From an uncultured Solirubrobacteraceae bacterium (lineage in GTDB: Bacteria > Actinomycetota > Thermoleophilia > Solirubrobacterales > Solirubrobacteraceae), in NCBI GenBank assembly GCA_964588985.1, contig CAZPQW010000019.1:1-64000 (forward strand): DNA of 64,000 bases, read 5' to 3'. A program made the position numbers and the translations under genes. The notes beneath the pieces are model-generated. The model had not been told where the DNA came from, ran no database searches, and worked only from the letters and a program-made list of their open reading frames with translations. Shown one piece after another: positions 1 through 64,000 of the stretch (positions are counted from its first letter, which is position 1; each line of letters begins with the position of its first letter).

Positions 1-739
1 CCTCGGACTCCTCGTTGACCGCCACGCCCGAATCCCAGCCCCAGTAGATGAAGAATCCGAGCAGGACGGCGACGAGCAGATCGCTGAACTTCATGGCGGT
101 CGGATCGAACCAGGAGAAAGAAGGCTTGATCGAGCCGCTCGGCGGGTGACTTCCGTAGACCTTCGCGAAGGCAACGACCGAGAAGATGCCGAGGATCGCG
201 ACCTCGATGCCCAGCAGCGCTGTCTGGATGCGAGCCGAAAGCTCGATGCCGCGGTAACAGATCCACGTCATCAGCGCGATCCAGGCGACTGCGACGATGA
301 TCGTCTCGGCCTGGGTCGGGGTGGCATCGAAGAGCTTGAACGAGTAGACGGCGGCGATGTCGGACAGCGAGGCCATCACGATCACGTCGGCCAGGAAGAT
401 CGCCCAGCCGTTCATCCACCCGGTCATCGGTCCCAGGGCACGGGTCGTCCACGCGAACGTGGTCCCTGCATCGGGGTCGGCGCGGTTGAAGTATTTGTAG
501 GCCGAGGCTACGAGCAGCATCGGGATGAACGCCACGATCAACACGGCGGGCGCGTGAACGCCGACGCCCTTGACCGCCACCACGAAGCCCAGCGTTGCGG
601 CCAACGAATAGGCGGGTGCGGTCGACGCGACGCCGATGACGATGTTCGAGACGTATCCGATCGCGCCCTTCTTCAGCCCCTTGTCCATGACTCCCGAATG
701 CTTCGGTGTTCCTGGTGCGGAGAGACCTTCGGTGGCCAT
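1..739 (-). CDS. APC-family amino acid/polyamine permease (partial, runs off window start)
   Basis: Read manually: ATG at 739 with GAGGAG RBS; MATEGLSAPG...GLKKGAIGYVSNIVIGVASTAPAYSLAATLG followed by hydrophobic TM segments, typical APC TM1. Confidence 0.85.
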   Translation of the reverse strand, partial: MATEGLSAPGTPKHSGVMDKGLKKGAIGYVSNIVIGVASTAPAYSLAATLGFVVAVKGVGVHAPAVLIVAFIPMLLVASAYKYFNRADPDAGTTFAWTTRALGPMTGWMNGWAIFLADVIVMASLSDIAAVYSFKLFDATPTQAETIIVAVAWIALMTWICYRGIELSARIQTALLGIEVAILGIFSVVAFAKVYGSHPPSGSIKPSFSWFDPTAMKFSDLLVAVLLGFFIYWGWDSGVAVNEESE

Positions 740-852
740 GTGCGGCTCCTCTCGTGGGCTGCGGCGGATATGTGCTCGGCGGTAAAGCGAAAGTTACGGC
801 GAGCGGCGGCGGAGGCGCAAGTGGCGCGATCCCCAAAAACCACGGAGTCAAC

Positions 853-867
853 TGTACATCTTGTACA
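853..867. promoter_or_regulatory. Palindromic site TGTACA-N3-TGTACA in divergent promoter region (candidate PucR operator)
   Basis: Dyad seen directly between the permease and the aminotransferase; regulator assignment is inference. Confidence 0.5.
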
Positions 868-927
868 ATGACCGCCAGGCATGTTGAACGTGCGGTGCAT
901 TGAGCCGGTGAAGGGAGCGCAGTAGCG

Positions 928-2310
928 TTGTCCTCAGTGTCCAGTTCTCTCCAAGAGCAGGCGAAGCGGCACCTGTGGATGCATTTCACGAGGATGGGCT
1001 CCTACGCCGACGCCGACGTTCCGGTGATCGTGCGGGGCGACGGCTGCTACGTCTACGACGAGCACGGCAAGCGCTATCTGGACGGCCTCTCGGCTCTCTA
1101 CTGCGTGAACATCGGCCACGGACGCGCGGAGCTCGGCGAGGCCGGGGCGGAGCAGGGGAAGGAGCTCGGCTTCTACACCAACTGGAGCTACGCGCACCCG
1201 CCCTCGATCGAGCTGGCGACGCGGATCGCGCAGCTGGCGCCGGGGGACCTCAATCGCGTTTTCTTCACCTCCGGCGGCTCGGAGTCGGTGGAGTCGGCGT
1301 GGAAGCTCGCGAAGGCCTACTTCAAGGCCATGGACGAACCGCTCCGCCACAAGCTGATCTCCCGCAAGCTGGCCTACCACGGGACCTCGATGGGCGCGCT
1401 CACCGCGACCGGCCTGCCGCCGCTGCGCTCGCCGTTCGAGCCACTCACCCCTGGCGGGATCCACGTGGAGAACACCAACTCCTACCGCTGGAACGAGGAC
1501 CGCGACCCGCTGTGGGCCGCCGACTCGATCGAGGAGGCAATCGAATTCGCCGGGCCTGAGACGGTGGCGGCGGTGATCCTCGAGCCGGTGCAGAACGGCG
1601 GCGGGTGCTTCACCCCGCAGGATGGCTACTTCCAGCGCGTGCGCGAGATCTGCGACCGCCACGGCGTGCTCCTGATCTCCGACGAGGTGATCTGCTCTTG
1701 GGGCCGTCTGGGCCACTGGTTCGGATGTGAACGCTATGGCTACTCGCCCGACATGATCACCACCGCCAAGGGGATCACCTCGGCGTACGCGCCGATGGGC
1801 GCGGTGATCGCGAGCGACCGGTTGGCGGAGCCGTTCCTGCACGGCAAGGCGATCTTCAATCACGGCTTCACCTTCGGCGGGCACCCGATGGCGTGCGCGG
1901 TGGCGCTCGCGAACATCGACGTGATGGAGCGCGAGGATCTGTGCGGGCACGTGCTCGACAACGAGGCGCGCTTTCGCGAGATGCTCGAGAGCCTGCGCGA
2001 CCTGCCGATCGTGGGCGACGTGCGCGGCGCCGGCTACTTCCACGCGATCGAGCTGGTGAAGGACAAGGACACGAAGGAGACGTTCGACTCGCAGGAGTCG
2101 GAGGAGCTGCTGCGGGGCTTTCTCTCGGGCGAGCTGTTCCGGCGCGGGCTGATCTGCCGGACCGACGATCGCGGCGACCCGATCGTGCAGCTCTCACCAC
2201 CGCTGATAGCCGGAGACGAGCAGTTCCAGGAGATCGAGGCGATCCTTCGCCCGGTGCTCACCGAGGCGTCGGAGCGGGTGGAGAGTTGGAGCTCACTGTC
2301 GAGAGCCTGA
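928..2310 (+). CDS. Class III PLP aminotransferase (putrescine/omega-amine:pyruvate type)
   Basis: LWMHFT, YLDG, AYHG, SDEVICSWGR and TTAKGITS motifs; TTG start. Confidence 0.9.
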   Translation: MSSVSSSLQEQAKRHLWMHFTRMGSYADADVPVIVRGDGCYVYDEHGKRYLDGLSALYCVNIGHGRAELGEAGAEQGKELGFYTNWSYAHPPSIELATRIAQLAPGDLNRVFFTSGGSESVESAWKLAKAYFKAMDEPLRHKLISRKLAYHGTSMGALTATGLPPLRSPFEPLTPGGIHVENTNSYRWNEDRDPLWAADSIEEAIEFAGPETVAAVILEPVQNGGGCFTPQDGYFQRVREICDRHGVLLISDEVICSWGRLGHWFGCERYGYSPDMITTAKGITSAYAPMGAVIASDRLAEPFLHGKAIFNHGFTFGGHPMACAVALANIDVMEREDLCGHVLDNEARFREMLESLRDLPIVGDVRGAGYFHAIELVKDKDTKETFDSQESEELLRGFLSGELFRRGLICRTDDRGDPIVQLSPPLIAGDEQFQEIEAILRPVLTEASERVESWSSLSRA

Positions 2311-3434
2311 TCGGCGAGCTCGGACTGGAACTCGTCTCAGGCCAGGAGTCCGCCCACGCCCACGTGCGGTGGGTGCACAGCACCGAGCTGGTCGACCCCA
2401 CGCCGTGGCTGAAAGGCGGCGAGCTATTGCTTACGACCGGCATGCAGCTGGACGGCCCGAAGAGCCAGCGCGAACTGATCGACCGCCTCGCCGACCACGA
2501 CATCGCGGGGCTCGGCTTCGGCACCGGCTTCGCGCACAAGAAGCTGCCCGCGGCGCTCGTCACAGCGGCCCGCAAGCGCGCTTTCCCGCTGTTCGAGGTT
2601 CCCTACGAGCTGCCGTTCATCGCGATCACCGAGCGCGCGTTCGCGCAGCTGGTCGACGAACGCTACGAGATGCTCCAGCGCAGCATGGTCGGCGACGTGC
2701 TCGCGGAGGCGCTCACCGGCCACCTGTATCCCGAGGACCTGCAGGCGCGGCTGCGCCCGTTCGGGATTGGTGAGCGCGTGGCTGTGCTCGCGTTCAAGGC
2801 GCAGGACCCGAGCGCGGCGGCGCCGGCGGTGGAACGGATGCTCGAGCGCGACGGCATCCCCAACCTGGTGGCGATCCGCGCGGGGCTCCTGTGCGCGGTG
2901 GTCGGCGCCGAGGTGCCAGCCGGCTCGGCGCGCGCCCCGGTCGAACCGATCGAGCTTGCGCGCAAGATCCGTGACGAGCTGGCCGCCCGCTTCGGCGAGG
3001 TGCGCGCTGCGGCGAGCCGGGTCGCGGCGACGCACTCGCTGCGGATGAGCTTCCATGAGGCGCGCTGCGCCCTGGAGGCGGTGCGGCTGCGCAACGGCGA
3101 CGCGCCCGACGTCGCCTCCTACACCGACCTCGGCGCCTTCCAGCTGCTGCTCTCGCTGCAGGACGACGACGCGCTCAACTCCTACTGCCGCAGCGTGCTC
3201 GGGCCGATCGAACAGGGCGAGGGCGAGTACGGCGACGAGCTGGTGCGCTCGCTGGACGTGTTCATCGAGCACAACGGGCATTGGGAGAAGGCCGCCAACG
3301 CGCTCTACTGCCACCGCCACACGCTGCGCTACCGCATCCGCCGCATCGAGCAGTTGACCGGACGCGACTTCTCCAACGCTCGCGACCGCATCGAGTTCTG
3401 GTTGGCCCTACGAGGAAGAGAGTTGGCACGATGA
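2286..3434 (+). CDS. PucR-family transcriptional regulator
   Basis: VRWVHSTEL..PWLKGGELLLTTG N-domain; C-terminal HTH AANALYCHRHTLRYRI; TTG start at 2286 in the 1893 ORF frame. Confidence 0.9.
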   Translation: MELTVESLIGELGLELVSGQESAHAHVRWVHSTELVDPTPWLKGGELLLTTGMQLDGPKSQRELIDRLADHDIAGLGFGTGFAHKKLPAALVTAARKRAFPLFEVPYELPFIAITERAFAQLVDERYEMLQRSMVGDVLAEALTGHLYPEDLQARLRPFGIGERVAVLAFKAQDPSAAAPAVERMLERDGIPNLVAIRAGLLCAVVGAEVPAGSARAPVEPIELARKIRDELAARFGEVRAAASRVAATHSLRMSFHEARCALEAVRLRNGDAPDVASYTDLGAFQLLLSLQDDDALNSYCRSVLGPIEQGEGEYGDELVRSLDVFIEHNGHWEKAANALYCHRHTLRYRIRRIEQLTGRDFSNARDRIEFWLALRGRELAR

Positions 3435-4528
3435 AGATCGGAGTACCGAGCGAGATCAAGACCGACGAGTACCGCGTGGCGATCACGCCCGCGGGTGTGC
3501 GCGAGCTGGCGACGCGCGGACACGACGTGCTCGTGCAGGCCGGCGCCGGCGAGGGCAGCGCGATGAGCGACGAGCAGTTTGAGGCTCAGGGCGCGCGGAT
3601 CGTGCCCGACGCGCAGGCGGTGTTCGGCGAGGCGGAGCTGGTGCTGAAGGTCAAGGAGCCCCAGGCGGTCGAGGTCGAGCTGCTGCGCGAGGGCCAGACG
3701 CTGTTCACCTACCTGCACCTCGCCGCCGAGCCCGACCTCGCACACGGTCTAATGGGCTCGGGCGCGACGTGCATCGCGTATGAGACGGTGGTGGACGACG
3801 AGGGCAGGCTGCCGCTGCTGGCGCCGATGAGCGAGGTGGCGGGCAAGATCGCCACGCAGGCTGGCGCTTTCATGCTCGAGAAGCCCCTCGGCGGCCGCGG
3901 GATCCTGCTCGGCGGCGTGCCGGGCGTGGCGGCGGCGACGGTGCTCGTGATCGGTGGCGGCGTCGTGGGGATGAACGCCGCGTTCATCGCGATCGGCATG
4001 CAGGCGGACGTGTTCACGTTCGACCGCTCGATCGACCGTCTGCGCGACCTTGAAGTGGCGTTCGCTGGCCGCGCCTCGACGGTGTACTCATCGACGCTCG
4101 CGATCGAGGAGATGCTGCCCCAGGCGGACCTGGTGATCGGCGCGGTGCTGCTGCCCGGCGGGCGCGCCCCGCGCGTGATCACGCGCGAGCAGCTGAAGCT
4201 GATGAAGCCGCACGCGGTGCTCGTTGACGTGTCGATCGACCAGGGCGGGTGCTTCGAGACCTCGCGCCCGACGACACACTCCGAACCCACGTACGAGGTC
4301 GACGGCATCACCCACTACTGCGTCACGAACATGCCCGGCGCGGTGCCGATCACATCCACCTACGCGCTCACGAACGCGACGCTGCCGTATGTGATCGAGC
4401 TGGCCGAGCGCGGCGTGGAGCAGGCGCTCGAGCAGAACAGCGGCCTGCGCGGCGGGCTGAACGTGCAGGGCGGGCAGATCACCCACCCGGCGGTCGCCGA
4501 GGCGCTCGGCGTCGCGGTAGCGGCGTAA
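3431..4528 (+). CDS. ald: Alanine dehydrogenase
   Basis: [45 protein letters not shown]. Confidence 0.95.
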
Positions 4529-4560
4529 TCGCAAACACACGACCCGGAGGAGAGATCACG

Positions 4561-5994
4561 ATGGCGAGCACCGAGACTCTGAGCAACTTCATCGACGGCG
4601 AGCGCGTGGCCGCTCAGGGCGAGACGGAAGCGGTGCTCAACCCCGCCACCGGGGAGGAGATGGCGCGGGCGCCGATCTCGAGCGTCGAGGACGTCGACCG
4701 TGCTGTGAAGGCCGCACGCAGGGCGTTCGACGGCTGGTCCACCACCACGCCCGCGGTGCGCGCGCAGGCGCTGCTCGCGCTGGCGAGCCTGATCGAAGAG
4801 CACGGCGGGGAGATCGCGCGCCTCGAGGCGCTCAACGCGGGCAAGCCGATCGACGCGGTCACGAACGACGAGATCCCCGTGATGGCCGACAACCTGCGCT
4901 TCTTCGCGGGCGCCGCGCGCTGTCTGGAGGGCAGGGCGGCGGGCGAGTACATGGACGGCTACACGTCGTTCACCCGCCGCGAAGCGGTCGGCGTAATCGG
5001 ACAGGTGACCCCGTGGAACTACCCGCTGATGATGGCGATTTGGAAATTCGGCCCGGCGATCGCGGCGGGCAACACGGTCGTGTTGAAGCCCGCGGAGACG
5101 ACGCCGGTCACGACCGTGAAGCTCGCCGAACTGGCCGCGGAGATCCTGCCCAAGGGAGTGCTGAACATCGTCTGCGGCCCCGGCCGTCCGACGGGTGAGG
5201 CGCTGATCACGCACCCCGACGTGGACATGATCGCGCTGACCGGCTCGGTCGACACCGGCAAGCACTTCGCGCGCAGCGCCGCCGACACGCTCAAGCGCGT
5301 GCACCTGGAGCTCGGCGGCAAGGCGCCGGTGGTGGTGTTCGACGACGTGAGCCTCGAGAGCGCGATGGAGACGATCGCCGGAACCGGCTACTACAACGCC
5401 GGCCAGGACTGCACCGCCGCGACGCGCGTGCTCGCCTCGGCGGACGTGTACGACGACGTCGTCTCCGGCCTGGCGGCGCAGGCGCAGGGTCTCGTGATCG
5501 GCGACACGCTTTCGTCCGAGACGACGCTCGGCCCGGTCAACTCGGCCAAACAGCGCGAGCGCGTGACCGGCTTTCTCGAGCGGCGCCCCGGACACGCCGA
5601 GATCGTCACCGGCGGCGGCGCCGCCGACCGTCCCGGCTTCTTCGTCGAGCCGACCGTCGTCGCCGGCCTGCGCCAGGACGATGAGATGATCCAGAACGAG
5701 ATCTTCGGCCCGGTCATCACCGTCCAGCGCTTCTCCGACGAGGCCGAGGCGATCGCGTGGGCGAACGCCACCCGCTACGGCCTGGCCTCCTCGGTGTGGA
5801 CCCGCGACGTGGGCCGCGCGCTGCGCGTATCGCGTGCTCTGCGCTTCGGCTGCGTGTGGATCAACGACCACATCCCGCTCGTCTCCGAGATGCCCCACGG
5901 CGGCTTCAAGGAGTCCGGCTACGGCAAGGACCTCAGCATGTACGGGGTCGAGGACTACACCGTCGTCAAGCACGTGATGGCTTCGCTGGAGTAG
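4561..5994 (+). CDS. Gamma-aminobutyraldehyde dehydrogenase (PatD/YdcW-like ALDH)
   Basis: [49 protein letters not shown]; GGAGGAG RBS. Confidence 0.9.
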
Positions 5995-6172
5995 GCGGGT
6001 TCGCAGGCCCGCTTGCGGGAGGCGAGACAGAAGGCTGCTACGGTCAACCTACGGACGACGACGTCGTTCGCGAGGTTCTTTGTCTTTGTTGGCGCTCAGG
6101 GCGCGGATGGGGTCAGTCGAATCTCCATCTGCAGCGGTGGCCATCGACGGCCGCCAGAAGGAGCACCACAAC

Positions 6173-7453
<1,281 letters not shown>

Positions 7454-7502
7454 GTCCAGTGACTCTTCGTTCTGTACGGTGCGTCAGCTAACGTCGCAGG
7501 TG

Positions 7503-8357
7503 ATGAGCACGCCGAACTTGCCCGGTCAGGACGCCGAGCCCGGCGCCAATGGCGACTCAGCTGAGGCCGTGTCTGAGGCTGACCTCCTCACGCACTACGA
7601 CATCCTGCGCCTGCGTGCCCCCAACCCGGGGCTGCTCACCCTTTCGGGGACCAACACCTGGGTCGTCGGGCGCAAGCCGGCATGGGTGGTCGACCCGGGG
7701 CCGTTGCTGGACGCGCACCTCGAGCGGCTGTGCGCGGCGATCGACGGCCGCGGGGGTCTCGGCGGGATCGTGCTGACGCACGATCACCACGACCACTCCG
7801 AGGCTGTGAGGCCGCTGCTGGAACGCTACCCCGCGCCGCTCGCGGCGGGTCGCGGCTCGGTCGACGTGCAGCTCGGCGAGGGCGTGCGGATCGGTCCGTT
7901 CGAGGCCGTCGCCACACCGGGGCACTCGGCCGATCACTTCGCGCTGGTGGCCGAGGGCGCGTGCTTCACCGGCGATGCGGTGCTCGGCGACGGGAGCGTG
8001 TTCATCAGCCCGTACCGCGGCTCGATGTCGGGCTACCTGCTGGCGCTCACGCGCCTGCGGCTGCGCGAGGACTTCAACGTCCTGTGTCCAGGACACGGTC
8101 CGCCGGTGTGGGACGCGCACACGAAGCTCGAGGAATACATCGCCCATCGAATCGACCGCGAAAACCACCTGATCGTGGCGCTCGGCGAAGGCAAGCGAAC
8201 GGTCAAGGAGCTGCTCGACACGGTGTGGCACGACGTGGCCGAGCCGCTGCGCGACATGGCCACGGCGACGCTCGCCGCTCACCTGGACAAGCTCGAGGAC
8301 GAGCAGATCCTGCCGACGGGCGTTGAGCGCCCAAGGTTCGAGCGGACCGAGTGGTGA
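7503..8357 (+). CDS. MBL-fold metallo-hydrolase
   Basis: NPG..TLSGTNTW, THDHHDH, TPGHS.DH, PGHG. Confidence 0.9.
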   Translation: MSTPNLPGQDAEPGANGDSAEAVSEADLLTHYDILRLRAPNPGLLTLSGTNTWVVGRKPAWVVDPGPLLDAHLERLCAAIDGRGGLGGIVLTHDHHDHSEAVRPLLERYPAPLAAGRGSVDVQLGEGVRIGPFEAVATPGHSADHFALVAEGACFTGDAVLGDGSVFISPYRGSMSGYLLALTRLRLREDFNVLCPGHGPPVWDAHTKLEEYIAHRIDRENHLIVALGEGKRTVKELLDTVWHDVAEPLRDMATATLAAHLDKLEDEQILPTGVERPRFERTEW

Positions 8358-10288
8358 AAGTGCCGCAGGCGCCGTCCCTCACAGCGATGTGGGGCGATGG
8401 CTCGGTGGCGGCGCCGGCCGGATCGCGCGCCACCTCGCTGGCCTCACCGTTTCCTCCGATCGCCGACTACGGCTTCCTGTCGGACTGCCACACCGGGGCG
8501 CTCGTCGCCTCGGACGGCTCGATCGAGTGGATGTGCCTGCCGCATTTCGACTCCCCGTCGGTGTTCGGCGCGATGCTCGACCGCGGCGCGGGCAGCTGGC
8601 GCGTGGGGCCGTATGGCATCTACGTCCCGGCCGGCCGGCGTTACATCCCCGGCACGAACCTGATCGAGACGACGTGGATGACGCCGCAGGGCTGGATCCG
8701 GGTGGTCGACGGGCTGACGATCGGGCCGTGGCACGACAACAAGCACGGCTCCAGCCACACGCGCCCGCCGACCGACTACGACGCGGACCACCTGCTGGTG
8801 CGGATGATCGAGTGCATCCAGGGACAGGTGCAGGTGGAGATCGTGTGCGAGCCGATGCTCGACTTCGGCGCGACGCCCGCCGCGTGGAGCGTGGTGCAGA
8901 CCGGCGAGGAGGGCGTGTGCATGATGGACGCCACCAACGACGTGACCGCCTTCCGGCTGTTCAGCGACGTGCGCATGGGGATCGAGGGCAACCGCGCGCA
9001 CGGCCGGCACACGATGAAAGAAGGCGAGAAGCGCTTCTGTGCGATCTCCTGGACGGAGGAGCACGGCGGGCCGCACACGGTCGAACAGGCCGAAGGCCAC
9101 ATCGAGCGCACGAGTCACTTCTGGCGCACGTGGCTGGCCGAAGGCGAATACCCGGACCACCCGTGGCGCTTTCACCTGCAGCGCTCCGCGCTGGTGCTCA
9201 AGGGCCTCACGTTCATGCCCACGGGCGCGCTCGTGGCCGCGCCGACGACATCGCTGCCGGAGACGCCGCGCGGCGAACGCAACTGGGACTACCGCTACTG
9301 CTGGATGCGCGACGCGTCCTTCACGCTGTGGGCGCTGCACGCCCTCGGCCTGAACTGGGAGGCGGACGACTTCATCCAGTACGTGGCCGACATGGAGCGC
9401 AACGAGGATGGCTCGCTGCAGATCATGTACGGGATCAAGGGCCAGAAAGACCTCACCGAGTCGACACTCGACCACCTCAAGGGCTACGAGGGCGCGCGCC
9501 CTGTGCGGATTGGCAACGGTGCGTTCAACCAGCGCCAGAACGACGTGTTCGGCATGGTCCTGGACTCTGTTTACCTGCACTCGAAGAAGCGCGACCACAT
9601 CCCCGAGCGCCTGTGGCCGGTGCTGATCGACCAGGTGCATGCCGCGGCGAGGGTGTGGAAGGAACCCGACCAGGGGATCTGGGAGGCGCGCGGCGAGCCC
9701 CGCCACTACGTCTCCTCGAAGCTGATGTGCTGGGTGGCGTTGGACCGCGGCGCGCGTCTGGCCGAACGGCGTGGAGAGGCCGAGCAGGCCGAGGAATGCC
9801 AGGCTATCGCGGACGAGATCCGCGAGGACATCCTCACTCGCGGCGTCGACAAGCGCGGCGTGTTCCGCCAGCACTACGACACCGACGAGCTCGACGCGTC
9901 CAGCCTGCTCGTGCCGCTGATGCGCTTCCTGCCGCCGGAGGACGAGCGCGTGCGTGCGACCGTGATGGCGATCCGCGAGGAGCTTACGGAGGGCGGCCTC
10001 GTGCTTCGCTACCGCACCGACGCCACCGACGACGGTCTCCACGGCGAGGAGGGCACGTTCCTTATCTGCTCCTTCTGGCTCGTCTCCGCGCTATCGGAGA
10101 TCGGCGAGCACCGCGAGGCCGAGCACCTGTGCGAGCGGCTCTTGTCCTACTCCTCGCCGCTCGAGCTGTATGCCGAGGAGCTGGAGGCTTCTTCGGGTCG
10201 CCACCTCGGCAACTACCCGCAGGCGTTCACGCATTTGGCGCTGATCAATGCGGTGACGCATGTGATCGCGGCTCAGCAGCAAGTCTGA
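8351..10288 (+). CDS. Glycoside hydrolase family 15 (trehalase/glucoamylase-like)
   Basis: IADYGFLSDC, AAPTTSLPE, RNWDYRYCW.RD, GIWE.R, GNYPQAFTH. Confidence 0.92.
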   Translation: MVKVPQAPSLTAMWGDGSVAAPAGSRATSLASPFPPIADYGFLSDCHTGALVASDGSIEWMCLPHFDSPSVFGAMLDRGAGSWRVGPYGIYVPAGRRYIPGTNLIETTWMTPQGWIRVVDGLTIGPWHDNKHGSSHTRPPTDYDADHLLVRMIECIQGQVQVEIVCEPMLDFGATPAAWSVVQTGEEGVCMMDATNDVTAFRLFSDVRMGIEGNRAHGRHTMKEGEKRFCAISWTEEHGGPHTVEQAEGHIERTSHFWRTWLAEGEYPDHPWRFHLQRSALVLKGLTFMPTGALVAAPTTSLPETPRGERNWDYRYCWMRDASFTLWALHALGLNWEADDFIQYVADMERNEDGSLQIMYGIKGQKDLTESTLDHLKGYEGARPVRIGNGAFNQRQNDVFGMVLDSVYLHSKKRDHIPERLWPVLIDQVHAAARVWKEPDQGIWEARGEPRHYVSSKLMCWVALDRGARLAERRGEAEQAEECQAIADEIREDILTRGVDKRGVFRQHYDTDELDASSLLVPLMRFLPPEDERVRATVMAIREELTEGGLVLRYRTDATDDGLHGEEGTFLICSFWLVSALSEIGEHREAEHLCERLLSYSSPLELYAEELEASSGRHLGNYPQAFTHLALINAVTHVIAAQQQV

Positions 10289-10326
10289 GATCCGCTGCTA
10301 CTGCCCCTCAACCAGGAGGAGGTCCG

Positions 10327-10812
10327 ATGACAGATCGACTGCTTGAGCTCGATCGCCTGCTCAGCGACATGAGCGACGACGAGGTCGCTAGGGCCTGGGC
10401 GCGTTGCATGCGGATGCTGCGCTCGCGCGACCTAGTGCGGACCGCGAACACACCCGTTGGCGATTACGCCGAGCGGATCTGCTGTGAGCGTTTCGGGCTT
10501 CAGAGGAAGGGGTTCTCCGCGAAGTCCGTCGACGCGATCGATGCAGATGGGGTTCGGTACCAGATCAAGGGAAGAAGGCTCACACCAGAGAACCCCAGCC
10601 GACAGCTCGGCGCGATCCGCGACATAGATCAGCATCCGTTCGACGTGCTGTACGCAGTTTTCTTCAATGAAGATCTCGAACTCCAGGAGATATGGCAGAT
10701 TCCCTATGAGGTCGTCAAGGAGGCCTCATTCGTAGCACGGACCAATTCGACTCGATTCGTCCTGACCAAGAAGATGATGACCGGGGATTCGCGCATTATC
10801 CGGCGCGTTTGA
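10327..10812 (+). CDS. Small PD-(D/E/Q)xK nuclease-like protein (DUF6998-like)
   Basis: AGGAGG RBS; GDYAE...VDAID.DG.RYQIKGRR motif; lower GC than flanks. Confidence 0.65.
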   Translation: MTDRLLELDRLLSDMSDDEVARAWARCMRMLRSRDLVRTANTPVGDYAERICCERFGLQRKGFSAKSVDAIDADGVRYQIKGRRLTPENPSRQLGAIRDIDQHPFDVLYAVFFNEDLELQEIWQIPYEVVKEASFVARTNSTRFVLTKKMMTGDSRIIRRV

Positions 10813-10959
10813 GTCCGACCTCAGCTCAACGCAGCAAGCCGCCCAAAGCTGGAGACACCCCCTCCGGTGAGCGCAACTTAGGACGCCTGCGGTTGTCCTA
10901 GCTGAAGTCACGAACATTGGCCTCAGCGGTTGTTCTGGGGCGGGGGAGGAGTTGAGCAG

Positions 10960-11967
10960 ATGCGTTCCGAGCTACTCATGCTGCTGCGGTGTCCGTCTTG
11001 CGGTTCGACGAGCGGCATGGACCTCGACCCGCTCGTCGATGACGAGCGGGAGACTCGCACTGGCTTGCTGCGCTGCCGGTGCTGCCGACTCGAGCGCCCC
11101 GTGCGTGATGGGGTGGCCGATCTGATGCTGGACCCGACTCCCGAGGTGAGCGCGGAGGCCGACGGGCTGGAGCGATTTGCCCTGGAGATGCGAGCGAACG
11201 GCTGGGATCGTGCGAGAGTCTTGGGGCTCCCATACGAGCAGAATGGTTACTGGTTCGCGCAGGCTCGGGCAATGGAGCGCCTGCTCGAAACCGTCCCGTT
11301 CGCCGCTGGGCAGAGCATTCTCGACGTGGGCTCCAACACGTGCTGGGCCGCCGCCACGTTCGCACGCATCGGCCTGCGAGCTGTGGCATTGGACATCTCG
11401 ATGGCTGAGATGCAGGGACTGCGCACAGCCGACTGGTGGTTCGAGGACCGGAAGACCTACTTCGAGCGGGTGCTCGCGCAGATGTCCTCTCTGCCCTTCG
11501 CTGACAACAGCTTCGACTGGGTCTTCTGCTGTGAGGTGCTGCATCACAACGACGGTCGGCGGATGACCGATGCCCTACGCGAGATCCACCGTGTGCTGCG
11601 TCCCGGTGGCAGTCTGCTCGTGATCAACGAGCCGTTGCGCTGGCCCACCGATCTAAAGCGCGATCACGGTGTCGAGGTGGCGCAGTTCGACGGCAACGAG
11701 CACGTTTACTTCTTTGTGGAGTACGTGTGGAAAGCATGGCGGGCTGGCTTTCGCCGTATTCGCATGACCGAGCCGGCATACGACATCTTCTTCTCGCACG
11801 ACCCGATTCACCTCACGCGCGAGGCGAGCACGCTGGGCTCGTTCAAGCTCGCGGCAATCAATGTGGCTCGCCGACAGGCGCTCGTGCGTCGTCTGGGCAT
11901 GTGGTGGCGCTACCTGATGGGGCCACAGGTATCGCTGCAGATGGTCTGTACCAAGGAGACGATTTGA
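10960..11967 (+). CDS. Class I SAM-dependent methyltransferase with N-terminal CxxC/CxxC (Trm112-like) domain
   Basis: LRCPSCG...LRCRCC; ILDVGS, LPFADNSFD, VLHH, RVLRPGG. Confidence 0.85.
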   Translation: MRSELLMLLRCPSCGSTSGMDLDPLVDDERETRTGLLRCRCCRLERPVRDGVADLMLDPTPEVSAEADGLERFALEMRANGWDRARVLGLPYEQNGYWFAQARAMERLLETVPFAAGQSILDVGSNTCWAAATFARIGLRAVALDISMAEMQGLRTADWWFEDRKTYFERVLAQMSSLPFADNSFDWVFCCEVLHHNDGRRMTDALREIHRVLRPGGSLLVINEPLRWPTDLKRDHGVEVAQFDGNEHVYFFVEYVWKAWRAGFRRIRMTEPAYDIFFSHDPIHLTREASTLGSFKLAAINVARRQALVRRLGMWWRYLMGPQVSLQMVCTKETI

Positions 11968-12042
11968 GTGGAACGTCGAGGTAACGCAGCGCGATGAGTC
12001 GTTCTACCAGTTCGTCACGCCACGCGTAGACTTGCTGACGAG

Positions 12043-12579
12043 ATGAGCGAGGCCACGAGCGAGCAGATTGGACAGCAGAGCGGTTCATCGTCGATGCAGT
12101 TGGTCGAACGGTTCTTGGACTTGCTGAGCGTCAAGGACATCGACGGTGCGACGCAGCTGCTGGCGCAGGACGTGGTGTATGAAAACGTCGGCTTGCCGAC
12201 GGTGCGCGGGCGCGAGCGCGTTCGGCGGCTCGGCAAGGCCACACTCGGCTTGGCCGGCGCCGGATTCGAGGTCTACACGCACACGATCTCGGAGAGCGGT
12301 TCGACGGTGATGACCGAGCGCACTGATGTTCTGAAGTTTCGCCGGCTGCGCGTCCAGTTCTGGGTCTGTGGGCGTTTCGACGTTCGTGACGGACAGATCG
12401 TGTTGTGGCGTGACTACTTCGATCAGGCGAACATCCTCGTTGCGACGCTACGTGGGCTGGTCGGTGTGATCGTGCCGGCGGCTCGCGCCAAGCCACCCGC
12501 CCAGGAGATCGCGCGGATGCGCGGGGCGGGCGACGTGGAGTTGACGACCGACGAGACCCTTTCGCTGACCAGACGGTGA
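12043..12579 (+). CDS. Limonene-1,2-epoxide hydrolase family (NTF2-like)
   Basis: YENV, TERTD, WVCGRF, WRDYFD. Confidence 0.85.
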   Translation: MSEATSEQIGQQSGSSSMQLVERFLDLLSVKDIDGATQLLAQDVVYENVGLPTVRGRERVRRLGKATLGLAGAGFEVYTHTISESGSTVMTERTDVLKFRRLRVQFWVCGRFDVRDGQIVLWRDYFDQANILVATLRGLVGVIVPAARAKPPAQEIARMRGAGDVELTTDETLSLTRR

Positions 12580-12602
12580 GCCCCTCACCGGGTCTTCGTG
12601 GA

Positions 12603-13238
12603 TCAGTACCCCGGCTCCCCCGGCAGCACGATCCGCGCGACCTCGCCCTCCATCACGACCCGCGGCTGGATCGGGAGCACGTCGCGCCCGCAGGCATAGG
12701 CGAGCAGCTCCTCCACCGAGGCGAACTCGCCGAGCTGTTCGAGGTGCTTGATCGTGGGGAAGACCAGCACGATCTCCTTCGCCTCGTGAGCGGCGAGCGC
12801 GGCGGCGGGCGTGAACCAGCCGAGGTCGACGCACTCCTCGCCGTCGATCCGCGGCTCCTGCCCCTCGGGGAGCTCTGCGAGGAAGAAGTGCGTGTCGAAG
12901 CGGATCTGCACCTCAGCGGGCGTGATCCAGCGCGAGAACTTCACGAGCACGTCGGGACCCTCGAGCACGATCGCGGCCTCCTCGCTCAGCTCGCGCACCG
13001 CGGCCGCGCGGTGCGCCTCGTCGCCGGCGCCCTCCTCGGCGTCCACCGCGCCGCCGGGAAAGACCCACACGCCGCCCATGAAGCGAGCCTCGGGAGTGCG
13101 CCTCACGAGCAGAACCTCGAGCGTCTCCGAGCCTCCCCGCATCAGGATCACGGTCGCCGCCTGGCGGGCGTGCACGGGCTTGCCGGGGTTGTACGCCTGC
13201 CCGGGCTCCGGTAGCTCGCTCCCCTCGCGTGCGCGCAT
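12603..13238 (-). CDS. NUDIX hydrolase
   Basis: FPGG...AAVRELSEEA Nudix box; WITP...RFDTHFF. Confidence 0.88.
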   Translation of the reverse strand: MRAREGSELPEPGQAYNPGKPVHARQAATVILMRGGSETLEVLLVRRTPEARFMGGVWVFPGGAVDAEEGAGDEAHRAAAVRELSEEAAIVLEGPDVLVKFSRWITPAEVQIRFDTHFFLAELPEGQEPRIDGEECVDLGWFTPAAALAAHEAKEIVLVFPTIKHLEQLGEFASVEELLAYACGRDVLPIQPRVVMEGEVARIVLPGEPGY

Positions 13239-13301
13239 CGGCTGACCCTACCTTGTCGGTAATCTTCGATGCATGAGCAACCCGACCCAGACCCCACGCG
13301 C

Positions 13302-13484
13302 ATGAGCGCCACCGAGACCCTCCAGCGCTGGATCTGCGAGTCCTGCGGCTACATCTACGACCCCGAGGAGGGCGACCCGGACGGGGGCATCCCCGCGGGA
13401 ACGCCGTTCCAGGAGATCCCCGACACGTGGTTCTGCCCCGTTTGCGGCGCGCGTAAGCGGGACTTCACCGTCTACGAGGACTAG
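13302..13484 (+). CDS. Rubredoxin
   Basis: [17 protein letters not shown]...WFCPVCG. Confidence 0.95.
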
Positions 13485-13490
13485 GACGGT

Positions 13491-14780
13491 CTGACGGACT
13501 GGGGCGAACTGCTCGCGCTCGACTCCGAGCGCGTGTGGCACCCATACGGCGCGCTGCCCGCGGCGATGCCGTCGCTGCCGGTGGTGTTCGCAGAGGGCGT
13601 GCGTTTGACGCTCGCGGACGGTCGCGAGCTGATCGACGGGATGGCGTCGTGGTGGTGCGCGATCCACGGCTACCGCAACCCCGCGCTCGACGCCGCGGTC
13701 ACCGGTCAGCTGGGACGTATGGCGCACGTGATGTTCGGCGGCCTCACGCACGAGCCCGCGATCCGGCTCGCACAACGGCTGACGGAGATCGCGCCCGCGG
13801 GGTTGGAGCGCGTGTTCCTCGCCGACTCGGGGTCGGTGTCGGTGGAGGTCGCGATCAAGATGTGCATCCAGTACCAGCGCGCGCTCGGCCACAGCGGGCG
13901 CACACGTCTGCTGACGGTCAGAGGCGGCTACCACGGCGACACCGCCGGCGCGATGGCCGTGTGCGACCCGGTTGGAGGGATGCACAGCCTGTTCGCGGGC
14001 GTGCTGCCCGAGCACGTCTTCGCGGAGCGCCCACCCGACGGGTTCGACGCTCCCCTCGACGAGGCGTGGGCCGCCCAGGTGCGGGAGCTTGCGGAGCGCC
14101 ACGCGCACGAGCTGGCCGCGGTGATCGTCGAGCCGGTCGTGCAGGGAGCGGGAGGGATGCGCTTCCACTCGCCCGCATGCGTCGCGTTCCTGCGGACGCT
14201 GTGCGACGAGCATGGCCTGCTGCTCGTGCTGGATGAGATCGCCACTGGCTTCGGGCGCACCGGTGCGATGTTCGCCTCCGAGCACGCCGGCGTGAGCCCG
14301 GACGTGATGTGTGTCGGCAAGGCGCTCACCGGCGGCTACATGACGCTCGCGGCGACGCTGTGCACGCCGGCGGTCGCCGAGGCGGTCTCATCGGGCGAGG
14401 GCGGCGGGCTGATGCACGGCCCCACGTTCATGGCCAATCCGCTCGCGTGCTCGGTCGCGCTGGCGTCGCTCGAGCTGCTCGCCGACGGCGGATGGCGGGC
14501 GCAGGTCGGCGTGATCGAGCAGGGGCTGCGACAGGGCTTGGAGCCGGCGCGCGCGCTGCCTGACGTGAAGGATGTTCGTGTGCTCGGCGCGATCGGCGTG
14601 GTGCAGCTGAACCACGATGTAGATGTCGCTCGGGCGACCGCTGCGGCGGTCGCGCATGGCGTGTGGCTACGCCCGTTCCGCGACCTCATCTACACGATGC
14701 CGCCGTATGTCATCAACGAGGAGGATCTGGCTCGAGTGAGCGGCGCGATTCTCGATGCGGCGAGGGCCGGCGGGGACTGA
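13491..14780 (+). CDS. bioA: Adenosylmethionine-8-amino-7-oxononanoate transaminase (start uncertain: CTG 13491 or GTG 13533)
   Basis: [40 protein letters not shown]. Confidence 0.93.
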
Positions 14781-14785
14781 GAGCG

Positions 14786-15493
14786 CTACCGGAGCCAGCG
14801 ACGCCAAGGCAGCGACTCCCCAGCGCCCGCGAGCTCGACTGCGACAGGCCTGGAGATAGGAGGAAGGATCTCGACCTCGACCTCGCCCACCCGCGCGATC
14901 GTCTCGCGGTTGGAGCGCTCGATCGCCGTCGGTTCCTCCGGCCATGGTGTGAGCACCACCGCGCACACCTGCAGGCCCGCGCTTCGCGCCACCTGAAGCG
15001 TGAGCAGAGTGTGGTTGATCGTGCCGAGCCCGGGTCTCGCGGCGATCACCACCGGCAGCCCGAGAGCGACCGCGAGATCGCACACGGTGTAGTCGTCCGC
15101 CAGCGGCACCAGCAGGCCGCCCACGCCCTCCACGACGAGCGTCTCCTCCGCGGTGGGGCTGTCAGGGCGCGCGCCGCCTCGAGCGTGCGCCAGCAGCTCC
15201 GCCGGGTCGATTCGCGCCCCCGCGAGCTCCGCCGCCAGGTGGGGTGAGACGGCGGGTCCGAAGCGCAGCGGCGAGACGTCCTCGGGACGCATGCCGGCAG
15301 CCGACGCAAGCAACTCGTGGTCTGGCGGCCACGTCTCCCCGGCGTTCGCATCGGGCGGCTCGTCGAGTCCCGTCACCACCGGCTTGAACGCCCGCACGCT
15401 CTCGCCGGCGGCGACCATCGCCGCGACGAGCGCCGCGCTCAGGACGCTCTTGCCGACGCCCGTGTCGGTTCCCGTGACGAACAGTCCGCGCAT
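14786..15493 (-). CDS. bioD: Dethiobiotin synthase
   Basis: FVTGTDTGVGKS, VEGVGG, LGTINHT. Confidence 0.95.
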   Translation of the reverse strand: MRGLFVTGTDTGVGKSVLSAALVAAMVAAGESVRAFKPVVTGLDEPPDANAGETWPPDHELLASAAGMRPEDVSPLRFGPAVSPHLAAELAGARIDPAELLAHARGGARPDSPTAEETLVVEGVGGLLVPLADDYTVCDLAVALGLPVVIAARPGLGTINHTLLTLQVARSAGLQVCAVVLTPWPEEPTAIERSNRETIARVGEVEVEILPPISRPVAVELAGAGESLPWRRWLR

Positions 15494-15511
15494 GAGCGCC
15501 GGAGTGGAGCT

Positions 15512-16918
15512 CTACGCCGCGGAGGCTTCGCGCTCGAGATCGAACGGAGCGCTCGCCAGTGCAGCCTCGCGCCGGCGGGGCGCGGGCGCCTCCTCGGCGT
15601 CGCGCTCCATGTCGAACGGCACGGGGCCCGTGCGCTCGCGCTCGCGCCCGTATGAGCGCTCGCGCACGATCCGCGCCAGTTCCGCGTGTTCGCTGTTCGG
15701 GTCCTCCACCGGCTGCGCCGGCTCCGCGGAGGGCGAGAGGATCGCGGCCGGGTCCAGTCCGAGCCGGCGGGCGGCGTCGCCAAGCACGCTCGCCGCCATC
15801 TCCAGGTCCGAGGCTGTGTGCGAGGCCATCGTCGTCAGGCGCAGGCGCGAGGTGCCCGCTGCAACCGTCGGCGGGCGGATGCCCTGCGCGAACACGCCCT
15901 GCTCGATCGCCTCCTGGCACAGACGCATCGTCTGGCGCTCGTCGCCCACGATCAGCGGCACGATGTGCATGTCAGCCTCCGCCACCGGGAAGCCCTCGGC
16001 GGCGAGCGCCCGGCGCAGCGTGCGCGCGTTGGAGCGCAGCCGCTGCACGCGGTGGGGGCGCTCCTGCAGTAGTTCGAGCGCGGCGAGCGCGCCCGCGATC
16101 GCGGGGGGCGGGGGGGCGGTGGAGAAGATCAGCGAGCGCGAGGAGTTGATCAGGTAGCGCACGATCTCCGTGCTCGCGCACGCGTATGCGCCGTAGGAGC
16201 CGAGTGCCTTGCCGAGCGTGCCGACCACCACGTCGAACTCGCCCTCCAGGCCCGCCTCGGCCACAGCGCCGCGTCCTTCCGGGCCGAGGTTGCCGATCGC
16301 GTGCGCCTCGTCCACCACCGTGCGCGCGCCGTAACGGCTCGCCAGCGCCGCGATGGGCTCGAGCGGCGCCACGTCGCCGTCCATCGAGAACACCGAGTCG
16401 GTCACGATCAGCCGACCGCCGTCTCGGCCGCCGTGGCGGTGCATGCTCCACTCGAGGTGCTCCACGTCGCGGTGGCGGTACACCACCACCTCCGCGCGCG
16501 AGAGCCTGCAGCCGTCGACGATCGACGCGTGGTTGAGCTCGTCGGAGAAGATCGTGTCGCCGCGGCCGGCTAGCGCGCCGATCACGCCGAGGTTCGCGAG
16601 GTAGCCCGAGCCGAACAGCAGACACGCCTCGCTGCCTTTGAACGACGCAAGGCGCTCCTCCAGGCGACGATGGATCGTCATCGTGCCCGACACCAGCCGA
16701 GAGGCGCCAGCGCCCACGCCCCAGCGCATCGCCGCCTCCGCCGCCGCCTCGCGCACGCGCGGGTGGTCGGCCAATCCGAGGTAGTTGTTCGAGCACAGCA
16801 GCAGCACCGGCTTGCCCTCCAGCAGCACCGTCGGCCCCTGTGGTCCGCTGATCAGTCGCAGACGGCGGCCCAGACCCTGACGCTCCAACTCCGCCACGCG
16901 CTCCTCGATCTCGCTCAT
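15512..16918 (-). CDS. bioF: 8-amino-7-oxononanoate synthase with C-terminal extension
   Basis: SNNYLGL, GSGYLAN, NHASI, FSMDGD, DEAHA, TLGKA, IRPPTV. Confidence 0.93.
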   Translation of the reverse strand: MSEIEERVAELERQGLGRRLRLISGPQGPTVLLEGKPVLLLCSNNYLGLADHPRVREAAAEAAMRWGVGAGASRLVSGTMTIHRRLEERLASFKGSEACLLFGSGYLANLGVIGALAGRGDTIFSDELNHASIVDGCRLSRAEVVVYRHRDVEHLEWSMHRHGGRDGGRLIVTDSVFSMDGDVAPLEPIAALASRYGARTVVDEAHAIGNLGPEGRGAVAEAGLEGEFDVVVGTLGKALGSYGAYACASTEIVRYLINSSRSLIFSTAPPPPAIAGALAALELLQERPHRVQRLRSNARTLRRALAAEGFPVAEADMHIVPLIVGDERQTMRLCQEAIEQGVFAQGIRPPTVAAGTSRLRLTTMASHTASDLEMAASVLGDAARRLGLDPAAILSPSAEPAQPVEDPNSEHAELARIVRERSYGRERERTGPVPFDMERDAEEAPAPRRREAALASAPFDLEREASAA

Positions 16919-16946
16919 CTGCCCTTCCCCTTGAGTGTGCGCTGCT

Positions 16947-18107
16947 CTAGCCGACCGGAACTCTGTTGGATGCGCCGTCCGGGCGCGGAGGAACGTTGCG
17001 CTTTGCGCGGTAGCGCAGCTGCGTGGAGGGGTCCCACAGGCGCACCTGCAGGTCGACCGCTTCCGCCGTCGTCACATCCGCGAGCAGCTCTTCGACCACG
17101 TCGGGCGTCTCGCCAGCCAGCCAGCCGGAGCGGTTGTCCGGGCGCGGGTTGGCCGCGTTGTCGGGCTGGCGCGCCACGTTCAGGCCCAGCTCCTCGAACA
17201 TCGCCCTGTCGGTCTCGGGCTCGTTGCCGAGCGTCGTCAGGAAGTTGCCCATCATGACGCCGTTGATGCCCGCCTGGACCGCCAGTTGCTGCAGCTCGCC
17301 GAGGTTCTCCACGCGCCCGCCACACAGACGGAACAGCGCTTCGGGCAGGATCAGGCGGAAGATCGCGATCCACTTCACCGCCTCCCATGGGTCCATGTAC
17401 GCGCGGTCGCCGAACTTCGTGCCGGGGCGCGGGTTGAGCATGTTGATCGGGACGCTCGTCGGGTTGATCTCCGCCAGCTCGAACGCCATCTCCACGCGCT
17501 GCTCGCGCGTCTCGCCGAGGTTCAGGATCCCGCCCACGCAGGTCTCCAGGCCCGCCTCGCGGACCGCCTGGATGGTGCGCAGGCGACCCTCGTAGCGGAC
17601 GGTGCTCGTCACTTCGTCGTAGTAGCTCGCCGCGGTCTCCACGTTGTGGTGCACGCGCTGGATGCCCGCCTCGCGCAGCGCCGTCGCGCGCGCCGCTGAG
17701 ATGTGCCCGACAGACGCGCAGCGCTTGAGGTTGGTCTGCTCGGAGACGAGCCGCACGCCCTCCAGGTACTTCTCGAAGTCGCGCTTGGACAGGCCCTGGC
17801 CCTGCGTGACCATGCAGAAGCGGTGCGCGCCAGCCGCTTCCGCCGCGCGCGCGTGCTCGAGGATCTGCTCCGGCTCCATCATCGCGTGCATCGGCGTCTC
17901 CGCGTCGGCGAAGCGCGACTGCGCGCAGAAGCCGCAGTCCTCCGCGCAACCGCCCGACTTGGCGTTGACGAGCGAGCACATGTCTGTGGAGTCCGCGAAG
18001 CGCTCCACCCGTGCCTGCCACGCGCGCTCGATCAGCGCTTCGATCTGCTCGTGGTCCTCGATCTCGCCGAGGCGGACGGCCTCCTCACGGGTGATCAGCG
18101 ATGGCAT
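16947..18107 (-). CDS. bioB: Biotin synthase (radical SAM)
   Basis: CAEDCGFCAQS, HNVET, SVPIN, RLCGGR, GNFLTT. Confidence 0.95.
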   Translation of the reverse strand: MPSLITREEAVRLGEIEDHEQIEALIERAWQARVERFADSTDMCSLVNAKSGGCAEDCGFCAQSRFADAETPMHAMMEPEQILEHARAAEAAGAHRFCMVTQGQGLSKRDFEKYLEGVRLVSEQTNLKRCASVGHISAARATALREAGIQRVHHNVETAASYYDEVTSTVRYEGRLRTIQAVREAGLETCVGGILNLGETREQRVEMAFELAEINPTSVPINMLNPRPGTKFGDRAYMDPWEAVKWIAIFRLILPEALFRLCGGRVENLGELQQLAVQAGINGVMMGNFLTTLGNEPETDRAMFEELGLNVARQPDNAANPRPDNRSGWLAGETPDVVEELLADVTTAEAVDLQVRLWDPSTQLRYRAKRNVPPRPDGASNRVPVG

Positions 18108-18159
18108 AAACGGAAAGGTATGACCTGCGGCGGACGGCTATACGCGCGTGCGCGGCGGG

Positions 18160-18960
18160 CTATTCGCCGAGCCAGCGAGCGGGACGGCGCTCGCCGAACG
18201 CGCGCATGCCCTCGCGCAGATCCTTCGACGCGAACGACGCGCGGCGCAGCTCGATCAGCTCCTCCTCCACCGTCGGCTCGAGCTCGCCCTCCGCGCGCAG
18301 CAGCTCCGCGATCACGCGCTTGTTGCCGCGCTGGGAGAGCGGCGCGTTGCCCGCCAGCTCGGCCGCGATGTCGAGGCCCGTCGCCTCCAGCTGCTCGGGC
18401 GCCGCCACGCGGTTCACCAGGCCCCACGACAGCGCCGTGGGCGCGTCGATGTAGCGGCCCAGCAGGAACAGCTCGCGCGTGCGCGCCGCGCCGATCGCGT
18501 CGATGAAGCGGCGCAGGCCGGTGTGGGAGTACACGAGGCCGAGTTTCGCCGGCGGCATCCCGAGCTTGATTCCGTCCTGCGCCACGCGCATGTCGCACGA
18601 CAGCGCCAGCTCGAGTCCGCCGCCGATCGTGTGGCCGGGCAGCACCGCGAGCGTCGGCAGCGGGAACGCCTCGATGGCTTCGATCGCTTCCGTGAACGGG
18701 TGCGCTACGAGCTTCTCCGCGCGCTCTTCGAACTCCTCGTCCGGGATCTCGCCGATGTCGTAGCCCGCCGAGAACATCCCGTGCGCGCCCGTCACCACCA
18801 CGCAGCGCGCGCCGGACTTCGCTGCGGACAGCTCGCCGAGCTTGGCGCTGATCGCGTCGAGGATCGGGTGGTCGAGCGCGTTGCGCTTGGCCGGATTGGA
18901 GATCGTCAGGCGGACGACTCCGTCCGCCGGCTCGTCGACAAGTAGCTCGCCGTCGGGCAC
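18160..18960 (-). CDS. Enoyl-CoA hydratase/isomerase
   Basis: FSAGYDI, GGGLELALSCD, MPPAKLG. Confidence 0.9.
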   Translation of the reverse strand: MPDGELLVDEPADGVVRLTISNPAKRNALDHPILDAISAKLGELSAAKSGARCVVVTGAHGMFSAGYDIGEIPDEEFEERAEKLVAHPFTEAIEAIEAFPLPTLAVLPGHTIGGGLELALSCDMRVAQDGIKLGMPPAKLGLVYSHTGLRRFIDAIGAARTRELFLLGRYIDAPTALSWGLVNRVAAPEQLEATGLDIAAELAGNAPLSQRGNKRVIAELLRAEGELEPTVEEELIELRRASFASKDLREGMRAFGERRPARWLGE

Positions 18961-19172
18961 TACTCGAGCACCACCAGCGTGTCTCCCTCGTTGACCGCCT
19001 GGCCCTCCTGGCAGAGGATCTCCTTCACCGTGCCGGCGTCCTCAGCCTCCACGGGCATCTCCATCTTCATCGACTCGAGGATCGCGACCGTGTCGCCCTC
19101 CTCGATGGTGTCGCCCACCGCGCACTCGATTTTCCATACCGTGCCGGTGATATGAGCCTCAACGTCAGTCAT
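18960..19172 (-). CDS. Stand-alone biotin carboxyl carrier protein
   Basis: LESMKME biotinylation motif; GGAGGA RBS. Confidence 0.9.
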   Translation of the reverse strand: MTDVEAHITGTVWKIECAVGDTIEEGDTVAILESMKMEMPVEAEDAGTVKEILCQEGQAVNEGDTLVVLE

Positions 19173-19207
19173 TCCATCCTCCGTCCGCCGGTCGTCTGCA
19201 CAGGCTC

Positions 19208-19936
19208 GTGACAATAGATAGGCCAGCCGACCGATCGCCGCGCGGGCCCGTGGCGATCGTCGTCGCCGCTCACGACGAGGGGGACCGCATCGCCGCCACG
19301 CTCGCAGCGCTCGCGCACGCGTTTCCCGGCGCGCCTGTGTGGGTCGCCGACGACGGCTCCAGCGACGCCACCGCTCAGATCGCTAGCGAGAACGGGGCGC
19401 ACGTGGTGCGCAGCGAGCGCGTGATCGGCAAGGGAGGGGCCATGAGCGAAGCCGCGCGCGCCGCCCTCACACAGGCCGCTGAGAGTCACGACGTGAACAG
19501 AGATAAATCGATATTCCTTCTCTGCGACGGTGATCTCGCCGACTCCGCACGCGAGCTGGGCGCTCTGGTGGATACGGTCGCGTGCGGCGACGCGGACGTG
19601 GCGGTCGCGGCTTTCGCCACGCGCGTCGGGGGAGGATTGGGAGTTGCGAAGGGCTTCGCCCGCTGGGCGATCCTCAGGTGCTGCGGCCTGCACACGAACG
19701 CGCCGATCTCCGGGCAGCGGGCGCTCACCGCGCGGGCGCTCGAGGACGTGCTGCCGTTCGCGTACGGCTACGGGATGGAGATCGGGATCACCGTCGACGC
19801 GGTTCGCGCGGGGCACCGTCTGGTGGAGGTCGAGCTCGATCTCGCCCACCGCGCGAGCGGCCGCACGCTCGCCGGGTTCCTGCACCGCGCGCGCCAGCTC
19901 GTCGACTTCGTGCTGGTCTACCGCGCGCGCGGGTAA
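19208..19936 (+). CDS. Glycosyltransferase family 2
   Basis: AHDE, DDGSSD, GKG.A, DGD, SGQR. Confidence 0.85.
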   Translation: MTIDRPADRSPRGPVAIVVAAHDEGDRIAATLAALAHAFPGAPVWVADDGSSDATAQIASENGAHVVRSERVIGKGGAMSEAARAALTQAAESHDVNRDKSIFLLCDGDLADSARELGALVDTVACGDADVAVAAFATRVGGGLGVAKGFARWAILRCCGLHTNAPISGQRALTARALEDVLPFAYGYGMEIGITVDAVRAGHRLVEVELDLAHRASGRTLAGFLHRARQLVDFVLVYRARG

Positions 19937-19948
19937 TCTCCACTTGAC

Positions 19949-20725
19949 ATGAGCGATCTCGCCCCGATGCGCGAGCAGGTGTACTCCGACCCCCGGCCGA
20001 AGGAGTACTTCGATCGCTTCCACAAGCGCTCGCGCGAGCGCGAACCGGACTGGGTGTACGAGCTCGTCCGCGTCGTCACCTCGCTCTACGGCTACATCTT
20101 CCTGCGCACGCGCGCGATCTCCACCGAGAAGGTGCCCGGCGCCGGCCCCGTGATCCTCGCGCCCAACCACTTCTCGTTCATGGACCACTTCCTCATGGGC
20201 TGCTACATCCGGCGCAAGGTGCGCTTCATGGCCAAGTCGCAGCTGTTCAAACGCCCGATGCAGTTCATCTACACCCACGGCGGCGTGTTCCCCGTGCGCC
20301 GCGGAGCACGCGACGAGGAGACGTTCATCACCGCCGAGAGCGTGCTCGCGCGCGGCGGCGCGATCACCATGTACTGCGAGGGCGGGCGCTCGCGCACCGG
20401 CAAACTCGCCACCGAGGCCAAGCGTGGCATCGGGCGCCTCGCCCTGGAGACCGGCGCGCCGGTCGTGCCGATCGCGATCCACGGCTCCTCGCGGATCCGC
20501 AACTGGAAGCGCCTGCAGTTCCCCAAGGTGACCGTCCAGTACGGCGATCCCATCCGCTGGGAGCCGATCGAGAACCCCACCCGCGAGCAGCAGCAGGCGG
20601 TCGCCGACCAGATCCTCGTCGAGATCCGTGCCCTCTACGCGGGTCTCGACGAACACGGCCGCAAGGGCATCCTCAGACGCGTGCGCGAACAGCGGCGCGC
20701 GCCCAACGGCGCCGCGGTCGCCTGA
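19949..20725 (+). CDS. Lysophospholipid acyltransferase (PlsC-like)
   Basis: NHFSFMD (NHxxxxD), FMAK, EGGRS. Confidence 0.9.
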   Translation: MSDLAPMREQVYSDPRPKEYFDRFHKRSREREPDWVYELVRVVTSLYGYIFLRTRAISTEKVPGAGPVILAPNHFSFMDHFLMGCYIRRKVRFMAKSQLFKRPMQFIYTHGGVFPVRRGARDEETFITAESVLARGGAITMYCEGGRSRTGKLATEAKRGIGRLALETGAPVVPIAIHGSSRIRNWKRLQFPKVTVQYGDPIRWEPIENPTREQQQAVADQILVEIRALYAGLDEHGRKGILRRVREQRRAPNGAAVA

Positions 20726-20732
20726 GTCGGCG

Positions 20733-21443
20733 ATGAGCGCTCGAATCGACGTCGGCGCGCTCGTCGGCCGCGTGTTCAGGATCTACGTCGATCAGGCATC
20801 TGTGCTGATGCCGGCCGCGGCGGTGGTGTTCGTCTTCACGGGCATCCTCTCGAGCGTGCTGCGCACGGGGGGCACCGGAGCCGGCCTGCTGGCCGAGCTC
20901 ATCGCCCTCGTCGCGGGGATGCTGTTCACCGGCATGGTCGTCGAGCTCGTCGACGACGTCCAGGACGGCCGGCTCGACTCCGGCCCCGGACAGCTGCTGC
21001 GGGCCGTCACGCCCGTGCTCGGCCAGCTGATCCTCGTCTCGCTCGTTGTAGGCCTCACCGTTCTGCTCGGCTTCATCCTGTTCATCGTCCCCGGCCTCGT
21101 GCTGCTCACCATCTGGGCGGTCGTCGTGCCCGTAATCGTGCTCGAGCGCCCGCCCGGCCTGCAGGCGCTCGCACGCAGTCGCGATCTCGTCCGCGGAAAC
21201 GGCTGGCAAGTGTTCGTGGTGATCCTCCTGCTCGACTTCCTCGTACTGATCCTCGGCGGCCTCGTCGACTTCGGCGCGGACTCATCCAGCACCGCGTTGG
21301 GGATCGTCGTCACCGTCGTCGTCGGGATCCTCACAGCTCCGATCCCCGCGCTCGCGTCGGCCGTTCTTTACTTCGACCTGCGCCGCCTGTCGGGTGGGGC
21401 GAGCGGTGGCGCGGCTGGGCCCGCGGGCCTGGGCCTCGACTGA
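20733..21443 (+). CDS. Multi-pass membrane protein (GDPD membrane-domain-like)
   Basis: Several hydrophobic helices; ALARSRDLVRGN.W and LYFDLR motifs. Confidence 0.7.
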   Translation: MSARIDVGALVGRVFRIYVDQASVLMPAAAVVFVFTGILSSVLRTGGTGAGLLAELIALVAGMLFTGMVVELVDDVQDGRLDSGPGQLLRAVTPVLGQLILVSLVVGLTVLLGFILFIVPGLVLLTIWAVVVPVIVLERPPGLQALARSRDLVRGNGWQVFVVILLLDFLVLILGGLVDFGADSSSTALGIVVTVVVGILTAPIPALASAVLYFDLRRLSGGASGGAAGPAGLGLD

Positions 21444-21448
21444 GCAGC

Positions 21449-22093
21449 ATGGCCGCCACTCACGCTTCAGGGTTGCTGCGCGCCGACCTCCTCGACGGGG
21501 TTGGGGTTGCGCTTGCGCATGCGGGCTCCGAGTCGGCCGCGGCCGATGGTGGTGCGATCACGCAGGCTGTTCAGGCGGGTTGTGGAGCGCTGGGAGCGTG
21601 GGTCTTGGATCTACCGCTCAGCGACGGCGATGGCGCCCTGCTCGGAGAGGACGCGATCGACGCGGCGGTCGAGGGCTTGCTCGGGGAGGGTGAGAGCGTC
21701 GAGATGCTCGTCGTGGATGGGGCCGGTCTGTACGCGGCGGGCATCGGCAGGGCGGCGCTCGTGGAGAGCATGCAGGCCTGCTGGAGCGTCAGCCGGGCGG
21801 TGGTCAATCGTGCGTTCATTGCGGAGACGTCAGACCCGCCGCCGCGGCGGATCGTCTACGTAGCTCCTGCCCCGGGCGCTGGTGAGCACGCGGACGCTGC
21901 GCGTGCCGGCCTCGAGAACCTCGCTCGCACGCTGTCGATCGAGTGGTCGCGGCATGGGATCACGCCTGTCGCGCTAGCTCCCGGCGAGGACACCGCCGCG
22001 GACGAGGTGGCGGCGCTCGTCGCCTACCTCGCCTCGCCCGCGGGGGCCTACTTCTCGGGCTGCCTGCTGGATCTCAGGGGCCCGAACTCCTAA
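21449..22093 (+). CDS. Degenerate SDR-fold protein
   Basis: AARAGLENLARTLSIEW and VAYLASPAGAYFSG present, but no GxxxGxG or YxxxK. Confidence 0.65.
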   Translation: MAATHASGLLRADLLDGVGVALAHAGSESAAADGGAITQAVQAGCGALGAWVLDLPLSDGDGALLGEDAIDAAVEGLLGEGESVEMLVVDGAGLYAAGIGRAALVESMQACWSVSRAVVNRAFIAETSDPPPRRIVYVAPAPGAGEHADAARAGLENLARTLSIEWSRHGITPVALAPGEDTAADEVAALVAYLASPAGAYFSGCLLDLRGPNS

Positions 22094-22100
22094 CTTCGAC

Positions 22101-22928
22101 TCAGCCGCTCATCCCGCCGAACAGGCCGCCGGTGATGTGCAGCGTCTGGCCGTGCACGTAGTTCGACCACGGCGAGCACAGGAAGAACACGCCGCCGGCT
22201 GCCTCTTCGGGTGTGGCAGGACGGCCGAGCGGGATCAGCATCGAGGCCATCTGACGCATCTGCTCGGGGATGCCGAGCTGGATCTTCTCGCCGTCGACCT
22301 CCATGGTGTTCTCGTCCACCTTCGCCTGCGTGAGGCGCGTGTCGATGAAGCCGAACGCGACGGCGTTGACGTTGACCTTGAACTGGCCCCACTCCTTCGC
22401 CACCGTTTTCGTCAGGCCCACCACGGCGGCCTTGCCCGCCGAGTAGTTCGCCTGGCCGGCGTTTCCGAACGTGCCCGATGTCGAGGACACGTTGACGATC
22501 TTGCGGAACACCTCCTGGCCTTCCTCGCGCTCCTTCTTGGCCGGCTCGCGCAGGTAGGGGGCGGCGGCGCGGATCACGCGGAACGGCACCACCGTGTGGA
22601 TGTCGAGCATCGCCTGGAAGTGCTCGTCGGTCATCTTGTGCACCGGAGCGTCCAGGGTGTAGCCGGCGTTGTTGACGATGATGTCGATCTTGCCGAACGA
22701 GTCGATCGCCTTCGCCACCAGCTGGTCGGCCGCGCCGGGCTTCGTCAGGTCGCCCGCGAACACCGCGGTCTCGCCCTGGATCTCGCCGGAGGCCTGCTCG
22801 GCGATGTCGCCGTCGAGGTCGTTGATCAGAACCTGGGCGCCCTGCGAGACGAGCAGCTCCGCGGTCGCGCGTCCGATCCCGCGGGCCGAGCCCGTCACGA
22901 TCGCCGACTTTCCGTCGAGTACTCCCAT
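22101..22928 (-). CDS. SDR oxidoreductase (3-oxoacyl reductase-like)
   Basis: TGSARGIG, NNAG, NYSAGK. Confidence 0.92.
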   Translation of the reverse strand: MGVLDGKSAIVTGSARGIGRATAELLVSQGAQVLINDLDGDIAEQASGEIQGETAVFAGDLTKPGAADQLVAKAIDSFGKIDIIVNNAGYTLDAPVHKMTDEHFQAMLDIHTVVPFRVIRAAAPYLREPAKKEREEGQEVFRKIVNVSSTSGTFGNAGQANYSAGKAAVVGLTKTVAKEWGQFKVNVNAVAFGFIDTRLTQAKVDENTMEVDGEKIQLGIPEQMRQMASMLIPLGRPATPEEAAGGVFFLCSPWSNYVHGQTLHITGGLFGGMSG

Positions 22929-23026
22929 AGCTGTTGCTTCTCCTTGTTGGTCGGGGAGGGGAAGTTATATAGGGCTGCGTGGAGTGGCTGGTGGGGGCGC
23001 CGAGGGGGCGTGGCGGGTCAGGCTGT

Positions 23027-23323
23027 CTACAGCTTGGGACGCTTGACTTGTTCGGATGCCGCTAGGTCCACCTGAGGGCCGGAGCCGGTTCTGATCCAGC
23101 CGGCAAGCTCCTCTCGGGCGCGGCGCGCTTTGCGGTCCTGGTCGGGCAGTTGAGAACGCTCGCGGGCGGTCTCCAACGAAGCGCGCACGTCCTTGTCGGC
23201 GATCGTCGTGCCTGTCGCTGCAACCACAGGGCCGTTGGGGCCGTCGATCACGCGCGGGTGCTTATCGTGCGGCGATGGCTCCACGTGGCCGGAGATCTTG
23301 GTGGGGTCAGCCGGCGGCTTCAT
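23027..23323 (-). CDS. Hypothetical protein, possibly chimeric antitoxin remnant
   Basis: GPVVAATGTTIADKDVRASLETAR resembles C-termini of small antitoxins (inference). Confidence 0.35.
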   Translation of the reverse strand: MKPPADPTKISGHVEPSPHDKHPRVIDGPNGPVVAATGTTIADKDVRASLETARERSQLPDQDRKARRAREELAGWIRTGSGPQVDLAASEQVKRPKL

Positions 23324-23379
23324 TACACGAGGCTACCCGACCGAAAAGTGACTGTGTTTCTGTGATCCTGTGAGGCATT

Positions 23380-23619
23380 GTGACCAACATCATCGTCTCC
23401 GTTCCCGACGATGTCTACCGCGCCGCGCATACCCGCGCGGCGGAACGGGGCAGCTCCGTCAGCGCGCTCGTGGCGGAGTACCTGAGGTCGCTGTCGGGGC
23501 TGGATGTCGAGGTCGCGAGGCTGGAGGCTCAGCAGCGATGCATCCAGGGCCAGGTCGGTCGGTTTAGTGCCCGCGACCGGGTCGATCGCGAGGAGCTGCA
23601 CGGGCGTGCAGTTCGTTGA
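23380..23619 (+). CDS. Ribbon-helix-helix antitoxin (VapB-type)
   Basis: TNIIVSVPDDVYRAA..RAAERGSSVSALVAEYL...REELHGR. Confidence 0.75.
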   Translation: MTNIIVSVPDDVYRAAHTRAAERGSSVSALVAEYLRSLSGLDVEVARLEAQQRCIQGQVGRFSARDRVDREELHGRAVR

Positions 23620-23630
23620 CACTGATGTTC
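23606..23630 (+). pseudogene. 5' stub of a PIN/VapC toxin
   Basis: GTG CAG TTC GTT GAC ACT GAT GTT = MQFVDTDV overlapping the antitoxin end, then similarity is lost. Confidence 0.55.
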
Positions 23631-23713
23631 GGCGAGAGGGCGTCCAATCGGCTTGGACTACGGCGAGCTCGGGCGCATCCTGCACTCGATGGAGCGCGCT
23701 GGAGCATCCACGT

Positions 23714-23776
23714 ATTTGTTCGGTGCAATTAGTTTGCCATCAACCGCACATTTAGAAATGTGTTCGGTACAATTAG
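23714..23776. promoter_or_regulatory. Direct repeats plus palindrome upstream of fic
   Basis: AT(T/G)TGTTCGGT(G/A)CAATTAG at 23714 and 23758; CACATTT-AG-AAATGTG at 23747-23762. Confidence 0.65.
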
Positions 23777-23779
23777 ATC

Positions 23780-24907
23780 ATGCCTCAGCCGAACAAAATC
23801 ACGGGGAGCGGCCGCGGCCGACCCACGAGAACCGCTGTCTACGAGCGCCTGCGTGTTCAGATCAGCGAACTGCGTGACCGGCTCGGTGGTCTGCCCTCGC
23901 CTCGCGAGGCGGACGGGATCTGGCGCGGGATATGGCTCGAGGAGGCTCACCACTCGACTGCGATCGAGGGCAACACGCTCGTGCTCAAGCAGGTCGAGCA
24001 GCTGCTCGAGGAGGGCCGCGCGGTGGGCAACAAGGAGCTCAGGGAGTACATGGAGGTACGTGGGTACGCCGATGCCGCCAATTGGGTCTACGGTCAGGCG
24101 CTGAACTCCGGCGCATGGTCGGCCGGCGAGCTTCTCTCGCTGACCGAGCTTCGCCACATCCATCGACTCGCGCTCACGCCCGCGTGGGGTGTCGCGCCTC
24201 ATCCGAGCGCCGGCCATAACGAGAGTCCGGGCTCATTCCGCGAGCACGACATCCGGCCGTTTCCCGGTGGGATGCGCCCACCGCCGTGGCCCGAAGTCTC
24301 TGCCATGGTCACCGACTGGATTCGCGAGGTCCAAGCACTCGGTCGGGCGGGTGACGGCATCGAGCCCGAAGCGCTGGCCAAGGTGCATGTGCGCTTCGAG
24401 CAGATCCACCCATTTCTCGACGGCAACGGGCGCACCGGCCGGCTTGTTCTGAATCTGCTCCTGGTCAGGCTTGGCTATCCCCCCGCGATCATCTTCAAGG
24501 GCGATCGCCGGCGATACCTGGCCGCACTCCAGAGCGCCGATCGCGGCGACCATGGCCCGCTCGGGGAGCTGCTCGCCCGCGCCATCCTCGACAACCTCCA
24601 CAAGTTCATCGTCCCCGCGGTCGCCGGTCCGTCACGCCTCGTCCCGCTGCCTGCTCTCGCCTCCGAGGAGATCTCCGCAAACGCGCTACGCGTCGCCGCG
24701 ACGCGGGGGCGTCTCATGGCCTCCAAGGCCGCTGACGGCACGTGGCGCAGCACGCGCGCATGGGTTGAGGAATACCTGGCTGGGCGCTACGAGCGCGAGG
24801 CCCGCAGCAGAAGTAGAGAACACGGCGGACTGCCGGTAGTCCGTGTTCCGGCACGTACGCCTCCAATCACGCCAGAGATCGTGCGGCGAGCACTCGACGA
24901 GGATTGA
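23780..24907 (+). CDS. Fic-domain protein with C-terminal HTH-like domain
   Basis: STAIEGN inhibitory motif; HPFLDGNGRTGR catalytic motif. Confidence 0.93.
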   Translation: MPQPNKITGSGRGRPTRTAVYERLRVQISELRDRLGGLPSPREADGIWRGIWLEEAHHSTAIEGNTLVLKQVEQLLEEGRAVGNKELREYMEVRGYADAANWVYGQALNSGAWSAGELLSLTELRHIHRLALTPAWGVAPHPSAGHNESPGSFREHDIRPFPGGMRPPPWPEVSAMVTDWIREVQALGRAGDGIEPEALAKVHVRFEQIHPFLDGNGRTGRLVLNLLLVRLGYPPAIIFKGDRRRYLAALQSADRGDHGPLGELLARAILDNLHKFIVPAVAGPSRLVPLPALASEEISANALRVAATRGRLMASKAADGTWRSTRAWVEEYLAGRYEREARSRSREHGGLPVVRVPARTPPITPEIVRRALDED

Positions 24908-24939
24908 GCTTCCCGGTGGCGCTGTTGGACGTCAACGCG
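24904..24939 (+). pseudogene. 5' stub of a second PIN/VapC toxin
   Basis: LSFPVALLDVNA overlapping the fic stop codon; ALLDVNA is a PIN beta1 motif. Confidence 0.5.
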
Positions 24940-25087
24940 ACTCGAGCATCCTCGCCATGGGCGACGGAAATGACGTCGGGGTATTGACCACGCTTTGAAA
25001 GGATCCGACGGACGGGGATCCTCGGTACCGCAGGACCAGCAGCCACGTGATCCACCTCCATTCGGATCTAGGCGTTACGCTGCGGCG

Positions 25088-28000
25088 GTGGTCGGACCCA
25101 GCCCTGACGTTCCCCAGACAGCATCAATAGACAACCCGATCCTCAACTCGCCCTACGCCCCGCCCGGCCGGCACTATGAGGTCGGCCAGAACGGTCCGAC
25201 CGGGGTGATCAAGGACGGTCGGCGGCCGAGTGAGTCTTGGATTCCAATCGCCATGGCGAGGAAGGACAAGAAAGGCGCGCCGGTTCAGGAGACGATTGAC
25301 TTCGATGTCACCGGCGAACGCCGGGAGCGCAACGAGCTGATCAACGAGATACGGCGAGACGTCGCGAAGTGGCGTGGTGACGGTCAGTATGGGGGCGTCA
25401 CGCCGATCACCCGCAAGTTGCTCCAACACTGGGCTGATGAGGATCGCGAGAACCGCGTCATCTTCGCGCAGCGCGAGGCGGCCGAGACGGCGATCTTCCT
25501 CACCGAGGTCGCAGGACGGCACCATGGGTACGCCGACTGGCGGCGGCGGCTCGAGATCGAGAACGAGGCTCACAACGACGGGCTCCCACGAGCAGCCCTG
25601 AAGATGGCGACCGGAGGCGGCAAGACCGTCGTGATGGCGATGCTCATCGCCTGGCAGACCCTCAACAAGGTGCAGTCGCCGCGAGATGCGCGCTTCACCA
25701 ACCGGTTCCTCGTCATCACGCCCGGGCTGACGATCCGCGACCGGCTCCGCGTGTTGTTGCCCGAGGATGCCGAGAACTACTACGACCTACGCGACCTGAT
25801 CCCGGCCGACCTCAAGGGCGGCCTCGAGCATGCGCGCATCGCGATCACGAATTACCACGCATTCCAGCTTAAGGACGCCAAGGAGATCAAGGGCGTCGCC
25901 AAGAACACGCGCCTCCTGTTGAAGGGCTACCGCAGGGACGACCCGTTTAAGGAGACGTCGCAGGCGATGGTGAGCCGCATCTTGCGCGACCTCGGGCCGG
26001 ACAAGCAGCAGATCATGGTGCTGAATGACGAGGCGCACCACTGCTATATGGACCGGCTGCTGCAGGCTGGCGAGAAAGCCGACAAGGAGCAACAGGACGC
26101 GAACGAGCAGGCCCGCGTCTGGTTCCGCGGCCTGCAGGCGGTCACAAAGCACGTGGGCGTCAAGCAGATCTGGGATCTCTCGGCGACGCCGTTCTACCTC
26201 AAGGGTTCCGGTTACAACGAGGGGTACATCTTTCCGTGGACGGTCAGTGACTTCTCGCTGATGGATGCGATCGAGTCGGGCATCGTCAAGGTCCCGCGGA
26301 CGCCGGTCGACGATGATGCGACCGACCCGCTCGTCACCTATCTGCGCTTGTGGGACTACGTCGGCGCCGAGCTCCCGAAGCGAGCTGCGAAGGACACGGT
26401 CGCGGATTGGCTCCCGCCGAAGGAGCTCGAGGGCGCGTTGCGCAGTCTCCACCGCTCGTACGAGAAAGCGTTCGCGCACTGGGAGAAGGAGCTGGCGCAG
26501 TACGGCGAGACGCCGCCGGTGTTCATCGTCGTCTGTCCCAGCACTGTCGTCTCCAAGCTCGTCTACGACTGGATCGCGGGTGAGCAGGTCATCGAGGACG
26601 ATGAGGTCGTCGCCCACAAACCCGGACAGCTTGCGCTGCTGTCGAACGTCGTCGGCGGCAAGCCGCTCGCGCGTCCGCGCACCATCCTCGTCGACTCGGC
26701 GCAGCTCGAGTCTGGCGACGGGATGAAGGATGAGTTTAAGAAGATCGCGACTGCAGAGATCGCGGCCTTCAAGCAGGAGTACCGCAAGCGCAACCCGGGT
26801 GCCGACGTGGAGAAGATCGAGGACAGTGAGCTGCTCCGGGAGGTGATGAACACCGTCGGCAAGCGCGGCCGGCTCGGCGAGCAGGTTCGCTGCGTCGTCA
26901 GCGTCTCGATGCTCACCGAGGGATGGGACGCCAACACGGTTACGCACATCCTCGGCGTTCGCGCGTTCGGTAGCCAGCTCCTTTGCGAGCAGGTCATCGG
27001 CCGTGGCCTGCGCCGCCGCTCGTACGCAGTGAACGAGCAGGGGATGTTCGAGCCCGAGTACGCGAACGTCTACGGCATCCCGTTCCAGTTCATCTCGTCC
27101 GACAAGCCGCTCAAGGATCCGCTGCCGCCGAAGCCGGTGATCGAGATTTGCGCGGTCGAGGGCCGCGAGGAGCTGCGGATCGAGTTTCCCAGGCTCGACG
27201 GCTACCGCGTCGAGCTTCCCGACGATGAGATCTGGCTGGACCTTGAAGGCGCACCCAAGTTCGATGTCGGTCCGAACACGGTGCCGAGCTGGGTCGAGAT
27301 GGGCGGCGTTGTCGGCGAGCGTGAGCTCGACGAAGGCGACCCGACGCAGTACCGGCCCCAGCAGGTCGCCTTCGCCCTCGCTAAGCGCGTCCTCGACGCC
27401 AATTTCAACACCGTCGACGACAGGCGTCCCTGGCTCTTCCCCCGGCTGGTCGAGATGTGTCGGGTGTGGATCGAGGAGAGGGTGATCGTTTCCGGTGGCT
27501 ATAGCCTCGGGTATCTGATGACGATCACGGAGGCAAGAGTGCTGGCCGCCGAGGCGGTGTGGAACGCGATCGTGCGCCAAGAGGGCAACCGCCGAGAGCG
27601 ACTGCGCCCGATGATCAATCGATTCGACCCCGTCGGCTCGACCGGCGACGTCGATTTCCAAACGCGCAAGCGCACCGTGCCGACTGAGAAGTCCGAGGTA
27701 TCCCATGTCACTCTCGACGGCAAGGACGGCAATACGTGGGAGCAGCTCCTCGCGAGCGAGCTCGAGCTGAACAGGAACGTGAAGTCGTACGTGAAGAATG
27801 ACCACCTCGGCTTCACGATCCCCTACGTGCACAAGGGGCGGAGCCACAGCTATACACCGGATTTCCTCGCCCGGCTCGAGCCTGGCGATGACGGGATCGT
27901 GCGGACCCTCATCGTCGAGGTCTCCGGCAGCCAGAAGAGCCCAGGGCCGACCCGCCAGAAGGCGACCACCGCACGCGAGTCCTGGTGCGTAGCGGTCAAC

Positions 28001-28159
28001 AACCACGGCGGCTTCGGCCGTTGGGGCTATATAGAGATGACCGATCCGCTCGCGTTCAAGGCACGCCTCTCGGATGCGATCCAGGCGCTGTACGGCGACA
28101 ACGCGATCATCGGCGACCCCGATCGTCTCGACTTCGAGTTGGCAGGCCATGGCGCGTAG
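25088..28159 (+). CDS. Type III-like restriction endonuclease Res subunit (SF2 helicase plus PD-(D/E)xK)
   Basis: KMATGGGKT, DEAHHC, SATP, MLTEGWD, EQVIGRGLRR, YTPDF...IVEV; start uncertain (24995/25088). Confidence 0.9.
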   Translation: MVGPSPDVPQTASIDNPILNSPYAPPGRHYEVGQNGPTGVIKDGRRPSESWIPIAMARKDKKGAPVQETIDFDVTGERRERNELINEIRRDVAKWRGDGQYGGVTPITRKLLQHWADEDRENRVIFAQREAAETAIFLTEVAGRHHGYADWRRRLEIENEAHNDGLPRAALKMATGGGKTVVMAMLIAWQTLNKVQSPRDARFTNRFLVITPGLTIRDRLRVLLPEDAENYYDLRDLIPADLKGGLEHARIAITNYHAFQLKDAKEIKGVAKNTRLLLKGYRRDDPFKETSQAMVSRILRDLGPDKQQIMVLNDEAHHCYMDRLLQAGEKADKEQQDANEQARVWFRGLQAVTKHVGVKQIWDLSATPFYLKGSGYNEGYIFPWTVSDFSLMDAIESGIVKVPRTPVDDDATDPLVTYLRLWDYVGAELPKRAAKDTVADWLPPKELEGALRSLHRSYEKAFAHWEKELAQYGETPPVFIVVCPSTVVSKLVYDWIAGEQVIEDDEVVAHKPGQLALLSNVVGGKPLARPRTILVDSAQLESGDGMKDEFKKIATAEIAAFKQEYRKRNPGADVEKIEDSELLREVMNTVGKRGRLGEQVRCVVSVSMLTEGWDANTVTHILGVRAFGSQLLCEQVIGRGLRRRSYAVNEQGMFEPEYANVYGIPFQFISSDKPLKDPLPPKPVIEICAVEGREELRIEFPRLDGYRVELPDDEIWLDLEGAPKFDVGPNTVPSWVEMGGVVGERELDEGDPTQYRPQQVAFALAKRVLDANFNTVDDRRPWLFPRLVEMCRVWIEERVIVSGGYSLGYLMTITEARVLAAEAVWNAIVRQEGNRRERLRPMINRFDPVGSTGDVDFQTRKRTVPTEKSEVSHVTLDGKDGNTWEQLLASELELNRNVKSYVKNDHLGFTIPYVHKGRSHSYTPDFLARLEPGDDGIVRTLIVEVSGSQKSPGPTRQKATTARESWCVAVNNHGGFGRWGYIEMTDPLAFKARLSDAIQALYGDNAIIGDPDRLDFELAGHGA

Positions 28160-30848
28160 GGCGAAGCAGGCTGGGTCCACGCCGGTCGACTCGATCACGC
28201 ATGGGGACAAGCGGACGAACATCCCCACCGCTGACGCACTCGCCTTCGTCGACCCCGCGATCGAGGAGGTCCGCAAGGTTCGCTACGCGCGTGATGAGAG
28301 TCTCGACCCGCAGCTTGTCTGGCGCGGGAAGTATCCGCCCGTCGATGAGATCGGTGAGGCCGACCTCGACCTCGTCACCGACGCGCCGCCGATCTACATA
28401 CAGGAGAAGATCGACCCGCGCGTTCTAATCGAGAACCTCCGCCGCACCGCGGAGAAGCCCGACGACGAGCCTGAGCTGACCCTGTTCGACTCCTTCGACG
28501 GGCTGGATGAGTTCGATCAGGTGGACTTCTACAAGCATGACGCCAACTGGTCGAATCGCATGATCCTCGGTGACAGCCTGCAAGTGATGGCGTCACTCGC
28601 GGAGCGCGAGAAGCTCCGCGGAAAGGTGCAGATGGTCTACATCGACCCGCCGTACGGAATCAAGTTCGGGTCGAACTTCCAAGTCTCAACGAGGAACCGC
28701 GCCGTGAAGGACGGGAATCGTGAGGACACGGTTCGTGAAGCGGAGCAGATCAAGGCCTTCCGCGACACATGGGAGATGGGGATCCACTCGTACCTCACAT
28801 ATCTTCGTGATCGCCTGATCGCCGCTAGGGAGCTACTGACTGAATCAGGGTCATGCTTCGTCCAGATCGGCGATGAGAACATGCACCTTGTTCGTTCGGT
28901 CATGGACGAGGTCTTCGGTGCGGCTTCGTTTGTCAGTGCAATCGTCTTCTCCAAGACCGCCGGGGCATCGGGAGACTCGCTGTCGGGCGTTGTTGACTAC
29001 CTGTTGTGGTACGCGCGGAATCCTGATGCCATGAAGTACAGGCCGCTCTTTACGTCGAAGGTGGCAGGTGAGAGCGGTGCCACGCAATACCGGTTTGTTG
29101 AGAAGGTTGGCGGCGAGCGACTGCCGCTCGGCGAGACTGTCCTTGAACCGGGCGATCGGCTCTTTGCACACGACAACCTGATGAGCCAGCGACCGGCCCA
29201 AGGGGCAGATGTGCGTGAGTTCACCTTTCAGGGTAAGGTCTTTCGCCCGAGGGCAGGCACGTTCAAGACTGATCAGGCCGGGCTGGAGTGCCTCGCGGCA
29301 GCACGACGACTGTTCTGGGTTGGCAACACCCTTAGATACGTCAGGTTCCTCGATGACTTCAATGCGTCACCACTGACGAATCTCTGGACGGATACGGGAA
29401 CTTCAGGATTCGCCGACTCAAAGACATATGTGGTCCAGACACTTCCTCGGGCGATCGAACGTTGCGTGCTGATGTGCACCGATCCAGGTGACCTCGTTCT
29501 CGACCCGACCTGTGGCTCAGGAACGTCCGCCTACGTTGCTGAACAGTGGGGACGTCGGTGGATCACCATTGACACATCACGCGTTGCTCTCGCCCTAGCT
29601 CGGCAGCGAGTGATGGGTGCAAGGTATCCGTGGTATCTTCTCGCGGACTCCCCGGAAGGGCGTCTGAAGGAGCAGTCACTCGTGGCATATGCCCTGCCGC
29701 GAGACCCCGGAGAAGCCTCTAATAAAGATATTCACGAGGGGTTCGTTTACGAGCGCGTACCTCACATCATGCTGAGCTCGATCACCAACAACCCGGACAT
29801 CGAGGCGGGCATGATGCGTGACCAGGTCGATGCTGCAATCAACCGTCATGCAGAATTCGAGCTGCTGTATGACCGGCCATTCGAGGAGGCCAAGAAGGTC
29901 CGCGTCGCCGGCCCCTTCACAGTCGAGTCGCTGAGCCCACATCGCTCGCTCTCGTTCGGCGACAGCTCCGAATCCCTCTCTGAGACTAAGGCCGCCAAGG
30001 ACGCCGACGCACCAAACTTCGAGCAGTCGATCCTCGATAACCTCGCGAAGGCCGGCATCCAGAACGGCCGCCGGCAGGAGCGGATCGCGTTTGCGGCGTT
30101 CGAGACATATGCGGGCGACTACATCCAGGCGATCGGCCAGCGCGACGGCAAGACGGATGGGGACACCCCGGTGCGGATCGCGATCGCGATCGGCCCGCAG
30201 TACGGCACCGTCAGCCCGTCGTATGTGAAGAAGGCGGCGCGCGAGGCGATCGAAGCAGACGACGTCGACCTGCTCGCGATCCTCGGCTTCGCCTTCGACC
30301 CGCAGGTCACCGGCCTCACCGAGGGCGACGGCGTCAGCATCGAGGCTTCCGACGAGGGCTTCGCCACCGTCGCGGGCGTTCGCAAGCTGGGCCGCATCCC
30401 AGTACTAATGGTGCGTATGAACGCCGACCTCCTTATGGGCGAGGAGCTGAAGAAGACCGGCGCCGGCAACCTTTTCACCGTATTCGGCGAGCCCGACATC
30501 GCGTGGGATGAGACCGAAGACGGCATCGTGGTCGATCTTAGGGGCGTCGACGTCTACGACCCGACGACTGGCGAGGTGCGCAGCAACAGCACCGACCAGA
30601 TCGCGCTCTGGATGATCGACACCGAGTATGACGAGGAGTCGTTTTTCGTCCGGCATTGCTATTTCACGGGCGGCAACGACCCGTACAAGCGCCTGAAGAC
30701 CGCGCTCAAGGCTGACATTGATGAAGAGGCGTGGGAGTCGCTCTACCGGACTATCTCCCGCCCCTTCCCGAGGCCTGAGACCGGCAAGTTCGCCGTCAAG
30801 GTAATCAACGACTACGGCGATGAGGTCATGAAGGTCTTCGAGGTCTGA
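28149..30848 (+). CDS. N6-adenine DNA methyltransferase, Type III Mod-like (beta class)
   Basis: YIDPPYG, VLDPTCGSGT, C-terminal AVKVINDYGDE; overlaps res. Confidence 0.93.
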   Translation: MARRAKQAGSTPVDSITHGDKRTNIPTADALAFVDPAIEEVRKVRYARDESLDPQLVWRGKYPPVDEIGEADLDLVTDAPPIYIQEKIDPRVLIENLRRTAEKPDDEPELTLFDSFDGLDEFDQVDFYKHDANWSNRMILGDSLQVMASLAEREKLRGKVQMVYIDPPYGIKFGSNFQVSTRNRAVKDGNREDTVREAEQIKAFRDTWEMGIHSYLTYLRDRLIAARELLTESGSCFVQIGDENMHLVRSVMDEVFGAASFVSAIVFSKTAGASGDSLSGVVDYLLWYARNPDAMKYRPLFTSKVAGESGATQYRFVEKVGGERLPLGETVLEPGDRLFAHDNLMSQRPAQGADVREFTFQGKVFRPRAGTFKTDQAGLECLAAARRLFWVGNTLRYVRFLDDFNASPLTNLWTDTGTSGFADSKTYVVQTLPRAIERCVLMCTDPGDLVLDPTCGSGTSAYVAEQWGRRWITIDTSRVALALARQRVMGARYPWYLLADSPEGRLKEQSLVAYALPRDPGEASNKDIHEGFVYERVPHIMLSSITNNPDIEAGMMRDQVDAAINRHAEFELLYDRPFEEAKKVRVAGPFTVESLSPHRSLSFGDSSESLSETKAAKDADAPNFEQSILDNLAKAGIQNGRRQERIAFAAFETYAGDYIQAIGQRDGKTDGDTPVRIAIAIGPQYGTVSPSYVKKAAREAIEADDVDLLAILGFAFDPQVTGLTEGDGVSIEASDEGFATVAGVRKLGRIPVLMVRMNADLLMGEELKKTGAGNLFTVFGEPDIAWDETEDGIVVDLRGVDVYDPTTGEVRSNSTDQIALWMIDTEYDEESFFVRHCYFTGGNDPYKRLKTALKADIDEEAWESLYRTISRPFPRPETGKFAVKVINDYGDEVMKVFEV

Positions 30849-30865
30849 CGACAGGGGAGGACGGA

Positions 30866-33673
30866 GTGCCGATCTACACACAGGCCCAGGCCGAGGCAAT
30901 CTCCTGCCTCGACGAGCCGCTTCAGATGATCGCGTGTGCCGGCTCGGGGAAGACCCAGGTGATCTCTCAGCGGATCGCATCGATCCTCTCGCTTCCGGGC
31001 GTCGAGCCACGAAACGTCGTCGCGTTCACGTTCACCGAGAAGGCGGCGGCGGAGCTTCAGGACAGGATCTATTTCATCCTCGAGGAGGAGGGCGTAGACC
31101 GGCTCGGGCTGGCAGAGATGTATGTCGGAACGATGCACGGGTACGCCCTCGACCTGTTGCAGCGGCTCGTCCCGGAGACCTTTAAGTTCTCGGTGCTGAC
31201 GGACATCACCTCGCGGCTGCTCGTCGACAGGAACAGCAGGCAGTCCGGCTTGACCGTCTGCCCGACCAGCTCTCCCGGCACGCCTACGCTGCGGCGCTAC
31301 ATCCACTCGAAGCTCTTTCTGCAGGCAACGAGTGTGCTCCGCGAGGACGAGGTCGATGGAGATCTGGTGCCGGAGGGCGTGCAGTCATCGTTCCGCGACT
31401 ACATGAGGTTGATTTTCGAGAAGGCCTATTTCGACTACACCGAGATCATCAACCTCGCAGTTCAGTTTCTCGAGGGAGATGAGGATGACGATGAGGACGC
31501 GGCCAGGATCCGCAGTCACATCCGTGACGACATTCGCTACGTTGTGGTCGACGAGTACCAGGATGTCAACCCGCTTCAAGAGCGTCTCGTCCGGGGGCTG
31601 ACGCAGTTCGGTGCGAACCTTTGTGTCGTCGGAGACGACGATCAGACGATCTACCAGTGGCGTGGGAGCGAGGTCTCGAACATCGTCACGTTCGCCGACC
31701 GGTACGCTGGCGTCCGCCAGGTGACACTCGCCGAGAACTTCCGCTCGAGCGAGGGTGTGGTCGAGGTGGGGAGGTCGATCGCGGAGCAGATCCCCGCCGG
31801 TAGTCGCCTGCCGAAGGCAATGGTGCGCGCTGGCCACCAGACCTGGGACCGAGGTGACTTGATCGCTCGCGACTTCGCCGACGAGGACGAGGAGGCCGCG
31901 TGGATCTGCGATCGCATCGAGGCAATGCGCGGACTTGCCTTTCAGGACACTGCCGACAACGAGGCACGGGGCCTCTCGTGGTCGGACTTCGCCGTGCTGT
32001 TCCGGTCTGTCGCGAAGGACGCGGACCCACTAGTCGCGGAGATGCGGCGGCGCGAAATCCCGTACGTCGTTAAGGGTCTGAATCGCCTCTTCGACAGCCC
32101 GGAGATCACCGCTGTCGTCGGGGCGTTTCGCTATATGGCTGGCCTCGTCGATGCGCCGGCTCTACGGGACCTCTGGCAGGACGCGAACCTTCTCCCCGGG
32201 AACGGCGACTGGGCTGCGGCACTCGCTGTCCTAGAGGACGGTCGCGACTTCGACCGGGGAGAGCGGTGGGGCGTCTACAACATCCAGCGGCTTTACCTCG
32301 ACTTTCTCGCCGCGCTCGGCGTGCGCGAGGAGACGGTTCCGGGTGAACCGGTGCGGCGAGAGCTCGTCTTCTACCAGCTCGGGAAGTTCAGCCAGGCGAT
32401 CTCGGACTTCGAGGCTATCTACTTCAACAGCGAGCCTGCGCGGAAGTACGAGGCGTTCGCGAAGTGGCTCGAGTACCAAGCTCCGGATTACTACGCGGAG
32501 TCCGACGCCGACGTGGGGTATGCGACGCCGGACGCGGTCACGCTCACAACAGTGCATCAGGCCAAGGGCATGCAATGGCCGGCGGTATTCATTCCCTGTC
32601 TGCGCAAGAACCGCTTCCCGTCGAAGCGGCACGGCGGATTGGGCCTCTTCCACGTCATCCCGGAAGCTGCCATCGCCGATGCCGACCGCTACCGCGGCAC
32701 CGTCGAGGACGAGACACGCCTCTTCTATGTTGCAGCCACTCGTGCCCAGAAGTACCTGTTCGTGTCGTTCTCGCCTGGGTCGAACCAGCTCTACAGGAAG
32801 CGGTCGGACTTCTTCGACCACTGCGCGAGCCAGCAGTGGTTCTCAACCAGGGACACGGGTGTGCCGGCGGACGCGCCGCGGCTCGAGCCTCGAGCCCACC
32901 ACGAGACGCCGAACGTAACGCTGTCGTTCTCGGAGCTGAAGTACCTGTTCGAGTGCCCGTACCAGTTCAAGCTGCGCTTCCTCTACGGGTTCAACCCTCC
33001 GCTGCACGAGGCACTTGGCTACGGCAAGGGTCTACACGACGCGCTGTCGGAGCTGCACAAGCGTGCGCTCGCCGGCGACATCGTCGGGAACGACAAAGCC
33101 GAAGATCTCGTCGACCGGCATCTGCACGCTCCGTACGCGTACCCCGCGCTGCGCCAGACGCTGCGCGACGCAGCCGTGAAGTCCGTCCAGCGATATCTCG
33201 ACGAGCACGGCTCGACGCTTGAGAAGACCGTGCACAGCGAGAAGGAGATCCAGGTGCACGTCGCTCCCGGTATCACCGTCGCCGGCCGGATCGACCTCGT
33301 CCGGCGACTGGACACCGACGAGCTCTCGATCGTCGACTTCAAGTCGACTGCTCGCGCACAGGACGAGGACGTGACGCGCGATCAACTGCACGTCTACGCC
33401 GTCGGTTACGAGGAGCTCACCGGCGAGCGGGCGGACCTGATCGAGGTGCTCAACCTCGACGAGGAAGGCAAGACCATCAGGGAGGAGGTCGAAGAGCCGC
33501 TCCTCGTCGGCGTGCGTTCGCAGATCCGCGACGCGGGCGATTCGCTGCGGGAGAACAACCTTCCGCGCCTGGCCTCATGGGGCGAGCAGTGCTCCAAGTG
33601 TGACCTCGCCGAGCTGTGTCGCGATGTTCCTGCATTGGAGAAGGCGTCGCGACGTGCGGCCTCTGGTCGCTAA
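30866..33673 (+). CDS. UvrD-like SF1 helicase fused to C-terminal PD-(D/E)xK nuclease with four Cys
   Basis: ACAGSGKT, TFTEKAA, DEYQD, GDDDQTIYQWRG, TVHQAKG, YVAATRA; ECPYQF, GRIDL, IVDFK, QL.VY, CSKCDLAELC. Confidence 0.92.
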   Translation: MPIYTQAQAEAISCLDEPLQMIACAGSGKTQVISQRIASILSLPGVEPRNVVAFTFTEKAAAELQDRIYFILEEEGVDRLGLAEMYVGTMHGYALDLLQRLVPETFKFSVLTDITSRLLVDRNSRQSGLTVCPTSSPGTPTLRRYIHSKLFLQATSVLREDEVDGDLVPEGVQSSFRDYMRLIFEKAYFDYTEIINLAVQFLEGDEDDDEDAARIRSHIRDDIRYVVVDEYQDVNPLQERLVRGLTQFGANLCVVGDDDQTIYQWRGSEVSNIVTFADRYAGVRQVTLAENFRSSEGVVEVGRSIAEQIPAGSRLPKAMVRAGHQTWDRGDLIARDFADEDEEAAWICDRIEAMRGLAFQDTADNEARGLSWSDFAVLFRSVAKDADPLVAEMRRREIPYVVKGLNRLFDSPEITAVVGAFRYMAGLVDAPALRDLWQDANLLPGNGDWAAALAVLEDGRDFDRGERWGVYNIQRLYLDFLAALGVREETVPGEPVRRELVFYQLGKFSQAISDFEAIYFNSEPARKYEAFAKWLEYQAPDYYAESDADVGYATPDAVTLTTVHQAKGMQWPAVFIPCLRKNRFPSKRHGGLGLFHVIPEAAIADADRYRGTVEDETRLFYVAATRAQKYLFVSFSPGSNQLYRKRSDFFDHCASQQWFSTRDTGVPADAPRLEPRAHHETPNVTLSFSELKYLFECPYQFKLRFLYGFNPPLHEALGYGKGLHDALSELHKRALAGDIVGNDKAEDLVDRHLHAPYAYPALRQTLRDAAVKSVQRYLDEHGSTLEKTVHSEKEIQVHVAPGITVAGRIDLVRRLDTDELSIVDFKSTARAQDEDVTRDQLHVYAVGYEELTGERADLIEVLNLDEEGKTIREEVEEPLLVGVRSQIRDAGDSLRENNLPRLASWGEQCSKCDLAELCRDVPALEKASRRAASGR

Positions 33674-33747
33674 GGTCTGGGATTCAGAACGTATGCGGCC
33701 ATCAGGCTAATCCCGCGGGTCACTGCGACGCCATTTCTGTGCCGGAC

Positions 33748-33777
33748 TTGACATTCTTCCAAAGAGCGGGATAAGCT
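33748..33777 (+). promoter_or_regulatory. Sigma70-type promoter, probably giving a leaderless transcript
   Basis: TTGACA-N18-TAAGCT with ATG starting 7 nt downstream and no RBS. Confidence 0.55.
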
Positions 33778-33783
33778 CATGAA

Positions 33784-34716
33784 ATGGATGTCGGGAGGCA
33801 GGTTTTCCGTTTCTCGATTCCTGGTTCTATTCTGCTTCTCTGGATGTCCATAGGCGTGGTCCTGATGCGCGTAATCGCGGGCGTCTCCCTGACGACAGCC
33901 ACAGGGCCACTGCGTGAGAACCTTTCCGCGTTTGCCGCGATTTTGGCAGCGATTCCAGTGGGGTTCATCGTATATCAGGTCTATTATGTCTTTTATCGGC
34001 CAATGTTCCTGGGCTGGCCAATGATCTGGTACGGGCGATGGATTCGTCTGGATAGGGCATCCCAAGTGCTGTCGCACTTCGAGGAGGATCAAATTCAAGC
34101 TTTGCGAGAGCTTTTTGGTGCTCAGTTGGATGTGTCTAAGCCTCACGAGCACGAGAAGCTGTGGCCATTTAGATATCTCCGGCTACTCAGATTTTCTCAA
34201 GAGTATCTTGATCGCTTTGAAGGCAAGGCTGATGCGCGTGCGGCATATCGTGCCCGATGGCATGGTAACTGGGATGTATTGCGTGCCGTTATCGATATCA
34301 GCGAGGCCAGTGACGCAACGAGTGGCGTGAAGCGGGAATACGCGAACCTTGCAGACATTTATCATTCTCTGGGAGCTACGCGCATGGCTATTTGGGGCGC
34401 GTGGTTTGCGAGTGCTGGGGTGACGCTCGCCGCTACGGTTAACCTGCACGAACCGCTCGCGAATTGGTTGTACGGCTTGCTTGCCTACTCGTTCATAACC
34501 GCCGTCATCCTTGTGGTCATGCACGAGACTCGAAGGCAGACCTGGAATTCCGCATCGAAATCCCTTCTTTTTGGACTGCGGTGGATTCTTGACAACCATC
34601 CGGAGCTGTTTGAACCAGCGCCGCAAGAGAGCGAGTCATCTCAGGCCGGGCCCCTAAAGCGCCTCCGACGACGTGTCCCGTGGCGCCCGTCAGTTGCCGA
34701 GCCGGAGGAAAGCTGA
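33784..34716 (+). CDS. Low-GC hypothetical membrane protein (about 4 TM)
   Basis: 310-aa ORF with two hydrophobic helix pairs around a soluble domain; many T/A-ending codons. Confidence 0.75.
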   Translation: MDVGRQVFRFSIPGSILLLWMSIGVVLMRVIAGVSLTTATGPLRENLSAFAAILAAIPVGFIVYQVYYVFYRPMFLGWPMIWYGRWIRLDRASQVLSHFEEDQIQALRELFGAQLDVSKPHEHEKLWPFRYLRLLRFSQEYLDRFEGKADARAAYRARWHGNWDVLRAVIDISEASDATSGVKREYANLADIYHSLGATRMAIWGAWFASAGVTLAATVNLHEPLANWLYGLLAYSFITAVILVVMHETRRQTWNSASKSLLFGLRWILDNHPELFEPAPQESESSQAGPLKRLRRRVPWRPSVAEPEES

Positions 34717-34801
34717 TCGCTGGGCACCCGCGCGGCTGAGGCATCCTCGGGACATCGGGGTACAGTTCCCAGAATGCATGGCGCCTGTGGCGGTTCAGGA
34801 G

Positions 34802-34830
34802 TGGAGCCAGCCAGACTCGAACCGACCTCT
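34802..34830 (-). other. Degenerate tRNA 3' fragment (att-site-like remnant)
   Basis: Minus strand reads AGAGGTCGGTTCGAGTCTGGCTGGCTCCA: T-loop GTTCGA plus acceptor 3' strand ending TCCA (Ala-like); no 5' half. Confidence 0.6.
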
Positions 34831-34837
34831 GCTTCCC

Positions 34838-35587
34838 TCACCCCCCGGCAATAACCCCAAAGTCCTGCGTATAGATCCCGCCGCTCATCCCGCCCCCCAA
34901 CGCCCGCGGCGGATGCGACGAAACCCCGATCCCCGTGTCCCTGAAGTGCCCATCGAGAATGTTCGCGCGGTGCAACGGCGAGGCCATCCACGCGGCGACG
35001 ATCGACCGCGGCGTGCCCAGCCACAGCGTGCCCCATGCGATGTTCTCGCCGACCTGGAAGCTGTGTGAGCCGGAGATGTAGCCGGCTTCGCGCATCCGCT
35101 GCAGCGGCGTCTGGCCGCCCGGGCCGGTGTGTTCGAAGTAGTCGTTGACGACCATGCTCGTCGTGTGCCCCTGCGCCGCCTGCTGTAGCTGCGGGTTTGC
35201 GACGAGCGGCGTCTCGCCGTGCGCCGCACGTTCGCGGTTTACCAGGCAGAGCGTCGCTGCACGGATCAGTTCGAGGTTCTGCGTCGTGGGCGCAAGCCCG
35301 GCGTTCGCGCAGCCATCGGTGCCGCTGTCCGCTGACTTGGAGAGCGCGGTGACGGTGCTCGTGGAGCGGTTGACGGCTTTGGAGTGGTGCTTCACGCAGC
35401 TGACGTGAACGCGTCGCTTCGAGTGCTTTCGCGCCTTTACCGAGTGTGCATACCTGCCGCAGCGCGTCGCCCGATGGGCGCGCTTGTGCGTGCTCGAGGT
35501 TGCGCCGAGCGCGAGCGATCCGCCGTCGAGGGCGGCGAGGCTGAGGACGGCGATCACGGCAAGGCAGAGGAGGCGTAGTCGAGCCAC
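34838..35587 (-). CDS. Secreted CAP (SCP) domain protein
   Basis: Signal peptide; CLVNRERA.HG, YFEH, GENIAWG, WMASPLHRANIL. Confidence 0.9.
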   Translation of the reverse strand: MARLRLLCLAVIAVLSLAALDGGSLALGATSSTHKRAHRATRCGRYAHSVKARKHSKRRVHVSCVKHHSKAVNRSTSTVTALSKSADSGTDGCANAGLAPTTQNLELIRAATLCLVNRERAAHGETPLVANPQLQQAAQGHTTSMVVNDYFEHTGPGGQTPLQRMREAGYISGSHSFQVGENIAWGTLWLGTPRSIVAAWMASPLHRANILDGHFRDTGIGVSSHPPRALGGGMSGGIYTQDFGVIAGG

Positions 35588-35647
35588 ATGGCCCTATCGG
35601 GCCACATGTGCGCGAACATGAGTAGTGCAGCGGAGGTTTGGACAGGT

Positions 35648-37811
35648 TCATCTCGCCGCGGTTGCGCCTGGGACGATCTCGGCCTCCACCTCGACGCCCC
35701 GCCAGCGGTCGCCATGGGCGACCTCGAGGACCAGCTGCGGGCCCGGATGTGGGTTGGAGCGCTGCGGTTTCCCGGGCGCCACTCTCACCCTCGCATCGCG
35801 TGACGCGCGCAGGAGCCGCACCGAGTAACCGCTCTGTCCGGAGCCGCAACGCAGCACGAACCTCGAGACGGACGACAGGGCAAGCTCGTGGCGGTTCCCG
35901 GCCGACAGGACCACCGTCCTATGGCTCTTCAGCACCGCGACGATGGTCGCGCCGGACGCCCAAGTGGGGAAGCGGACGGTCGCCTGGAGGTGCTCGCTCC
36001 CGCGCTTGCGCTCGATCTGCCATCGGGTACGAATTCGCTCGGCCTCGAACGTGTGCGTCGTGCGCACGCTCAGCGAGCCCTGACGGATCTCGCCGACGCA
36101 TTGGATCTCCTCGAAGCCGCCCGCGTACGGGTGCGCGGGGTGCAGCGCGCCCTCACCGGCCCGTGAGGGCGAGCGGCGGGTCACCGCTAGCGGCGGCGTG
36201 GCGCCCGCGGCGCGACGCGGCGTCTGCGACGCGACGCGGCGTCTGCGACGCGAGCACCGTGCGGTTGCCGTCCGAGATCGTCACCCCGAACCCGGCCGCT
36301 CCGTACGGACCGATCCCGCCCGCCACTCGTTGCCCGCTGTCGAACAGTCGCGCGAGCTCGATGCCGCCGTATGGAAACGCGCCGTTGCTCACCGCGACCA
36401 CGGCCGTGTTGTAGACCGGCGTCGTGATCGCCAGCCGGCCGATCCCGCGGTCGTACGCGTACAGGGGCGGAGGTCGCTCGCCGTGCGCATGCCCGAGACC
36501 GTCGTGGACGGCACGCGCCGCCTGGGACTGGAACCGTGTCGCGAACAGCCAGTGCGCAGGAAACTGGTCGCGCTTCGGCATGAACACCGGGCTCGCCGGG
36601 GTGCGCTCGGAGGGGCCGGCCTCGAGCGCCAGGCGCTGGTAGGTGCCGAGCGCGCGATCGAAGATGTACTTGGCCCACGAGCCGAGCTCTGGGCTGCGCA
36701 GCTCCGTCGGAGCATTCGCGATAGCCAGCAGGCCGTCGAGGGCGAACGCCCAGTAGCGCCCCGCGTGCCAGCGCGCGAGGAACATGCCGGTGTCCCAATT
36801 GAGGTAGCCGCTGTGCGTCCAATAGGCGGGGATCGCGTGCGCGATCCAGCCTCGCAGGGTGCGCAGCTGCTGCGCCGGCAGCGGCTCCATTCCTGCGGCC
36901 CGCGCCTGGGCATAACCGGCGATGACGCCGAGCACGAGGTTGGCGTACTCGGCCGACTCGATGTTTTCCGGGGCGCCGGCGGGCGCAAACGGATTGCGGT
37001 GGAAGCTGTAGCTGCGGCTGAGGTTGGATATCGACCAGGGAGCGGCCGGTCTCTCGCAGCCCTCCAGGAAACGGCACAGCTGGCGGCGGTAGTCGTTGCG
37101 CAGCAGGTCCGTGCGTCCTGCGACCTCCGCCGCGTACGCGTACATCTCGCACTGCCAGTTGCACTGGTTCAGGCGCACGCTCGGGTAGCGGAAGAAGGGG
37201 CCGGCGGCCATCGCCGCGACCTCGTGCTCGATCGTGGCCACGTCGGTTGACGGGAGGCCGAGCACGTCGCGGGCGCGCCACGCGAACACGAGGCCCTCGG
37301 TCATCTCGGGATCCACCGCCACGTGCTGGAGGCTGTCGAGGCTCGACATGCTGGAGACGAATCCCGGCGTGTGTCGCTGTCCAGGGCCTTGGCTGCCCCA
37401 CTTCCCGCCGGGTCGATACGGCGGGCTTCGCAGCATGCGCGCGACGAGCGACCGCGCGCGATCGTCCTGGCGTGTGGGGCCCACGTGGCCCGCTAGCGCA
37501 GCGATCGAATGCGTGATCAGCATCCCCGCGTTGACTCGTCCGTCGTCGCCATAGCAGCCGGTGCTTGGGTCCCAGAGATGCTCCATGCCCGGCTGACACC
37601 AGTCCGCGAACGCCCAGTAGTCGCCGTCGCCGTACTGCTGCGCCAGTCGCGGCGGCGAAGAGGCGGCGGCCGGCGCGGGAGCCATCGCCCATTCGATGGC
37701 GGCCGCGCCCGGCAGCGAGGCGACCACGCCGGCGGCGCCGAGGCCGGCGGCGCCGAGGCCGGCGGCGCGCGCGAGCAGCTCTCTCCGCGTAGTTTCTCCG
37801 GTGTCCGTCAC
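35648..37811 (-). pseudogene. Tat-exported large hypothetical protein, apparently frameshifted near 36160
   Basis: TRRELL Tat motif; ORF 36153-37811 stops at ...PPLALTGR* while the overlapping frame continues RAGEGALHPAHPYAGGF... to 35648. Confidence 0.6.
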
Positions 37812-37858
37812 GGGGCGAGCGTAACTCCGACGACCCGGGCGTCAAAGCGCCGGGCCGA

Positions 37859-39004
37859 CTACAACCCGAGTATCCGCCCGAGGATTTCGCGCATGATCTC
37901 GTCGCTGCCGCCGCCGATCGGGCCCAGGCGCGAGTCGCGCGCCGCGCGCTCCACCCAATACTCCTTCATGTAACCCGCGCCGCCGTGGATCTGCAGGCAC
38001 GCGTCCATGAGGTCGAACGACGCGCGCTGGGTGAGCAGCTTCGCCATCGTGACCTCCTTCAGCGGTTCCTCGCCCGCGACGAAGCGCCGCAGCGCGTCGT
38101 AGGTCACGCAGCGGCACGTGTACACCGAGGTGGCGAGGTCGGCGAGCTTGTGGCGGATCGCCTGGTGGCCCGTCAGCGGCTTGCCGAACGCGTTGCGCTC
38201 CTTCGCGAACTCCGCCGTACGCTCCCACGCGAGCTGCATAGCCCCCACCGCGCCGAGCGCCATCGCGAGCCGCTCCCACTGGAAGTTGGCCATGATCAGC
38301 TTGAAGCCCTCGTTCAGAGGCCCCAGCAGATTCTCCTCGGGCACGAACACGTCCTGGTAGCTGATCGTGGCGGTGTCCGAGGCGTGCCAGCCGAGCTTCT
38401 CCAGCTTCGAGGACTCCACGCCCTCGCCGCGGTCCACGATCAGGAACGACATGCCGTGGTGGCCGCCCTCCGCGGTGGTCTTCACTGCGGTCACGATGAA
38501 GTGCGCGCGCACGCCGTTGGTGATGTAGGTCTTCTCCCCGTTCACCACCCAGCCGCCGTCCACCCGCTCGGCGCGCGTCGTGATCGCGGCGACATCCGAG
38601 CCGGCACCAGGCTCGGTGATGCCGAGCGCTCCCAGCTTCTCTCCCTTGATTGCCGGTACGAGGTAGCGCTGCTTCTGCTCCTCGCTGCCGAACTTCCAGA
38701 TCGGCGGGGTGGCGATGTTGATGTGCGCGCCGATCCCTGCGGCCGTGCCGCCCGAGCCCGTGCGCGCGAGCTCCTCGCACAGCACAGCCTCGTGCAGGTA
38801 GTCGCCGCCCTGCCCGCCGTACTCCTCCGGGTACTTCAGCCCCAGCAGGCCCTGCGCGGCGAGCTTCGGGAAGACCTCGTCGGGGAACCAGCGCGCGTCC
38901 TCCCACTCCTGCGCATGGGGCGTCAGCTCGCGCTCGATGAAGCCGCGGGCCGACTGTCTCAGCTCTTCATGCTCGTCGGAGAAGGGAGGAGTGGTAGTGG
39001 TCAT
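37859..39004 (-). CDS. Acyl-CoA dehydrogenase
   Basis: ITEPGAGSD, NGEKTYITNG, QIHGGAGY, IGGGSDEI. Confidence 0.95.
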   Translation of the reverse strand: MTTTTPPFSDEHEELRQSARGFIERELTPHAQEWEDARWFPDEVFPKLAAQGLLGLKYPEEYGGQGGDYLHEAVLCEELARTGSGGTAAGIGAHINIATPPIWKFGSEEQKQRYLVPAIKGEKLGALGITEPGAGSDVAAITTRAERVDGGWVVNGEKTYITNGVRAHFIVTAVKTTAEGGHHGMSFLIVDRGEGVESSKLEKLGWHASDTATISYQDVFVPEENLLGPLNEGFKLIMANFQWERLAMALGAVGAMQLAWERTAEFAKERNAFGKPLTGHQAIRHKLADLATSVYTCRCVTYDALRRFVAGEEPLKEVTMAKLLTQRASFDLMDACLQIHGGAGYMKEYWVERAARDSRLGPIGGGSDEIMREILGRILGL

Positions 39005-39062
39005 CGACAGCCGTCGCAACGCTGATATGCCTGATGTTGGGTCATCTGGCTATATTAATATC

Positions 39063-39278
39063 GTGCGGCGAACAACATTGGACATCGATGAGGATATGCT
39101 CGCGAAAGCGAGAGAGATACTCGGAACTCGAGGCGTGAAGGACACCGTAGACGAGGCGCTGCGTGAGGTGGTGCGCCGCGAGGCGGGTACGCGCATCATC
39201 GAGTGGCTGAAGGAGAACGAGGATCTGCAGAATCCCGAGATCATGGAACGCGCGTGGCCGCCGCCGCTCATCTCGTAG
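39063..39278 (+). CDS. vapB: VapB-family antitoxin
   Basis: MRRTTLDIDEDMLAKAREILG...KDTVDEALR. Confidence 0.88.
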   Translation: MRRTTLDIDEDMLAKAREILGTRGVKDTVDEALREVVRREAGTRIIEWLKENEDLQNPEIMERAWPPPLIS

Positions 39279-39676
39279 ACAACAGCGTCTTGACTCGCAT
39301 GGGGAAGGGCCCCGTTGCATCGCGGATCGAGCCGATGATCGTGTCGGGCACGTTGGCGACCTGCTCGATGACAGATCTCGAGCTTCTGTTCAGCGCTCGT
39401 AACGGCGAGGAGCACCGCGCGCGACGCGACGATTTCGCATTGCGGTTCCTCCATGTGCAACTCGACCAGCGGATGTTCGACCGTGCGATCGAAGTCCAAG
39501 GACTGCTCGCCGAGAAGGCTCAGCACCGCGCGGCGAGCATCCCCGACCTCGTCGTAGCGGCCGCGGCTGAGCACGCGGGGCTCACGGTGCTCCACTACGA
39601 CGCCGACTTCGACCTGATCGCCACGGTCACCGCGCAGCCGACCGAGTGGGTCGTGCCGCGCGGCTCCGTCGACTGA
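39254..39676 (+). CDS. vapC: VapC PIN-domain toxin
   Basis: HLVDNS, TDLELLFSAR, IPDLVVAA.AE, LHYDADFD. Confidence 0.92.
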   Translation: MAAAAHLVDNSVLTRMGKGPVASRIEPMIVSGTLATCSMTDLELLFSARNGEEHRARRDDFALRFLHVQLDQRMFDRAIEVQGLLAEKAQHRAASIPDLVVAAAAEHAGLTVLHYDADFDLIATVTAQPTEWVVPRGSVD

Positions 39677-39686
39677 GCGTCGTCTA

Positions 39687-40877
39687 TCACAGGCCGTAGG
39701 AGCGGCCGATGACGTCGAGCATGATCTCGTCGGTGCCCGCGCCGATGCGGTTCAGGCGCGCGTCGCGCCACACGCGCTCGACGCCGTACTCGCGCATGTA
39801 GCCCGCGCCGCCGTGGATCTGGATGCATTCGTCGGCCACTTCGCACAGCACGCGCGAGGCGTGGAGCTTCGCCATCGAGATCTCCCGCACGGGGTACTCG
39901 CCGTTGTTGAAACGCCACGCCGTGATGTAGGTCATCTGCCGCGCCGACTCGATTTTGGTGGCCATCTCCGCGAACTTGTGGCGAATCACCTGGAACTTGC
40001 CGATTTCGCGGCCGAACGCCTTGCGCTCGTGCGCGTACTGCAGCGTCCGTTCGAAGCACTTCTGCGCACCGGCCACCATGCCCGCGGCGCCGATCAGGCG
40101 CTCGCCCTGGAGCTCCCACATGATGTGGTAGAAGCCCTTGCCCACCTGGCCGAGCACCGCGGATGCCGGCACGCGCACGTCCTGGAACGCCAGGAGCGCG
40201 GTGTCCGAGGCGTGCATGCCGAGCTTCTCGAGCCGCTTCTCGCGGATCACGCCCGGAGCGTCCATCGGCACGAGGAACAGCGTGAAGCCGTCATAGCCCG
40301 CGTCGGAGTCGGTCTTCGTCACGAGCACGATCACGTCCGCGCGATGGCCGTTCGTGATGTAGGTCTTCGAGCCGTTGATGATGTAGTCGTCGCCGTCCTT
40401 CACGGCTCTCGTCTTGATGCCTTTCACATCCGAGCCGGCGTCGGGCTCGGTGATGCCGAGGCACAGGATCTTCTCGCCCTTGATCGCGGGCACCACCCAC
40501 TCCTGCTTCTGCTCCTCTGAGCCGAACGCGAGGATCGGCGGCATCGCCATGTCGGTGTGGACCGCGATGCCCATCGCGAGCCCCCCGGAGTTGCCGTTGG
40601 TGATCTCCTCCGCCAGCACCAGCGCGGTGTAGTAGTCGCCGCCCTGACCGCCGTACTGCTCCGGCTTGTCGAGACCGAGGAAGCCCAGTTCGCCCATGCG
40701 CGCGAACACCGAGTCGGGGAATGTCGTCTCCTCCCACTCTTCGGCGTGCGGCGCCAGCTCTTTGGTGGCGAAGTTGCGGATCGACTCGCGCAGCTGTTCG
40801 TGCTCGTCGGTGAAGAGGAAGTGCTTGCGTGCGGCTTGGAAGTCGGGCTTGCGCACGCTCTCGTCGGTGGCGGCCAT
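39687..40877 (-). CDS. Acyl-CoA dehydrogenase
   Basis: ITEPDAGSD, NGSKTYITNG, QIHGGAGY, IGAGTDEI; GGAG RBS. Confidence 0.95.
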   Translation of the reverse strand: MAATDESVRKPDFQAARKHFLFTDEHEQLRESIRNFATKELAPHAEEWEETTFPDSVFARMGELGFLGLDKPEQYGGQGGDYYTALVLAEEITNGNSGGLAMGIAVHTDMAMPPILAFGSEEQKQEWVVPAIKGEKILCLGITEPDAGSDVKGIKTRAVKDGDDYIINGSKTYITNGHRADVIVLVTKTDSDAGYDGFTLFLVPMDAPGVIREKRLEKLGMHASDTALLAFQDVRVPASAVLGQVGKGFYHIMWELQGERLIGAAGMVAGAQKCFERTLQYAHERKAFGREIGKFQVIRHKFAEMATKIESARQMTYITAWRFNNGEYPVREISMAKLHASRVLCEVADECIQIHGGAGYMREYGVERVWRDARLNRIGAGTDEIMLDVIGRSYGL

Positions 40878-40944
40878 CTGGGAGGGTCTCCTTGGTCGTT
40901 TCGGGTCCGCGCGCAAGCTACCGCAAGCGGCGTCAAAAGTAAAT

Positions 40945-40960
40945 AGTACAACTGTGTACT
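40945..40960. promoter_or_regulatory. Palindrome AGTACA-N4-TGTACT in divergent promoter (candidate MerR-family operator)
   Basis: Perfect 6-bp dyad in an AT-rich intergenic region. Confidence 0.55.
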
Positions 40961-40994
40961 TCCAACGATCGCAAGTTCTGGTTAGGATGCGCGC

Positions 40995-41780
40995 ATGGCA
41001 AGCGACAAGGTCCTCTACGCCGTCGACGAGAGCGGGATCGCGACGATCACGCTCAACGACCCGGACACGCGCAACGCGCTCTCCGCGGAGCTGCTCGGTG
41101 GGTTGATCGAGTACTTCAAGCGCGCACGCGACGAGCCCGAGGTGCGCTGCGTGGTGCTGCGCTCCTCGCACGAGAAGACGTTCTCCTCCGGCGCCAACCT
41201 AGGCGGCTTCGCGGGCGACGACTCGCTCGTACACAAGCACTTCGGCTCGGAGCACTTCGTCGGCCTGTTCAAGCTGATCGGCGAGCTCGGCAAGCCGACG
41301 GTCTGCGCCGCGCGCGGCCACGTGCTCGCGGGCGCGCTCGGGATCGCGCTCGCGTGTGACCTGATCGTCGCGACCGAGGACGCCACGTTCGGCACGCCCG
41401 AGATCAACATCGGCACGTTCCCGTTCATGATCATGGCGCTCATCTATCGCAACGTCCCGCGCAAGAAGGCCAACGAGCTGCTCCTGTTGGGCGAGCGCTG
41501 GAGCGCCGAGCAGGCTCTCGCCGCGGGGATCGTCAACCGCGTCGTGCCGGCCGGTGAGCTCGACGGCGCGGTGGCGGAGTGGGCGGGCAAGCTCGCAGGC
41601 AAGTCGCCGGTGATCATGCGCCTGGGCAAGGAGGCGATGCGCCGCCAGCTGGACATGCCGCTCGACGACGCGCTCGACTACCTGCGCGCGCAGCTCAGCC
41701 TGGCGCTTTCGACGGAAGACATAGTGGAGGGCGTCACCGCGTTCTTCGAGAAGCGCGACCCGCAGTGGAAAGGCCGCTGA
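40995..41780 (+). CDS. Enoyl-CoA hydratase/isomerase
   Basis: FSSGANL, LAGALGIALACD, FGTPEI. Confidence 0.9.
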   Translation: MASDKVLYAVDESGIATITLNDPDTRNALSAELLGGLIEYFKRARDEPEVRCVVLRSSHEKTFSSGANLGGFAGDDSLVHKHFGSEHFVGLFKLIGELGKPTVCAARGHVLAGALGIALACDLIVATEDATFGTPEINIGTFPFMIMALIYRNVPRKKANELLLLGERWSAEQALAAGIVNRVVPAGELDGAVAEWAGKLAGKSPVIMRLGKEAMRRQLDMPLDDALDYLRAQLSLALSTEDIVEGVTAFFEKRDPQWKGR

Positions 41781-43366
41781 TGAGCACCAAGGAGACCAGC
41801 GCGCCGGAGACGGTTTCGATGCTGCGCCCGCTTGTGGAGGATCTGGAAGCACGCCGCGAGCGCATCAGGCTCGGCGGCGGCGAGGAGAAGATCGCCGCGC
41901 AGCACGAGCGCGAAAAGCTCACCGCGCGCGAGCGCATCGCGCTGCTCATAGACGAGGGCACGTTCGTCGAGCTGGGCATCCACGGCAAACCGCACTTCTC
42001 CCAGCGCGCGATGGACGGCGTCGACGCACCCGCCGACGGCGTGATCACCGGCTACGGCAAGGTCGACGGCCGGCTGACCGCCGTGTGCGCATACGACTTC
42101 ACCGTGATGGCCGGCTCGATGGGCATGACCGGTGAGATCAAGGTCACGCGCCTGCGCGAGCTGGCGCTGACCAAGCGGATGCCGTTCGTGTGGCTGCTCG
42201 ACTCGGCCGGCGCACGCGTGCAGGAGGCCGCCGGCGCGCTGTTCGCCGGCTCCGGGCACCTGTTCCGCGAGGAGGTCGTGATGAGCGGCGTGATCCCGCA
42301 GGTCGCCGCGCTGATGGGCCCGTGCGCCGCCGGCACCGCCTACATCCCCGGCCTCGCGGACTTCGTGCCGATGGTCAAGGGCCGCGGCTCGATGGCGCTC
42401 GCCGGGCCGCACCTCGTCAAAGCGGCGGTCGGCGAGGACGTCACCCAGGAGGAACTCGGTGGCTCGCGCGTGCACTGCCGCAAGTCGGGCGTGGGGGACT
42501 TGGAGGTCGCAAACGACGAGGAGTGCATCGAGCGGATCAAGCAGTACCTCTCCTACATGCCTCAGAACTGCGAAGAGCGCGCCCCGATCCGCGCCGCGGC
42601 CGACCCGATCGACCGCCGCGAGGAGGACCTCCTCGACGTGCTGCCCGAGTCCAACCGCAAGCCGTATGACATGTACGAGGTGATCAAGCGGATCGTCGAC
42701 GACGGCGAGTACTTCGACATGAAGGGCCAGTGGGCGAAGACGATCATCACGTGCTTCGCGCGCTTCGGCGGGCGGCCAGCGGGGATCGTCGCCAACCAGC
42801 CCAAGCAGCTCGGCGGCATCCTCGACAACGACTCCGCCGACAAGGCCGCGCGCTTCGTCAACCTCTGCAACGCGTTCGCGATCCCGCTCGTGTTCATCCA
42901 GGACGTGCCCGGCTTCATGGTCGGCACGAAGGTCGAGGCCGAAGGCATCATCCGACACGGCGCGAAGATGCTCTACGCGGTCGCCAACGCCACCGTGCCG
43001 AAGATCACCGTGATCACGCGCAAGGCCTACGGCGCGGGCTACTACGTCATGAACGGCCGCGCCTTTGAGCCGGACCTGATCGTCGCGTGGCCGAGCGCCG
43101 AGATCAGCGTGATGGGCGCCGAGGGCGTGGTGGAGATCGCGTTCCGCAAGCAGGTCGAAGCGGCCGAGGACCCCGCCGCGAAGAAGGCCGAGCTGGTCGA
43201 GGGCTTTCGCAAGATCTTCGAGGTCTACGGTGCCGCCGCCAACGATGTCATCGACGACGTCATCGACCCGCGCGAGACGCGCGAGACGATCTGCCGAGCG
43301 CTGGAGATGTCGGAGAACAAGAAAATCGAGCGGCCGTGGAAGCGGCAAGGAGTCGTACCGGTATGA
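41780..43366 (+). CDS. Acyl-CoA carboxylase carboxyltransferase (beta) subunit
   Basis: TARERI, DSAGAR.QE, GPCAAG, DVPGFMVG, RKAYGAG, IDPRETR. Confidence 0.93.
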   Translation: MSTKETSAPETVSMLRPLVEDLEARRERIRLGGGEEKIAAQHEREKLTARERIALLIDEGTFVELGIHGKPHFSQRAMDGVDAPADGVITGYGKVDGRLTAVCAYDFTVMAGSMGMTGEIKVTRLRELALTKRMPFVWLLDSAGARVQEAAGALFAGSGHLFREEVVMSGVIPQVAALMGPCAAGTAYIPGLADFVPMVKGRGSMALAGPHLVKAAVGEDVTQEELGGSRVHCRKSGVGDLEVANDEECIERIKQYLSYMPQNCEERAPIRAAADPIDRREEDLLDVLPESNRKPYDMYEVIKRIVDDGEYFDMKGQWAKTIITCFARFGGRPAGIVANQPKQLGGILDNDSADKAARFVNLCNAFAIPLVFIQDVPGFMVGTKVEAEGIIRHGAKMLYAVANATVPKITVITRKAYGAGYYVMNGRAFEPDLIVAWPSAEISVMGAEGVVEIAFRKQVEAAEDPAAKKAELVEGFRKIFEVYGAAANDVIDDVIDPRETRETICRALEMSENKKIERPWKRQGVVPV

Positions 43367-44226
43367 GCCTCGACCACCCAGTCGTCATCACCTGCTCGAT
43401 CTCGGGGGCGATCGCCAACCGCGAGCAGTGCCCCGCGATCCCCTATACGCCCGAGGAGTACGCCGCGGAGGCGCGGCGGATCGTGGACGAGGGCGGCGTG
43501 CACATCCACATCCACGCGCGCAAACCCGACGGGACCCCGTCGTATGAGATCGAGGACTTCCAGGCGATCACCGACGCGATTCGCGGCGAGGTGGGAGACG
43601 CGGCGATCATCAACTTCTCCACCGGCACGATCGGCGTGCCGGTCGCCAAGCGCATCGAATACCTGCGTGCGTGCCCTCCCGAAGTGGCCGCGCTGAACAT
43701 GGGCTCGATGAACTACGCCAAGTACTCCAAGTCGCGCAAGCAGTTCGTCTTCTCGATGGTCTTCGAGAACCCGTTCCCGGAGATCATCGAGCTGCTCGAG
43801 GCGATGAACGAGCTGAACATCAAACCCGAGCACGAGTGCTTCGACATCGGCCACGTCGGCAGCCTCGCGCCGCTGATCGACATGGGCGTGCTCAAAACCC
43901 CGCTGCACGTGGACTGCGTGATGGGCGTCGTGGGGGGTATCCCGCCGACCGCACGCAACCTCGCCGCGATGGTCGACAACATCCCCGAGGGTTCCCATTG
44001 GGGCGTGATCGGCATCTCGCGCGACCAGTGGATGCTCGTGTCCGCTGCGCTCACGCTCGGCGGCTCGATCCGCGTCGGCCTCGAGGACAACCTGTACCTG
44101 CCGAACGGCGAGATGGCGAAGTCCAACGGCGAGCTGATCGCCAAGGCCAGGCAGATGACAGAAGACATGGGTCGCCGTCCCGCCACGGTTGAGGAGGCGC
44201 GCGCGATGCTGGGGATCGTCCGATGA
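43363..44226 (+). CDS. Beta-keto acid cleavage enzyme (BKACE/Kce family)
   Basis: ITC.ISG, HIHAR, STG, KPEHECFD, RVGLEDN. Confidence 0.92.
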   Translation: MSLDHPVVITCSISGAIANREQCPAIPYTPEEYAAEARRIVDEGGVHIHIHARKPDGTPSYEIEDFQAITDAIRGEVGDAAIINFSTGTIGVPVAKRIEYLRACPPEVAALNMGSMNYAKYSKSRKQFVFSMVFENPFPEIIELLEAMNELNIKPEHECFDIGHVGSLAPLIDMGVLKTPLHVDCVMGVVGGIPPTARNLAAMVDNIPEGSHWGVIGISRDQWMLVSAALTLGGSIRVGLEDNLYLPNGEMAKSNGELIAKARQMTEDMGRRPATVEEARAMLGIVR

Positions 44227-45473
44227 GCCTGCCGCTGGAGGGCGTGCGCGTCCTCGACCTCTCCCGTTTGCTGCCGGGCGGCTTCTGCTCGCTGCTGCTC
44301 GCCGACTTCGGCGCGGATGTGCTGAAGGTGGAGGACACCGGCATGGGCGACTACATCCGTTGGTCGCCCCCCTACTACGAGGGCGCGCACGACAGCGCCA
44401 AGTCCGCGCTGTTCCTGTCGCTCAACCGCAACAAGCGCTCGATCCGCCTGGACCTGAAGAACGACCGCGGCCGCGAGGCGCTGCTGCGCTTGGTGCGCGA
44501 ACACGACGTGGTGCTCGAGTCCTTCCGCCCGGGCGTGCTCGACCGGCTCGGCGTCGGCTACGAGCGGATGCGCGAGGAGAACCCCGGGATCGTCTACTGC
44601 GCGATCTCCGGCTACGGCCAGGACGGTCCCAAGCGCGACGCCTCCGGGCACGACATGAACTACCTCGGCCTGATCGGCCTGCTCGGACTGACAGGCGAGC
44701 GCGGCGGCGAGCCGGTGCAGGCCGCCGGGCAGATCGCCGACCTCGGCGGCGGCGCTCTGATGGCGGCGTTCGGGATCATGGCCGCGCTGCGCGAGCGCGA
44801 CGGCGGTCCGGGCCGTCCGGGCTCCGGCGAGGGGCAGATGGTGGACGTGTCGATGGCCGATGGCGCGCTGTCGTGGCTTGCGATGGTCGCGGGCGCGTAC
44901 TTCGCCGACGGCACCGTCCCGGCCCGGGGGGAGCTGCCATTGGCCGGCTCCTTGATCTGTTACCGCCCGTATGAGTGCTCCGACGGCTGGGTGTCGCTCG
45001 GTGCGCTCGAGCCGAAGTTCTGGCAGGCGTGGTGCCGCGGGGTGGGGCGAGAGGACCTGATCGCTGTCCAGTTCGAACGCCCCGGCTCAGACGCCCACGG
45101 ACAGGTCAAGGAGATCTTCGCGTCGCGGACGCGCGCCGAATGGGAGGCGTTCGCGCAGAAGCACGACTGCTGCCTGGAGCCGGTGCTCGAGCTGGACGAG
45201 GCGCTCGAGTCCGAGCTCGTGCGCGAGCGTGGAATGGTCGTCGAGCTCGACCAGCCCGGCGCGACGCAGCCGGTGCGCCAGCTGGGCGTGCCGGTCAAGC
45301 TGGGTCGCACGCCCGGCGAGCATGCGCGTTTGCCCGGCCCCGAGCTGGGCGAGCACACCGAGGAGGTCCTGCTCGCCGCCGGCTACAGCGAGGCGGAGGT
45401 CGCCGAGCTGCTGGACTGCGGCGCGGCGGCCGCGTCGGCCGCGTCTCATCAGGGCGTCACGTTCAGGGCGTGA
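44223..45473 (+). CDS. CaiB/BaiF family III CoA transferase
   Basis: LDLSRLLPG, NRNKRS, ESFRPGV, GHDMNY. Confidence 0.93.
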   Translation: MSLPLEGVRVLDLSRLLPGGFCSLLLADFGADVLKVEDTGMGDYIRWSPPYYEGAHDSAKSALFLSLNRNKRSIRLDLKNDRGREALLRLVREHDVVLESFRPGVLDRLGVGYERMREENPGIVYCAISGYGQDGPKRDASGHDMNYLGLIGLLGLTGERGGEPVQAAGQIADLGGGALMAAFGIMAALRERDGGPGRPGSGEGQMVDVSMADGALSWLAMVAGAYFADGTVPARGELPLAGSLICYRPYECSDGWVSLGALEPKFWQAWCRGVGREDLIAVQFERPGSDAHGQVKEIFASRTRAEWEAFAQKHDCCLEPVLELDEALESELVRERGMVVELDQPGATQPVRQLGVPVKLGRTPGEHARLPGPELGEHTEEVLLAAGYSEAEVAELLDCGAAAASAASHQGVTFRA

Positions 45474-45477
45474 GCTG

Positions 45478-46197
45478 ATGGCTGGCGTGCAGGAGCGGCC
45501 ACTGCTGAAGATGAGCGAGCTGGCGGAGCGCTCGGGGGTGAGCCCGGGGACGATCCGCTACTACCTGCGCGAGGGGCTGCTCGGCGAGGGCGCAGACGTG
45601 GTGCGGACGAGCCGCAACATGGCCTACTACCCGCCCGAGTACGTCGAGCGGATCGTGCTGATCAAGCGCCTGCAGGAGGAGCGCTTCATGCCGCTGCGCG
45701 TGATCAAGGGCGCACTCGAGCAGGACCCCGAGCGCGTGCGCGCGCTGATGGAGCTCGAGGATCGCATCCTCGAGCGGGCTCTCGAGACCGTCGAGGACCA
45801 GAGCCGGATCTCGCGGAAGCTCGTGGAGGAGCGCTACGGCATCCCGCGCAACGCGCTCGACCGACTCGCGGACATCGGAGTGCTCACGCCCAGCAAGCGC
45901 GGCTATGACCGCGACGACGTGAAGATCATCGAGGCGATCGCGAACTTCCGCGCGGGCGGATACGACGAGGCGCTCGGGTTCACCGTGTACGACACGCTGC
46001 TCTACCGCGAGGCGCTCGAGCCGCTCGTGGAGGAAGAGGTCAACTCGCTGCTCGGCAAGCTCGCCGGCGAGGTCGAGATCGACCGCGCGATGGAGATCGT
46101 CGCCGCCGGCGTCGAGCCCCTGCGCGAGTTGATCGGCGCTATGCACTCCAAGCTGCTGCTGGCGGCGTTGCGCAGGCACCGGGGGCGCGAGGGCTGA
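45478..46197 (+). CDS. MerR-family transcriptional regulator
   Basis: KMSELAERSGVS.GTIRYYLREGLL. Confidence 0.9.
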   Translation: MAGVQERPLLKMSELAERSGVSPGTIRYYLREGLLGEGADVVRTSRNMAYYPPEYVERIVLIKRLQEERFMPLRVIKGALEQDPERVRALMELEDRILERALETVEDQSRISRKLVEERYGIPRNALDRLADIGVLTPSKRGYDRDDVKIIEAIANFRAGGYDEALGFTVYDTLLYREALEPLVEEEVNSLLGKLAGEVEIDRAMEIVAAGVEPLRELIGAMHSKLLLAALRRHRGREG

Positions 46198-46287
46198 CGG
46201 GAAGCAGGCCCGGACGGACGGACGCGGCACCGGGGGTGGGCATCTTTGGACAGGTGGCCATGTAGCCGCACATACCTCAGAGGGACG

Positions 46288-46650
46288 ATGCCTGGTATGG
46301 CTCTCAGGCCCCTATCCGCGCAGGAGCTGGCCGACACGCCGACGCTCTTCGCCAGTTTCATGGGCTACATGGGCACGAGCTACAAGACGCTCGGTCAGTT
46401 GCGCGACATATATCAGCAGCGCAGCAAGGCGCTCCGCGCGGCGGGGGATCCGGACGACGATTTGCGCGTCGACCGCTTCATCGCCGATATGGAAGGCCGC
46501 AGGTGGAGATCCGACTTGGTGATGCGGATCGGCGAGTTCGACGGCACCGTGCTCGTGGTCGACGGCATCCACCGCGCGATCGCGTACCTGACGTGCATCG
46601 AGCTGGGGATCGGGGCCGACAGGCTGCCGGCGCTGCACGTGGACTGCTAG
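46288..46650 (+). CDS. Small protein with ParB/Srx-like motif
   Basis: LVVDGIHRAIA (DGxHR). Confidence 0.55.
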   Translation: MPGMALRPLSAQELADTPTLFASFMGYMGTSYKTLGQLRDIYQQRSKALRAAGDPDDDLRVDRFIADMEGRRWRSDLVMRIGEFDGTVLVVDGIHRAIAYLTCIELGIGADRLPALHVDC

Positions 46651-46719
46651 CCAAGCCAGAGGTCTGCCAATGGCGAGAGTGGCTGTCAAGCGATACCGTC
46701 TTTAGGACGGACGGCACTA

Positions 46720-46896
46720 ATGGCTAAAAACGAATCAACACAAATCACCAAGCGTGAGCTTCGCGACGCGGAGCTTCAGATGACCGGGAGACCGCCTGCA
46801 TCGGCCATTGGGATGATCGGGTTCGTGCCCGCAGCCCCGATGTTCAATGGCGGACATGCCGGTTCAAATAGCTCCCCGCAAGTCGACAAGTCTTAA
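46720..46896 (+). CDS. Small 58-aa hypothetical peptide (not in ORF track)
   Basis: ATG...TAA: MAKNESTQITKRELRDAELQMTGRPPASAIGMIGFVPAAPMFNGGHAGSNSSPQVDKS; AGGA upstream. Confidence 0.4.
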   Translation: MAKNESTQITKRELRDAELQMTGRPPASAIGMIGFVPAAPMFNGGHAGSNSSPQVDKS

Positions 46897-46920
46897 CGCG
46901 TCGCGTCCCGGTGCCGGGCA

Positions 46921-47787
46921 CTACCAGCGCGCTCTGTGGTGCTCCACGACCCCGAGCCCCCGCGCCAGCTCGATTCCGCCCGGGAGCATCCCCGAGAACG
47001 TCCCGAACGGCGCGCGGTAGTCGCTGCTGAGGATCAACAGGTTGTCGTGCCGGGCACGTTCCGTCTCCGCCACGAAGCGCAGCTCGGATCCGTCCTCGCA
47101 GTCAATGCTCGACAGATCCGTCGCGAAGCTGACGGGCGGCGTCTCCGACGGGCGCCCGTCGACCCACACCGCCCGCTCGCTCCCCTGCGGCGGGTCATTC
47201 ACGCCGCTGACGAGGTTCCACGCGAGCGCCACGCCATCTGGACCTTCGCCTACCCCAGCGGTCCACCACCACTCGGTCTCGCGCGCGTGATGTCCGGCGG
47301 TGTCGTCAATCACGGCGAGCGCGTCGATGCTCCGCGGCGGACCGCCGTCGATCGTGAGCGTGCCGTGTGCTCGCACGCCCGCCTGCTTGCGCGTCCACAC
47401 CTCCGCGCTTCCGTGCGGACAGAGCGCTTCGATCGGCGCTCCTTCGTCGAGCTGCAGGTCGAGCTCCACGCCACGGTCGCGCACCCGGAGTCGTCCAGGC
47501 ACAGGCTCGACCCCATTCCCGGCGAGCCGTCCGTTTACGAGCTCGACCTCCCGCTTGCGCGGTAGCAGCCGCGTGCGCTCCCGCTCGACCGACCCATCGC
47601 GCAGGTGCAGCGCCCAGAAGGACTGCCGCGCCGGGCCGATCTGCACGAGCGCAGCGCACGCCATCAGCTCCTCGCTGAACACGCCCACATATCGCCAACG
47701 CTTCAGCGGACGCGAACCGCGAAACAGCCGCGCGGGTATCGGGTGGAGTCGCGTCCCAGCGCTTGCGCCCTGCTCGGCGCCAGTTAT
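46921..47787 (-). CDS. DUF2804-like protein (start uncertain, no ATG/GTG/TTG near the expected N-terminus)
   Basis: KRWRYVGVF, WTRKQ, DDTAGHH.RET.W.W, SDYRAPFGTF, EHHRARW. Confidence 0.7.
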   Translation of the reverse strand: MTGAEQGASAGTRLHPIPARLFRGSRPLKRWRYVGVFSEELMACAALVQIGPARQSFWALHLRDGSVERERTRLLPRKREVELVNGRLAGNGVEPVPGRLRVRDRGVELDLQLDEGAPIEALCPHGSAEVWTRKQAGVRAHGTLTIDGGPPRSIDALAVIDDTAGHHARETEWWWTAGVGEGPDGVALAWNLVSGVNDPPQGSERAVWVDGRPSETPPVSFATDLSSIDCEDGSELRFVAETERARHDNLLILSSDYRAPFGTFSGMLPGGIELARGLGVVEHHRARW

Positions 47788-47797
47788 GCTTCGCGAT

Positions 47798-47815
47798 ATT
47801 GACTGACCAGTCAAT
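47798..47815. promoter_or_regulatory. Palindrome ATTGACTG-AC-CAGTCAAT (candidate TetR operator)
   Basis: Perfect 8-bp arms between divergent genes; TetR lies two genes downstream. Confidence 0.75.
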
Positions 47816-47831
47816 CTATTCTGAGGCTCAA

Positions 47832-48674
47832 GTGGGTGCGCTTTTGAAGGTCGCTGCAGTCCAGCTGAACTCCACCGCCGATCCGGCCGCCAACACCGCC
47901 GTCGCCGAGCGCCTGGTGCGCGCCGCGGCGGCCGATGGCGCACAGCTGATCGTACTCCCCGAGAAGTGGACCGCGATGGGCTCGGACGAGGAGCAGCGCG
48001 CGGCGGCTCAGCCGCTCGACGGCCCGGCGGTGACTTGGGCGCGCGCGCTCGCACGCGAGCTGAAGGTGGATCTGGTCGCCGGATCGATCTTGGAGGTCGT
48101 GTCCGGCCAGGAGAAGCTGTCGAACACCTCCGTGCACGTAGATCCGCAGGGGGAGGTCAAGGCGGTGTACCGCAAGGTGCACATGTTTGACGTGGAAGTC
48201 GGGGGCCGCGTGTATCGCGAGTCCGATCTCGAGCAGCCGGGCGATGAGATCGTGGTCTCGCAGACCGCCGACGGCGTCGAGCTGGGCATGTCGATCTGCT
48301 ACGACCTGCGCTTCCCCGAGCTGTATCGGATCCTCGCGGTGCGCGGCGCGCGCACGATCGCGCTGCCGGCGGCGTTCACGCTGGCAACCACGCGCGACCA
48401 CTGGGAGGTGCTCGTGCGGGCGCGCGCGGTCGAGAACCAGGCGTTCGTGATCGCGGCCAACCAGGTGGGCGCGCACCCCGGGGGGATGCACTCGGGCGGG
48501 CGCTCGATGATCGTGGACCCGTGGGGCGTGGTGCTCGCGCAGGCCCCCGACCGCGAGAGCCACATCGTGGCCGAGCTGGACTACGAGCAGCAGAGCGAGA
48601 TCCGCGGCCGTCTGCCCTCGCTCGCGAATCGCCAGCCGGGCGCGTATCGCTGGCCGCGGGAGGCGGGAGCGTGA
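47832..48674 (+). CDS. Carbon-nitrogen hydrolase (Nit1/amidase-like)
   Basis: LPE, YRKVH.FD, ICYDLRFPE catalytic E-K-C. Confidence 0.92.
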   Translation: MGALLKVAAVQLNSTADPAANTAVAERLVRAAAADGAQLIVLPEKWTAMGSDEEQRAAAQPLDGPAVTWARALARELKVDLVAGSILEVVSGQEKLSNTSVHVDPQGEVKAVYRKVHMFDVEVGGRVYRESDLEQPGDEIVVSQTADGVELGMSICYDLRFPELYRILAVRGARTIALPAAFTLATTRDHWEVLVRARAVENQAFVIAANQVGAHPGGMHSGGRSMIVDPWGVVLAQAPDRESHIVAELDYEQQSEIRGRLPSLANRQPGAYRWPREAGA

Positions 48675-49318
48675 GCGCGGGACAGCAGCCGGTGGCCGGC
48701 TCGAGGGCCGCGGACAAGCGCCGGCTGATCCTCGATGCGGCAGTGCGCGTGTTCGCCCGTCAGGGGTTCCACGCCTGTCGGGTGTCGGACATCGCGGACG
48801 AGGCGAAGGTCGCCTACGGTCTCGTCTACCACTACTTCGGCTCCAAGGACGAGGTGCTCGACACGCTGTTCCTCGAGCGTTGGAACGTGATGCTTACGCT
48901 GATCCGTGAGGTCGACTCCGAGCCGATTCCGGTGCGCGAGAAGCTGCTGTCGATCGCGTCGTTCATCGTCGACAGCTACCGCCACGACCCCGACCTGATG
49001 AAGGTGATCATCGTGGAGGTCACGCGTGCGGCGAACTCGTTCGGGCAGACCCACATCGGGCACATCCGCGAGGCCTACGAGCTGATCGGCGAGATCGTCG
49101 TCAAGGCGCAGGCCGAGGGCGTGTTCAAGCCGGAGATCGAAGCGCGCTTCGCGGCGATGGCGTTTTACGGCGCAATCGAGCAGCTGCTCACCGGCTGGAT
49201 CTTCGACCTGCTGCCGCAGGGCGAGGAGTACTTCGAGCGCGCCAAGTGGCTCGTCGTCGAGACCGTGTGCGGGGGCCTCGAGGTCCCCACCCGCGTTGGC
49301 GACCACGGTGGGGAATAG
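48671..49318 (+). CDS. TetR/AcrR-family regulator
   Basis: ILDAAVRVFARQGF...IADEA.V..GLVYHYF.SK. Confidence 0.93.
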   Translation: MSAGQQPVAGSRAADKRRLILDAAVRVFARQGFHACRVSDIADEAKVAYGLVYHYFGSKDEVLDTLFLERWNVMLTLIREVDSEPIPVREKLLSIASFIVDSYRHDPDLMKVIIVEVTRAANSFGQTHIGHIREAYELIGEIVVKAQAEGVFKPEIEARFAAMAFYGAIEQLLTGWIFDLLPQGEEYFERAKWLVVETVCGGLEVPTRVGDHGGE

Positions 49319-49328
49319 ACTCACGGCC

Positions 49329-49463
49329 ATGGAGAACGAGATGGTCAAGCGACTGATGTGGTCGGGTCTGCTGGCTGGCGTGAGCGCGCTGGCGAGCGTC
49401 GCGGCCAACCGCGTCGCAGGCGTGATCTGGCGGCGCCTGTTCGACGAGGAGCCACCCGAGTGA
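49329..49463 (+). CDS. Small membrane protein (DUF4235-like), not in ORF track
   Basis: MENEMVKRLMWSGLLAGVSALASVAANRVAGVIWRRLFDEEPPE; GTGA overlap with the next gene. Confidence 0.7.
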   Translation: MENEMVKRLMWSGLLAGVSALASVAANRVAGVIWRRLFDEEPPE

Positions 49464-49921
49464 GCGAGTCTCAGCCGCCGCCCGTCGGCGAGCAGGGTGG
49501 GGCCCAGCCACCGCAGAACATCGCCGCCGCGATCGCGGAGGTATCGGAGCGTGCGACGCTGCTCGTGCGCGAGGAGATCGAGCTCGCGAAGGCCGAGGTG
49601 AGCGAAAAGGCGACCAAGCTCGTCAAGGGCGCCGTCGTCGGCATCGCCGCGGGCGTGTTCTTCCTGACCGCGCTGATCTTTGTGCTGGTCGGCTGCGCGT
49701 GGCTGCTCTACTACTACCTACCGGTCGGCGACTTCGCCTACTTCTGGGGTTTCTTCGCGATGGCCGCGATCCTCGTGGTGCTCGGCGTGCTCGCCGGACT
49801 GATCGCCGCCCGAGCCGTCAAAAAAGGCTCGCCGCCCGTGCCGAGCATGGCGATCGAGGAGGCGCGCAAGATTCGCGAGGCCGTCGGTCCGAACCCGAGC
49901 GCCGACGGAGGTGCGAGCTGA
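49460..49921 (+). CDS. Actinobacterial holin-like (YqjE/Phage_holin_3_6) membrane protein
   Basis: LVREEIELAKAE followed by two TM helices and P.P. Confidence 0.8.
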   Translation: MSESQPPPVGEQGGAQPPQNIAAAIAEVSERATLLVREEIELAKAEVSEKATKLVKGAVVGIAAGVFFLTALIFVLVGCAWLLYYYLPVGDFAYFWGFFAMAAILVVLGVLAGLIAARAVKKGSPPVPSMAIEEARKIREAVGPNPSADGGAS

Positions 49922-50130
49922 TGCCACAACGGTCGCCCGAGGAGATCCGCAACTCGATCGAGGCCAACCGCATGGAGCTTGCGGTGTCGGTGGAGAAGCT
50001 GCGCGGCGAGGTCGTGCGCATCACCGACTGGCGCGCGCACGTGGAGCGCCACCGCAGCGAACTGACGGTCGCGGGCGCGGTCGTCGGGCTCATCATCACC
50101 CGGCGCATCCTGCGCCGTCGCCGCCGCTAG
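49921..50130 (+). CDS. DUF3618-like small protein
   Basis: RSPEEIR..IE..R.ELA.SV..L; TM plus RRRRR tail. Confidence 0.75.
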   Translation: MPQRSPEEIRNSIEANRMELAVSVEKLRGEVVRITDWRAHVERHRSELTVAGAVVGLIITRRILRRRRR

Positions 50131-50143
50131 CCCGACATCCGAC

Positions 50144-51007
50144 TCAGGCCAGCAGCGAGCGTGGGATCGCGCCCACGCCGATCAGCCCCGGGCCGGTGTA
50201 GGTGCCGATCACCGGCCCGACCTCCGAGGTGAACACGGGCTCCGAGTCGAAGATCTCGCGGCAGCGCTCGATCAGGCGCTGGGACTGCTCGGGCGCCTGG
50301 ATGTGCTGAACCACCCATCCGTCAGCGCCCCTGTCGTGCAGCTCCTGGGCGTAGGCGACCATCCGCTCGAACGCGCGGCCGGCGGTGCGGACCCGCTCGA
50401 CGGGCACGATCTCGTACTCGAGCGAGAGGATCGGCTTGATCTTCAGCGTGCCGCCGATCCAGGCCTGCGCCTTGCCGACCCTGCCGCCGCGCTTGAGGTA
50501 CTCGAGCGTGTCGAGGCAGAACCAGATCTGCAGCGCCTTGCGCGCCTCGCGCACGCGCGCCACCACCGCGTCTTTGTCAGCGCCGGCGCGGGCGGCGGCG
50601 CAGGCGGCGAGCACGAGCAGGCCCATCCCGCCACACGCGGTTTCGCCGTCGATGACCTCCACCCGCTCGCCCAGGCCGCGCTCGGCGAGCAGGCCATGAG
50701 CCTGGCGCGCGGCCTCGCACGTTCCCGAGATCCCGCCCGCGAGGTGGATCGACACGACGTCCTGGCCGGCGTCGATCAGCGGTTCCCACACGGCCAGGAA
50801 GTCGCCGATCGACGGCTGTGACGTGGTGGGGAGTTCCGCGTCGCGGCCGAGGCGCTCGTAGAACGCGTCGAAGCCGTCCATCTCGAGCTCACGTTGGGGC
50901 TGGCTCTGCCAGCCCACGTAAAGGCTCACCTGATGCAGGCCTTCGGCCTGCGCGAGTGCGCTGGGGAGGTAGCTGGTGCTGTCGGCTGCGACCGCGACGG
51001 GAGTCAT
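50144..51007 (-). CDS. DegV/FakB-family fatty-acid-binding protein
   Basis: DST, PTTSQPS, ISGT, L.RGGR, IKPIL, GPG. Confidence 0.92.
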   Translation of the reverse strand: MTPVAVAADSTSYLPSALAQAEGLHQVSLYVGWQSQPQRELEMDGFDAFYERLGRDAELPTTSQPSIGDFLAVWEPLIDAGQDVVSIHLAGGISGTCEAARQAHGLLAERGLGERVEVIDGETACGGMGLLVLAACAAARAGADKDAVVARVREARKALQIWFCLDTLEYLKRGGRVGKAQAWIGGTLKIKPILSLEYEIVPVERVRTAGRAFERMVAYAQELHDRGADGWVVQHIQAPEQSQRLIERCREIFDSEPVFTSEVGPVIGTYTGPGLIGVGAIPRSLLA

Positions 51008-51020
51008 GCGGCGCGGGACG

Positions 51021-51407
51021 CTACAGCAACGTCTGCGCGAGCTCCCCCGACTCGTACATCTCGGTCACGATGTCGCAGCCCCCGACCAGCTCTCCTTCGA
51101 CGAACAGCTGGGGGATGGTCGGCCACTGCGAGATGGCCGAGAGCTCCTGGCGGATGCGCGGGTCGGGGAGGATGTCGACGGCCGCGAACGGCGCGTCGAG
51201 GTCCTGCAGCATCGCGACGGTGCGAGCGGAGAAGCCGCACGCGGGCGCCTCGGGCGTGCCCTTCATGAACAGGATCACCTTGTGCGAGGAGATCGCCTCG
51301 GCGATCGCGTCGCGGATCGGGTTTGACTCCTCGGCGGAGGGTGCGGCCGGCGCCGCGGGCGCGTCGCTCAACATCGGTATCGGGTCGAACTGCGGGCTGC
51401 TGGACAT
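51021..51407 (-). CDS. grxD: Monothiol glutaredoxin Grx4
   Basis: LFMKG, CGFS, WPTIPQL, GGCD. Confidence 0.93.
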   Translation of the reverse strand: MSSSPQFDPIPMLSDAPAAPAAPSAEESNPIRDAIAEAISSHKVILFMKGTPEAPACGFSARTVAMLQDLDAPFAAVDILPDPRIRQELSAISQWPTIPQLFVEGELVGGCDIVTEMYESGELAQTLL

Positions 51408-51423
51408 GGAGTGCTCCTGGCTC

Positions 51424-51669
51424 TCAGGGGGTCTGGATCTTGGAGGGAACCTGCGTCTTCAACGCGAGGGCGTGGATCGCGCCGCCGATCTCCGCCCCGA
51501 AGACGTCGTACACGAGGCGGTGCTGCGCGATCCGGCTGAGGCCGTCGAAAGCCTCGGCGGTGACCGTCGCGCGGAAGTGGTCGCCGCCGCCGGTGTAGTC
51601 CTCGACTTCGGCGTGCGCGCTTGGGATGGCGGCCTCTATGCGCGCCTTTATGTCCTCTGCGGAGGGCAT
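51424..51669 (-). CDS. BolA/IbaG-family protein
   Basis: DHF, QHRLVY, IHALAL. Confidence 0.9.
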   Translation of the reverse strand: MPSAEDIKARIEAAIPSAHAEVEDYTGGGDHFRATVTAEAFDGLSRIAQHRLVYDVFGAEIGGAIHALALKTQVPSKIQTP

Positions 51670-51756
51670 CTCGCACCTAGCGTAGAGGATCGCGAGCCGC
51701 TTCCGAGCACCGCTATACTTTGGAAAGTCTTGGAGCCATCCACAGGAGCGAAGCCG

Positions 51757-52110
51757 ATGATCGACATCACCGACAAGGGTGCGGAGAAGGTGCACGAGTT
51801 CCTCGCCTCCCAGCAGGCTGACGTGAGCGTCGCGGGACTACGGGTCGGCGTACGCGGTGGCGGCTGCTCCGGCTTCCAGTACCAGCTGGCGTTCGACGAG
51901 CAGCGCGACAGCGACGTGGTGTTCGAGAGCCACGGCCTCAAGTTGCTCGTGGACGGCGAGAGCCTGCAGTTCGTGAGCGGCTCGACGATCGACTACGAGG
52001 AGAGCCTGCAGGGCGCGGGCTTCAAGGTCAACAACCCCAACGTGGTCGCCGCTTGCGGTTGCGGCTCATCCTTCCGTGTAGCCGAGGAGGAGCAGGTCTC
52101 CGCAGTCTGA
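51757..52110 (+). CDS. A-type Fe-S carrier (ErpA/IscA/HesB)
   Basis: GGGCSG and CGCGSSF; AGGAG RBS. Confidence 0.93.
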   Translation: MIDITDKGAEKVHEFLASQQADVSVAGLRVGVRGGGCSGFQYQLAFDEQRDSDVVFESHGLKLLVDGESLQFVSGSTIDYEESLQGAGFKVNNPNVVAACGCGSSFRVAEEEQVSAV

Positions 52111-52212
52111 GGGCCGGATGGCGGCGCAATGCTGCGTCCTCGCTCGCTCATGTGCGTAAAGCACACTTCGCTCGCTGCGTCCTTGCCTTGCTTGCCCTCC
52201 GGCCCCTCAGAC
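52105..52212. repeat. 108-bp palindromic MITE/REP-like element
   Basis: Terminal IRs GTCTGAGGGCCGGA / TCCGGCCCCTCAGAC; inner GCTGCGTCCT and CGCTCGCT each twice; central GTGC-GTAAA-GCAC. Confidence 0.65.
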
Positions 52213-52228
52213 GGGCTGGGAGTGACTT

Positions 52229-52298
52229 TATGTCTATCGAGATAATGTAGTTCAACATAAGACTAAATATGTTGACAGGCATTATTTTGCTTGACATA
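52229..52298. promoter_or_regulatory. 70-bp nested AT-rich dyad upstream of ATPase
   Basis: TATGTC-N7-ATAATG-N4-TCAACATA-N8-TATGTTGA-N4-CATTAT-N7-GACATA. Confidence 0.75.
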
Positions 52299-52306
52299 TT
52301 TACTGA

Positions 52307-53467
52307 GTGGCGCGCTCCGAGGAGGACCTGAAGAACCCGTTCCGCTTCGGTGCGCTCGCGTTGGACGCGGCGTTCACCGACCGCGAGCGCGAGATCGAGG
52401 AGCTGAGCGCGGACATCCGCAACGGGCAGGACGTGGTCCTGTTCGCGCCGCGCCGCTACGGCAAGTCCTCACTGATCTGGCGCGTGGCGCAGCAGCTCGT
52501 GACCGAGGACGTGCTGGTGGCGCAGGTCGACCTGATGCGCACCCCCACGCGGGAGAAGCTCGCGGAGCGGCTCGCCAAGTCGATCCACGAGGAGATCGCC
52601 TCGCGCCTGTTTCGCACGCGCGAGCGGGTGCGCGTGTTCGCGGGCCTGCGGATCAAACCGACCGTGACCGTCGACCCGGACGACGGCTCGCTGTCGTTCA
52701 GCTTCGAAGCGCGCGCCGACCGGCAGGACATCGACGCGACGCTCGAAGGGCTCCTCGCCCTGCCGGGGCGTCTGGCCGCGGAGCGCAGACGGTCGGTGGC
52801 GCTGGTGTTCGACGAGTTCCAGGAGGTCGTGGACATCGACCCCGGGCTGCCGAAGCTGATGCGCTCGGTCTTCCAGGAGCAGCCGGAGGTCGCCCACGTG
52901 TACCTCGGCAGCCGCCGGCACATGATGGAGCGGATCTTCAACGACGAGAACGAGCCGTTCTGGCGCAGCGCGAAGCAGGTCGAGCTCGGCCCGATCCCCG
53001 TGGATCTGTTCGCTCGCTATGCGATCGCGCGGTTCGCCGACACCGCGAAGGAGCTGGAGCAGAACACCTGCGAGCGCGTGCTCGAGCTGACGGGAGGCCA
53101 TCCTTACGGCACGCAGGAGGCGCTGTACTTCCTGTGGGAGGAGACCCCCGCGGGAGGAATCGCCGAAGCGGAGCGCCTGGAGCAGGCGATCGACGCGCTG
53201 CTGCGCTCCGAGCACTCGCACTTCAGCCTGCTGTGGTCGCGGGCCGCCGCGGCGCAGCGCCGCGTGCTGCAGGCACTCTCCGCCGAGCAGCCCGGACGCC
53301 CCCTCAGCAGCGACTACCGCCTGCGCCACGCGCTGCCGTCGACCGCGACGGTGCAGACAGCCCTGAACGCGCTCGGCGCGGCGGAAGTGATCGAGCGGGT
53401 CGAGCGCGGCGAGTACCGCATCGCCGAGCCGTTCCTCGCGGAATGGATCGCGCGCAACGAGAGCTAG
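52307..53467 (+). CDS. AAA+/STAND-like ATPase (archaeal-ATPase type) with C-terminal wHTH
   Basis: NPF.FG, APRRYGKSS Walker A, VFDEFQ Walker B, GS, TGGHP, Y.I.EPF. Confidence 0.85.
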   Translation: MARSEEDLKNPFRFGALALDAAFTDREREIEELSADIRNGQDVVLFAPRRYGKSSLIWRVAQQLVTEDVLVAQVDLMRTPTREKLAERLAKSIHEEIASRLFRTRERVRVFAGLRIKPTVTVDPDDGSLSFSFEARADRQDIDATLEGLLALPGRLAAERRRSVALVFDEFQEVVDIDPGLPKLMRSVFQEQPEVAHVYLGSRRHMMERIFNDENEPFWRSAKQVELGPIPVDLFARYAIARFADTAKELEQNTCERVLELTGGHPYGTQEALYFLWEETPAGGIAEAERLEQAIDALLRSEHSHFSLLWSRAAAAQRRVLQALSAEQPGRPLSSDYRLRHALPSTATVQTALNALGAAEVIERVERGEYRIAEPFLAEWIARNES

Positions 53468-53594
53468 CGCGCTCTCGTCGACCGTCGCCCCGCAATCACA
53501 CGGACCGTATTTTCACCGGATTGGACGGTGCGTTCTCGGGCTTAAGCTGGACGGCCAGCCGACCAATTGTGGCCGTTTGCAGGAATAACGAGGG

Positions 53595-53624
53595 TTGACT
53601 ACAGTGTCCCGCCTGTGGTACCGT
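53595..53624 (+). promoter_or_regulatory. Candidate sigma70 promoter for the secreted-protein cluster
   Basis: TTGACT-N18-TACCGT with TGn extended -10; implies a leader of about 270 nt. Confidence 0.5.
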
Positions 53625-53901
53625 CGCCGGGACATGATGTCAAGCGTCGCACGGGGAATGGAACGCCCAGACCTCCGAAACCAAGCGATCCGCCTTCGGT
53701 GGGTTGGGATCGGAGTGTCCAGACGCGGCTTCAGGCTTGACCTTGACGCAGGCGATGTTTTCTGCCAAGGTCGGGCACACAGCACCATTGACATTAGTTC
53801 TGTCGATGGCTACGACTGGCTCGGGACGTCTCTGTCCTGAGGAGGGGACATAAAGGGTCGGTCGATCTAACCCTAGAGGGAATCAAAGGAGCGGTGGATA
53901 G

Positions 53902-54675
53902 ATGACACGCATCAAGATCATGGGGCTCAGCCTCGTCGCGGTGTTCGCGATGGCCGCGATGGCCGCATCGAGCGCGTCGGCCACGCCGACGTTCTACGAA
54001 TGTGCGAAGGCAGCCAAGGTAGGCAAATTCTACACTGGCAAATACAACGACAAAAACTGCACCGAAGTCAACGGCAAATCCGAAGGTAAATACGAACTCA
54101 AAGAAGGCGTTGGCAAAGGCAAGGTCTTCAAGGGCAAGGGCGCAGCCGCCGTTCTGCACACGCCCGCCGTCGGTGGAGAAGTGACCTGCAAAGGCAGCAA
54201 GGACGAAGGTAAGAACACTCTGACGGGCCAGAAGGAAGTCAAAGTGACCTTCACCGGCTGCGCCAGCCTCGGTAAAACCTGCAACTCCGTAGGCGCGAAA
54301 TCAGGCGAAATCAAAACCAACCCGCTGGCCGGCACGCTCGGCTACATCTCCGCGACTGGCCCCAAAGTGGGCGTCAGCCTCACGGGTGAAGCTGGCAAAC
54401 CGTCCGCTGAATTCGCATGTGGAACGGGCGCAGGCTCGCTGAACATCGTCACCACCGGCGCCGTCATCGGCGAAATCACGGGTGACATCAACAAAATCTC
54501 GAAGGAAGCAACCGACGCGTTCACTGTCACGGGCGAAGGTTTCCAGACGGTGACCAGCTTCGAAGGTGGACCGCTGGAAGTCCTCGAGACGAGCATCAAC
54601 GGTTCGCCTAACTTCGAATCAGGCGAGCAGACGACGACCCTGAACAAGGGCGAAGCACTCGAGATCAAAGCGTAG
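53902..54675 (+). CDS. Secreted Cys-rich beta protein, paralogue A (putative major fibre/surface subunit)
   Basis: AAGGAG RBS; Sec signal ending ASA; 6 Cys; C-terminal GEALEIKA. Confidence 0.85.
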   Translation: MTRIKIMGLSLVAVFAMAAMAASSASATPTFYECAKAAKVGKFYTGKYNDKNCTEVNGKSEGKYELKEGVGKGKVFKGKGAAAVLHTPAVGGEVTCKGSKDEGKNTLTGQKEVKVTFTGCASLGKTCNSVGAKSGEIKTNPLAGTLGYISATGPKVGVSLTGEAGKPSAEFACGTGAGSLNIVTTGAVIGEITGDINKISKEATDAFTVTGEGFQTVTSFEGGPLEVLETSINGSPNFESGEQTTTLNKGEALEIKA

Positions 54676-54723
54676 TGATCCTGCCGCCAATGCTCCGCTC
54701 TGGAGCAGGCAGCTAGGTGAGTT

Positions 54724-54762
54724 GGCTTGTGGGGCTCCATTCGTGGAGCCCCACAAGTCTTT
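54724..54762 (+). terminator. Strong hairpin (terminator or mRNA stabiliser) after paralogue A
   Basis: GGCTTGTGGGGCTCCA-TTCG-TGGAGCCCCACAAGTC followed by TTT. Confidence 0.75.
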
Positions 54763-54842
54763 AAGCAGCAGCTCGGCACGCAATCAGCGGGTTCGGGTAT
54801 GGGCACCCTGTTGTGTGGGCAACTCAAGGGGAGGGCATACAG

Positions 54843-55601
54843 ATGCGACGGATGAGGATCGTCGGGCTCAGCACGCTCGCAGCACTGGCAGTGGCCGCGA
54901 TAGTGGCCGCGGGTGCATCGGCCGCGCCGACGTACTACGAATGCGCGAAAACGGCCAAAGGGGTTGGCAAATACCTGGTCGGCTGCACCGAAGAAGCCGC
55001 GGAAGGGGCGGGCACGTACGAAATCCAGGAAGGGATCGGCAAAGGCAAAGCGTTCAAAGGCAAAGGCGGAGCGCTGATCTTCCACATCCCGGCGAACGGC
55101 GGCGAATTCACGTGCAAAGCAAGCACCGAAGAAGGTCACTACACGGTCACCGGCCAGGAAAAAGTCAAAATCACGATCACCGGCTGCGAGATCCTCGGCA
55201 AAACCTGCCAGACGGCTGGTGCCAAATTGGGCGAAGTCAAAACGAACTCGCTCTCGGGATCCCTTGGCTATATCTCCGCCGTTGGGCCCAAAATAGGTAT
55301 CGCCCTAGCCGGTGAAGAAGGTACCCCGTGGGCCGTATTCGAATGCGGGAGCGGTGCCGGGACACTGCACTTCGTCGTCACGAGTGCTGTCATCGGCGAA
55401 CTCACCGGCGACGTCAACCACTTCGGCAAAGAAGTCACGAAGGCGTACACCGTGACCGGTGGAGGCTTTCAGACGGTCGCACGGTTCGAAGGTGGCCCGC
55501 TGCAGGTTCTCGAATACTCCATCAACGAATCGATCGTGACCGAAATGGGTATCGCGACCACGACGGCCGCGAAAGGCGAAAACCTGGAGATCAAAGCCTA
55601 G
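54843..55601 (+). CDS. Secreted Cys-rich beta protein, paralogue B
   Basis: GGAGG RBS; Sec signal ending ASA; colinear with paralogue A (PT.YECAK, GKGK.FKGKG, TGC..LGKTC, LGYISA.GPK, FEGGPL, LEIKA). Confidence 0.85.
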   Translation: MRRMRIVGLSTLAALAVAAIVAAGASAAPTYYECAKTAKGVGKYLVGCTEEAAEGAGTYEIQEGIGKGKAFKGKGGALIFHIPANGGEFTCKASTEEGHYTVTGQEKVKITITGCEILGKTCQTAGAKLGEVKTNSLSGSLGYISAVGPKIGIALAGEEGTPWAVFECGSGAGTLHFVVTSAVIGELTGDVNHFGKEVTKAYTVTGGGFQTVARFEGGPLQVLEYSINESIVTEMGIATTTAAKGENLEIKA

Positions 55602-55644
55602 GAGATCGCCTCGACGCGTGCCATAGGGGGCGCGGGGTCGGGCG

Positions 55645-55690
55645 ACGCGGCATGTGGAGATCGTGATGCCAGGTCCTCCACATGCCGCGT
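55645..55690 (+). terminator. 15-bp perfect inverted repeat after paralogue B
   Basis: ACGCGGCATGTGGAG...CTCCACATGCCGCGT. Confidence 0.6.
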
Positions 55691-55747
55691 GCGCTCAGAC
55701 GCCGATCGGCCGTTTGCGATGGCGAACAGAGACGCGATGGTTCTCCC

Positions 55748-55775
55748 TTGACAAGCGGCAAGCGGGCACTAGACT
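55748..55775 (+). promoter_or_regulatory. Candidate sigma70 promoter
   Basis: TTGACA-N16-TAGACT. Confidence 0.55.
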
Positions 55776-55800
55776 GCCTGCAGGGATGAGGGAGACGACG

Positions 55801-58800
55801 ATGAGCGACGCTGGCGGCGCTGGCGCTCAACTGCAGATGTCACGCCGCGCAAGAAGCGCCGTGCTCGGGATGCTGGGTGCGTGTGCGATCGGATCGTTGC
55901 TCATGAGTGCGCCTGCGCTCGCCCTCATCCAGCGCGGGCATGTCTTCAGTCCGTCCGCGTCGTTCGGCAGCAGCGGCTCCGGTGAAGGCCAGCTGTCGAG
56001 CCCGTCGGCCGTCGCCGTCAGCGAAGTGGGGGTCGCGGCGGGCGATGTGTACGTCGCCGATCGCGGCAACAACAGAGTCGAGCAGTTCGACTCATCGGGC
56101 AAATTCGTAGCTGCATGGGGCTGGGGCGTGAAGGACGGCGAAAAAGAAACCGAGGTCTGCACGAGCGGAGAAGGCTGCAAACCCGGTCTCGCGGGCGCGG
56201 GCAAAGGAAGCGAAGGCTTCCATCTCGGCAAAGGCCAGATCGTCTCGCCGATCGCGATCGCCGTGGACAACTCGAAATCCGCCTCGGCCGGCGACGTTTA
56301 CGTGGTGGCTAGCGTCGTGCCGGAAAAGTCCTATGTGGACAAGTTCGGACCGAATGGCGAATACATCCGTCAGCTCACGAAGAAAGAAGAAACCGAATTC
56401 AACGGTCGCGTGGAGGGCGTGGCGGTCGATGGCAACGGTGTGGTGTGGGTCGATTGGAGCGAACAGGAGATCACCAACTTCACCGGTGCGGAACCGAACA
56501 AACGCGTGAACAAAGAAGTGGAACTCGAATCGGGTGTCGGCAACCTCCGGCCGGGTCTGGCGGCGGACTCCAGCGGGCATCTGTACGTGAACTCCGAACC
56601 GGCTGAACTCTTCGAACAGGGCACGGAAGGCACCAGTGCCGAAGAAGGCACGGGCGAAGGCGGCGAAGAACCGTGCGAAGCGTCCCCCTGCTACGCCTCG
56701 AAGCTCGCCATGACGGGCGAAGAACCGGGCGCCGTGCTGACCTTGCACATGAACCACCAGAACACAAGCGGCATCGCTGCTGACCTTGGCACGAACGACG
56801 TCTACGTCGACAACCTCACGAGCGTGACCTCGTACAGCTCGACGGGACGGACGATCGAGCGCTTTGGCACAGGCGACCTGACGCACGCCGCCGGTCTCGC
56901 CGTTCACGCAGGCGACGGCGACGTCTACGTCGCGGACTCCGCGACGGGCAAAATCGATGTCTTCGTTCCCGAACCCGCCGCTGCCCCGAACGTCGACGAA
57001 ATATCGGTCGGGAAGATCACGACCACAACGGCCGAACTCGGTGCCGAGGTCGACGCCAAAGGGGCCGAAACGACCGTCACCTTCCAATACGGCACCTCGA
57101 GCTGCTCGGGAGGGTCGTGCGTGTCCGTCCCAGCGTCCGAACCGACGATCCCGACGAGCTTCGGCGACCGCAGCAGGAGCATTCCGCTGGAAGGTCTCAT
57201 CGCTGGCACCACCTACCACTACCGGGTCATCGCCAAAAACTCCTTCGGCACCTTGACGAGCGAAGAACGCACGTTCACGACGCAGTCCGCGACGTCGTTT
57301 GCGCTGCTCGACGGGCGGGGCTGGGAGCAGGTCTCGCCGTCCGCCAAGAACGGCGCAGGATTCGAATCGATCGCCAAGGAAGGCGGCGTGATCCAGGCAT
57401 CCGTGGAAGGCAGCGGCATCACGTTCGTTGGCACGGGGCCGGACGAAGTCGAAACGGAAGGCAACCGCAGCCCGGAATTCACACAGATCCTCGCCAATCG
57501 CGTGACCAACGGCGAAGGCAAGGCTGAATGGATCTCCAAGGACATCAACACGCCGAGCGACACCGCCACCGGGATTGAAGCTGGCAAGGCGCCGGAGTAC
57601 CAGGCCTTCTCGCCCGACCTCTCAGCCGCGATCGTCAGGCCCAAGTCGCCCGAACCGCTGCTTTCCGAAGAAGCCTCGGAAGTCACGCCGTATCTGCGCG
57701 AAAACGCGCACTGCGGGCCCGTGCCCTCGGCCTGCTACAAGCCGCTGGTAACAGGCAAGGAAGGCTATGCAAACGTGCCTTCGGGCACGAAATTCGGCGG
57801 CACCGTGAGCCGCGGACTCCAGCTTCTGTCGACGGAACCCGACCTGCGTCACGTTGTCCTGCAGTCGGAAGTCCCGCTCACCGAAGAACCGGCCGCGGCC
57901 GGTCCAAACCTGTACGAGTGGAGCGAAGGCCATCTCCAGCTGGTCAACGCGCTGCCGGGCGCCGGCGGCCCTGCGGTGGCGGCGAAGCTCGGTACGGATA
58001 ACAACGGCGTCAGGCACGCGCTCGCCGACGGCGGTGCAAGGGTCTTCTGGACCGCCTCGACGGACGTCCCGCTCGAAGGAAGTCAGCGCCTCTACGTCCG
58101 CGACATGGTCAAGGAAGAAACCCTGCGGCTCGACATGCCCCAGGAAGGCGTCAAAGAACAGACCTCCGAAGGAGCTGGCTTTGCCGCCGCCAACGCGGAA
58201 GGCTCGCGGGTGTTCTTCACCGACGTCGAACCGCTGACCCCTGGCGCGCGGGCCTCGCGCGAAGCGGGAGGCCCAGACCTGTACGCGTGCGACATCGGCG
58301 AACAGGCGGGCAAACTGACGTGCTCGCTGCACGACCTGACCGAAGACACCGAAGCCGGTGGCGAAACGGCTGACGTCCAGGGCACCGTGCTCGGGGAGAG
58401 CGAAGACGGCTCGACGGTTTACTTCGTCGCAAACGGGGTGCTCGACAAAACCGCCAACGCGCAGAGCGAAAAAGCCACACCCGGCGAATGCGAACTCGAC
58501 AACCGAGGCTCGCAGGCGACCTGCAACCTCTACGTCGAGCACTACAACGCGGGCGAAGGCGCATGGGAAGCGCCGAGGTTCGTCGCGACGCTCTCAAACG
58601 AAGACGAACCGGACTGGTACAGCTTTGGCCACGGCGGAGGTCTGACGGAAATGACCTCCCGCGTCTCGCCGAACGGCCGCTACCTGTCGTTCATGTCCGA
58701 GCGGAGCCTGACGGGGTACGACAACCGCGACGTCAACAGCGGCGCTCTCGACGAGGAGGTCTTCCTCTACGACACGAGCAGCGGCAAGCTCGTGTGCGCC

Positions 58801-59586
58801 TCGTGCGACCCGACGCAGGGCCGACCGACGGGTGTCTTCGACACTGGGGAAGTCAGCGAAGAAGGCTTGGGGCTGCTCGTGGATCGCCCGGAAACCTGGG
58901 GCGGACGGTGGCTTGCCGGCAGCGTCCCCGGGTGGACCCCGGTGAGCGAGAACCGCTCCACGTATCAGTCGCGCTACCTGTCCGACAGCGGCAGGCTGTT
59001 CTTCAACAGCGCCGACCAGCTCGTCCCAGCAGACACGAACTCCAAGGAGGACGTCTACGAGTACGAGCCCGCGGGTCTCGGCTCGTGCGCCAGCGAAACG
59101 GGCTGTGTCGGGCTCCTCTCCTCCGGCAGGTCGGAAAAGGAATCTGCGTTCCTGGACGCGAGCGTCACGGGCAACGACGTGTTCTTCCTCACCGCTGGCG
59201 CGCTCGTCGCGGGCGACGCCGACACGAACTTCGATGTATACGACGCGCGAGTCTGCGGGCCGGGTGGCTGTGTGTCTTCGAGCAGCGAATCGAGCGCGAC
59301 GTGCCAGGAAGTCGAAACCTGCCGTCCGGCGGCCCCCACCGAGCCGGTGTTCTCGAGTCCGGCGACCACGGCCCCTTCCGGCTCCAGCAACCTCACGCCT
59401 TCCCCGCCCGTGAAAACCCCGGTCAAAGTGGTCGTCAAACCGACCCGCACGCAACTGCTCGCGAAGGCGCTGAAGGCCTGCAAGAAGAACAAGAGCAAGC
59501 ACAGGCGAGCGGTTTGCGAAAGGGCCGCGCGTAAGAAGTACGCCGCCAAGAAGGCGAGCAAGAGCACGCGCAGGAGAGGTCGATGA
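55801..59586 (+). CDS. Large secreted protein: NHL beta-propeller, FN3-like domain, second propeller, Pro/Ser linker, basic Cys-pair tail
   Basis: Signal ending ALA; GSGEGQLSSP..VAV/VYVADRGNNRV NHL repeats; LIAGTTYHYRVIAKN FN3; S.DG..V.F repeats. Confidence 0.85.
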   Translation: MSDAGGAGAQLQMSRRARSAVLGMLGACAIGSLLMSAPALALIQRGHVFSPSASFGSSGSGEGQLSSPSAVAVSEVGVAAGDVYVADRGNNRVEQFDSSGKFVAAWGWGVKDGEKETEVCTSGEGCKPGLAGAGKGSEGFHLGKGQIVSPIAIAVDNSKSASAGDVYVVASVVPEKSYVDKFGPNGEYIRQLTKKEETEFNGRVEGVAVDGNGVVWVDWSEQEITNFTGAEPNKRVNKEVELESGVGNLRPGLAADSSGHLYVNSEPAELFEQGTEGTSAEEGTGEGGEEPCEASPCYASKLAMTGEEPGAVLTLHMNHQNTSGIAADLGTNDVYVDNLTSVTSYSSTGRTIERFGTGDLTHAAGLAVHAGDGDVYVADSATGKIDVFVPEPAAAPNVDEISVGKITTTTAELGAEVDAKGAETTVTFQYGTSSCSGGSCVSVPASEPTIPTSFGDRSRSIPLEGLIAGTTYHYRVIAKNSFGTLTSEERTFTTQSATSFALLDGRGWEQVSPSAKNGAGFESIAKEGGVIQASVEGSGITFVGTGPDEVETEGNRSPEFTQILANRVTNGEGKAEWISKDINTPSDTATGIEAGKAPEYQAFSPDLSAAIVRPKSPEPLLSEEASEVTPYLRENAHCGPVPSACYKPLVTGKEGYANVPSGTKFGGTVSRGLQLLSTEPDLRHVVLQSEVPLTEEPAAAGPNLYEWSEGHLQLVNALPGAGGPAVAAKLGTDNNGVRHALADGGARVFWTASTDVPLEGSQRLYVRDMVKEETLRLDMPQEGVKEQTSEGAGFAAANAEGSRVFFTDVEPLTPGARASREAGGPDLYACDIGEQAGKLTCSLHDLTEDTEAGGETADVQGTVLGESEDGSTVYFVANGVLDKTANAQSEKATPGECELDNRGSQATCNLYVEHYNAGEGAWEAPRFVATLSNEDEPDWYSFGHGGGLTEMTSRVSPNGRYLSFMSERSLTGYDNRDVNSGALDEEVFLYDTSSGKLVCASCDPTQGRPTGVFDTGEVSEEGLGLLVDRPETWGGRWLAGSVPGWTPVSENRSTYQSRYLSDSGRLFFNSADQLVPADTNSKEDVYEYEPAGLGSCASETGCVGLLSSGRSEKESAFLDASVTGNDVFFLTAGALVAGDADTNFDVYDARVCGPGGCVSSSSESSATCQEVETCRPAAPTEPVFSSPATTAPSGSSNLTPSPPVKTPVKVVVKPTRTQLLAKALKACKKNKSKHRRAVCERAARKKYAAKKASKSTRRRGR

Positions 59587-62500
59587 CGAGCGCTCGCTCT
59601 CGCGGTCGACGGCTCCTCGGTCTCCTCGTGGCCCTGTGTTCGAGCGTGACGCTCGTGGCGGCGTTCGGCGCCGCGCCGGCACTCGCGGCGGGATCGTGGT
59701 GGAGCCTGACCTCCAGTGCGGCGCCGACGAACCTGTCGCCGACAGAAGAAGGCCAGATACTCGTGATGGCCACCAACCGCGGTTATGCGGACGCGAAAGC
59801 CAGCGCCGGACACCCGCTCAAGGTGATAGACCACCTGCCGGTCGGGCTCGAAGTCGGTGCCGAAGGCGCGCGGGCCGTGTTCCTCAGCCTTCCGATCAGC
59901 TGTCCGGTGGCGACCGGACAGACCGTTGTGTGCGAACTGCCACAGGCGGTCCCCGCGGGGGAAGACCTGGAAATCAAAATCGGAGTGAAGGCAACGGTTC
60001 CCAGCGGTACGACCTTGAGCAACGAACTCGTGATCGAAGGCGGCGAAGGCCAAGCGGTCACGCCGCCTGTGAAAGCTCCGGTGCGCGTGGACAGCGCCGC
60101 GACCCAGTTCGGTGTCGAAAAGTACGAACTGAAGCCGGAAGGCGAAGACGGTTCCGTCGACGCGCAGGCCGGCTCTCACCCGTTCCAGCTCACGACCACG
60201 TTCAACCTCAACAAGACGATCGAATTCAACACCAACTACAAACACCTCGAAGCGACCGCTCCGATCCTCCCTCGCGATCTGCGCTTCGTGCTGCCGCCAG
60301 GCCTGCTCGGCAACATCACGGTCGTGCCTCAGTGCTCGGGCGTCGACTTCGCCACGATCGGCCAGGAGGACATCAACCTGTGTCCCTCCGACACCGCCAT
60401 CGGCACCGCGCGAGTGACGATCAACGAACCTACGGTGTTCGGAGGTGCGCTCACCGAAGCGGTCCCGGTCTTCAACCTGGCGCCCGAAAAAGGCGAACCC
60501 GCCCGCTTCGGTCTCGAGATCGACAAAGTGCCCGTCGTCTTCAACACCGCTGTGCGAACCGGCAGCGACTACGCCGTCGAAGTCAGCGTCGACAACGCGT
60601 CGCAGGCCGCGGCGCTGCTCAGCACCGAGGTGACGTTCTGGGGTGTGCCCGGGGACCCTCGTCACGACCAGTCACGTGGATGGGAGTGCATCGGTCACGG
60701 GCACTTCGTCGCCAAAGCCGAACCGGCGACGCCATGCGAACCGCTGGAAGAAACCAGCCCGCCGGCCTTCCTCACGCTGCCGACGTCCTGCTCGAGCACG
60801 CCGGTCACCACGGTCACCGGCGACTCGTGGCCCACCGGCCCGAGCCGCACCGTGAGCCAGCTTGCCGCCAGCTACGAATTCCCATCGGCGCTTCAGAACT
60901 GCGACCTGCTCGGCTTCTCACCCGCGATCAGCGTGGAACCGGAAACCCATGCGGCGAACGAACCGAGCGGACTGGCTGTCGACGTGACGGTGCCGCAGGC
61001 GTCGACGATCTCCGCCACCGAACTGGCCGAGGCCGACGCCAAGGAAGCCACCGTGGCGCTGCCCGCGGGCGTGCTCGCGAGTCCCGGCGCCGCCAACGGG
61101 CTGCAGGCGTGCTTCACCACGAGCATCGGTCTCGAAGCCGGGTTCTCCGAACCGAGCCAGCTCGAAAACGACCACTTCAACGCGGGCGCGGCGTCATGCC
61201 CCGACGGCTCGAAGATCGGCACCGCGGTGATCGAAACGCCGCTGCTCAAAAACCCGCTCGCTGGTTTCGTCTATCTCGCCAACCAGGACACGAACCTGGT
61301 GGAAGAAAAGCTGGTGCTGTATCTGGTCGCCGAAGACCCGGTCTCGGGCGTGCGCGTGAAGCTCGCGGGCGACGTGCACGTGGATCCGACGACCGGCCAG
61401 CTCGTCTCGACGTTCAAGAACACCCCGCCCGAGCCGTTCTCCGAGCTGAAGCTGAGCTTCTTCGGTGGAGGCCGCGCGTCGCAGTCAACGCCCGCGCAGT
61501 GCGGTACCTACACGACCCACGCGACGTTCGTCCCCTGGTCGGGGACCTCGCCGGCGCCCGTGTCCTCGAGCTTCGAAATCACCTCCGGACCGAAGGGCAC
61601 GGCCTGCGCCAACCCGCAGCCGTTCGCTCCGTCCTTCCAGGCCGGCTCGGTCGACAACCGGGCGGGCGCGTTCACGAACTTCTCGCTGACGATCGGCCAC
61701 GCCGACACCGACCAGTGGCTGCAGGCGCTGACCGTCCACCTGCCGTCGGGCGTCGCCGCGCTGCTCTCCACGGTCACGCCGTGCCCCGAACCCGCCGCGG
61801 GTCAGGAATGGGCGTGCGGGCCGGAAAGCCTGATCGGGCACTCGACCGCGAGCTCGGGCCTCGGCGAAGACCCGTTCACGCTCGGGGGCAGCGTGTATCT
61901 CACCGTGGGCTACGACAAAGCGCCGTTCGGCCTGCTGGTGGTCACGCCCGCGGACGCCGGCCCGTTCCACCTCGGCAACGTGGACGTGCGCTCGCGCATC
62001 GAAGTCGACCCGACCACGGCGGCGGTGACGATCGTCAGCGATCCGTTCCCGACATACGTGAAGGGCGTGCCGGTGCAGCTCAAACAGATCAACGTGACCG
62101 TCGATCGCCCCGGCTTCGAGTTCAACCCCACCAACTGCAACCAGATGGCGATCACCGGATCTCTCAGCAGTACTGGGGGGCTCAGCGAGTCGGTCTCCTC
62201 GCCCTTCCAGGTCGCAAACTGCGCGACGCTCCCGTTCAGCCCGAAGCTGACCGCGAGCACACAGGCGCAGGCGAGCAAAGCGAACGGAGCGGCGCTCAAC
62301 GTCAAGGTCGAATCGACGGGGCTCGGACAGGCGAACATCGCGAAGGTCGACCTGCAGCTGCCGGTCGCGCTGCCGTCGCGCCTGTCGACGATCCAGAAAG
62401 CGTGCCTCGAAGTGGTCTTCAAGGCCAACCCGGCCGCGTGTGACGAAGGCTCGAACATCGGCTACGCCACGATCCACACGCCGGTACTCAAGGACCCGCT

Positions 62501-62984
62501 CACCGGGCCCGCGTATCTCGTCGCCAAGGGCGGCGCGGCGTTCCCCGACGTGGAGTTCGTGCTCCAGGGCGAAGGGATCCTGCTGATCCTCGACGGCAAG
62601 ACGGACATCAAAAAAGGCATCACCTACTCGCGCTTCGAAGCCACCCCCGACGCGCCCTTCACGACCTTCGAAACGGTCCTGCCGACCGGGCCGCACTCCG
62701 CGCTCACAGCTTACGTCCCCGCCAGCCGCAACTTCAACGTGTGCGGCACGAAGCTGGAAATGCCCACCGAAATCGTCGGCCAGAACGGCGCGGTGATCAG
62801 GCAGACCACGAACATCGTCGCCAACGGCTGCGCCGCCTCTCACCCGCTTACCCGCGCCCAGCTGCTCGCGAAGGCGCTCAAGACGTGCAGGAAGGCCAAG
62901 AAGAAGAGCAAGCGCGTCAGCTGCGAAAAGCAGGCCCGCAAGAAGTACGGGCCGAAGGCCAAGAAGGCGAAGAAGAAGCATTAA
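59583..62984 (+). CDS. Large secreted protein with four tandem Cys-containing beta domains and basic Cys-pair tail
   Basis: ATGA overlap; signal ending ALA; LP.G...C...C..S.IG motif repeated four times. Confidence 0.85.
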   Translation: MTSARSRGRRLLGLLVALCSSVTLVAAFGAAPALAAGSWWSLTSSAAPTNLSPTEEGQILVMATNRGYADAKASAGHPLKVIDHLPVGLEVGAEGARAVFLSLPISCPVATGQTVVCELPQAVPAGEDLEIKIGVKATVPSGTTLSNELVIEGGEGQAVTPPVKAPVRVDSAATQFGVEKYELKPEGEDGSVDAQAGSHPFQLTTTFNLNKTIEFNTNYKHLEATAPILPRDLRFVLPPGLLGNITVVPQCSGVDFATIGQEDINLCPSDTAIGTARVTINEPTVFGGALTEAVPVFNLAPEKGEPARFGLEIDKVPVVFNTAVRTGSDYAVEVSVDNASQAAALLSTEVTFWGVPGDPRHDQSRGWECIGHGHFVAKAEPATPCEPLEETSPPAFLTLPTSCSSTPVTTVTGDSWPTGPSRTVSQLAASYEFPSALQNCDLLGFSPAISVEPETHAANEPSGLAVDVTVPQASTISATELAEADAKEATVALPAGVLASPGAANGLQACFTTSIGLEAGFSEPSQLENDHFNAGAASCPDGSKIGTAVIETPLLKNPLAGFVYLANQDTNLVEEKLVLYLVAEDPVSGVRVKLAGDVHVDPTTGQLVSTFKNTPPEPFSELKLSFFGGGRASQSTPAQCGTYTTHATFVPWSGTSPAPVSSSFEITSGPKGTACANPQPFAPSFQAGSVDNRAGAFTNFSLTIGHADTDQWLQALTVHLPSGVAALLSTVTPCPEPAAGQEWACGPESLIGHSTASSGLGEDPFTLGGSVYLTVGYDKAPFGLLVVTPADAGPFHLGNVDVRSRIEVDPTTAAVTIVSDPFPTYVKGVPVQLKQINVTVDRPGFEFNPTNCNQMAITGSLSSTGGLSESVSSPFQVANCATLPFSPKLTASTQAQASKANGAALNVKVESTGLGQANIAKVDLQLPVALPSRLSTIQKACLEVVFKANPAACDEGSNIGYATIHTPVLKDPLTGPAYLVAKGGAAFPDVEFVLQGEGILLILDGKTDIKKGITYSRFEATPDAPFTTFETVLPTGPHSALTAYVPASRNFNVCGTKLEMPTEIVGQNGAVIRQTTNIVANGCAASHPLTRAQLLAKALKTCRKAKKKSKRVSCEKQARKKYGPKAKKAKKKH

Positions 62985-63031
62985 TAGGAGCGGCCACGCG
63001 CGCGCTCTGCCGTGCCACGGCCTGCCCCGAG

Positions 63032-63661
63032 TTACCCCGGTTCGTTATCCAGGGAGCGCCACAGATACCGGCACGCGAGCGTCCGGTGCGGGCGCCACGG
63101 CTCGGCGATCAGCTCCATCGCCGCGGGCGCGGGCAGCGCATCGAGGCCGTAGGCCCGTTCGATCGCGCGGCGGATGCCGAGGTCGCCCACCGGAAGCACG
63201 TCCGGTCGCTCGAGCTGGAACATCAGGAACATGTGCGCGGTCCACACGCCGAGTCCCTTGACCGCGACCAGCTCCGCGATCGCCTGCTCGTCGCTGAGCT
63301 CGTCGAGGCGATCGAGCTCCAGCTCGCCCGAGATGACGTGTTCGGCGAGCGAGCGCAGGTAGCTCACCTTGGCGCGCGAGAAGCCCGCCGCGGCGCGCAG
63401 CTCTTCTGGGTCGTCGGCGAGGATCTCCTGCGGCGTTGGAGCCCTGTCTTCGAAGCGCGCGGTGAGCCGGTTGTAGATCGAGCGCGCCGCCTTCACCGAC
63501 AGCTGCTGGCCGGCGATCGCGCGCACGAGCGCGCCGTAGTGGTCGCTCTGGTCCGGACGTCCCTCTCGCGCGTCGCCGAGCGGGCCGACCGCGTCGATCA
63601 GCCCCGCGAGAACCGGGTCGGACTTGCGCAGGTGCGCCAAGCCCTTGGGTCTGCCCGCCAC
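63032..63661 (-). CDS. DNA-3-methyladenine glycosylase II (AlkA, HhH-GPD)
   Basis: I.GQQLS..AA, VKGLG.WTA.MFL, LPVGDLG, W.P.R. Confidence 0.9.
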   Translation of the reverse strand: MAGRPKGLAHLRKSDPVLAGLIDAVGPLGDAREGRPDQSDHYGALVRAIAGQQLSVKAARSIYNRLTARFEDRAPTPQEILADDPEELRAAAGFSRAKVSYLRSLAEHVISGELELDRLDELSDEQAIAELVAVKGLGVWTAHMFLMFQLERPDVLPVGDLGIRRAIERAYGLDALPAPAAMELIAEPWRPHRTLACRYLWRSLDNEPG

Positions 63662-63669
63662 GGCCGGCC

Positions 63670-64000
63670 TCAGGCCGACAGCTCGGTCGCGAGCGCCACC
63701 GGCTCGCCGTCGAGCGCGTTCAGCGCGCGCTCCAGCGACATCGCCAGGCACGTGAAGCTGGGGGTGTCGCGGACGGTGTAGCGCGACGCCTCGGTGGTGC
63801 GCAGCTGCTGCACGAGGTCGAGGAACGTGCCCACGTCGTCGGTGTCGAACGCGACCACGAACTCCTGATCGTCGAGGCCGAACGAGTACGTGGTGTGGTT
63901 GTCCACGCCGGGGTATTCGCGGCCTACCTGGATGTGGCCCTGCATGATCCTCCATCGCTCCTCCGCGGGCAGCGCGTACCACTCGCGCGACTTCACGAAC
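63670..64000 (-). CDS. Chlorite dismutase/ChdC(HemQ)-family heme protein (partial, runs off window end)
   Basis: K.REWY.LP.EER..M..H, YSFGLDDQEFVVAF. Confidence 0.85.
   Translation of the reverse strand, partial: FVKSREWYALPAEERWRIMQGHIQVGREYPGVDNHTTYSFGLDDQEFVVAFDTDDVGTFLDLVQQLRTTEASRYTVRDTPSFTCLAMSLERALNALDGEPVALATELSA

Follow-up and report, generated by a model that had tools for sequence, protein, structure and literature searches.

Several systems are known in which codon choice marks a class of genes. In Streptomyces, TTA, a rare A-ending codon read by the single tRNA bldA, marks a functional gene class; one TTA codon per regulator suffices, and we know of no essential gene that contains it. 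The portion of a preprint considered here (bioRxiv 10.1101/2025.11.10.687658, citing Li et al. 2023a) reports that the mRNAs of cytoplasmic effectors in Magnaporthe oryzae are enriched in AA-ending codons and need U34 thiolation, and that the whole secretome is poorer in these codons than the genome. Modification-tunable transcripts and Trm9-dependent GAA/AGA translation are presented, in the consulted parts of two papers (PMC6307160, PMC4689569), as gene-level stress regulons studied by proteomics. In bacterial secretory signal sequences and 5' ends, rare codons are described, in the excerpt used, as a general rare-codon effect limited to the 5' end (PMC2833160). With regard to tRNAs, the part of a source drawn on here documents alloacceptor remoulding mainly in mitochondria and eukaryotes (PMC4783518), and the corresponding part of a review treats the unusual D-arm of tRNA-Sec (6-bp D-stem, 4-base loop) as a possible identity element for dedicated enzymes (PMC7609411).

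As with bldA, a rare A-ending codon with a single tRNA was found to mark a functional gene class in a high-GC actinobacterium; here, however, the codon is GAA, which makes up ~10% of housekeeping Glu codons and 80-100% in exported segments, and which follows protein topology. The Magnaporthe case, as far as the cited text goes, is alike in that a secreted class prefers GAA/AAA over GAG/AAG against the genome bias, with wobble-U tRNAs. It is eukaryotic, operates per gene, includes CAA and separates two secretion routes, whereas in the present genus nearly all exported residues are concerned, CAA is spared, the switch takes place inside genes where they encode membrane segments, and GAA is read by a rebuilt tRNA. 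The Trm9 and modification-tunable systems, on the same partial basis, also tie codon-biased gene sets to wobble-uridine tRNAs, but the present pattern lies below the gene level and is known from sequence alone. The signal-sequence effect, again by its excerpt, likewise links secretion to non-preferred codons in bacteria; in contrast, GAA is here at its lowest in the N-terminal 40 codons, and the effect is limited to Glu and Lys. The odd tRNA described below resembles remoulding cases in lacking a canonical tRNA of the same anticodon alongside it, and differs from them in its free-living bacterial host, its structured D-loop insertion and the location-specific codon use. Its D-loop, as encoded, holds a hairpin of its own, a feature that the consulted part of PMC7609411 does not describe. 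We found no earlier description of an inside/outside split between GAA and GAG in the literature.

Results

Codon use in four secreted-protein genes

The window, which is the whole 64,000-nucleotide stretch analysed, contains the following features:

51021-51407, minus strand: glutaredoxin gene, cytoplasmic neighbour (GAA 1 / GAG 9)
51424-51795, minus strand: BolA gene, cytoplasmic neighbour (GAA 1 / GAG 6)
51757..52110, plus strand: erpA-like Fe-S assembly gene (Fe-S_biosyn match), cytoplasmic comparison
53902..54675, plus strand: gene A, small secreted protein of 257 aa, 60% identity to gene B
53902..53982, plus strand: predicted signal peptide of gene A, ~27 residues, ending ...SSASA (own heuristic and reading of the sequence)
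54843..55601, plus strand: gene B, paralogue of gene A, likely ATG start 54843 (ORF from GTG 54813)
~54843-54923, plus strand: predicted signal peptide of gene B (own heuristic)
55801..59586, plus strand: gene C, large secreted NHL-repeat protein (NHL 31.5 bits; ORF from 55654)
~55801-55923, plus strand: predicted signal peptide of gene C, detected from ATG 55801 (own heuristic)
59443..59583, plus strand: basic tail at the C-terminus of gene C, containing two Cys; all Lys are AAG
59583..62984, plus strand: gene D, 1133-aa secreted protein belonging to a large family of paralogues (23 matches in the genome)
~59583-59687, plus strand: predicted signal peptide of gene D (own heuristic)
62850..62981, plus strand: basic C-terminal tail of gene D; all Lys are AAG

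GAA accounts for 80-88% of the Glu codons across genes A-D, versus 21% genome-wide. The GAA/GAG counts are 18/3 in gene A, 21/2 in gene B from ATG 54843 (21/3 from GTG 54813), 90/19 in gene C from 55801 (90/22 from 55654) and 53/10 in gene D. The AAA fraction of Lys is uneven, at 0.59, 0.94, 0.39 and 0.27 in genes A, B, C and D, respectively (AAA 16 / AAG 11 in gene A; 17/1 in gene B from its ATG). Counted by eye, erpA uses GAG 10/10 and AAG 4/4. The GAG codons left in gene C occupy motif-like places, and GAG was confirmed in RVEQF, WEQVSP, LYEW, DEEVFLYD and EDVYEYE, as well as in LEIKA of both paralogues A and B. Our recount agrees with the hand counts of the initial annotation for genes A and B, erpA and these motifs.

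Gene A gave no Pfam or NCBIfam family match. The ATG of gene D lies in a four-base overlap with the end of gene C, and similarity between the two is limited to their basic tails, where 19 of 30 residues are identical. Regional GC is lower, at 0.605-0.66 over 54-60 kb versus ~0.68.

Genome-wide codon background

The switch had been described as confined to the four genes, which does not hold: GAA reaches at least 0.5 in 250 of the 2027 genes with at least 10 Glu codons. In the background set of 2467 genes, predicted by our own ORF caller, which took no account of GAA versus GAG or of AAA versus AAG, GAA makes up 11768 of 57240 Glu codons (0.206), and the AAA and CAA fractions are 0.181 and 0.092. 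The check for bimodality gave a per-gene histogram with a second shoulder (776, 587, 242, 103, 69, 83, 53, 51, 41 and 22 genes by tenths of GAA fraction). Isolation among neighbours was seen for 136 of 201 GAA-rich genes, and the GAA-rich genes group by sequence into 127 clusters, of which 110 are singletons. Some also show low GC3 and high CAA.

Mature signal-peptide proteins differ from cytoplasmic proteins in GAA (0.48 vs 0.13) and AAA (0.31 vs 0.12), whereas the remaining codon families agree within ~0.04, which upholds the proposed Glu/Lys specificity. The next-largest gaps are 0.04 (GTC, CCC, CCG, AGG) and 0.05 (AGC). The other A-ending codons hardly differ (CAA 0.08 vs 0.09, ATA 0.04 vs 0.04, TTA 0.00 vs 0.00; GCA, ACA, CCA, GTA and CTA within 0.01). 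As the non-Glu/Lys codons are host-like, import from a low-GC donor does not fit, as had been argued. The Lys switch is real, although weaker and uneven (0.27-0.94 among genes A-D).

EF-Tu, EF-G, RpoA and seven ribosomal proteins, all Pfam-confirmed, together contain GAA 25/263 and AAA 11/163. Since ribosomal-protein and elongation-factor genes use GAG/AAG, the bias is not expression optimisation, a reading that the initial annotation had raised. Among the Glu codons of cytoplasmic and essential genes, ~10-13% are GAA; EF-G alone has 11. Within exported genes, GAA is lowest in the N-terminal 40 codons (0.44-0.68 vs 0.75-0.80 further on). Sequence context was rejected as a cause, as the gap is seen for each next and each previous base.

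Codon choice follows residue location

With our own crude heuristic in place of a trained predictor, a signal peptide was found in 166 of the 250 genes with GAA of at least 0.5 and in 190 of the 1777 others (odds ratio 16.5), in line with the suggested link to secreted proteins. With the same heuristic, interior segments scored positive in 5/88 GAA-rich genes versus 68/88 for the N-terminus, and in 114/969 GAA-poor genes versus 95/969. A boundary meta-profile built on the equally crude heuristic topology was uninformative.

Within-gene switches were anchored by Pfam domains (counts are GAA/GAG). FtsH shows 10/1 between both transmembrane segments and 6/50 in its cytoplasmic part, and a second FtsH shows 5/2 then 0/41. 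A CHASE2 domain has 18/3 versus 1/17 in the cyclase domain of the same protein; two ECF-sigma fusions (sigma/anti-sigma) have 4/21 then 21/0 and 1/17 then 8/1; two SpoIIE phosphatases have 8/1 then 2/20 and 7/2 then 1/23; and a TPR-TM-PKD protein has 5/10 then 13/0. In the FtsH, CHASE2-cyclase, sigma/anti-sigma and SpoIIE proteins, GAA prevails in the outside domains and GAG in the cytoplasmic ones. The 30 residues directly past the last membrane segment contain GAG 11 and GAA 4 (seven proteins, read by eye), and the lag is accordingly short. GAA likewise prevails in those flagellar proteins that leave the cell despite having no signal peptide: the exported parts (flagellin, FlgL-like, FlgK, FliD, hook/rod protein) sum to GAA 86 and GAG 33, and the cytoplasmic parts (FliM/N, FliJ, FliI, FliG) to GAA 16 and GAG 126.

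The choice between GAA and GAG tracks the final place of the residue, not its gene. It is very probable that, in the genome of this uncultured soil actinobacterium and in its genus, Glu outside the cytoplasmic membrane is encoded by GAA and cytoplasmic Glu by GAG, with a weaker preference for AAA in outside Lys. We are equally confident that this rule covers signal-peptide proteins, the outer domains of membrane proteins and flagellar-apparatus exports, with switches within genes at transmembrane segments. Genes A-D are in all likelihood ordinary members of this genome- and genus-wide rule.

The tRNA reading GAA

GAA decoding requires a UUC anticodon. Canonical tRNA-Glu(UUC) is absent among the 46 Infernal and 48 ARAGORN calls of the present genome and among all 47 tRNAs of G005, a single-contig genome of the same genus; GAG is read in the genus by a canonical tRNA-Glu(CUC). 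The tRNA inventory that the initial annotation had called for yielded a rebuilt UUC tRNA:

Contig C27 of the present genome (G000), 31243-31339, minus strand, off the window: sole UUC-anticodon tRNA, 97 nt (tRNA score 66.2 bits)

Its acceptor stem is that of two tRNA-Arg genes; its body resembles tRNA-Lys(UUU) and tRNA-Arg genes of the order and shares ~85% identity with tRNA-Lys(UUU) in relatives. As encoded, the D-loop holds a conserved 7-bp hairpin with a UNCG loop, in which 2/7 pairs covary, with changes on both sides. The tRNA is full-length in 18/19 genus genomes and, among 91 genomes across the order, only in the two genus members. It cannot be dispensable, because GAA makes up 0.13 of cytoplasmic Glu codons and occurs in essential genes. 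The 2-thiolation enzyme MnmA is present (212 bits).

Comparison between genomes and identity of GAA

Codon use was sampled in two genus genomes (G000, G005) and three outgroups (G051, G019, G025), related genomes being non-independent observations. The GAA effect was seen in G000 and G005 and was absent from the outgroups, whose GAA reader is canonical or differently built; the effect co-occurs with the odd tRNA in the genomes sampled. GAA is nearly avoided in sister lineages (0.04-0.06). Between the two genus species, codon retention at conserved residues gave gene-stratified odds ratios of 13.3 for Glu and 16.1 for Lys, versus 0.8-2.6 for other two-codon pairs in the same test, a pattern indicative of selection at single sites. 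Evolutionary rate was rejected as a cause of the GAA bias, as fast-evolving cytoplasmic proteins (22 proteins <50% identical to their relative) keep a median GAA fraction of only 0.09.

On outgroup alignments, maximum likelihood assigns GAA to Glu both in exported genes (n = 508 sites, with Gln 48 log units behind) and in housekeeping genes (n = 494, with Asp 184 log units behind). Any other standard amino acid was therefore rejected, and to that extent also the speculative recoding variant of the initial annotation. Housekeeping GAA sites match outgroup Glu in 48% of cases versus 54-55% for GAG sites, and exported-gene GAA sites align to Lys in at most 6% and to Arg in 6-10%. In the FtsH 'AEE' stretch, the second Glu, a conserved residue, is encoded by GAA, as is one conserved Glu of flagellin. 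Assessed by eye, gene A has 28 basic and ~28 acidic residues with GAA as Glu; its charge would be ~+36 with GAA as Lys.

Discussion

The location rule combined with non-equivalent decoders is the best explanation as a whole, and is put forward tentatively. Its second element, that the GAA and GAG decoders deliver non-equivalent products, is possible rather than probable and is reached by elimination: the codon follows the residue's own final location, which effects acting on the whole mRNA, the export route or the ribosome state would not track. Several observations count against such a difference in product. At conserved sites, in alignments and under maximum likelihood, GAA performs like a normal Glu codon; Lys parallels Glu, more weakly, though tRNA-Lys(UUU) looks canonical; and only one GluRS-family gene was found, with nothing telling beside the odd tRNA.

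Non-equivalent products are nevertheless favoured over translation kinetics, a somewhat unlikely cause in our view. According to the latter, scarce tRNAs would read GAA and AAA slowly, so that exported chains stay unfolded or their pace matches translocation, with fast GAG/AAG for cytoplasmic domains. GAA and AAA are indeed minor codons avoided by ribosomal-protein genes, and conserved GAA/AAA sites in cytoplasmic proteins are reminiscent of published pause sites at which rare codons are conserved. In the portion of the preprint considered here, the Magnaporthe authors propose slow AA-ending codons for effector folding (bioRxiv 10.1101/2025.11.10.687658). However, other rare A-ending codons (CAA, ATA, TTA, GCA, ACA, CCA, GTA, CTA) are unenriched in exported proteins. 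The shift to GAG is also seen within 30 residues past the membrane segment, a point at which, given how long the exit tunnel is, the outer domain before it would not yet have cleared the ribosome. The effect extends to substrates of flagellar export, which are usually regarded as being exported only once translated.

It is improbable that the abundance or U34 modification of the GAA tRNA gates a surface regulon, like bldA/TTA or modification-tunable transcripts. The single GAA reader, the presence of MnmA and the ~250 GAA-enriched genes would suit such a gate, and the consulted texts offer parallels in the Magnaporthe effectors, whose AA-ending codons need U34 thiolation, and in Trm9 with GAA-rich transcripts (PMC4689569, PMC6307160). 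Yet GAA stands at 0.13 in cytoplasmic genes, including essential ones such as EF-G, and codon choice shifts within single mRNAs at membrane segments, a change that a whole-message gate does not require and does not account for. Such U34 modifications normally act on a third codon as well, CAA, and that codon is unshifted. Of the tRNA-dependent switch originally proposed, the involvement of a special tRNA is supported; a bldA-like gene-class gate is not, given the GAA codons of essential genes and the intragenic switches.

A drift towards A in horizontally acquired or weakly selected genes is very improbable. The lower regional GC, the GAA-rich genes with low GC3 and high CAA and the greatly expanded gene D family point that way; against it, the remaining codon families are host-like, 110/127 GAA-rich clusters are singletons, vertically inherited FtsH and flagellar genes split by domain or location, fast-evolving cytoplasmic proteins remain GAG, and individual GAA sites are conserved between species. 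Least credible of all is full reassignment of GAA to another standard amino acid, for which the tRNA body would point to Lys or Arg, since the maximum-likelihood result in both gene sets, the rarity of aligned Lys and Arg and the ~+36 charge that gene A would carry with GAA as Lys outweigh the Arg acceptor stem and Lys-like body of the sole UUC tRNA, the missing canonical tRNA-Glu(UUC) and a near-avoidance of GAA in sister lineages that fits a codon-capture model.

If the two decoders do deliver non-equivalent products, GAA would mostly yield Glu. The remoulded tRNA may be less faithful, for instance inserting another residue in a minority of cases, or may be charged with a Glu variant, and the GAA product could accordingly be a Glu-like non-standard residue or show low-level ambiguity. 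A benefit of ambiguity outside the cell is a hypothetical element of this proposal. Selection would then remove GAA at cytoplasmic and conserved positions and favour it at exposed positions outside the cell.

Results

Glutamate codons in four secreted-protein genes and across the genome

The window lies on contig C19 of a draft genome (G000; 3.41 Mb, 48 contigs, 68% GC, 95.9% complete). The following features are considered here.

51757-52110: erpA
53902-54675, plus strand: gene A, small secreted protein
54843-55601, plus strand: gene B, small secreted paralogue of gene A (60% identical)
55801-59586, plus strand: gene C, secreted NHL-repeat protein
59443-59583: basic C-terminal tail of gene C
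59583-62984, plus strand: gene D, secreted protein
62850-62981: basic C-terminal tail of gene D

The four genes at 53902-62984 all run in the same direction. The initial annotation had reported hand counts of GAA/GAG and AAA/AAG for them, exclusive use of GAG (10/10) and AAG (4/4) in erpA, and GAG at a set of motif-like residues (RVEQF, WEQVSP, LYEW, DEEVFLYD, EDVYEYE and LEIKA). A recount confirmed all of these observations. In contrast to its claim that the codon switch is confined to four genes, GAA makes up at least 0.5 of the Glu codons in 250 of the 2027 genes with at least 10 such codons.

The background comprised 2467 genes from a log-odds ORF caller, covering 78% of the genome. As the caller pooled GAA with GAG and AAA with AAG, the choice of genes was independent of the variable under test. 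GAA accounts for 0.206 of Glu codons in these genes, AAA for 0.181 of Lys codons and CAA for 0.092 of Gln codons. The distribution of GAA over genes shows a second shoulder at 0.5-0.9. The 201 GAA-rich genes that were clustered by sequence fell into 127 clusters, 110 of them singletons, which rules out one expanded family as the cause; all four window genes belong to one single-linkage cluster of 51. GAA-rich proteins are high in Ser, Thr, Asn, Gly and Lys and low in Arg, Leu and Asp. A 2754-residue secreted NHL and RHS repeat protein (contig C1, 24738-33002) has 160 GAA and 42 GAG codons up to residue 2646; its final roughly 100 residues use GAG at 12/12 positions, as though this end came from, or were bound for, a different place.

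With regard to genes C and D, their only common part is the basic C-terminal tail, which contains two Cys residues, is identical at 19/30 residues and was assigned to no known family. Every Lys of both tails is AAG, though AAA is common elsewhere in the two proteins; avoidance of A runs is one possible reason, a separate fate of this part of the protein another. Genes C and D share 4 bases (59583-59586), the first of D falling within the last of C, an arrangement that suggests coupled translation. Relatives of gene D were found in soil MAGs labelled Solirubrobacteraceae or Solirubrobacterales. The gene D family has 23 matches within G000 and similar numbers in relatives, most relatives of the genus having at least 20 each; in G005, a member of the genus whose genome is a single contig, a 200-kb region (contig C1, about 1.99-2.20 Mb) holds more than 10 copies. 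At 87 loci with gene D homologues in other genomes, the longest open frame had a median GAA fraction of 0.79, and 82 reached at least 0.5. Among the lowest five, four were open frames of 284-492 codons, too short for a homologue.

Only glutamate and lysine codons differ

In G000, GAA makes up 0.48 of Glu codons in signal-peptide proteins and 0.13 in cytoplasmic proteins (1496 genes). The corresponding values are 0.31 and 0.12 for AAA, and 0.08 and 0.09 for CAA. All other codon families agree within about 0.04, the largest gaps being those of GTC, CCC, CCG and AGG (0.04) and AGC (0.05). The earlier view that the other codons stay host-like was thus upheld, and a low-GC import or a general shift towards A-ending codons can be rejected. 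A horizontally acquired island is likewise rejected: only Glu and Lys codons are shifted, and GAA-rich genes are scattered, 136 of their 162 runs consisting of a single gene.

Translational selection for optimal codons was also rejected. Ten Pfam-confirmed translation and transcription genes (EF-Tu, EF-G, RpoA, S10, L3, L2, S3, S17, L5 and S5) use GAA at 25 of 263 Glu codons and AAA at 11 of 163 Lys codons, so that the GAA/AAA preference is absent from ribosomal-protein genes. EF-Tu is truncated where its contig ends (contig C29, 1-843) and EF-G lies near the start of contig C41, which would fit a break of the assembly at a duplicated tuf gene. Neighbouring bases are not the cause, as the GAA gap holds for each preceding and each following base. 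Evolutionary rate alone does not account for it either: the median GAA fraction of cytoplasmic proteins is 0.09-0.12 from below 50% to above 80% identity, so these proteins stay GAG at any rate of change.

GAA follows export and membrane topology

Signal peptides were detected with a home-made test for three features: a basic n-region, a hydrophobic stretch free of charged residues and a site resembling AxA. The test was positive for 7-11% of genes with GAA below 0.3, for 55% of those at 0.5-0.7 and for 74-86% of those above 0.7. When interior segments were used as a control, GAA-poor genes scored 114/969 against 95/969 at the N-terminus, and GAA-rich genes 5/88 against 68/88. The N-terminal rate of GAA-poor genes is therefore close to the interior rate, and their apparent signal peptides are at noise level. 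By the same test, signal peptides occur in 166 of 250 genes with GAA of at least 0.5 and in 190 of 1777 others (odds ratio 16.5), which supports the proposed tie between GAA and secretion.

A change-point scan revealed genes in which GAA and GAG flip along the length, the flips falling at hydrophobic segments. The topology of the clearest cases was fixed by Pfam domains.

GAA/GAG counts in the clearest intragenic switches
FtsH: 10/1 in the extracellular domain between two membrane segments; 6/50 in the AAA+/protease region
Second FtsH: 5/2, then 0/41
CHASE2 sensor: 18/3; its cyclase domain: 1/17
ECF sigma factors with an outer C-terminal part joined on through a membrane segment: 4/21, then 21/0; 1/17, then 8/1
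SpoIIE phosphatases whose N-terminal sensor domains lie outside: 8/1, then 2/20; 7/2, then 1/23
TPR-TM-PKD protein: 5/10, then 13/0

In one ECF sigma fusion (contig C4, 122880-124397), the outer C-terminal part has Glu, often paired, at intervals of about 6-7 residues between residues 418 and 499; all 21 are GAA.

Across 448 membrane proteins oriented by a codon-blind positive-inside rule, GAA was used at 2707/5418 outside and 818/3751 inside Glu positions. Among the 174 genes with at least four Glu on each side, 112 within-gene differences were positive and 57 negative. The 30 residues directly after the last membrane segment contain 11 GAG and 4 GAA codons in 7 proteins, indicating that the switch occurs with little lag. 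A meta-profile of GAA around predicted membrane segments was flat and uninformative over 42 and 38 boundaries with a crude predictor that yields many false segments.

Export without a signal peptide gave the same picture. Flagellin (16/6), an FlgL-like protein (12/3), FlgK (22/12), FliD (28/3) and a hook or rod protein (8/9) sum to 86/33, while the cytoplasmic flagellar parts FliM/N, FliJ, FliI and FliG sum to 16/126. Substrates of the flagellar apparatus are GAA-rich too, and the export route is therefore immaterial. Twin-arginine candidates were suggestive but too few to use: of four strict-motif matches, one was clearly cytoplasmic and the others had GAA fractions of 0.78, 0.45 and 0.37.

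An unusual tRNA with anticodon UUC

All detected tRNAs were typed in G000, G005 and G051, an outgroup of the same family. For G000 this covers Infernal hits above the cut-off; two lower-scoring hits (C5:122935-122993 and C28:7448-7512) were left out. ARAGORN and Infernal found tRNA-Glu(CUC) in G000 but no canonical tRNA-Glu(UUC), and the 47 Infernal hits typed in G005 likewise included the former but not the latter. Relaxed ARAGORN settings (438 calls) proposed four Glu(ttc) genes, one of them at 41873-41945 of the window; none was among the Infernal hits at E <= 0.01, and they were taken as false. BLAST with tRNA queries is insensitive, its family-level search having missed the canonical tRNA-Glu(UUC) later typed in G051, so a BLAST miss elsewhere is no evidence of absence.

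tRNA genes of unusual build
G000 contig C27, 31243-31339, minus strand: 97-nt tRNA, anticodon UUC, D-loop hairpin
G011, L093, L098 and L100: three identical copies of the same scaffold with a larger insert, anticodon UUU
G001, L094: scaffold with a larger insert, anticodon UGU
G002, L096, 1351-1559: scaffold with a larger insert, anticodon UUG
G025 (another family), L090, 1351-1554: scaffold with an insert of about 130 nt, anticodon UUC
G000 contig C5, 104171-104243, minus strand, and G005 L030, 10084-10156, minus strand: second UAA tRNA, 73 nt
G005 L031, 1283-1367: 85-nt tRNA, anticodon AUC

The 97-nt tRNA was left unnamed by ARAGORN. Its anticodon loop, CUUUCAA, gives the anticodon UUC, and it scores 66.2 bits against the Rfam tRNA family RF00005 (gathering threshold 29). 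The acceptor stem is identical to those of tRNA-Arg(ACG) and tRNA-Arg(CCG). In a lenient alignment, which is indicative only, its best matches are the tRNA-Lys(UUU) of relatives (64/75 bases with that of G045) and the Arg tRNAs (61/69 with tRNA-Arg(ACG)), but a canonical tRNA-Glu(UUC) also matches at 59/63. About 23 extra D-loop bases can, by manual pairing, form a 7-bp hairpin closed by UUCG; a free-energy fold gives a shorter stem there. Across nine distinct sequences, 99.2% of cloverleaf cells are paired, compared with 40-54% when the partner columns are slid. Two hairpin pairs vary in both partner bases and a third in a single partner, and 8/9 sequences have a UNCG loop.

Of the 19 genomes of the genus, 18 have this tRNA at full length; the remaining one is 63% complete. 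Among 91 genomes of the order it was full-length only in two, both of this genus. Other genomes have versions of this scaffold in which the D-loop insert is longer (about 40-135 nt). The G011 copies have the same ends as the 97-nt tRNA, and G020 shares the 3' half of the G025 form. All anticodons of the large-insert forms would read A-ending codons, and no Rfam family matched the D-loop inserts. RNA-library data (four runs, four studies) include contigs that span the tRNA and its hairpin without gap or joint; their flanks are unlike one another, and they may be DNA or precursor RNA. In G009 (contig C8, 109849-128477; L088, L095 and L099), one full copy and repeated 3'-half copies lie within 20 kb, which looks like attachment sites left by integrated elements.

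With regard to charging and wobble modification, G000 has one GluRS-family gene. Among U34 enzymes, MnmA was matched at 212 bits and GIDA (MnmG) only partially, at no more than 38 bits; the profile search gave no match to the N-terminal domain of TrmE (TrmE_N). Two further tRNAs deviate in build. The 73-nt UAA tRNA has no extended variable arm and resembles tRNA-Glu in layout, with an anticodon stem of 6 bp and a variable region of 3 bases. It exists alongside a normal 87-nt tRNA-Leu(UAA), TTA making up 162 of about 91,000 Leu codons. The 85-nt tRNA of G005 has a Leu-like body with a long variable arm, and its anticodon would read the Asp codon GAU.

The codon effect was compared in G000, 640 kb of G005 and three outgroups. 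In G005, GAA is 0.59 in signal-peptide and 0.18 in cytoplasmic proteins, and AAA 0.36 and 0.14. The outgroups lack the effect. G051, which has canonical tRNA-Glu(UUC), shows 0.04 and 0.05 for GAA and 0.01 and 0.01 for AAA; its single contig yielded no tRNA-Lys(UUU) and no tRNA-Leu(UAA) among 45 ARAGORN calls (L260-L288), and AAA is about 1% of its Lys codons. GAA is 0.12 and 0.14 in G019, from another family with a canonical tRNA, and 0.03 and 0.06 in G025 with its long-insert tRNA. The codon effect and the 97-nt tRNA co-occur, a pattern seen in few, related genomes and given here without a statistical test.

Alignments read GAA as glutamate, and codon choice is kept at individual sites

In housekeeping genes, GAA sites align to outgroup Glu in 48% of cases and GAG sites in 54-55%, with Asp next. 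A likelihood test using BLOSUM62 conditional probabilities on outgroup alignments assigned GAA to Glu in exported genes (n=508; 48 log units over Gln) and in housekeeping genes (n=494; 184 log units over Asp), and AAA to Lys in both. In FtsH, GAA also stands at the second Glu of the AEE stretch, a conserved position, and in flagellin at a conserved Glu close to the C-terminus. The flagellin homologues listed were all close relatives, at least 75% identical, and could not serve as an outgroup; alignments to solved structures took their place. These results reject the suggestion that GAA is decoded as another standard amino acid. One hallmark of sense-codon reassignment is present, since the canonical tRNA was not found and a tRNA resembling other lineages carries the UUC anticodon, but GAA aligns to Glu at conserved positions. 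HExxH motifs, whose catalytic Glu was considered in exported proteins, numbered 7, with only 3 in GAA-rich genes, which is too few for a comparison.

Between G000 and G005 (median identity 68%), the odds ratio for keeping the same codon at a conserved residue is 16-24 for Glu and 10-38 for Lys, compared with mostly 1-3, and at most 4.2, for pyrimidine-ending pairs. Shared GAA sites number 350, against 209 expected from within-gene shuffling. When the comparison was limited to strictly cytoplasmic proteins and stratified by gene, the odds ratios were 13.3 for Glu and 16.1 for Lys, and 0.8-2.6 for other two-codon pairs; four-fold families gave mostly 1-6, with a few higher values on small counts. 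Within exported genes, GAA is 0.49 at conserved Glu sites and 0.73-0.75 where the outgroup lacks Glu and the surroundings are poorly conserved; GAG is thus commoner at conserved sites.

Discussion

Synonymous codons are assumed to carry no information on the final place of a residue. In this lineage, the choice of Glu codon predicts location near-categorically, down to single domains of housekeeping proteins such as FtsH, and it goes together with an oddly built tRNA in place of the usual GAA decoder. Our literature search, which included the taxon, returned no report of topology-linked codon use in bacteria and no earlier description of this tRNA. The nearest parallels are the Magnaporthe effectors with AA-ending codons, transcripts tuned by tRNA modification, and alloacceptor tRNA remoulding.

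Two pressures seem to act on every Glu codon. One would favour GAG everywhere, most strongly at conserved sites; the other would favour GAA for residues that end outside the membrane. The pressure towards GAA tracks the location of the residue itself, with little lag, by any export route, and involves no other rare codon. For these reasons, we tentatively rank a difference in product between the two tRNAs (fidelity, a minor second residue or a carried variant) slightly above a kinetic reading. Against a product difference, GAA functions where Glu is conserved, a parallel but weaker effect is seen for Lys with a tRNA that looks normal, and the search revealed no dedicated enzyme. We leave about one third of the probability to causes not yet thought of.

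A stronger form of the product difference, which we consider unlikely, is that GAA and GAG are non-synonymous in this genus, a remoulded tRNA giving a Glu-like but chemically distinct, or deliberately mixed, residue outside the cytoplasm. GAA, nearly unused under GC pressure and with no detectable canonical tRNA, would have been taken over by the remoulded tRNA, and the extra D-loop hairpin would serve as a new identity element. If true, the glutamate codon box would be split by cell compartment.

The initial annotation had proposed a switch dependent on a tRNA or on wobble modification. The involvement of a special tRNA is supported, the sole UUC tRNA found being oddly built with a Lys/Arg-like body; tuning of transcripts by U34 modification appears unlikely, because the CAA enrichment expected along with GAA and AAA is absent. 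A gate on whole messages of the bldA/TTA type, also proposed, is poorly supported: GAA is used at 0.13 in the 1496 cytoplasmic genes, EF-G has 11 GAA codons, and codon choice switches within genes at membrane segments.

Any cause would be new, whether a different product, a fidelity difference or a kinetic coupling not yet known. The finding bears on the interplay between translation and the cell envelope and on the onset of codon-box splitting. In an abundant, uncultured soil group, codons can be used to predict topology and the secretome, and GAA flags export without a signal peptide. This lineage lets the evolution of the genetic code be studied part-way through.

Follow-up and report, generated by a model that had tools for sequence, protein, structure and literature searches.

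Layout and conservation of the locus

The window, a 64,000-nucleotide stretch of DNA from an uncultured Solirubrobacteraceae bacterium known solely from rhizosphere metagenomes (own genome 3.4 Mb, 95.9% complete), contains four co-oriented genes for secreted proteins, which open reading frames and translations placed on the + strand and which we term A to D. Gene A (53902..54675, +) encodes 257 aa, comprising a signal peptide (residues about 1-27) and a barrel domain only, with six invariant cysteines and the ending GEALEIKA. Gene B (54843..55601, +; 252 aa) is a paralogue of A, as originally predicted (60% identity over 258 columns, E 1e-88), has the same six cysteines, ends in GENLEIKA, and most likely starts at ATG 54843 rather than at GTG 54813. 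Gene C (55801..59586, +) encodes a signal peptide, two propellers and a basic tail in about 1261 aa, counted from ATG 55801; this ATG (or that at 55837), 3′ of a promoter-like site, is most likely the start, rather than GTG 55654. Gene D (59583..62984, +) encodes 1133 aa with a signal peptide, beta-sandwich domains, 23 cysteines, and a C-terminal helical hairpin, and its start overlaps the stop of C as ATGA (59583-59586), bearing out the translational coupling proposed for the two. All four proteins had the anticipated Sec export signal; specifically, each contained exactly one hydrophobic stretch, N-terminal and followed by an A-x-A-type site, and neither a later membrane segment nor an LPXTG motif was found in A-D. 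The stated absence of LPXTG and sortase thus held at the locus; a sortase gene is present elsewhere in the genome, on contig C13. No assembly machinery was found within the locus.

Upstream of A, a promoter-like site read from the sequence (TTGACT, 18 nt, TGG-TACCGT) lies at 53595..53641 (+), a span that includes, 3′ of the site and about 270 nt before the ATG, the palindrome GACATGATGTC (53631-53641, +). Ten of the 12 orthologous upstream regions kept the palindrome, and nine of these also had TTGAC and TGnTAnnnT boxes (the L033 sequence is cut short), while in its own genome the palindrome in this promoter context was unique to the A upstream region (one of four pattern matches). The leader additionally contains a conserved hairpin (53736..53775, +; CTTGACCTTGACG ... 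CTGCCAAGGTCGGG), for which RNAalifold predicted a 12-pair helix from nine leaders. Its pairs were mostly invariant, with a both-sides change at one pair; conservation is at the sequence level, and the structure is a prediction that covariation does not demonstrate. The structured leader suggested for A therefore survives only in part: the last 126 nt folded no better than shuffles (z -1.27), while conserved elements extend across the whole leader (about 270 nt). The Shine-Dalgarno AAGGAG (53886..53891, +), 10 nt 5′ of the ATG, is strong, as had been claimed, and its A(A/G)GGAG core was kept in all 12 aligned orthologous leaders.

Both predicted hairpins 3′ of A and B were also recovered, with folding matched by 0 of 200 shuffles in either case. 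That after A (54726..54762, +; z -5.85) has a 13-15 bp GC-rich stem (54726-54757) followed by TCTTT, and that after B (about 55645..55691, +; z -4.33) a 15 bp stem; equivalent hairpins with differing stem sequences followed 13 of 14 A-type genes, counted across the window and 11 related loci. The second promoter likewise has a candidate before C (55748..55775, +; TTGACA, 16 nt, TAGACT; 10/12 consensus matches), the sole such site in 53400-56000, where shuffles averaged 0.5. Since A has its own promoter, a strong ribosome-binding site and a hairpin 3′ of it, and the coupled C-D genes have a separate promoter-like site, the layout would fit a high A to low C/D stoichiometry.

The genes co-occur in relatives, and the proposed sortase-independent unit of secreted proteins is conserved. 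Among 12 loci taken around the best A relatives in 11 other genomes of the genus, the order A, C, D was present in 11, and in nine the unit lay between the same two housekeeping genes. The tandem A/B pair recurred in only one of the 11 other syntenic loci, which argues against the suggested pairing of A with B in a fibre.

The barrel of A and B and its family

AlphaFold2 modelled A (pLDDT 91.6, pTM 0.83) as a closed, self-complete beta-barrel whose own last strand, 19 residues long (238-256, block pLDDT 96-98), ends in the LEIKA stretch. The original prediction had A and B polymerising, possibly through this strand or through disulfides; the model speaks against strand donation, in that A is a complete closed barrel, not an incomplete Ig fold, and LEIKA sits in A's own last strand. 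Searches of Pfam, NCBIfam and PDB with A and B revealed no relative, Foldseek with the A model gave no match at E ≤ 0.001, and the two thus matched no characterised family. The best structural matches of A were eight-stranded barrels, namely OmpW (Z 9.9, rmsd 3.3 over 140 residues) and OprF and OmpA (Z 9.6-9.8), followed by avidins and TbpB/fHbp barrels (Z 5-7.5), resemblances that are generic, as the top Z values are around 10 and the background often has a best Z of 7-8.

Taken at face value, these top matches (Z 9.3-10.1) would make A an outer-membrane barrel of the OmpA/OmpW/OmpX kind, a reading that we consider barely credible. Mature A is polar (GRAVY -0.31, 26 K+R, 25 D+E, zero Trp), strands such as GSKDEGKNT lack a lipid-facing belt, and its six cysteines are invariant among relatives. 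Furthermore, the 95.9% complete genome yielded no Omp85/BamA gene in a search in which seven diderm controls scored, which suggests that the source organism has no outer membrane.

A profile of the barrel domain recovered 5148 cluster representatives (E ≤ 1e-3) from a library of 1.84 billion proteins, and A and B, which consist of the domain alone, belong to this previously undescribed beta-barrel family. Among the 150 best matches, 68 were stand-alone, 14 tandem, 65 C-terminal in longer proteins (the domain ending no more than 12 residues from the end), and three other, such that 65 of the 68 longer, non-tandem matches had the barrel at the C-terminus. The A-type domain occurs chiefly as a C-terminal module in secreted proteins with several domains, unlike major pilins, which also weakens the case for A and B as fibre subunits. 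The barrel was restricted to one Solirubrobacteraceae genus among the genomes sampled, with family expansion within one lineage, and all members seen carried ordinary N-terminal signal peptides.

Partner domains were sought with Pfam in 62 of the 64 long barrel-bearing proteins. At least 30 of the 62 had a propeller (RCC1 in 13, FG-GAP in 12, and NHL, PQQ, BNR, DUF5122 and lactonase in one each), spacers included TIG (17), PKD (6) and fn3 (6), and 15 had no Pfam match. In its own genome, barrel-ended proteins carried an RCC1 propeller, NHL with fn3, a Gly-rich domain with fn3, or, in one, an unknown domain. In about half of the family, the barrel is the very last domain of secreted proteins that begin with a head, most often a beta-propeller, and continue through Ig-like spacers (TIG, fn3, PKD). 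Enzymes were also found as partners, namely a GDSL lipase and, in the ESM Atlas, a Phosphoesterase cluster.

Such enzymes are usual partners of substrate-binding modules, and together with the avidin, YceI/BcnA lipocalin-like and TbpB/fHbp ligand-binding barrels among the structural neighbours (Z 5-8) and the rhizosphere origin, they could indicate that the barrel binds ligands from plants or soil, whether as a lectin/CBM-like or an avidin/lipocalin/YceI-like small-molecule module, with A and B as freely secreted scavengers and C and D as unrelated neighbours. We regard this as unlikely: substrate-binding modules usually tolerate any position, but here 65 of 68 were C-terminal; the partners were mostly propellers and Ig-like spacers rather than enzymes; and the A-C-D synteny speaks against chance neighbours.

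The strictly C-terminal position, the conserved last residues (LEIKA in 12 and LELKA in eight of the 150 best matches, then I/V-N-x-V/A types) and the expansion within one lineage would also be expected if the barrel were an export or sorting signal that some unknown step in processing or secretion recognises and then removes or modifies, much as with the T9SS C-terminal domain or LPXTG/PEP-CTERM signals, leaving A and B as decoys or by-products. However, the signal peptides are ordinary, a genome that lacks Omp85 leaves no second membrane to cross, domain-only proteins would have no cargo, and no candidate processing enzyme was conserved beside the A-type genes, rendering this highly improbable.

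The abundance of domain-only members (68 of the best 150) raises instead the possibility that A, with B, self-assembles into a filament or a two-dimensional S-layer-like array, into which C-terminal-barrel proteins would insert by the same contacts, with C and D as accessory adhesin or anchor. The expression design, with its own promoter and the conserved strong ribosome-binding site and 3′ hairpin, suits an abundant subunit, the conserved extreme C-terminal strand could serve as an interface, and the shared-domain logic is like that of SLH or CWB2 S-layer families. Yet the model is closed by its own C-terminal strand and shows neither a groove nor a missing strand of the kind seen in donor-strand pilins, the scarcity of the A/B tandem means that a heteropolymer is not conserved, and the locus is devoid of assembly machinery, so that we hold self-assembly to be doubtful.

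The large proteins C and D

Both large proteins were of the types first proposed. The propeller protein, C, had NHL repeats (E 1.5e-7) and weak PD40 matches, and is organised (P0003 residue numbers) as NHL (about 100-450), fn3-like (450-550) and a PD40-type propeller region (550-1230), then a Pro/Ser linker and a basic two-Cys tail (59446..59583, +; ..TRTQLLAKALKACKK..CERAARKKY..; last 80 residues pI 11.9). The tandem-repeat protein, D, aligned residues about 394-623 with 800-1085 (27% identity, E 5e-10) as an internal duplication, had many cysteines invariant among relatives, and was modelled as a rod, that is, a chain of beta-sandwich domains, the N-terminal one (37-172) being a DUF11/CnaB/cohesin-like sandwich. 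D had no sequence-level match among PDB chains. In Foldseek, the Ig-like domains of PrgB ranked first (E 8.4e-13), ahead of mastigoneme, MG domains of the alpha-2-macroglobulin type, integrin legs and an S-layer protein from an archaeon, and its N-domain resembled a CLIPPER domain as well as three pilins, BcpA, RrgB and SpaD (Z 11-13.5). As modelled, D is built like the stalks of surface proteins. It ends in a tail of the same type as that of C (62844..62981, +; ..TRAQLLAKALKTCRK..CEKQARKKY..; pI 11.05), with modelled helices at 1091-1103 and 1108-1122, and in both proteins the basic tail follows an acidic body (pI 4.4 for C, 4.7 for D).

The ATGA overlap and the ten modules of a C-like followed by a D-like gene in the 3.4 Mb genome link C to D, which would act as a pair; in three of the ten modules the NHL-fn3 head was on the D-like instead of the C-like protein. 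Roles as adhesin, anchor or assembly factor, as originally assigned, are plausible predictions. The two-cysteine helical-hairpin tail may tether C and D to anionic polymers of the wall or to the membrane surface, but nucleic acid, soil minerals or plant polymers could equally be its targets. Because C and D bear the tail and no barrel, and the genes for the large barrel proteins lie elsewhere in the genome, it is synteny alone that connects A to C-D.

Proposed surface display and comparison with known systems

We tentatively favour, ahead of the alternatives above, a sortase-independent surface-display locus that would be analogous, and not homologous, to WxL/Csc clusters, with the four secreted proteins most likely decorating the cell surface instead of building a pilus. 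The Sec-exported, disulfide-stabilised A-D would stay in or on the wall with no help from sortase, the barrel would be a surface-attachment or docking module, and free A and B, made in excess, may provide a platform or partner for it. This demands an extra assumption, in that a domain-only anchor without a passenger must act as platform, cap or competitor.

Several paralogous csc clusters occur in Lactobacillus plantarum. As described in three reports (PMC10599100; PMC9772566; PMC1534035), the WxL clusters found in Lactobacillales, Listeria and Bacillus (CscA-D, with the DUF916-DUF3324 WxLIP) combine a small WxL-domain-only protein, a large C-terminal-WxL protein with N-terminal binding domains, and an Ig-like partner, with Sec-exported members only, non-covalent, sortase-independent retention, and a plant-associated niche. 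The present system is alike in being a cluster made solely of Sec-exported proteins, in its small protein that is a putative attachment domain alone, in large proteins with the same domain C-terminal behind binding domains, in stand-alone and C-terminal forms, in an Ig-like partner, in its putative non-covalent retention independent of sortase, and in its rhizosphere origin, and the ten C-D modules parallel the several csc clusters. In contrast, A is a closed barrel where WxL models have two sheets, the large barrel-bearing proteins lie outside this locus, a basic helical tail takes the place of such a domain in C and D, and the locus has neither a DUF916/DUF3324 protein nor a membrane-anchored partner or LPXTG member. 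The WxL Pfam model matched neither A-D nor the genome, and A, without tryptophan, has no WxL motifs.

In SLH proteins of Bacillus and CWB2/Cwp proteins of Clostridioides difficile, one wall-binding module is common to an abundant structural protein and diverse surface proteins. The barrel would likewise be one module common to a presumably abundant protein and many functionally diverse, putative surface proteins of the same organism; however, it is a single C-terminal barrel, and SLH and CWB2 Pfam models gave no match in the locus proteins.

Like fibrillar adhesins and sortase-assembled pilins (PrgB, antigen I/II, BcpA, RrgB, SpaD), D is a long chain of Ig-like/CnaB/DUF11-type domains, and its N-domain matched BcpA at Z 12.7, RrgB at 11.4 and SpaD at 11.2. 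The locus differs in having no LPXTG, pilin motif or nearby sortase, in the Lys/Arg-rich two-Cys helical hairpin at the C-terminus of D, and in the constant pairing of D with a gene for a PD40 propeller.

Finally, chaperone-usher (type 1) systems differ in that no chaperone or usher is present here, A is a complete barrel rather than an incomplete Ig fold, the genome lacks Omp85, and the Fimbrial Pfam model matched none of the locus proteins. The gene order is nonetheless reminiscent of theirs, with a presumably abundant small subunit, a hairpin, a small paralogue and large proteins, and one of the 120 A relatives listed, P0119, bears the JGI label 'type 1 fimbria pilin'.

Gene organization and conservation of the locus

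The region from 53.6 to 63.0 kb of the window contained four ORFs, all co-oriented on the + strand. These encoded the small paralogues A (53902-54675, +, 257 aa) and B (+, ending at 55601), which shared 60% identity (E 1e-88), followed by the propeller protein C (+, ending at 59586) and the rod protein D (59583-62984, +, 1133 aa). Inspection of the ORFs and their starts indicated that ATG 54843, behind GGGGAGGG, is a far better start for B than the listed GTG 54813. Likewise, given the position of the lone sigma-70-like site in 53400-56000 (TTGACA-16-TAGACT, 55748-55775), ATG 55801 (or 55837) is likely to be the start of C, rather than the listed GTG 55654. A hydropathy scan revealed a single hydrophobic segment in each of A-D, N-terminal and followed by an Ala-x-Ala-type site, in keeping with the four exported, co-oriented genes of the original prediction, and detected no membrane segment beyond the signal peptides.

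No LPXTG-type sorting signal was found near the C-termini of A-D by regular-expression and hydropathy scans, the sole LPXTG-like string (LAMTG, residue 351 of C) being far from the C-terminal end and without a hydrophobic segment. The whole genome gave one sortase match, on contig C13 and outside the locus. Thus, unlike sortase-dependent pilins and surface proteins, which have a terminal LPXTG and a dedicated sortase, this locus had neither, as initially claimed; nor did A-D give Pfam matches to the SLH or CWB2 anchors of S-layer proteins. The further claim that no chaperone or usher is visible also held: in contrast to chaperone-usher operons, where both adjoin the subunits, the neighbours here encoded DegV, an Fe-S protein and an HhH-GPD glycosylase, and the genome was without Omp85.

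The 12 best-matching A relatives, from 11 other genomes of the genus, were examined for synteny over 16 kb each. The order A, C, D was retained in 11 of these 12 loci, such that the genes co-occur in relatives; in the exception, L036, A stood alone. Among the 11 A-C-D loci, the NHL part of C was detected in eight, a second tandem A in one (L032), and an extra, more distant A-like gene 3' of D in three. The flanks were conserved as well, with the Fe-S protein gene upstream in 9/12 loci and the HhH-GPD gene downstream in 9/12. The A-C-D unit is a chromosomal locus that is inherited and sharply bordered. Between the Fe-S gene and the A promoter (52200-53590) lay long overlapping ORFs. The longest of their translations was Arg-rich, seemed to be out of frame, had no Pfam match and was kept in 1/12 loci, so this stretch looks like either a variable spacer or a species-specific gene; ORF 52291-53598 was rejected as a fifth member on the same grounds. 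The runs listed for 53550-57500 comprised 24 of DNA, mostly rhizosphere metagenomes, and none of RNA.

Predicted fold and distribution of the barrel

Neither paralogue fell in a characterised family. For A, there was no Pfam or NCBIfam family at E <= 0.1, and no Foldseek match of its model in the PDB at E <= 0.001; for B, Pfam and NCBIfam gave sub-threshold, chance-level matches only. A word-indexed search recovered 356 relatives of A, nearly all unnamed, the few named ones being Solirubrobacteraceae bins, and one bearing the automatic label 'type 1 fimbria pilin'. In 50 of the A relatives, six Cys were invariant and the terminal G-E-x-L-E-I-K-A was conserved.

The AlphaFold2 model of A, built on an alignment of its relatives, was all-beta and confident (pLDDT 91.6, pTM 0.83), and formed a closed barrel in which the long last strand (238-256, pLDDT 96-98) holds the LEIKA stretch. 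An exhaustive structural aligner placed 8-stranded barrels first, with a Legionella porin at the top (Z 10.1), then OmpW (Z 9.9, rmsd 3.3 over 140 residues), OprF-N, OmpA and NspA, followed by soluble barrels (avidins, YceI/BcnA, and the TbpB and fHbp barrels, Z 5-8). The outer-membrane matches (Z 9.3-10.1, 127-147 residues, rmsd 3.2-4.3) had identities of 7-13% and represent fold resemblance only. In the ESM Atlas, feature matches to A were below 0.9, and the structure matches outside its own family were OMP barrels at TM < 0.45. While a barrel fold is thus common to A and OmpA/OmpW/OmpX, A differs in having polar strands and no lipid-facing belt, as judged from sequence. The mature protein was polar (GRAVY -0.31, no Trp), and no Omp85 was found in the 95.9% complete genome, for which seven diderm controls scored. 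These two results weigh strongly against an outer-membrane barrel, so that A is predicted to be a soluble, disulfide-bearing barrel and not a membrane protein.

The same model bears on the proposal that A and B polymerise through the LEIKA strand, which it does not support, since that stretch is placed in the last strand of A's own closed barrel. The fibre model requires subunits that complete each other, yet the monomer gave no sign of a missing strand or of donor-strand exchange. Chaperone-usher subunits, by contrast, have an Ig-like fold that stays incomplete until a strand is donated, and no fimbrial family was matched by the A or B sequence. A homodimer prediction for mature A (28-257, two copies) scored 0.00 against a mark of 0.42, which is evidence neither way on self-assembly.

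The barrel also closes several multidomain proteins in the window's own genome, and occurs there stand-alone several times. The former comprised an RCC1-propeller protein (contig C1:5906-7978), an NHL-fn3 protein (C5:120713-122779), a Gly-rich-fn3 protein (C3:76754-78751), and a protein with an unknown N-domain on C16. The C3 protein is secreted and consists of a long Gly-rich region, fn3 and the barrel; its relative P0254 matches the ALK/LTK Gly-rich domain (E 1e-10). A domain-only profile of 23 sequences (A4), searched against 1.84 billion cluster representatives, yielded 5148 matches at E <= 1e-3 (clusters at 50% identity), 1001 of them at E <= 1e-30. The best 150 of the 5148 comprised 68 stand-alone proteins (<= 310 aa), 14 tandem doublets, 65 longer proteins (up to 2098 aa) in which the barrel match ended <= 12 residues from the C-terminus, and 3 others, such that the barrel was at the extreme C-terminus in 65 of the 68 longer non-tandem proteins. 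Of the 64 long proteins among these best 150, 62 were searched with Pfam. Propellers were frequent (RCC1 in 13, FG-GAP in 12, and single cases of NHL, PQQ, BNR, DUF5122 and lactonase propellers), as were spacers (TIG 17, PKD 6, fn3 6); LamG, an ALK-type Gly-rich domain, Big_3_5 and a GDSL lipase were also present, and 15/62 had no Pfam family. A barrel-family cluster with a Phosphoesterase domain was found in the ESM Atlas. The recurring architecture was a signal peptide, a head, Ig-like spacers, and then the barrel.

The predicted self-contained barrel, used as a mostly strictly C-terminal module behind binding heads and spacers, points away from a fibre, and the original fibre interpretation is not supported on this basis. 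Self-assembly of A into a lattice or fibre, to which the many stand-alone copies could be suited, seems unlikely to us. That the barrel is a freely secreted ligand-binding module, as the avidin-like matches might suggest, is an equally doubtful reading given its near-constant position at the extreme C-terminus. A third alternative, which we regard as very improbable, is a sorting signal: the T9SS C-terminal domain likewise occupies the extreme C-terminus of diverse secreted cargo. A had no Pfam match, and no chain of the Por_Secre_tail type was among the structural matches listed.

Within an order-wide sample, the stand-alone profile matched 4/151 genomes, all of the window's genus (its own and 3/3 others), with 0/36 in the family's other genera and 0/111 in other families. 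A genus sample had matches at E <= 1e-40 in 28/101 genomes, with up to 19 copies per genome. A broader barrel profile matched 0/300 other Actinomycetota genomes at E <= 1e-8, a sample from which the window's genus was otherwise absent.

Proteins C and D and proposed surface display

Protein C begins with NHL repeats (~100-450, Pfam E 1.5e-7), for which the PDB sequence matches were eukaryotic only (TRIM71 and Thin NHL domains, E 1e-14 to 3e-18), and continues with an fn3-like domain (450-550) and a 680-residue region. The latter contained PD40 repeats in 12/14 aligned relatives, and had no PDB sequence match. Protein D had no Pfam family and carries an internal repeat. Its AlphaFold2 model (54-sequence alignment, pLDDT 85.6, pTM 0.71) was a chain of beta domains, for which Foldseek ranked PrgB Ig-like domains first (E 8.4e-13), followed by mastigoneme, alpha-2-macroglobulin/complement MG domains, integrin legs and a Nitrosopumilus S-layer protein. 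The N-domain (37-172) matched TTHA1873, a CLIPPER domain, the pilins BcpA, RrgB and SpaD, and cohesins at Z 10-13.5, its resemblance to the CnaB-type domains of pilins lying at Z 11-12.7. At the sequence level, nothing in the PDB matched the D profile better than E 0.06, and the ESM Atlas returned unnamed Actinomycetota clusters only. A stalk of repeated Ig-like domains is shared with fibrillar adhesins; these, however, have a recognised head and anchor, while D is without a Pfam family or LPXTG.

D-type proteins were widespread. Of the 8000 candidates sharing most words with D, which were those scored, 7092 were relatives at E <= 0.001. Relatives occurred in 78/151 genomes of the order, two of the 78 being unpublished, and in 5/6 families. 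One family also had giant frames of 5600-7200 aa, reaching 7223 aa, with many D-type repeat units (G016:C7, G066:C78, G041:C4, G031:C29 and G061:C2). The window's own genome contained 10 modules, this locus included, in which a D-like gene comes after a C-like PD40 gene. In 3/10 of these modules the NHL-fn3 head was on the D-like rod and not on the PD40 protein (C3:52429-56778, C20:3542-7864 and C6:19091-22891), and the same head was on the barrel in C5:120713-122779. The NHL-fn3 head is thus shuffled among three carriers, namely the PD40 protein, the D-like rod and the barrel. Their overlapping genes, their recurrence as a pair and this exchange of the head domain all argue for joint action of C and D. 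At C3:45461-46299, C5:117185-118000 and C8:48800-51451, D-like fragments or copies interrupted by in-frame stops are probably decaying paralogues.

C and D have acidic bodies (pI 4.4 and 4.7) and share a C-terminal stretch that is rich in Lys/Arg and contains two Cys (pI 11.9 in C, 11.05 in D); in D it was modelled as a helix-turn-helix (1091-1103 and 1108-1122). Such tails also end fn3-rich and other proteins that are not C- or D-like (C12:76116, C35:10884 and C8:53824), so the tail behaves, from its sequence distribution, as a second portable C-terminal module. The regular-expression tally of tail proteins was swamped by Arg-rich wrong-frame ORFs in this GC-rich genome, and is qualitative and limited to long ORFs.

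The closest published logic is that of WxL/Csc surface display. As published (PMC10599100; PMC9772566; PMC1534035), WxL/Csc loci combine a small WxL-only protein, large proteins with a C-terminal WxL behind binding domains, and an Ig-like partner, with non-covalent wall attachment. A domain-only small protein and large C-terminal-domain proteins also exist here at the genome and family level, with the large forms outside the locus. However, PF13731 was not matched in A-D or the genome (a Lactococcus positive control was used), A has no Trp and hence no Trp-x-Leu, its predicted fold differs, and in place of a DUF916-DUF3324 partner with a membrane helix there was no Pfam match and no helix beyond the signal peptides. 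Membership of A-D in the WxL family was rejected on these grounds. Because the logic is similar and A-D are not members, we tentatively prefer, at somewhat less than even confidence, to interpret the locus as an analogue, without homology, of this sortase-independent display. On this reading, A and B would be barrel proteins that consist of the domain alone and are abundant, and basic tails would hold C and D, a pair made up of a propeller protein and a rod. A is tied to C-D by synteny only.

A broader version, which we hold to be improbable as a whole, would make the barrel a new C-terminal surface-attachment class of monoderm Actinomycetota, serving thousands of secreted proteins with propellers and enzymes in a single, very speciose soil genus; an abundant wall-bound platform, possibly a lattice, would be formed by free A/B, and barrel proteins and tail-bearing C-D pairs would dock into it. 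If true, this would constitute a complete sortase-independent display system from two undescribed anchors, the barrel and a basic two-Cys helical hairpin. The Solirubrobacterales, actinobacteria abundant in soil and the rhizosphere, have a cell surface of which, to our knowledge, almost nothing has been described; a search of literature outside subscription journals found no publications on the barrel family, C-D modules or Solirubrobacterales surface proteins. The locus and its relatives define a barrel family (5148 clusters) without Pfam, NCBIfam or PDB coverage, an order-wide, propeller-paired family of rod-like proteins with 10 modules in this genome, and a basic two-cysteine tail that may substitute for LPXTG anchoring. 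Attachment of barrel and tail to the wall would account for the display of dozens of propeller-type binding proteins, and offer handles for surface display, labelling of uncultured cells and interpretation of metaproteomes. The negative outcome, that a hidden pilus system is not encoded here, is equally useful.

Leader of A and intergenic elements

Alignment of the A leader with 11 related loci exposed four conserved elements. The first was a promoter-like TTGACN, 17-18 nt, TGnTAnnnT. Immediately 3' of the TGnTAnnnT box, 10/12 loci had the palindrome GACATGA(T/G)GTC, which in the window is perfect (GACATGATGTC, 53631-53641) and looks, by sequence, like a candidate operator for some regulator; its distance to the ATG was 267-275 nt in 6/10 loci and 298-379 nt in the remaining four. 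The third was a block (53736-53775) capable of a 12-pair hairpin, with one compensatory pair only, and the fourth an invariant AAGGAG. The palindrome/promoter motif occurred once in the genome, blastn found no other leader there resembling that of A, and Rfam gave a chance-level match only in 53400-56000 (E 0.9). Of the structured leader and strong ribosome-binding site initially proposed, the latter stood, while the final 126 nt folded no better than shuffles (z -1.27). The first description of the sequence was otherwise correct, apart from the two start codons of B and C.

The hairpins described after A and B, the promoter before C and the C/D coupling were all borne out: A is followed by a 13-15 bp perfect stem with TCTTT (z -5.85) and B by a stem of 15 bp (z -4.33), the TTGACA-16-TAGACT site precedes C, and the C stop and D start overlap as ATGA. 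Across the window and related loci, hairpins with differing stem sequences followed 13/14 A-type gene ends, and the 130 nt 3' of the stop had z <= -2.6, relative to 100 mononucleotide shuffles each, in 12/14 A-type genes.
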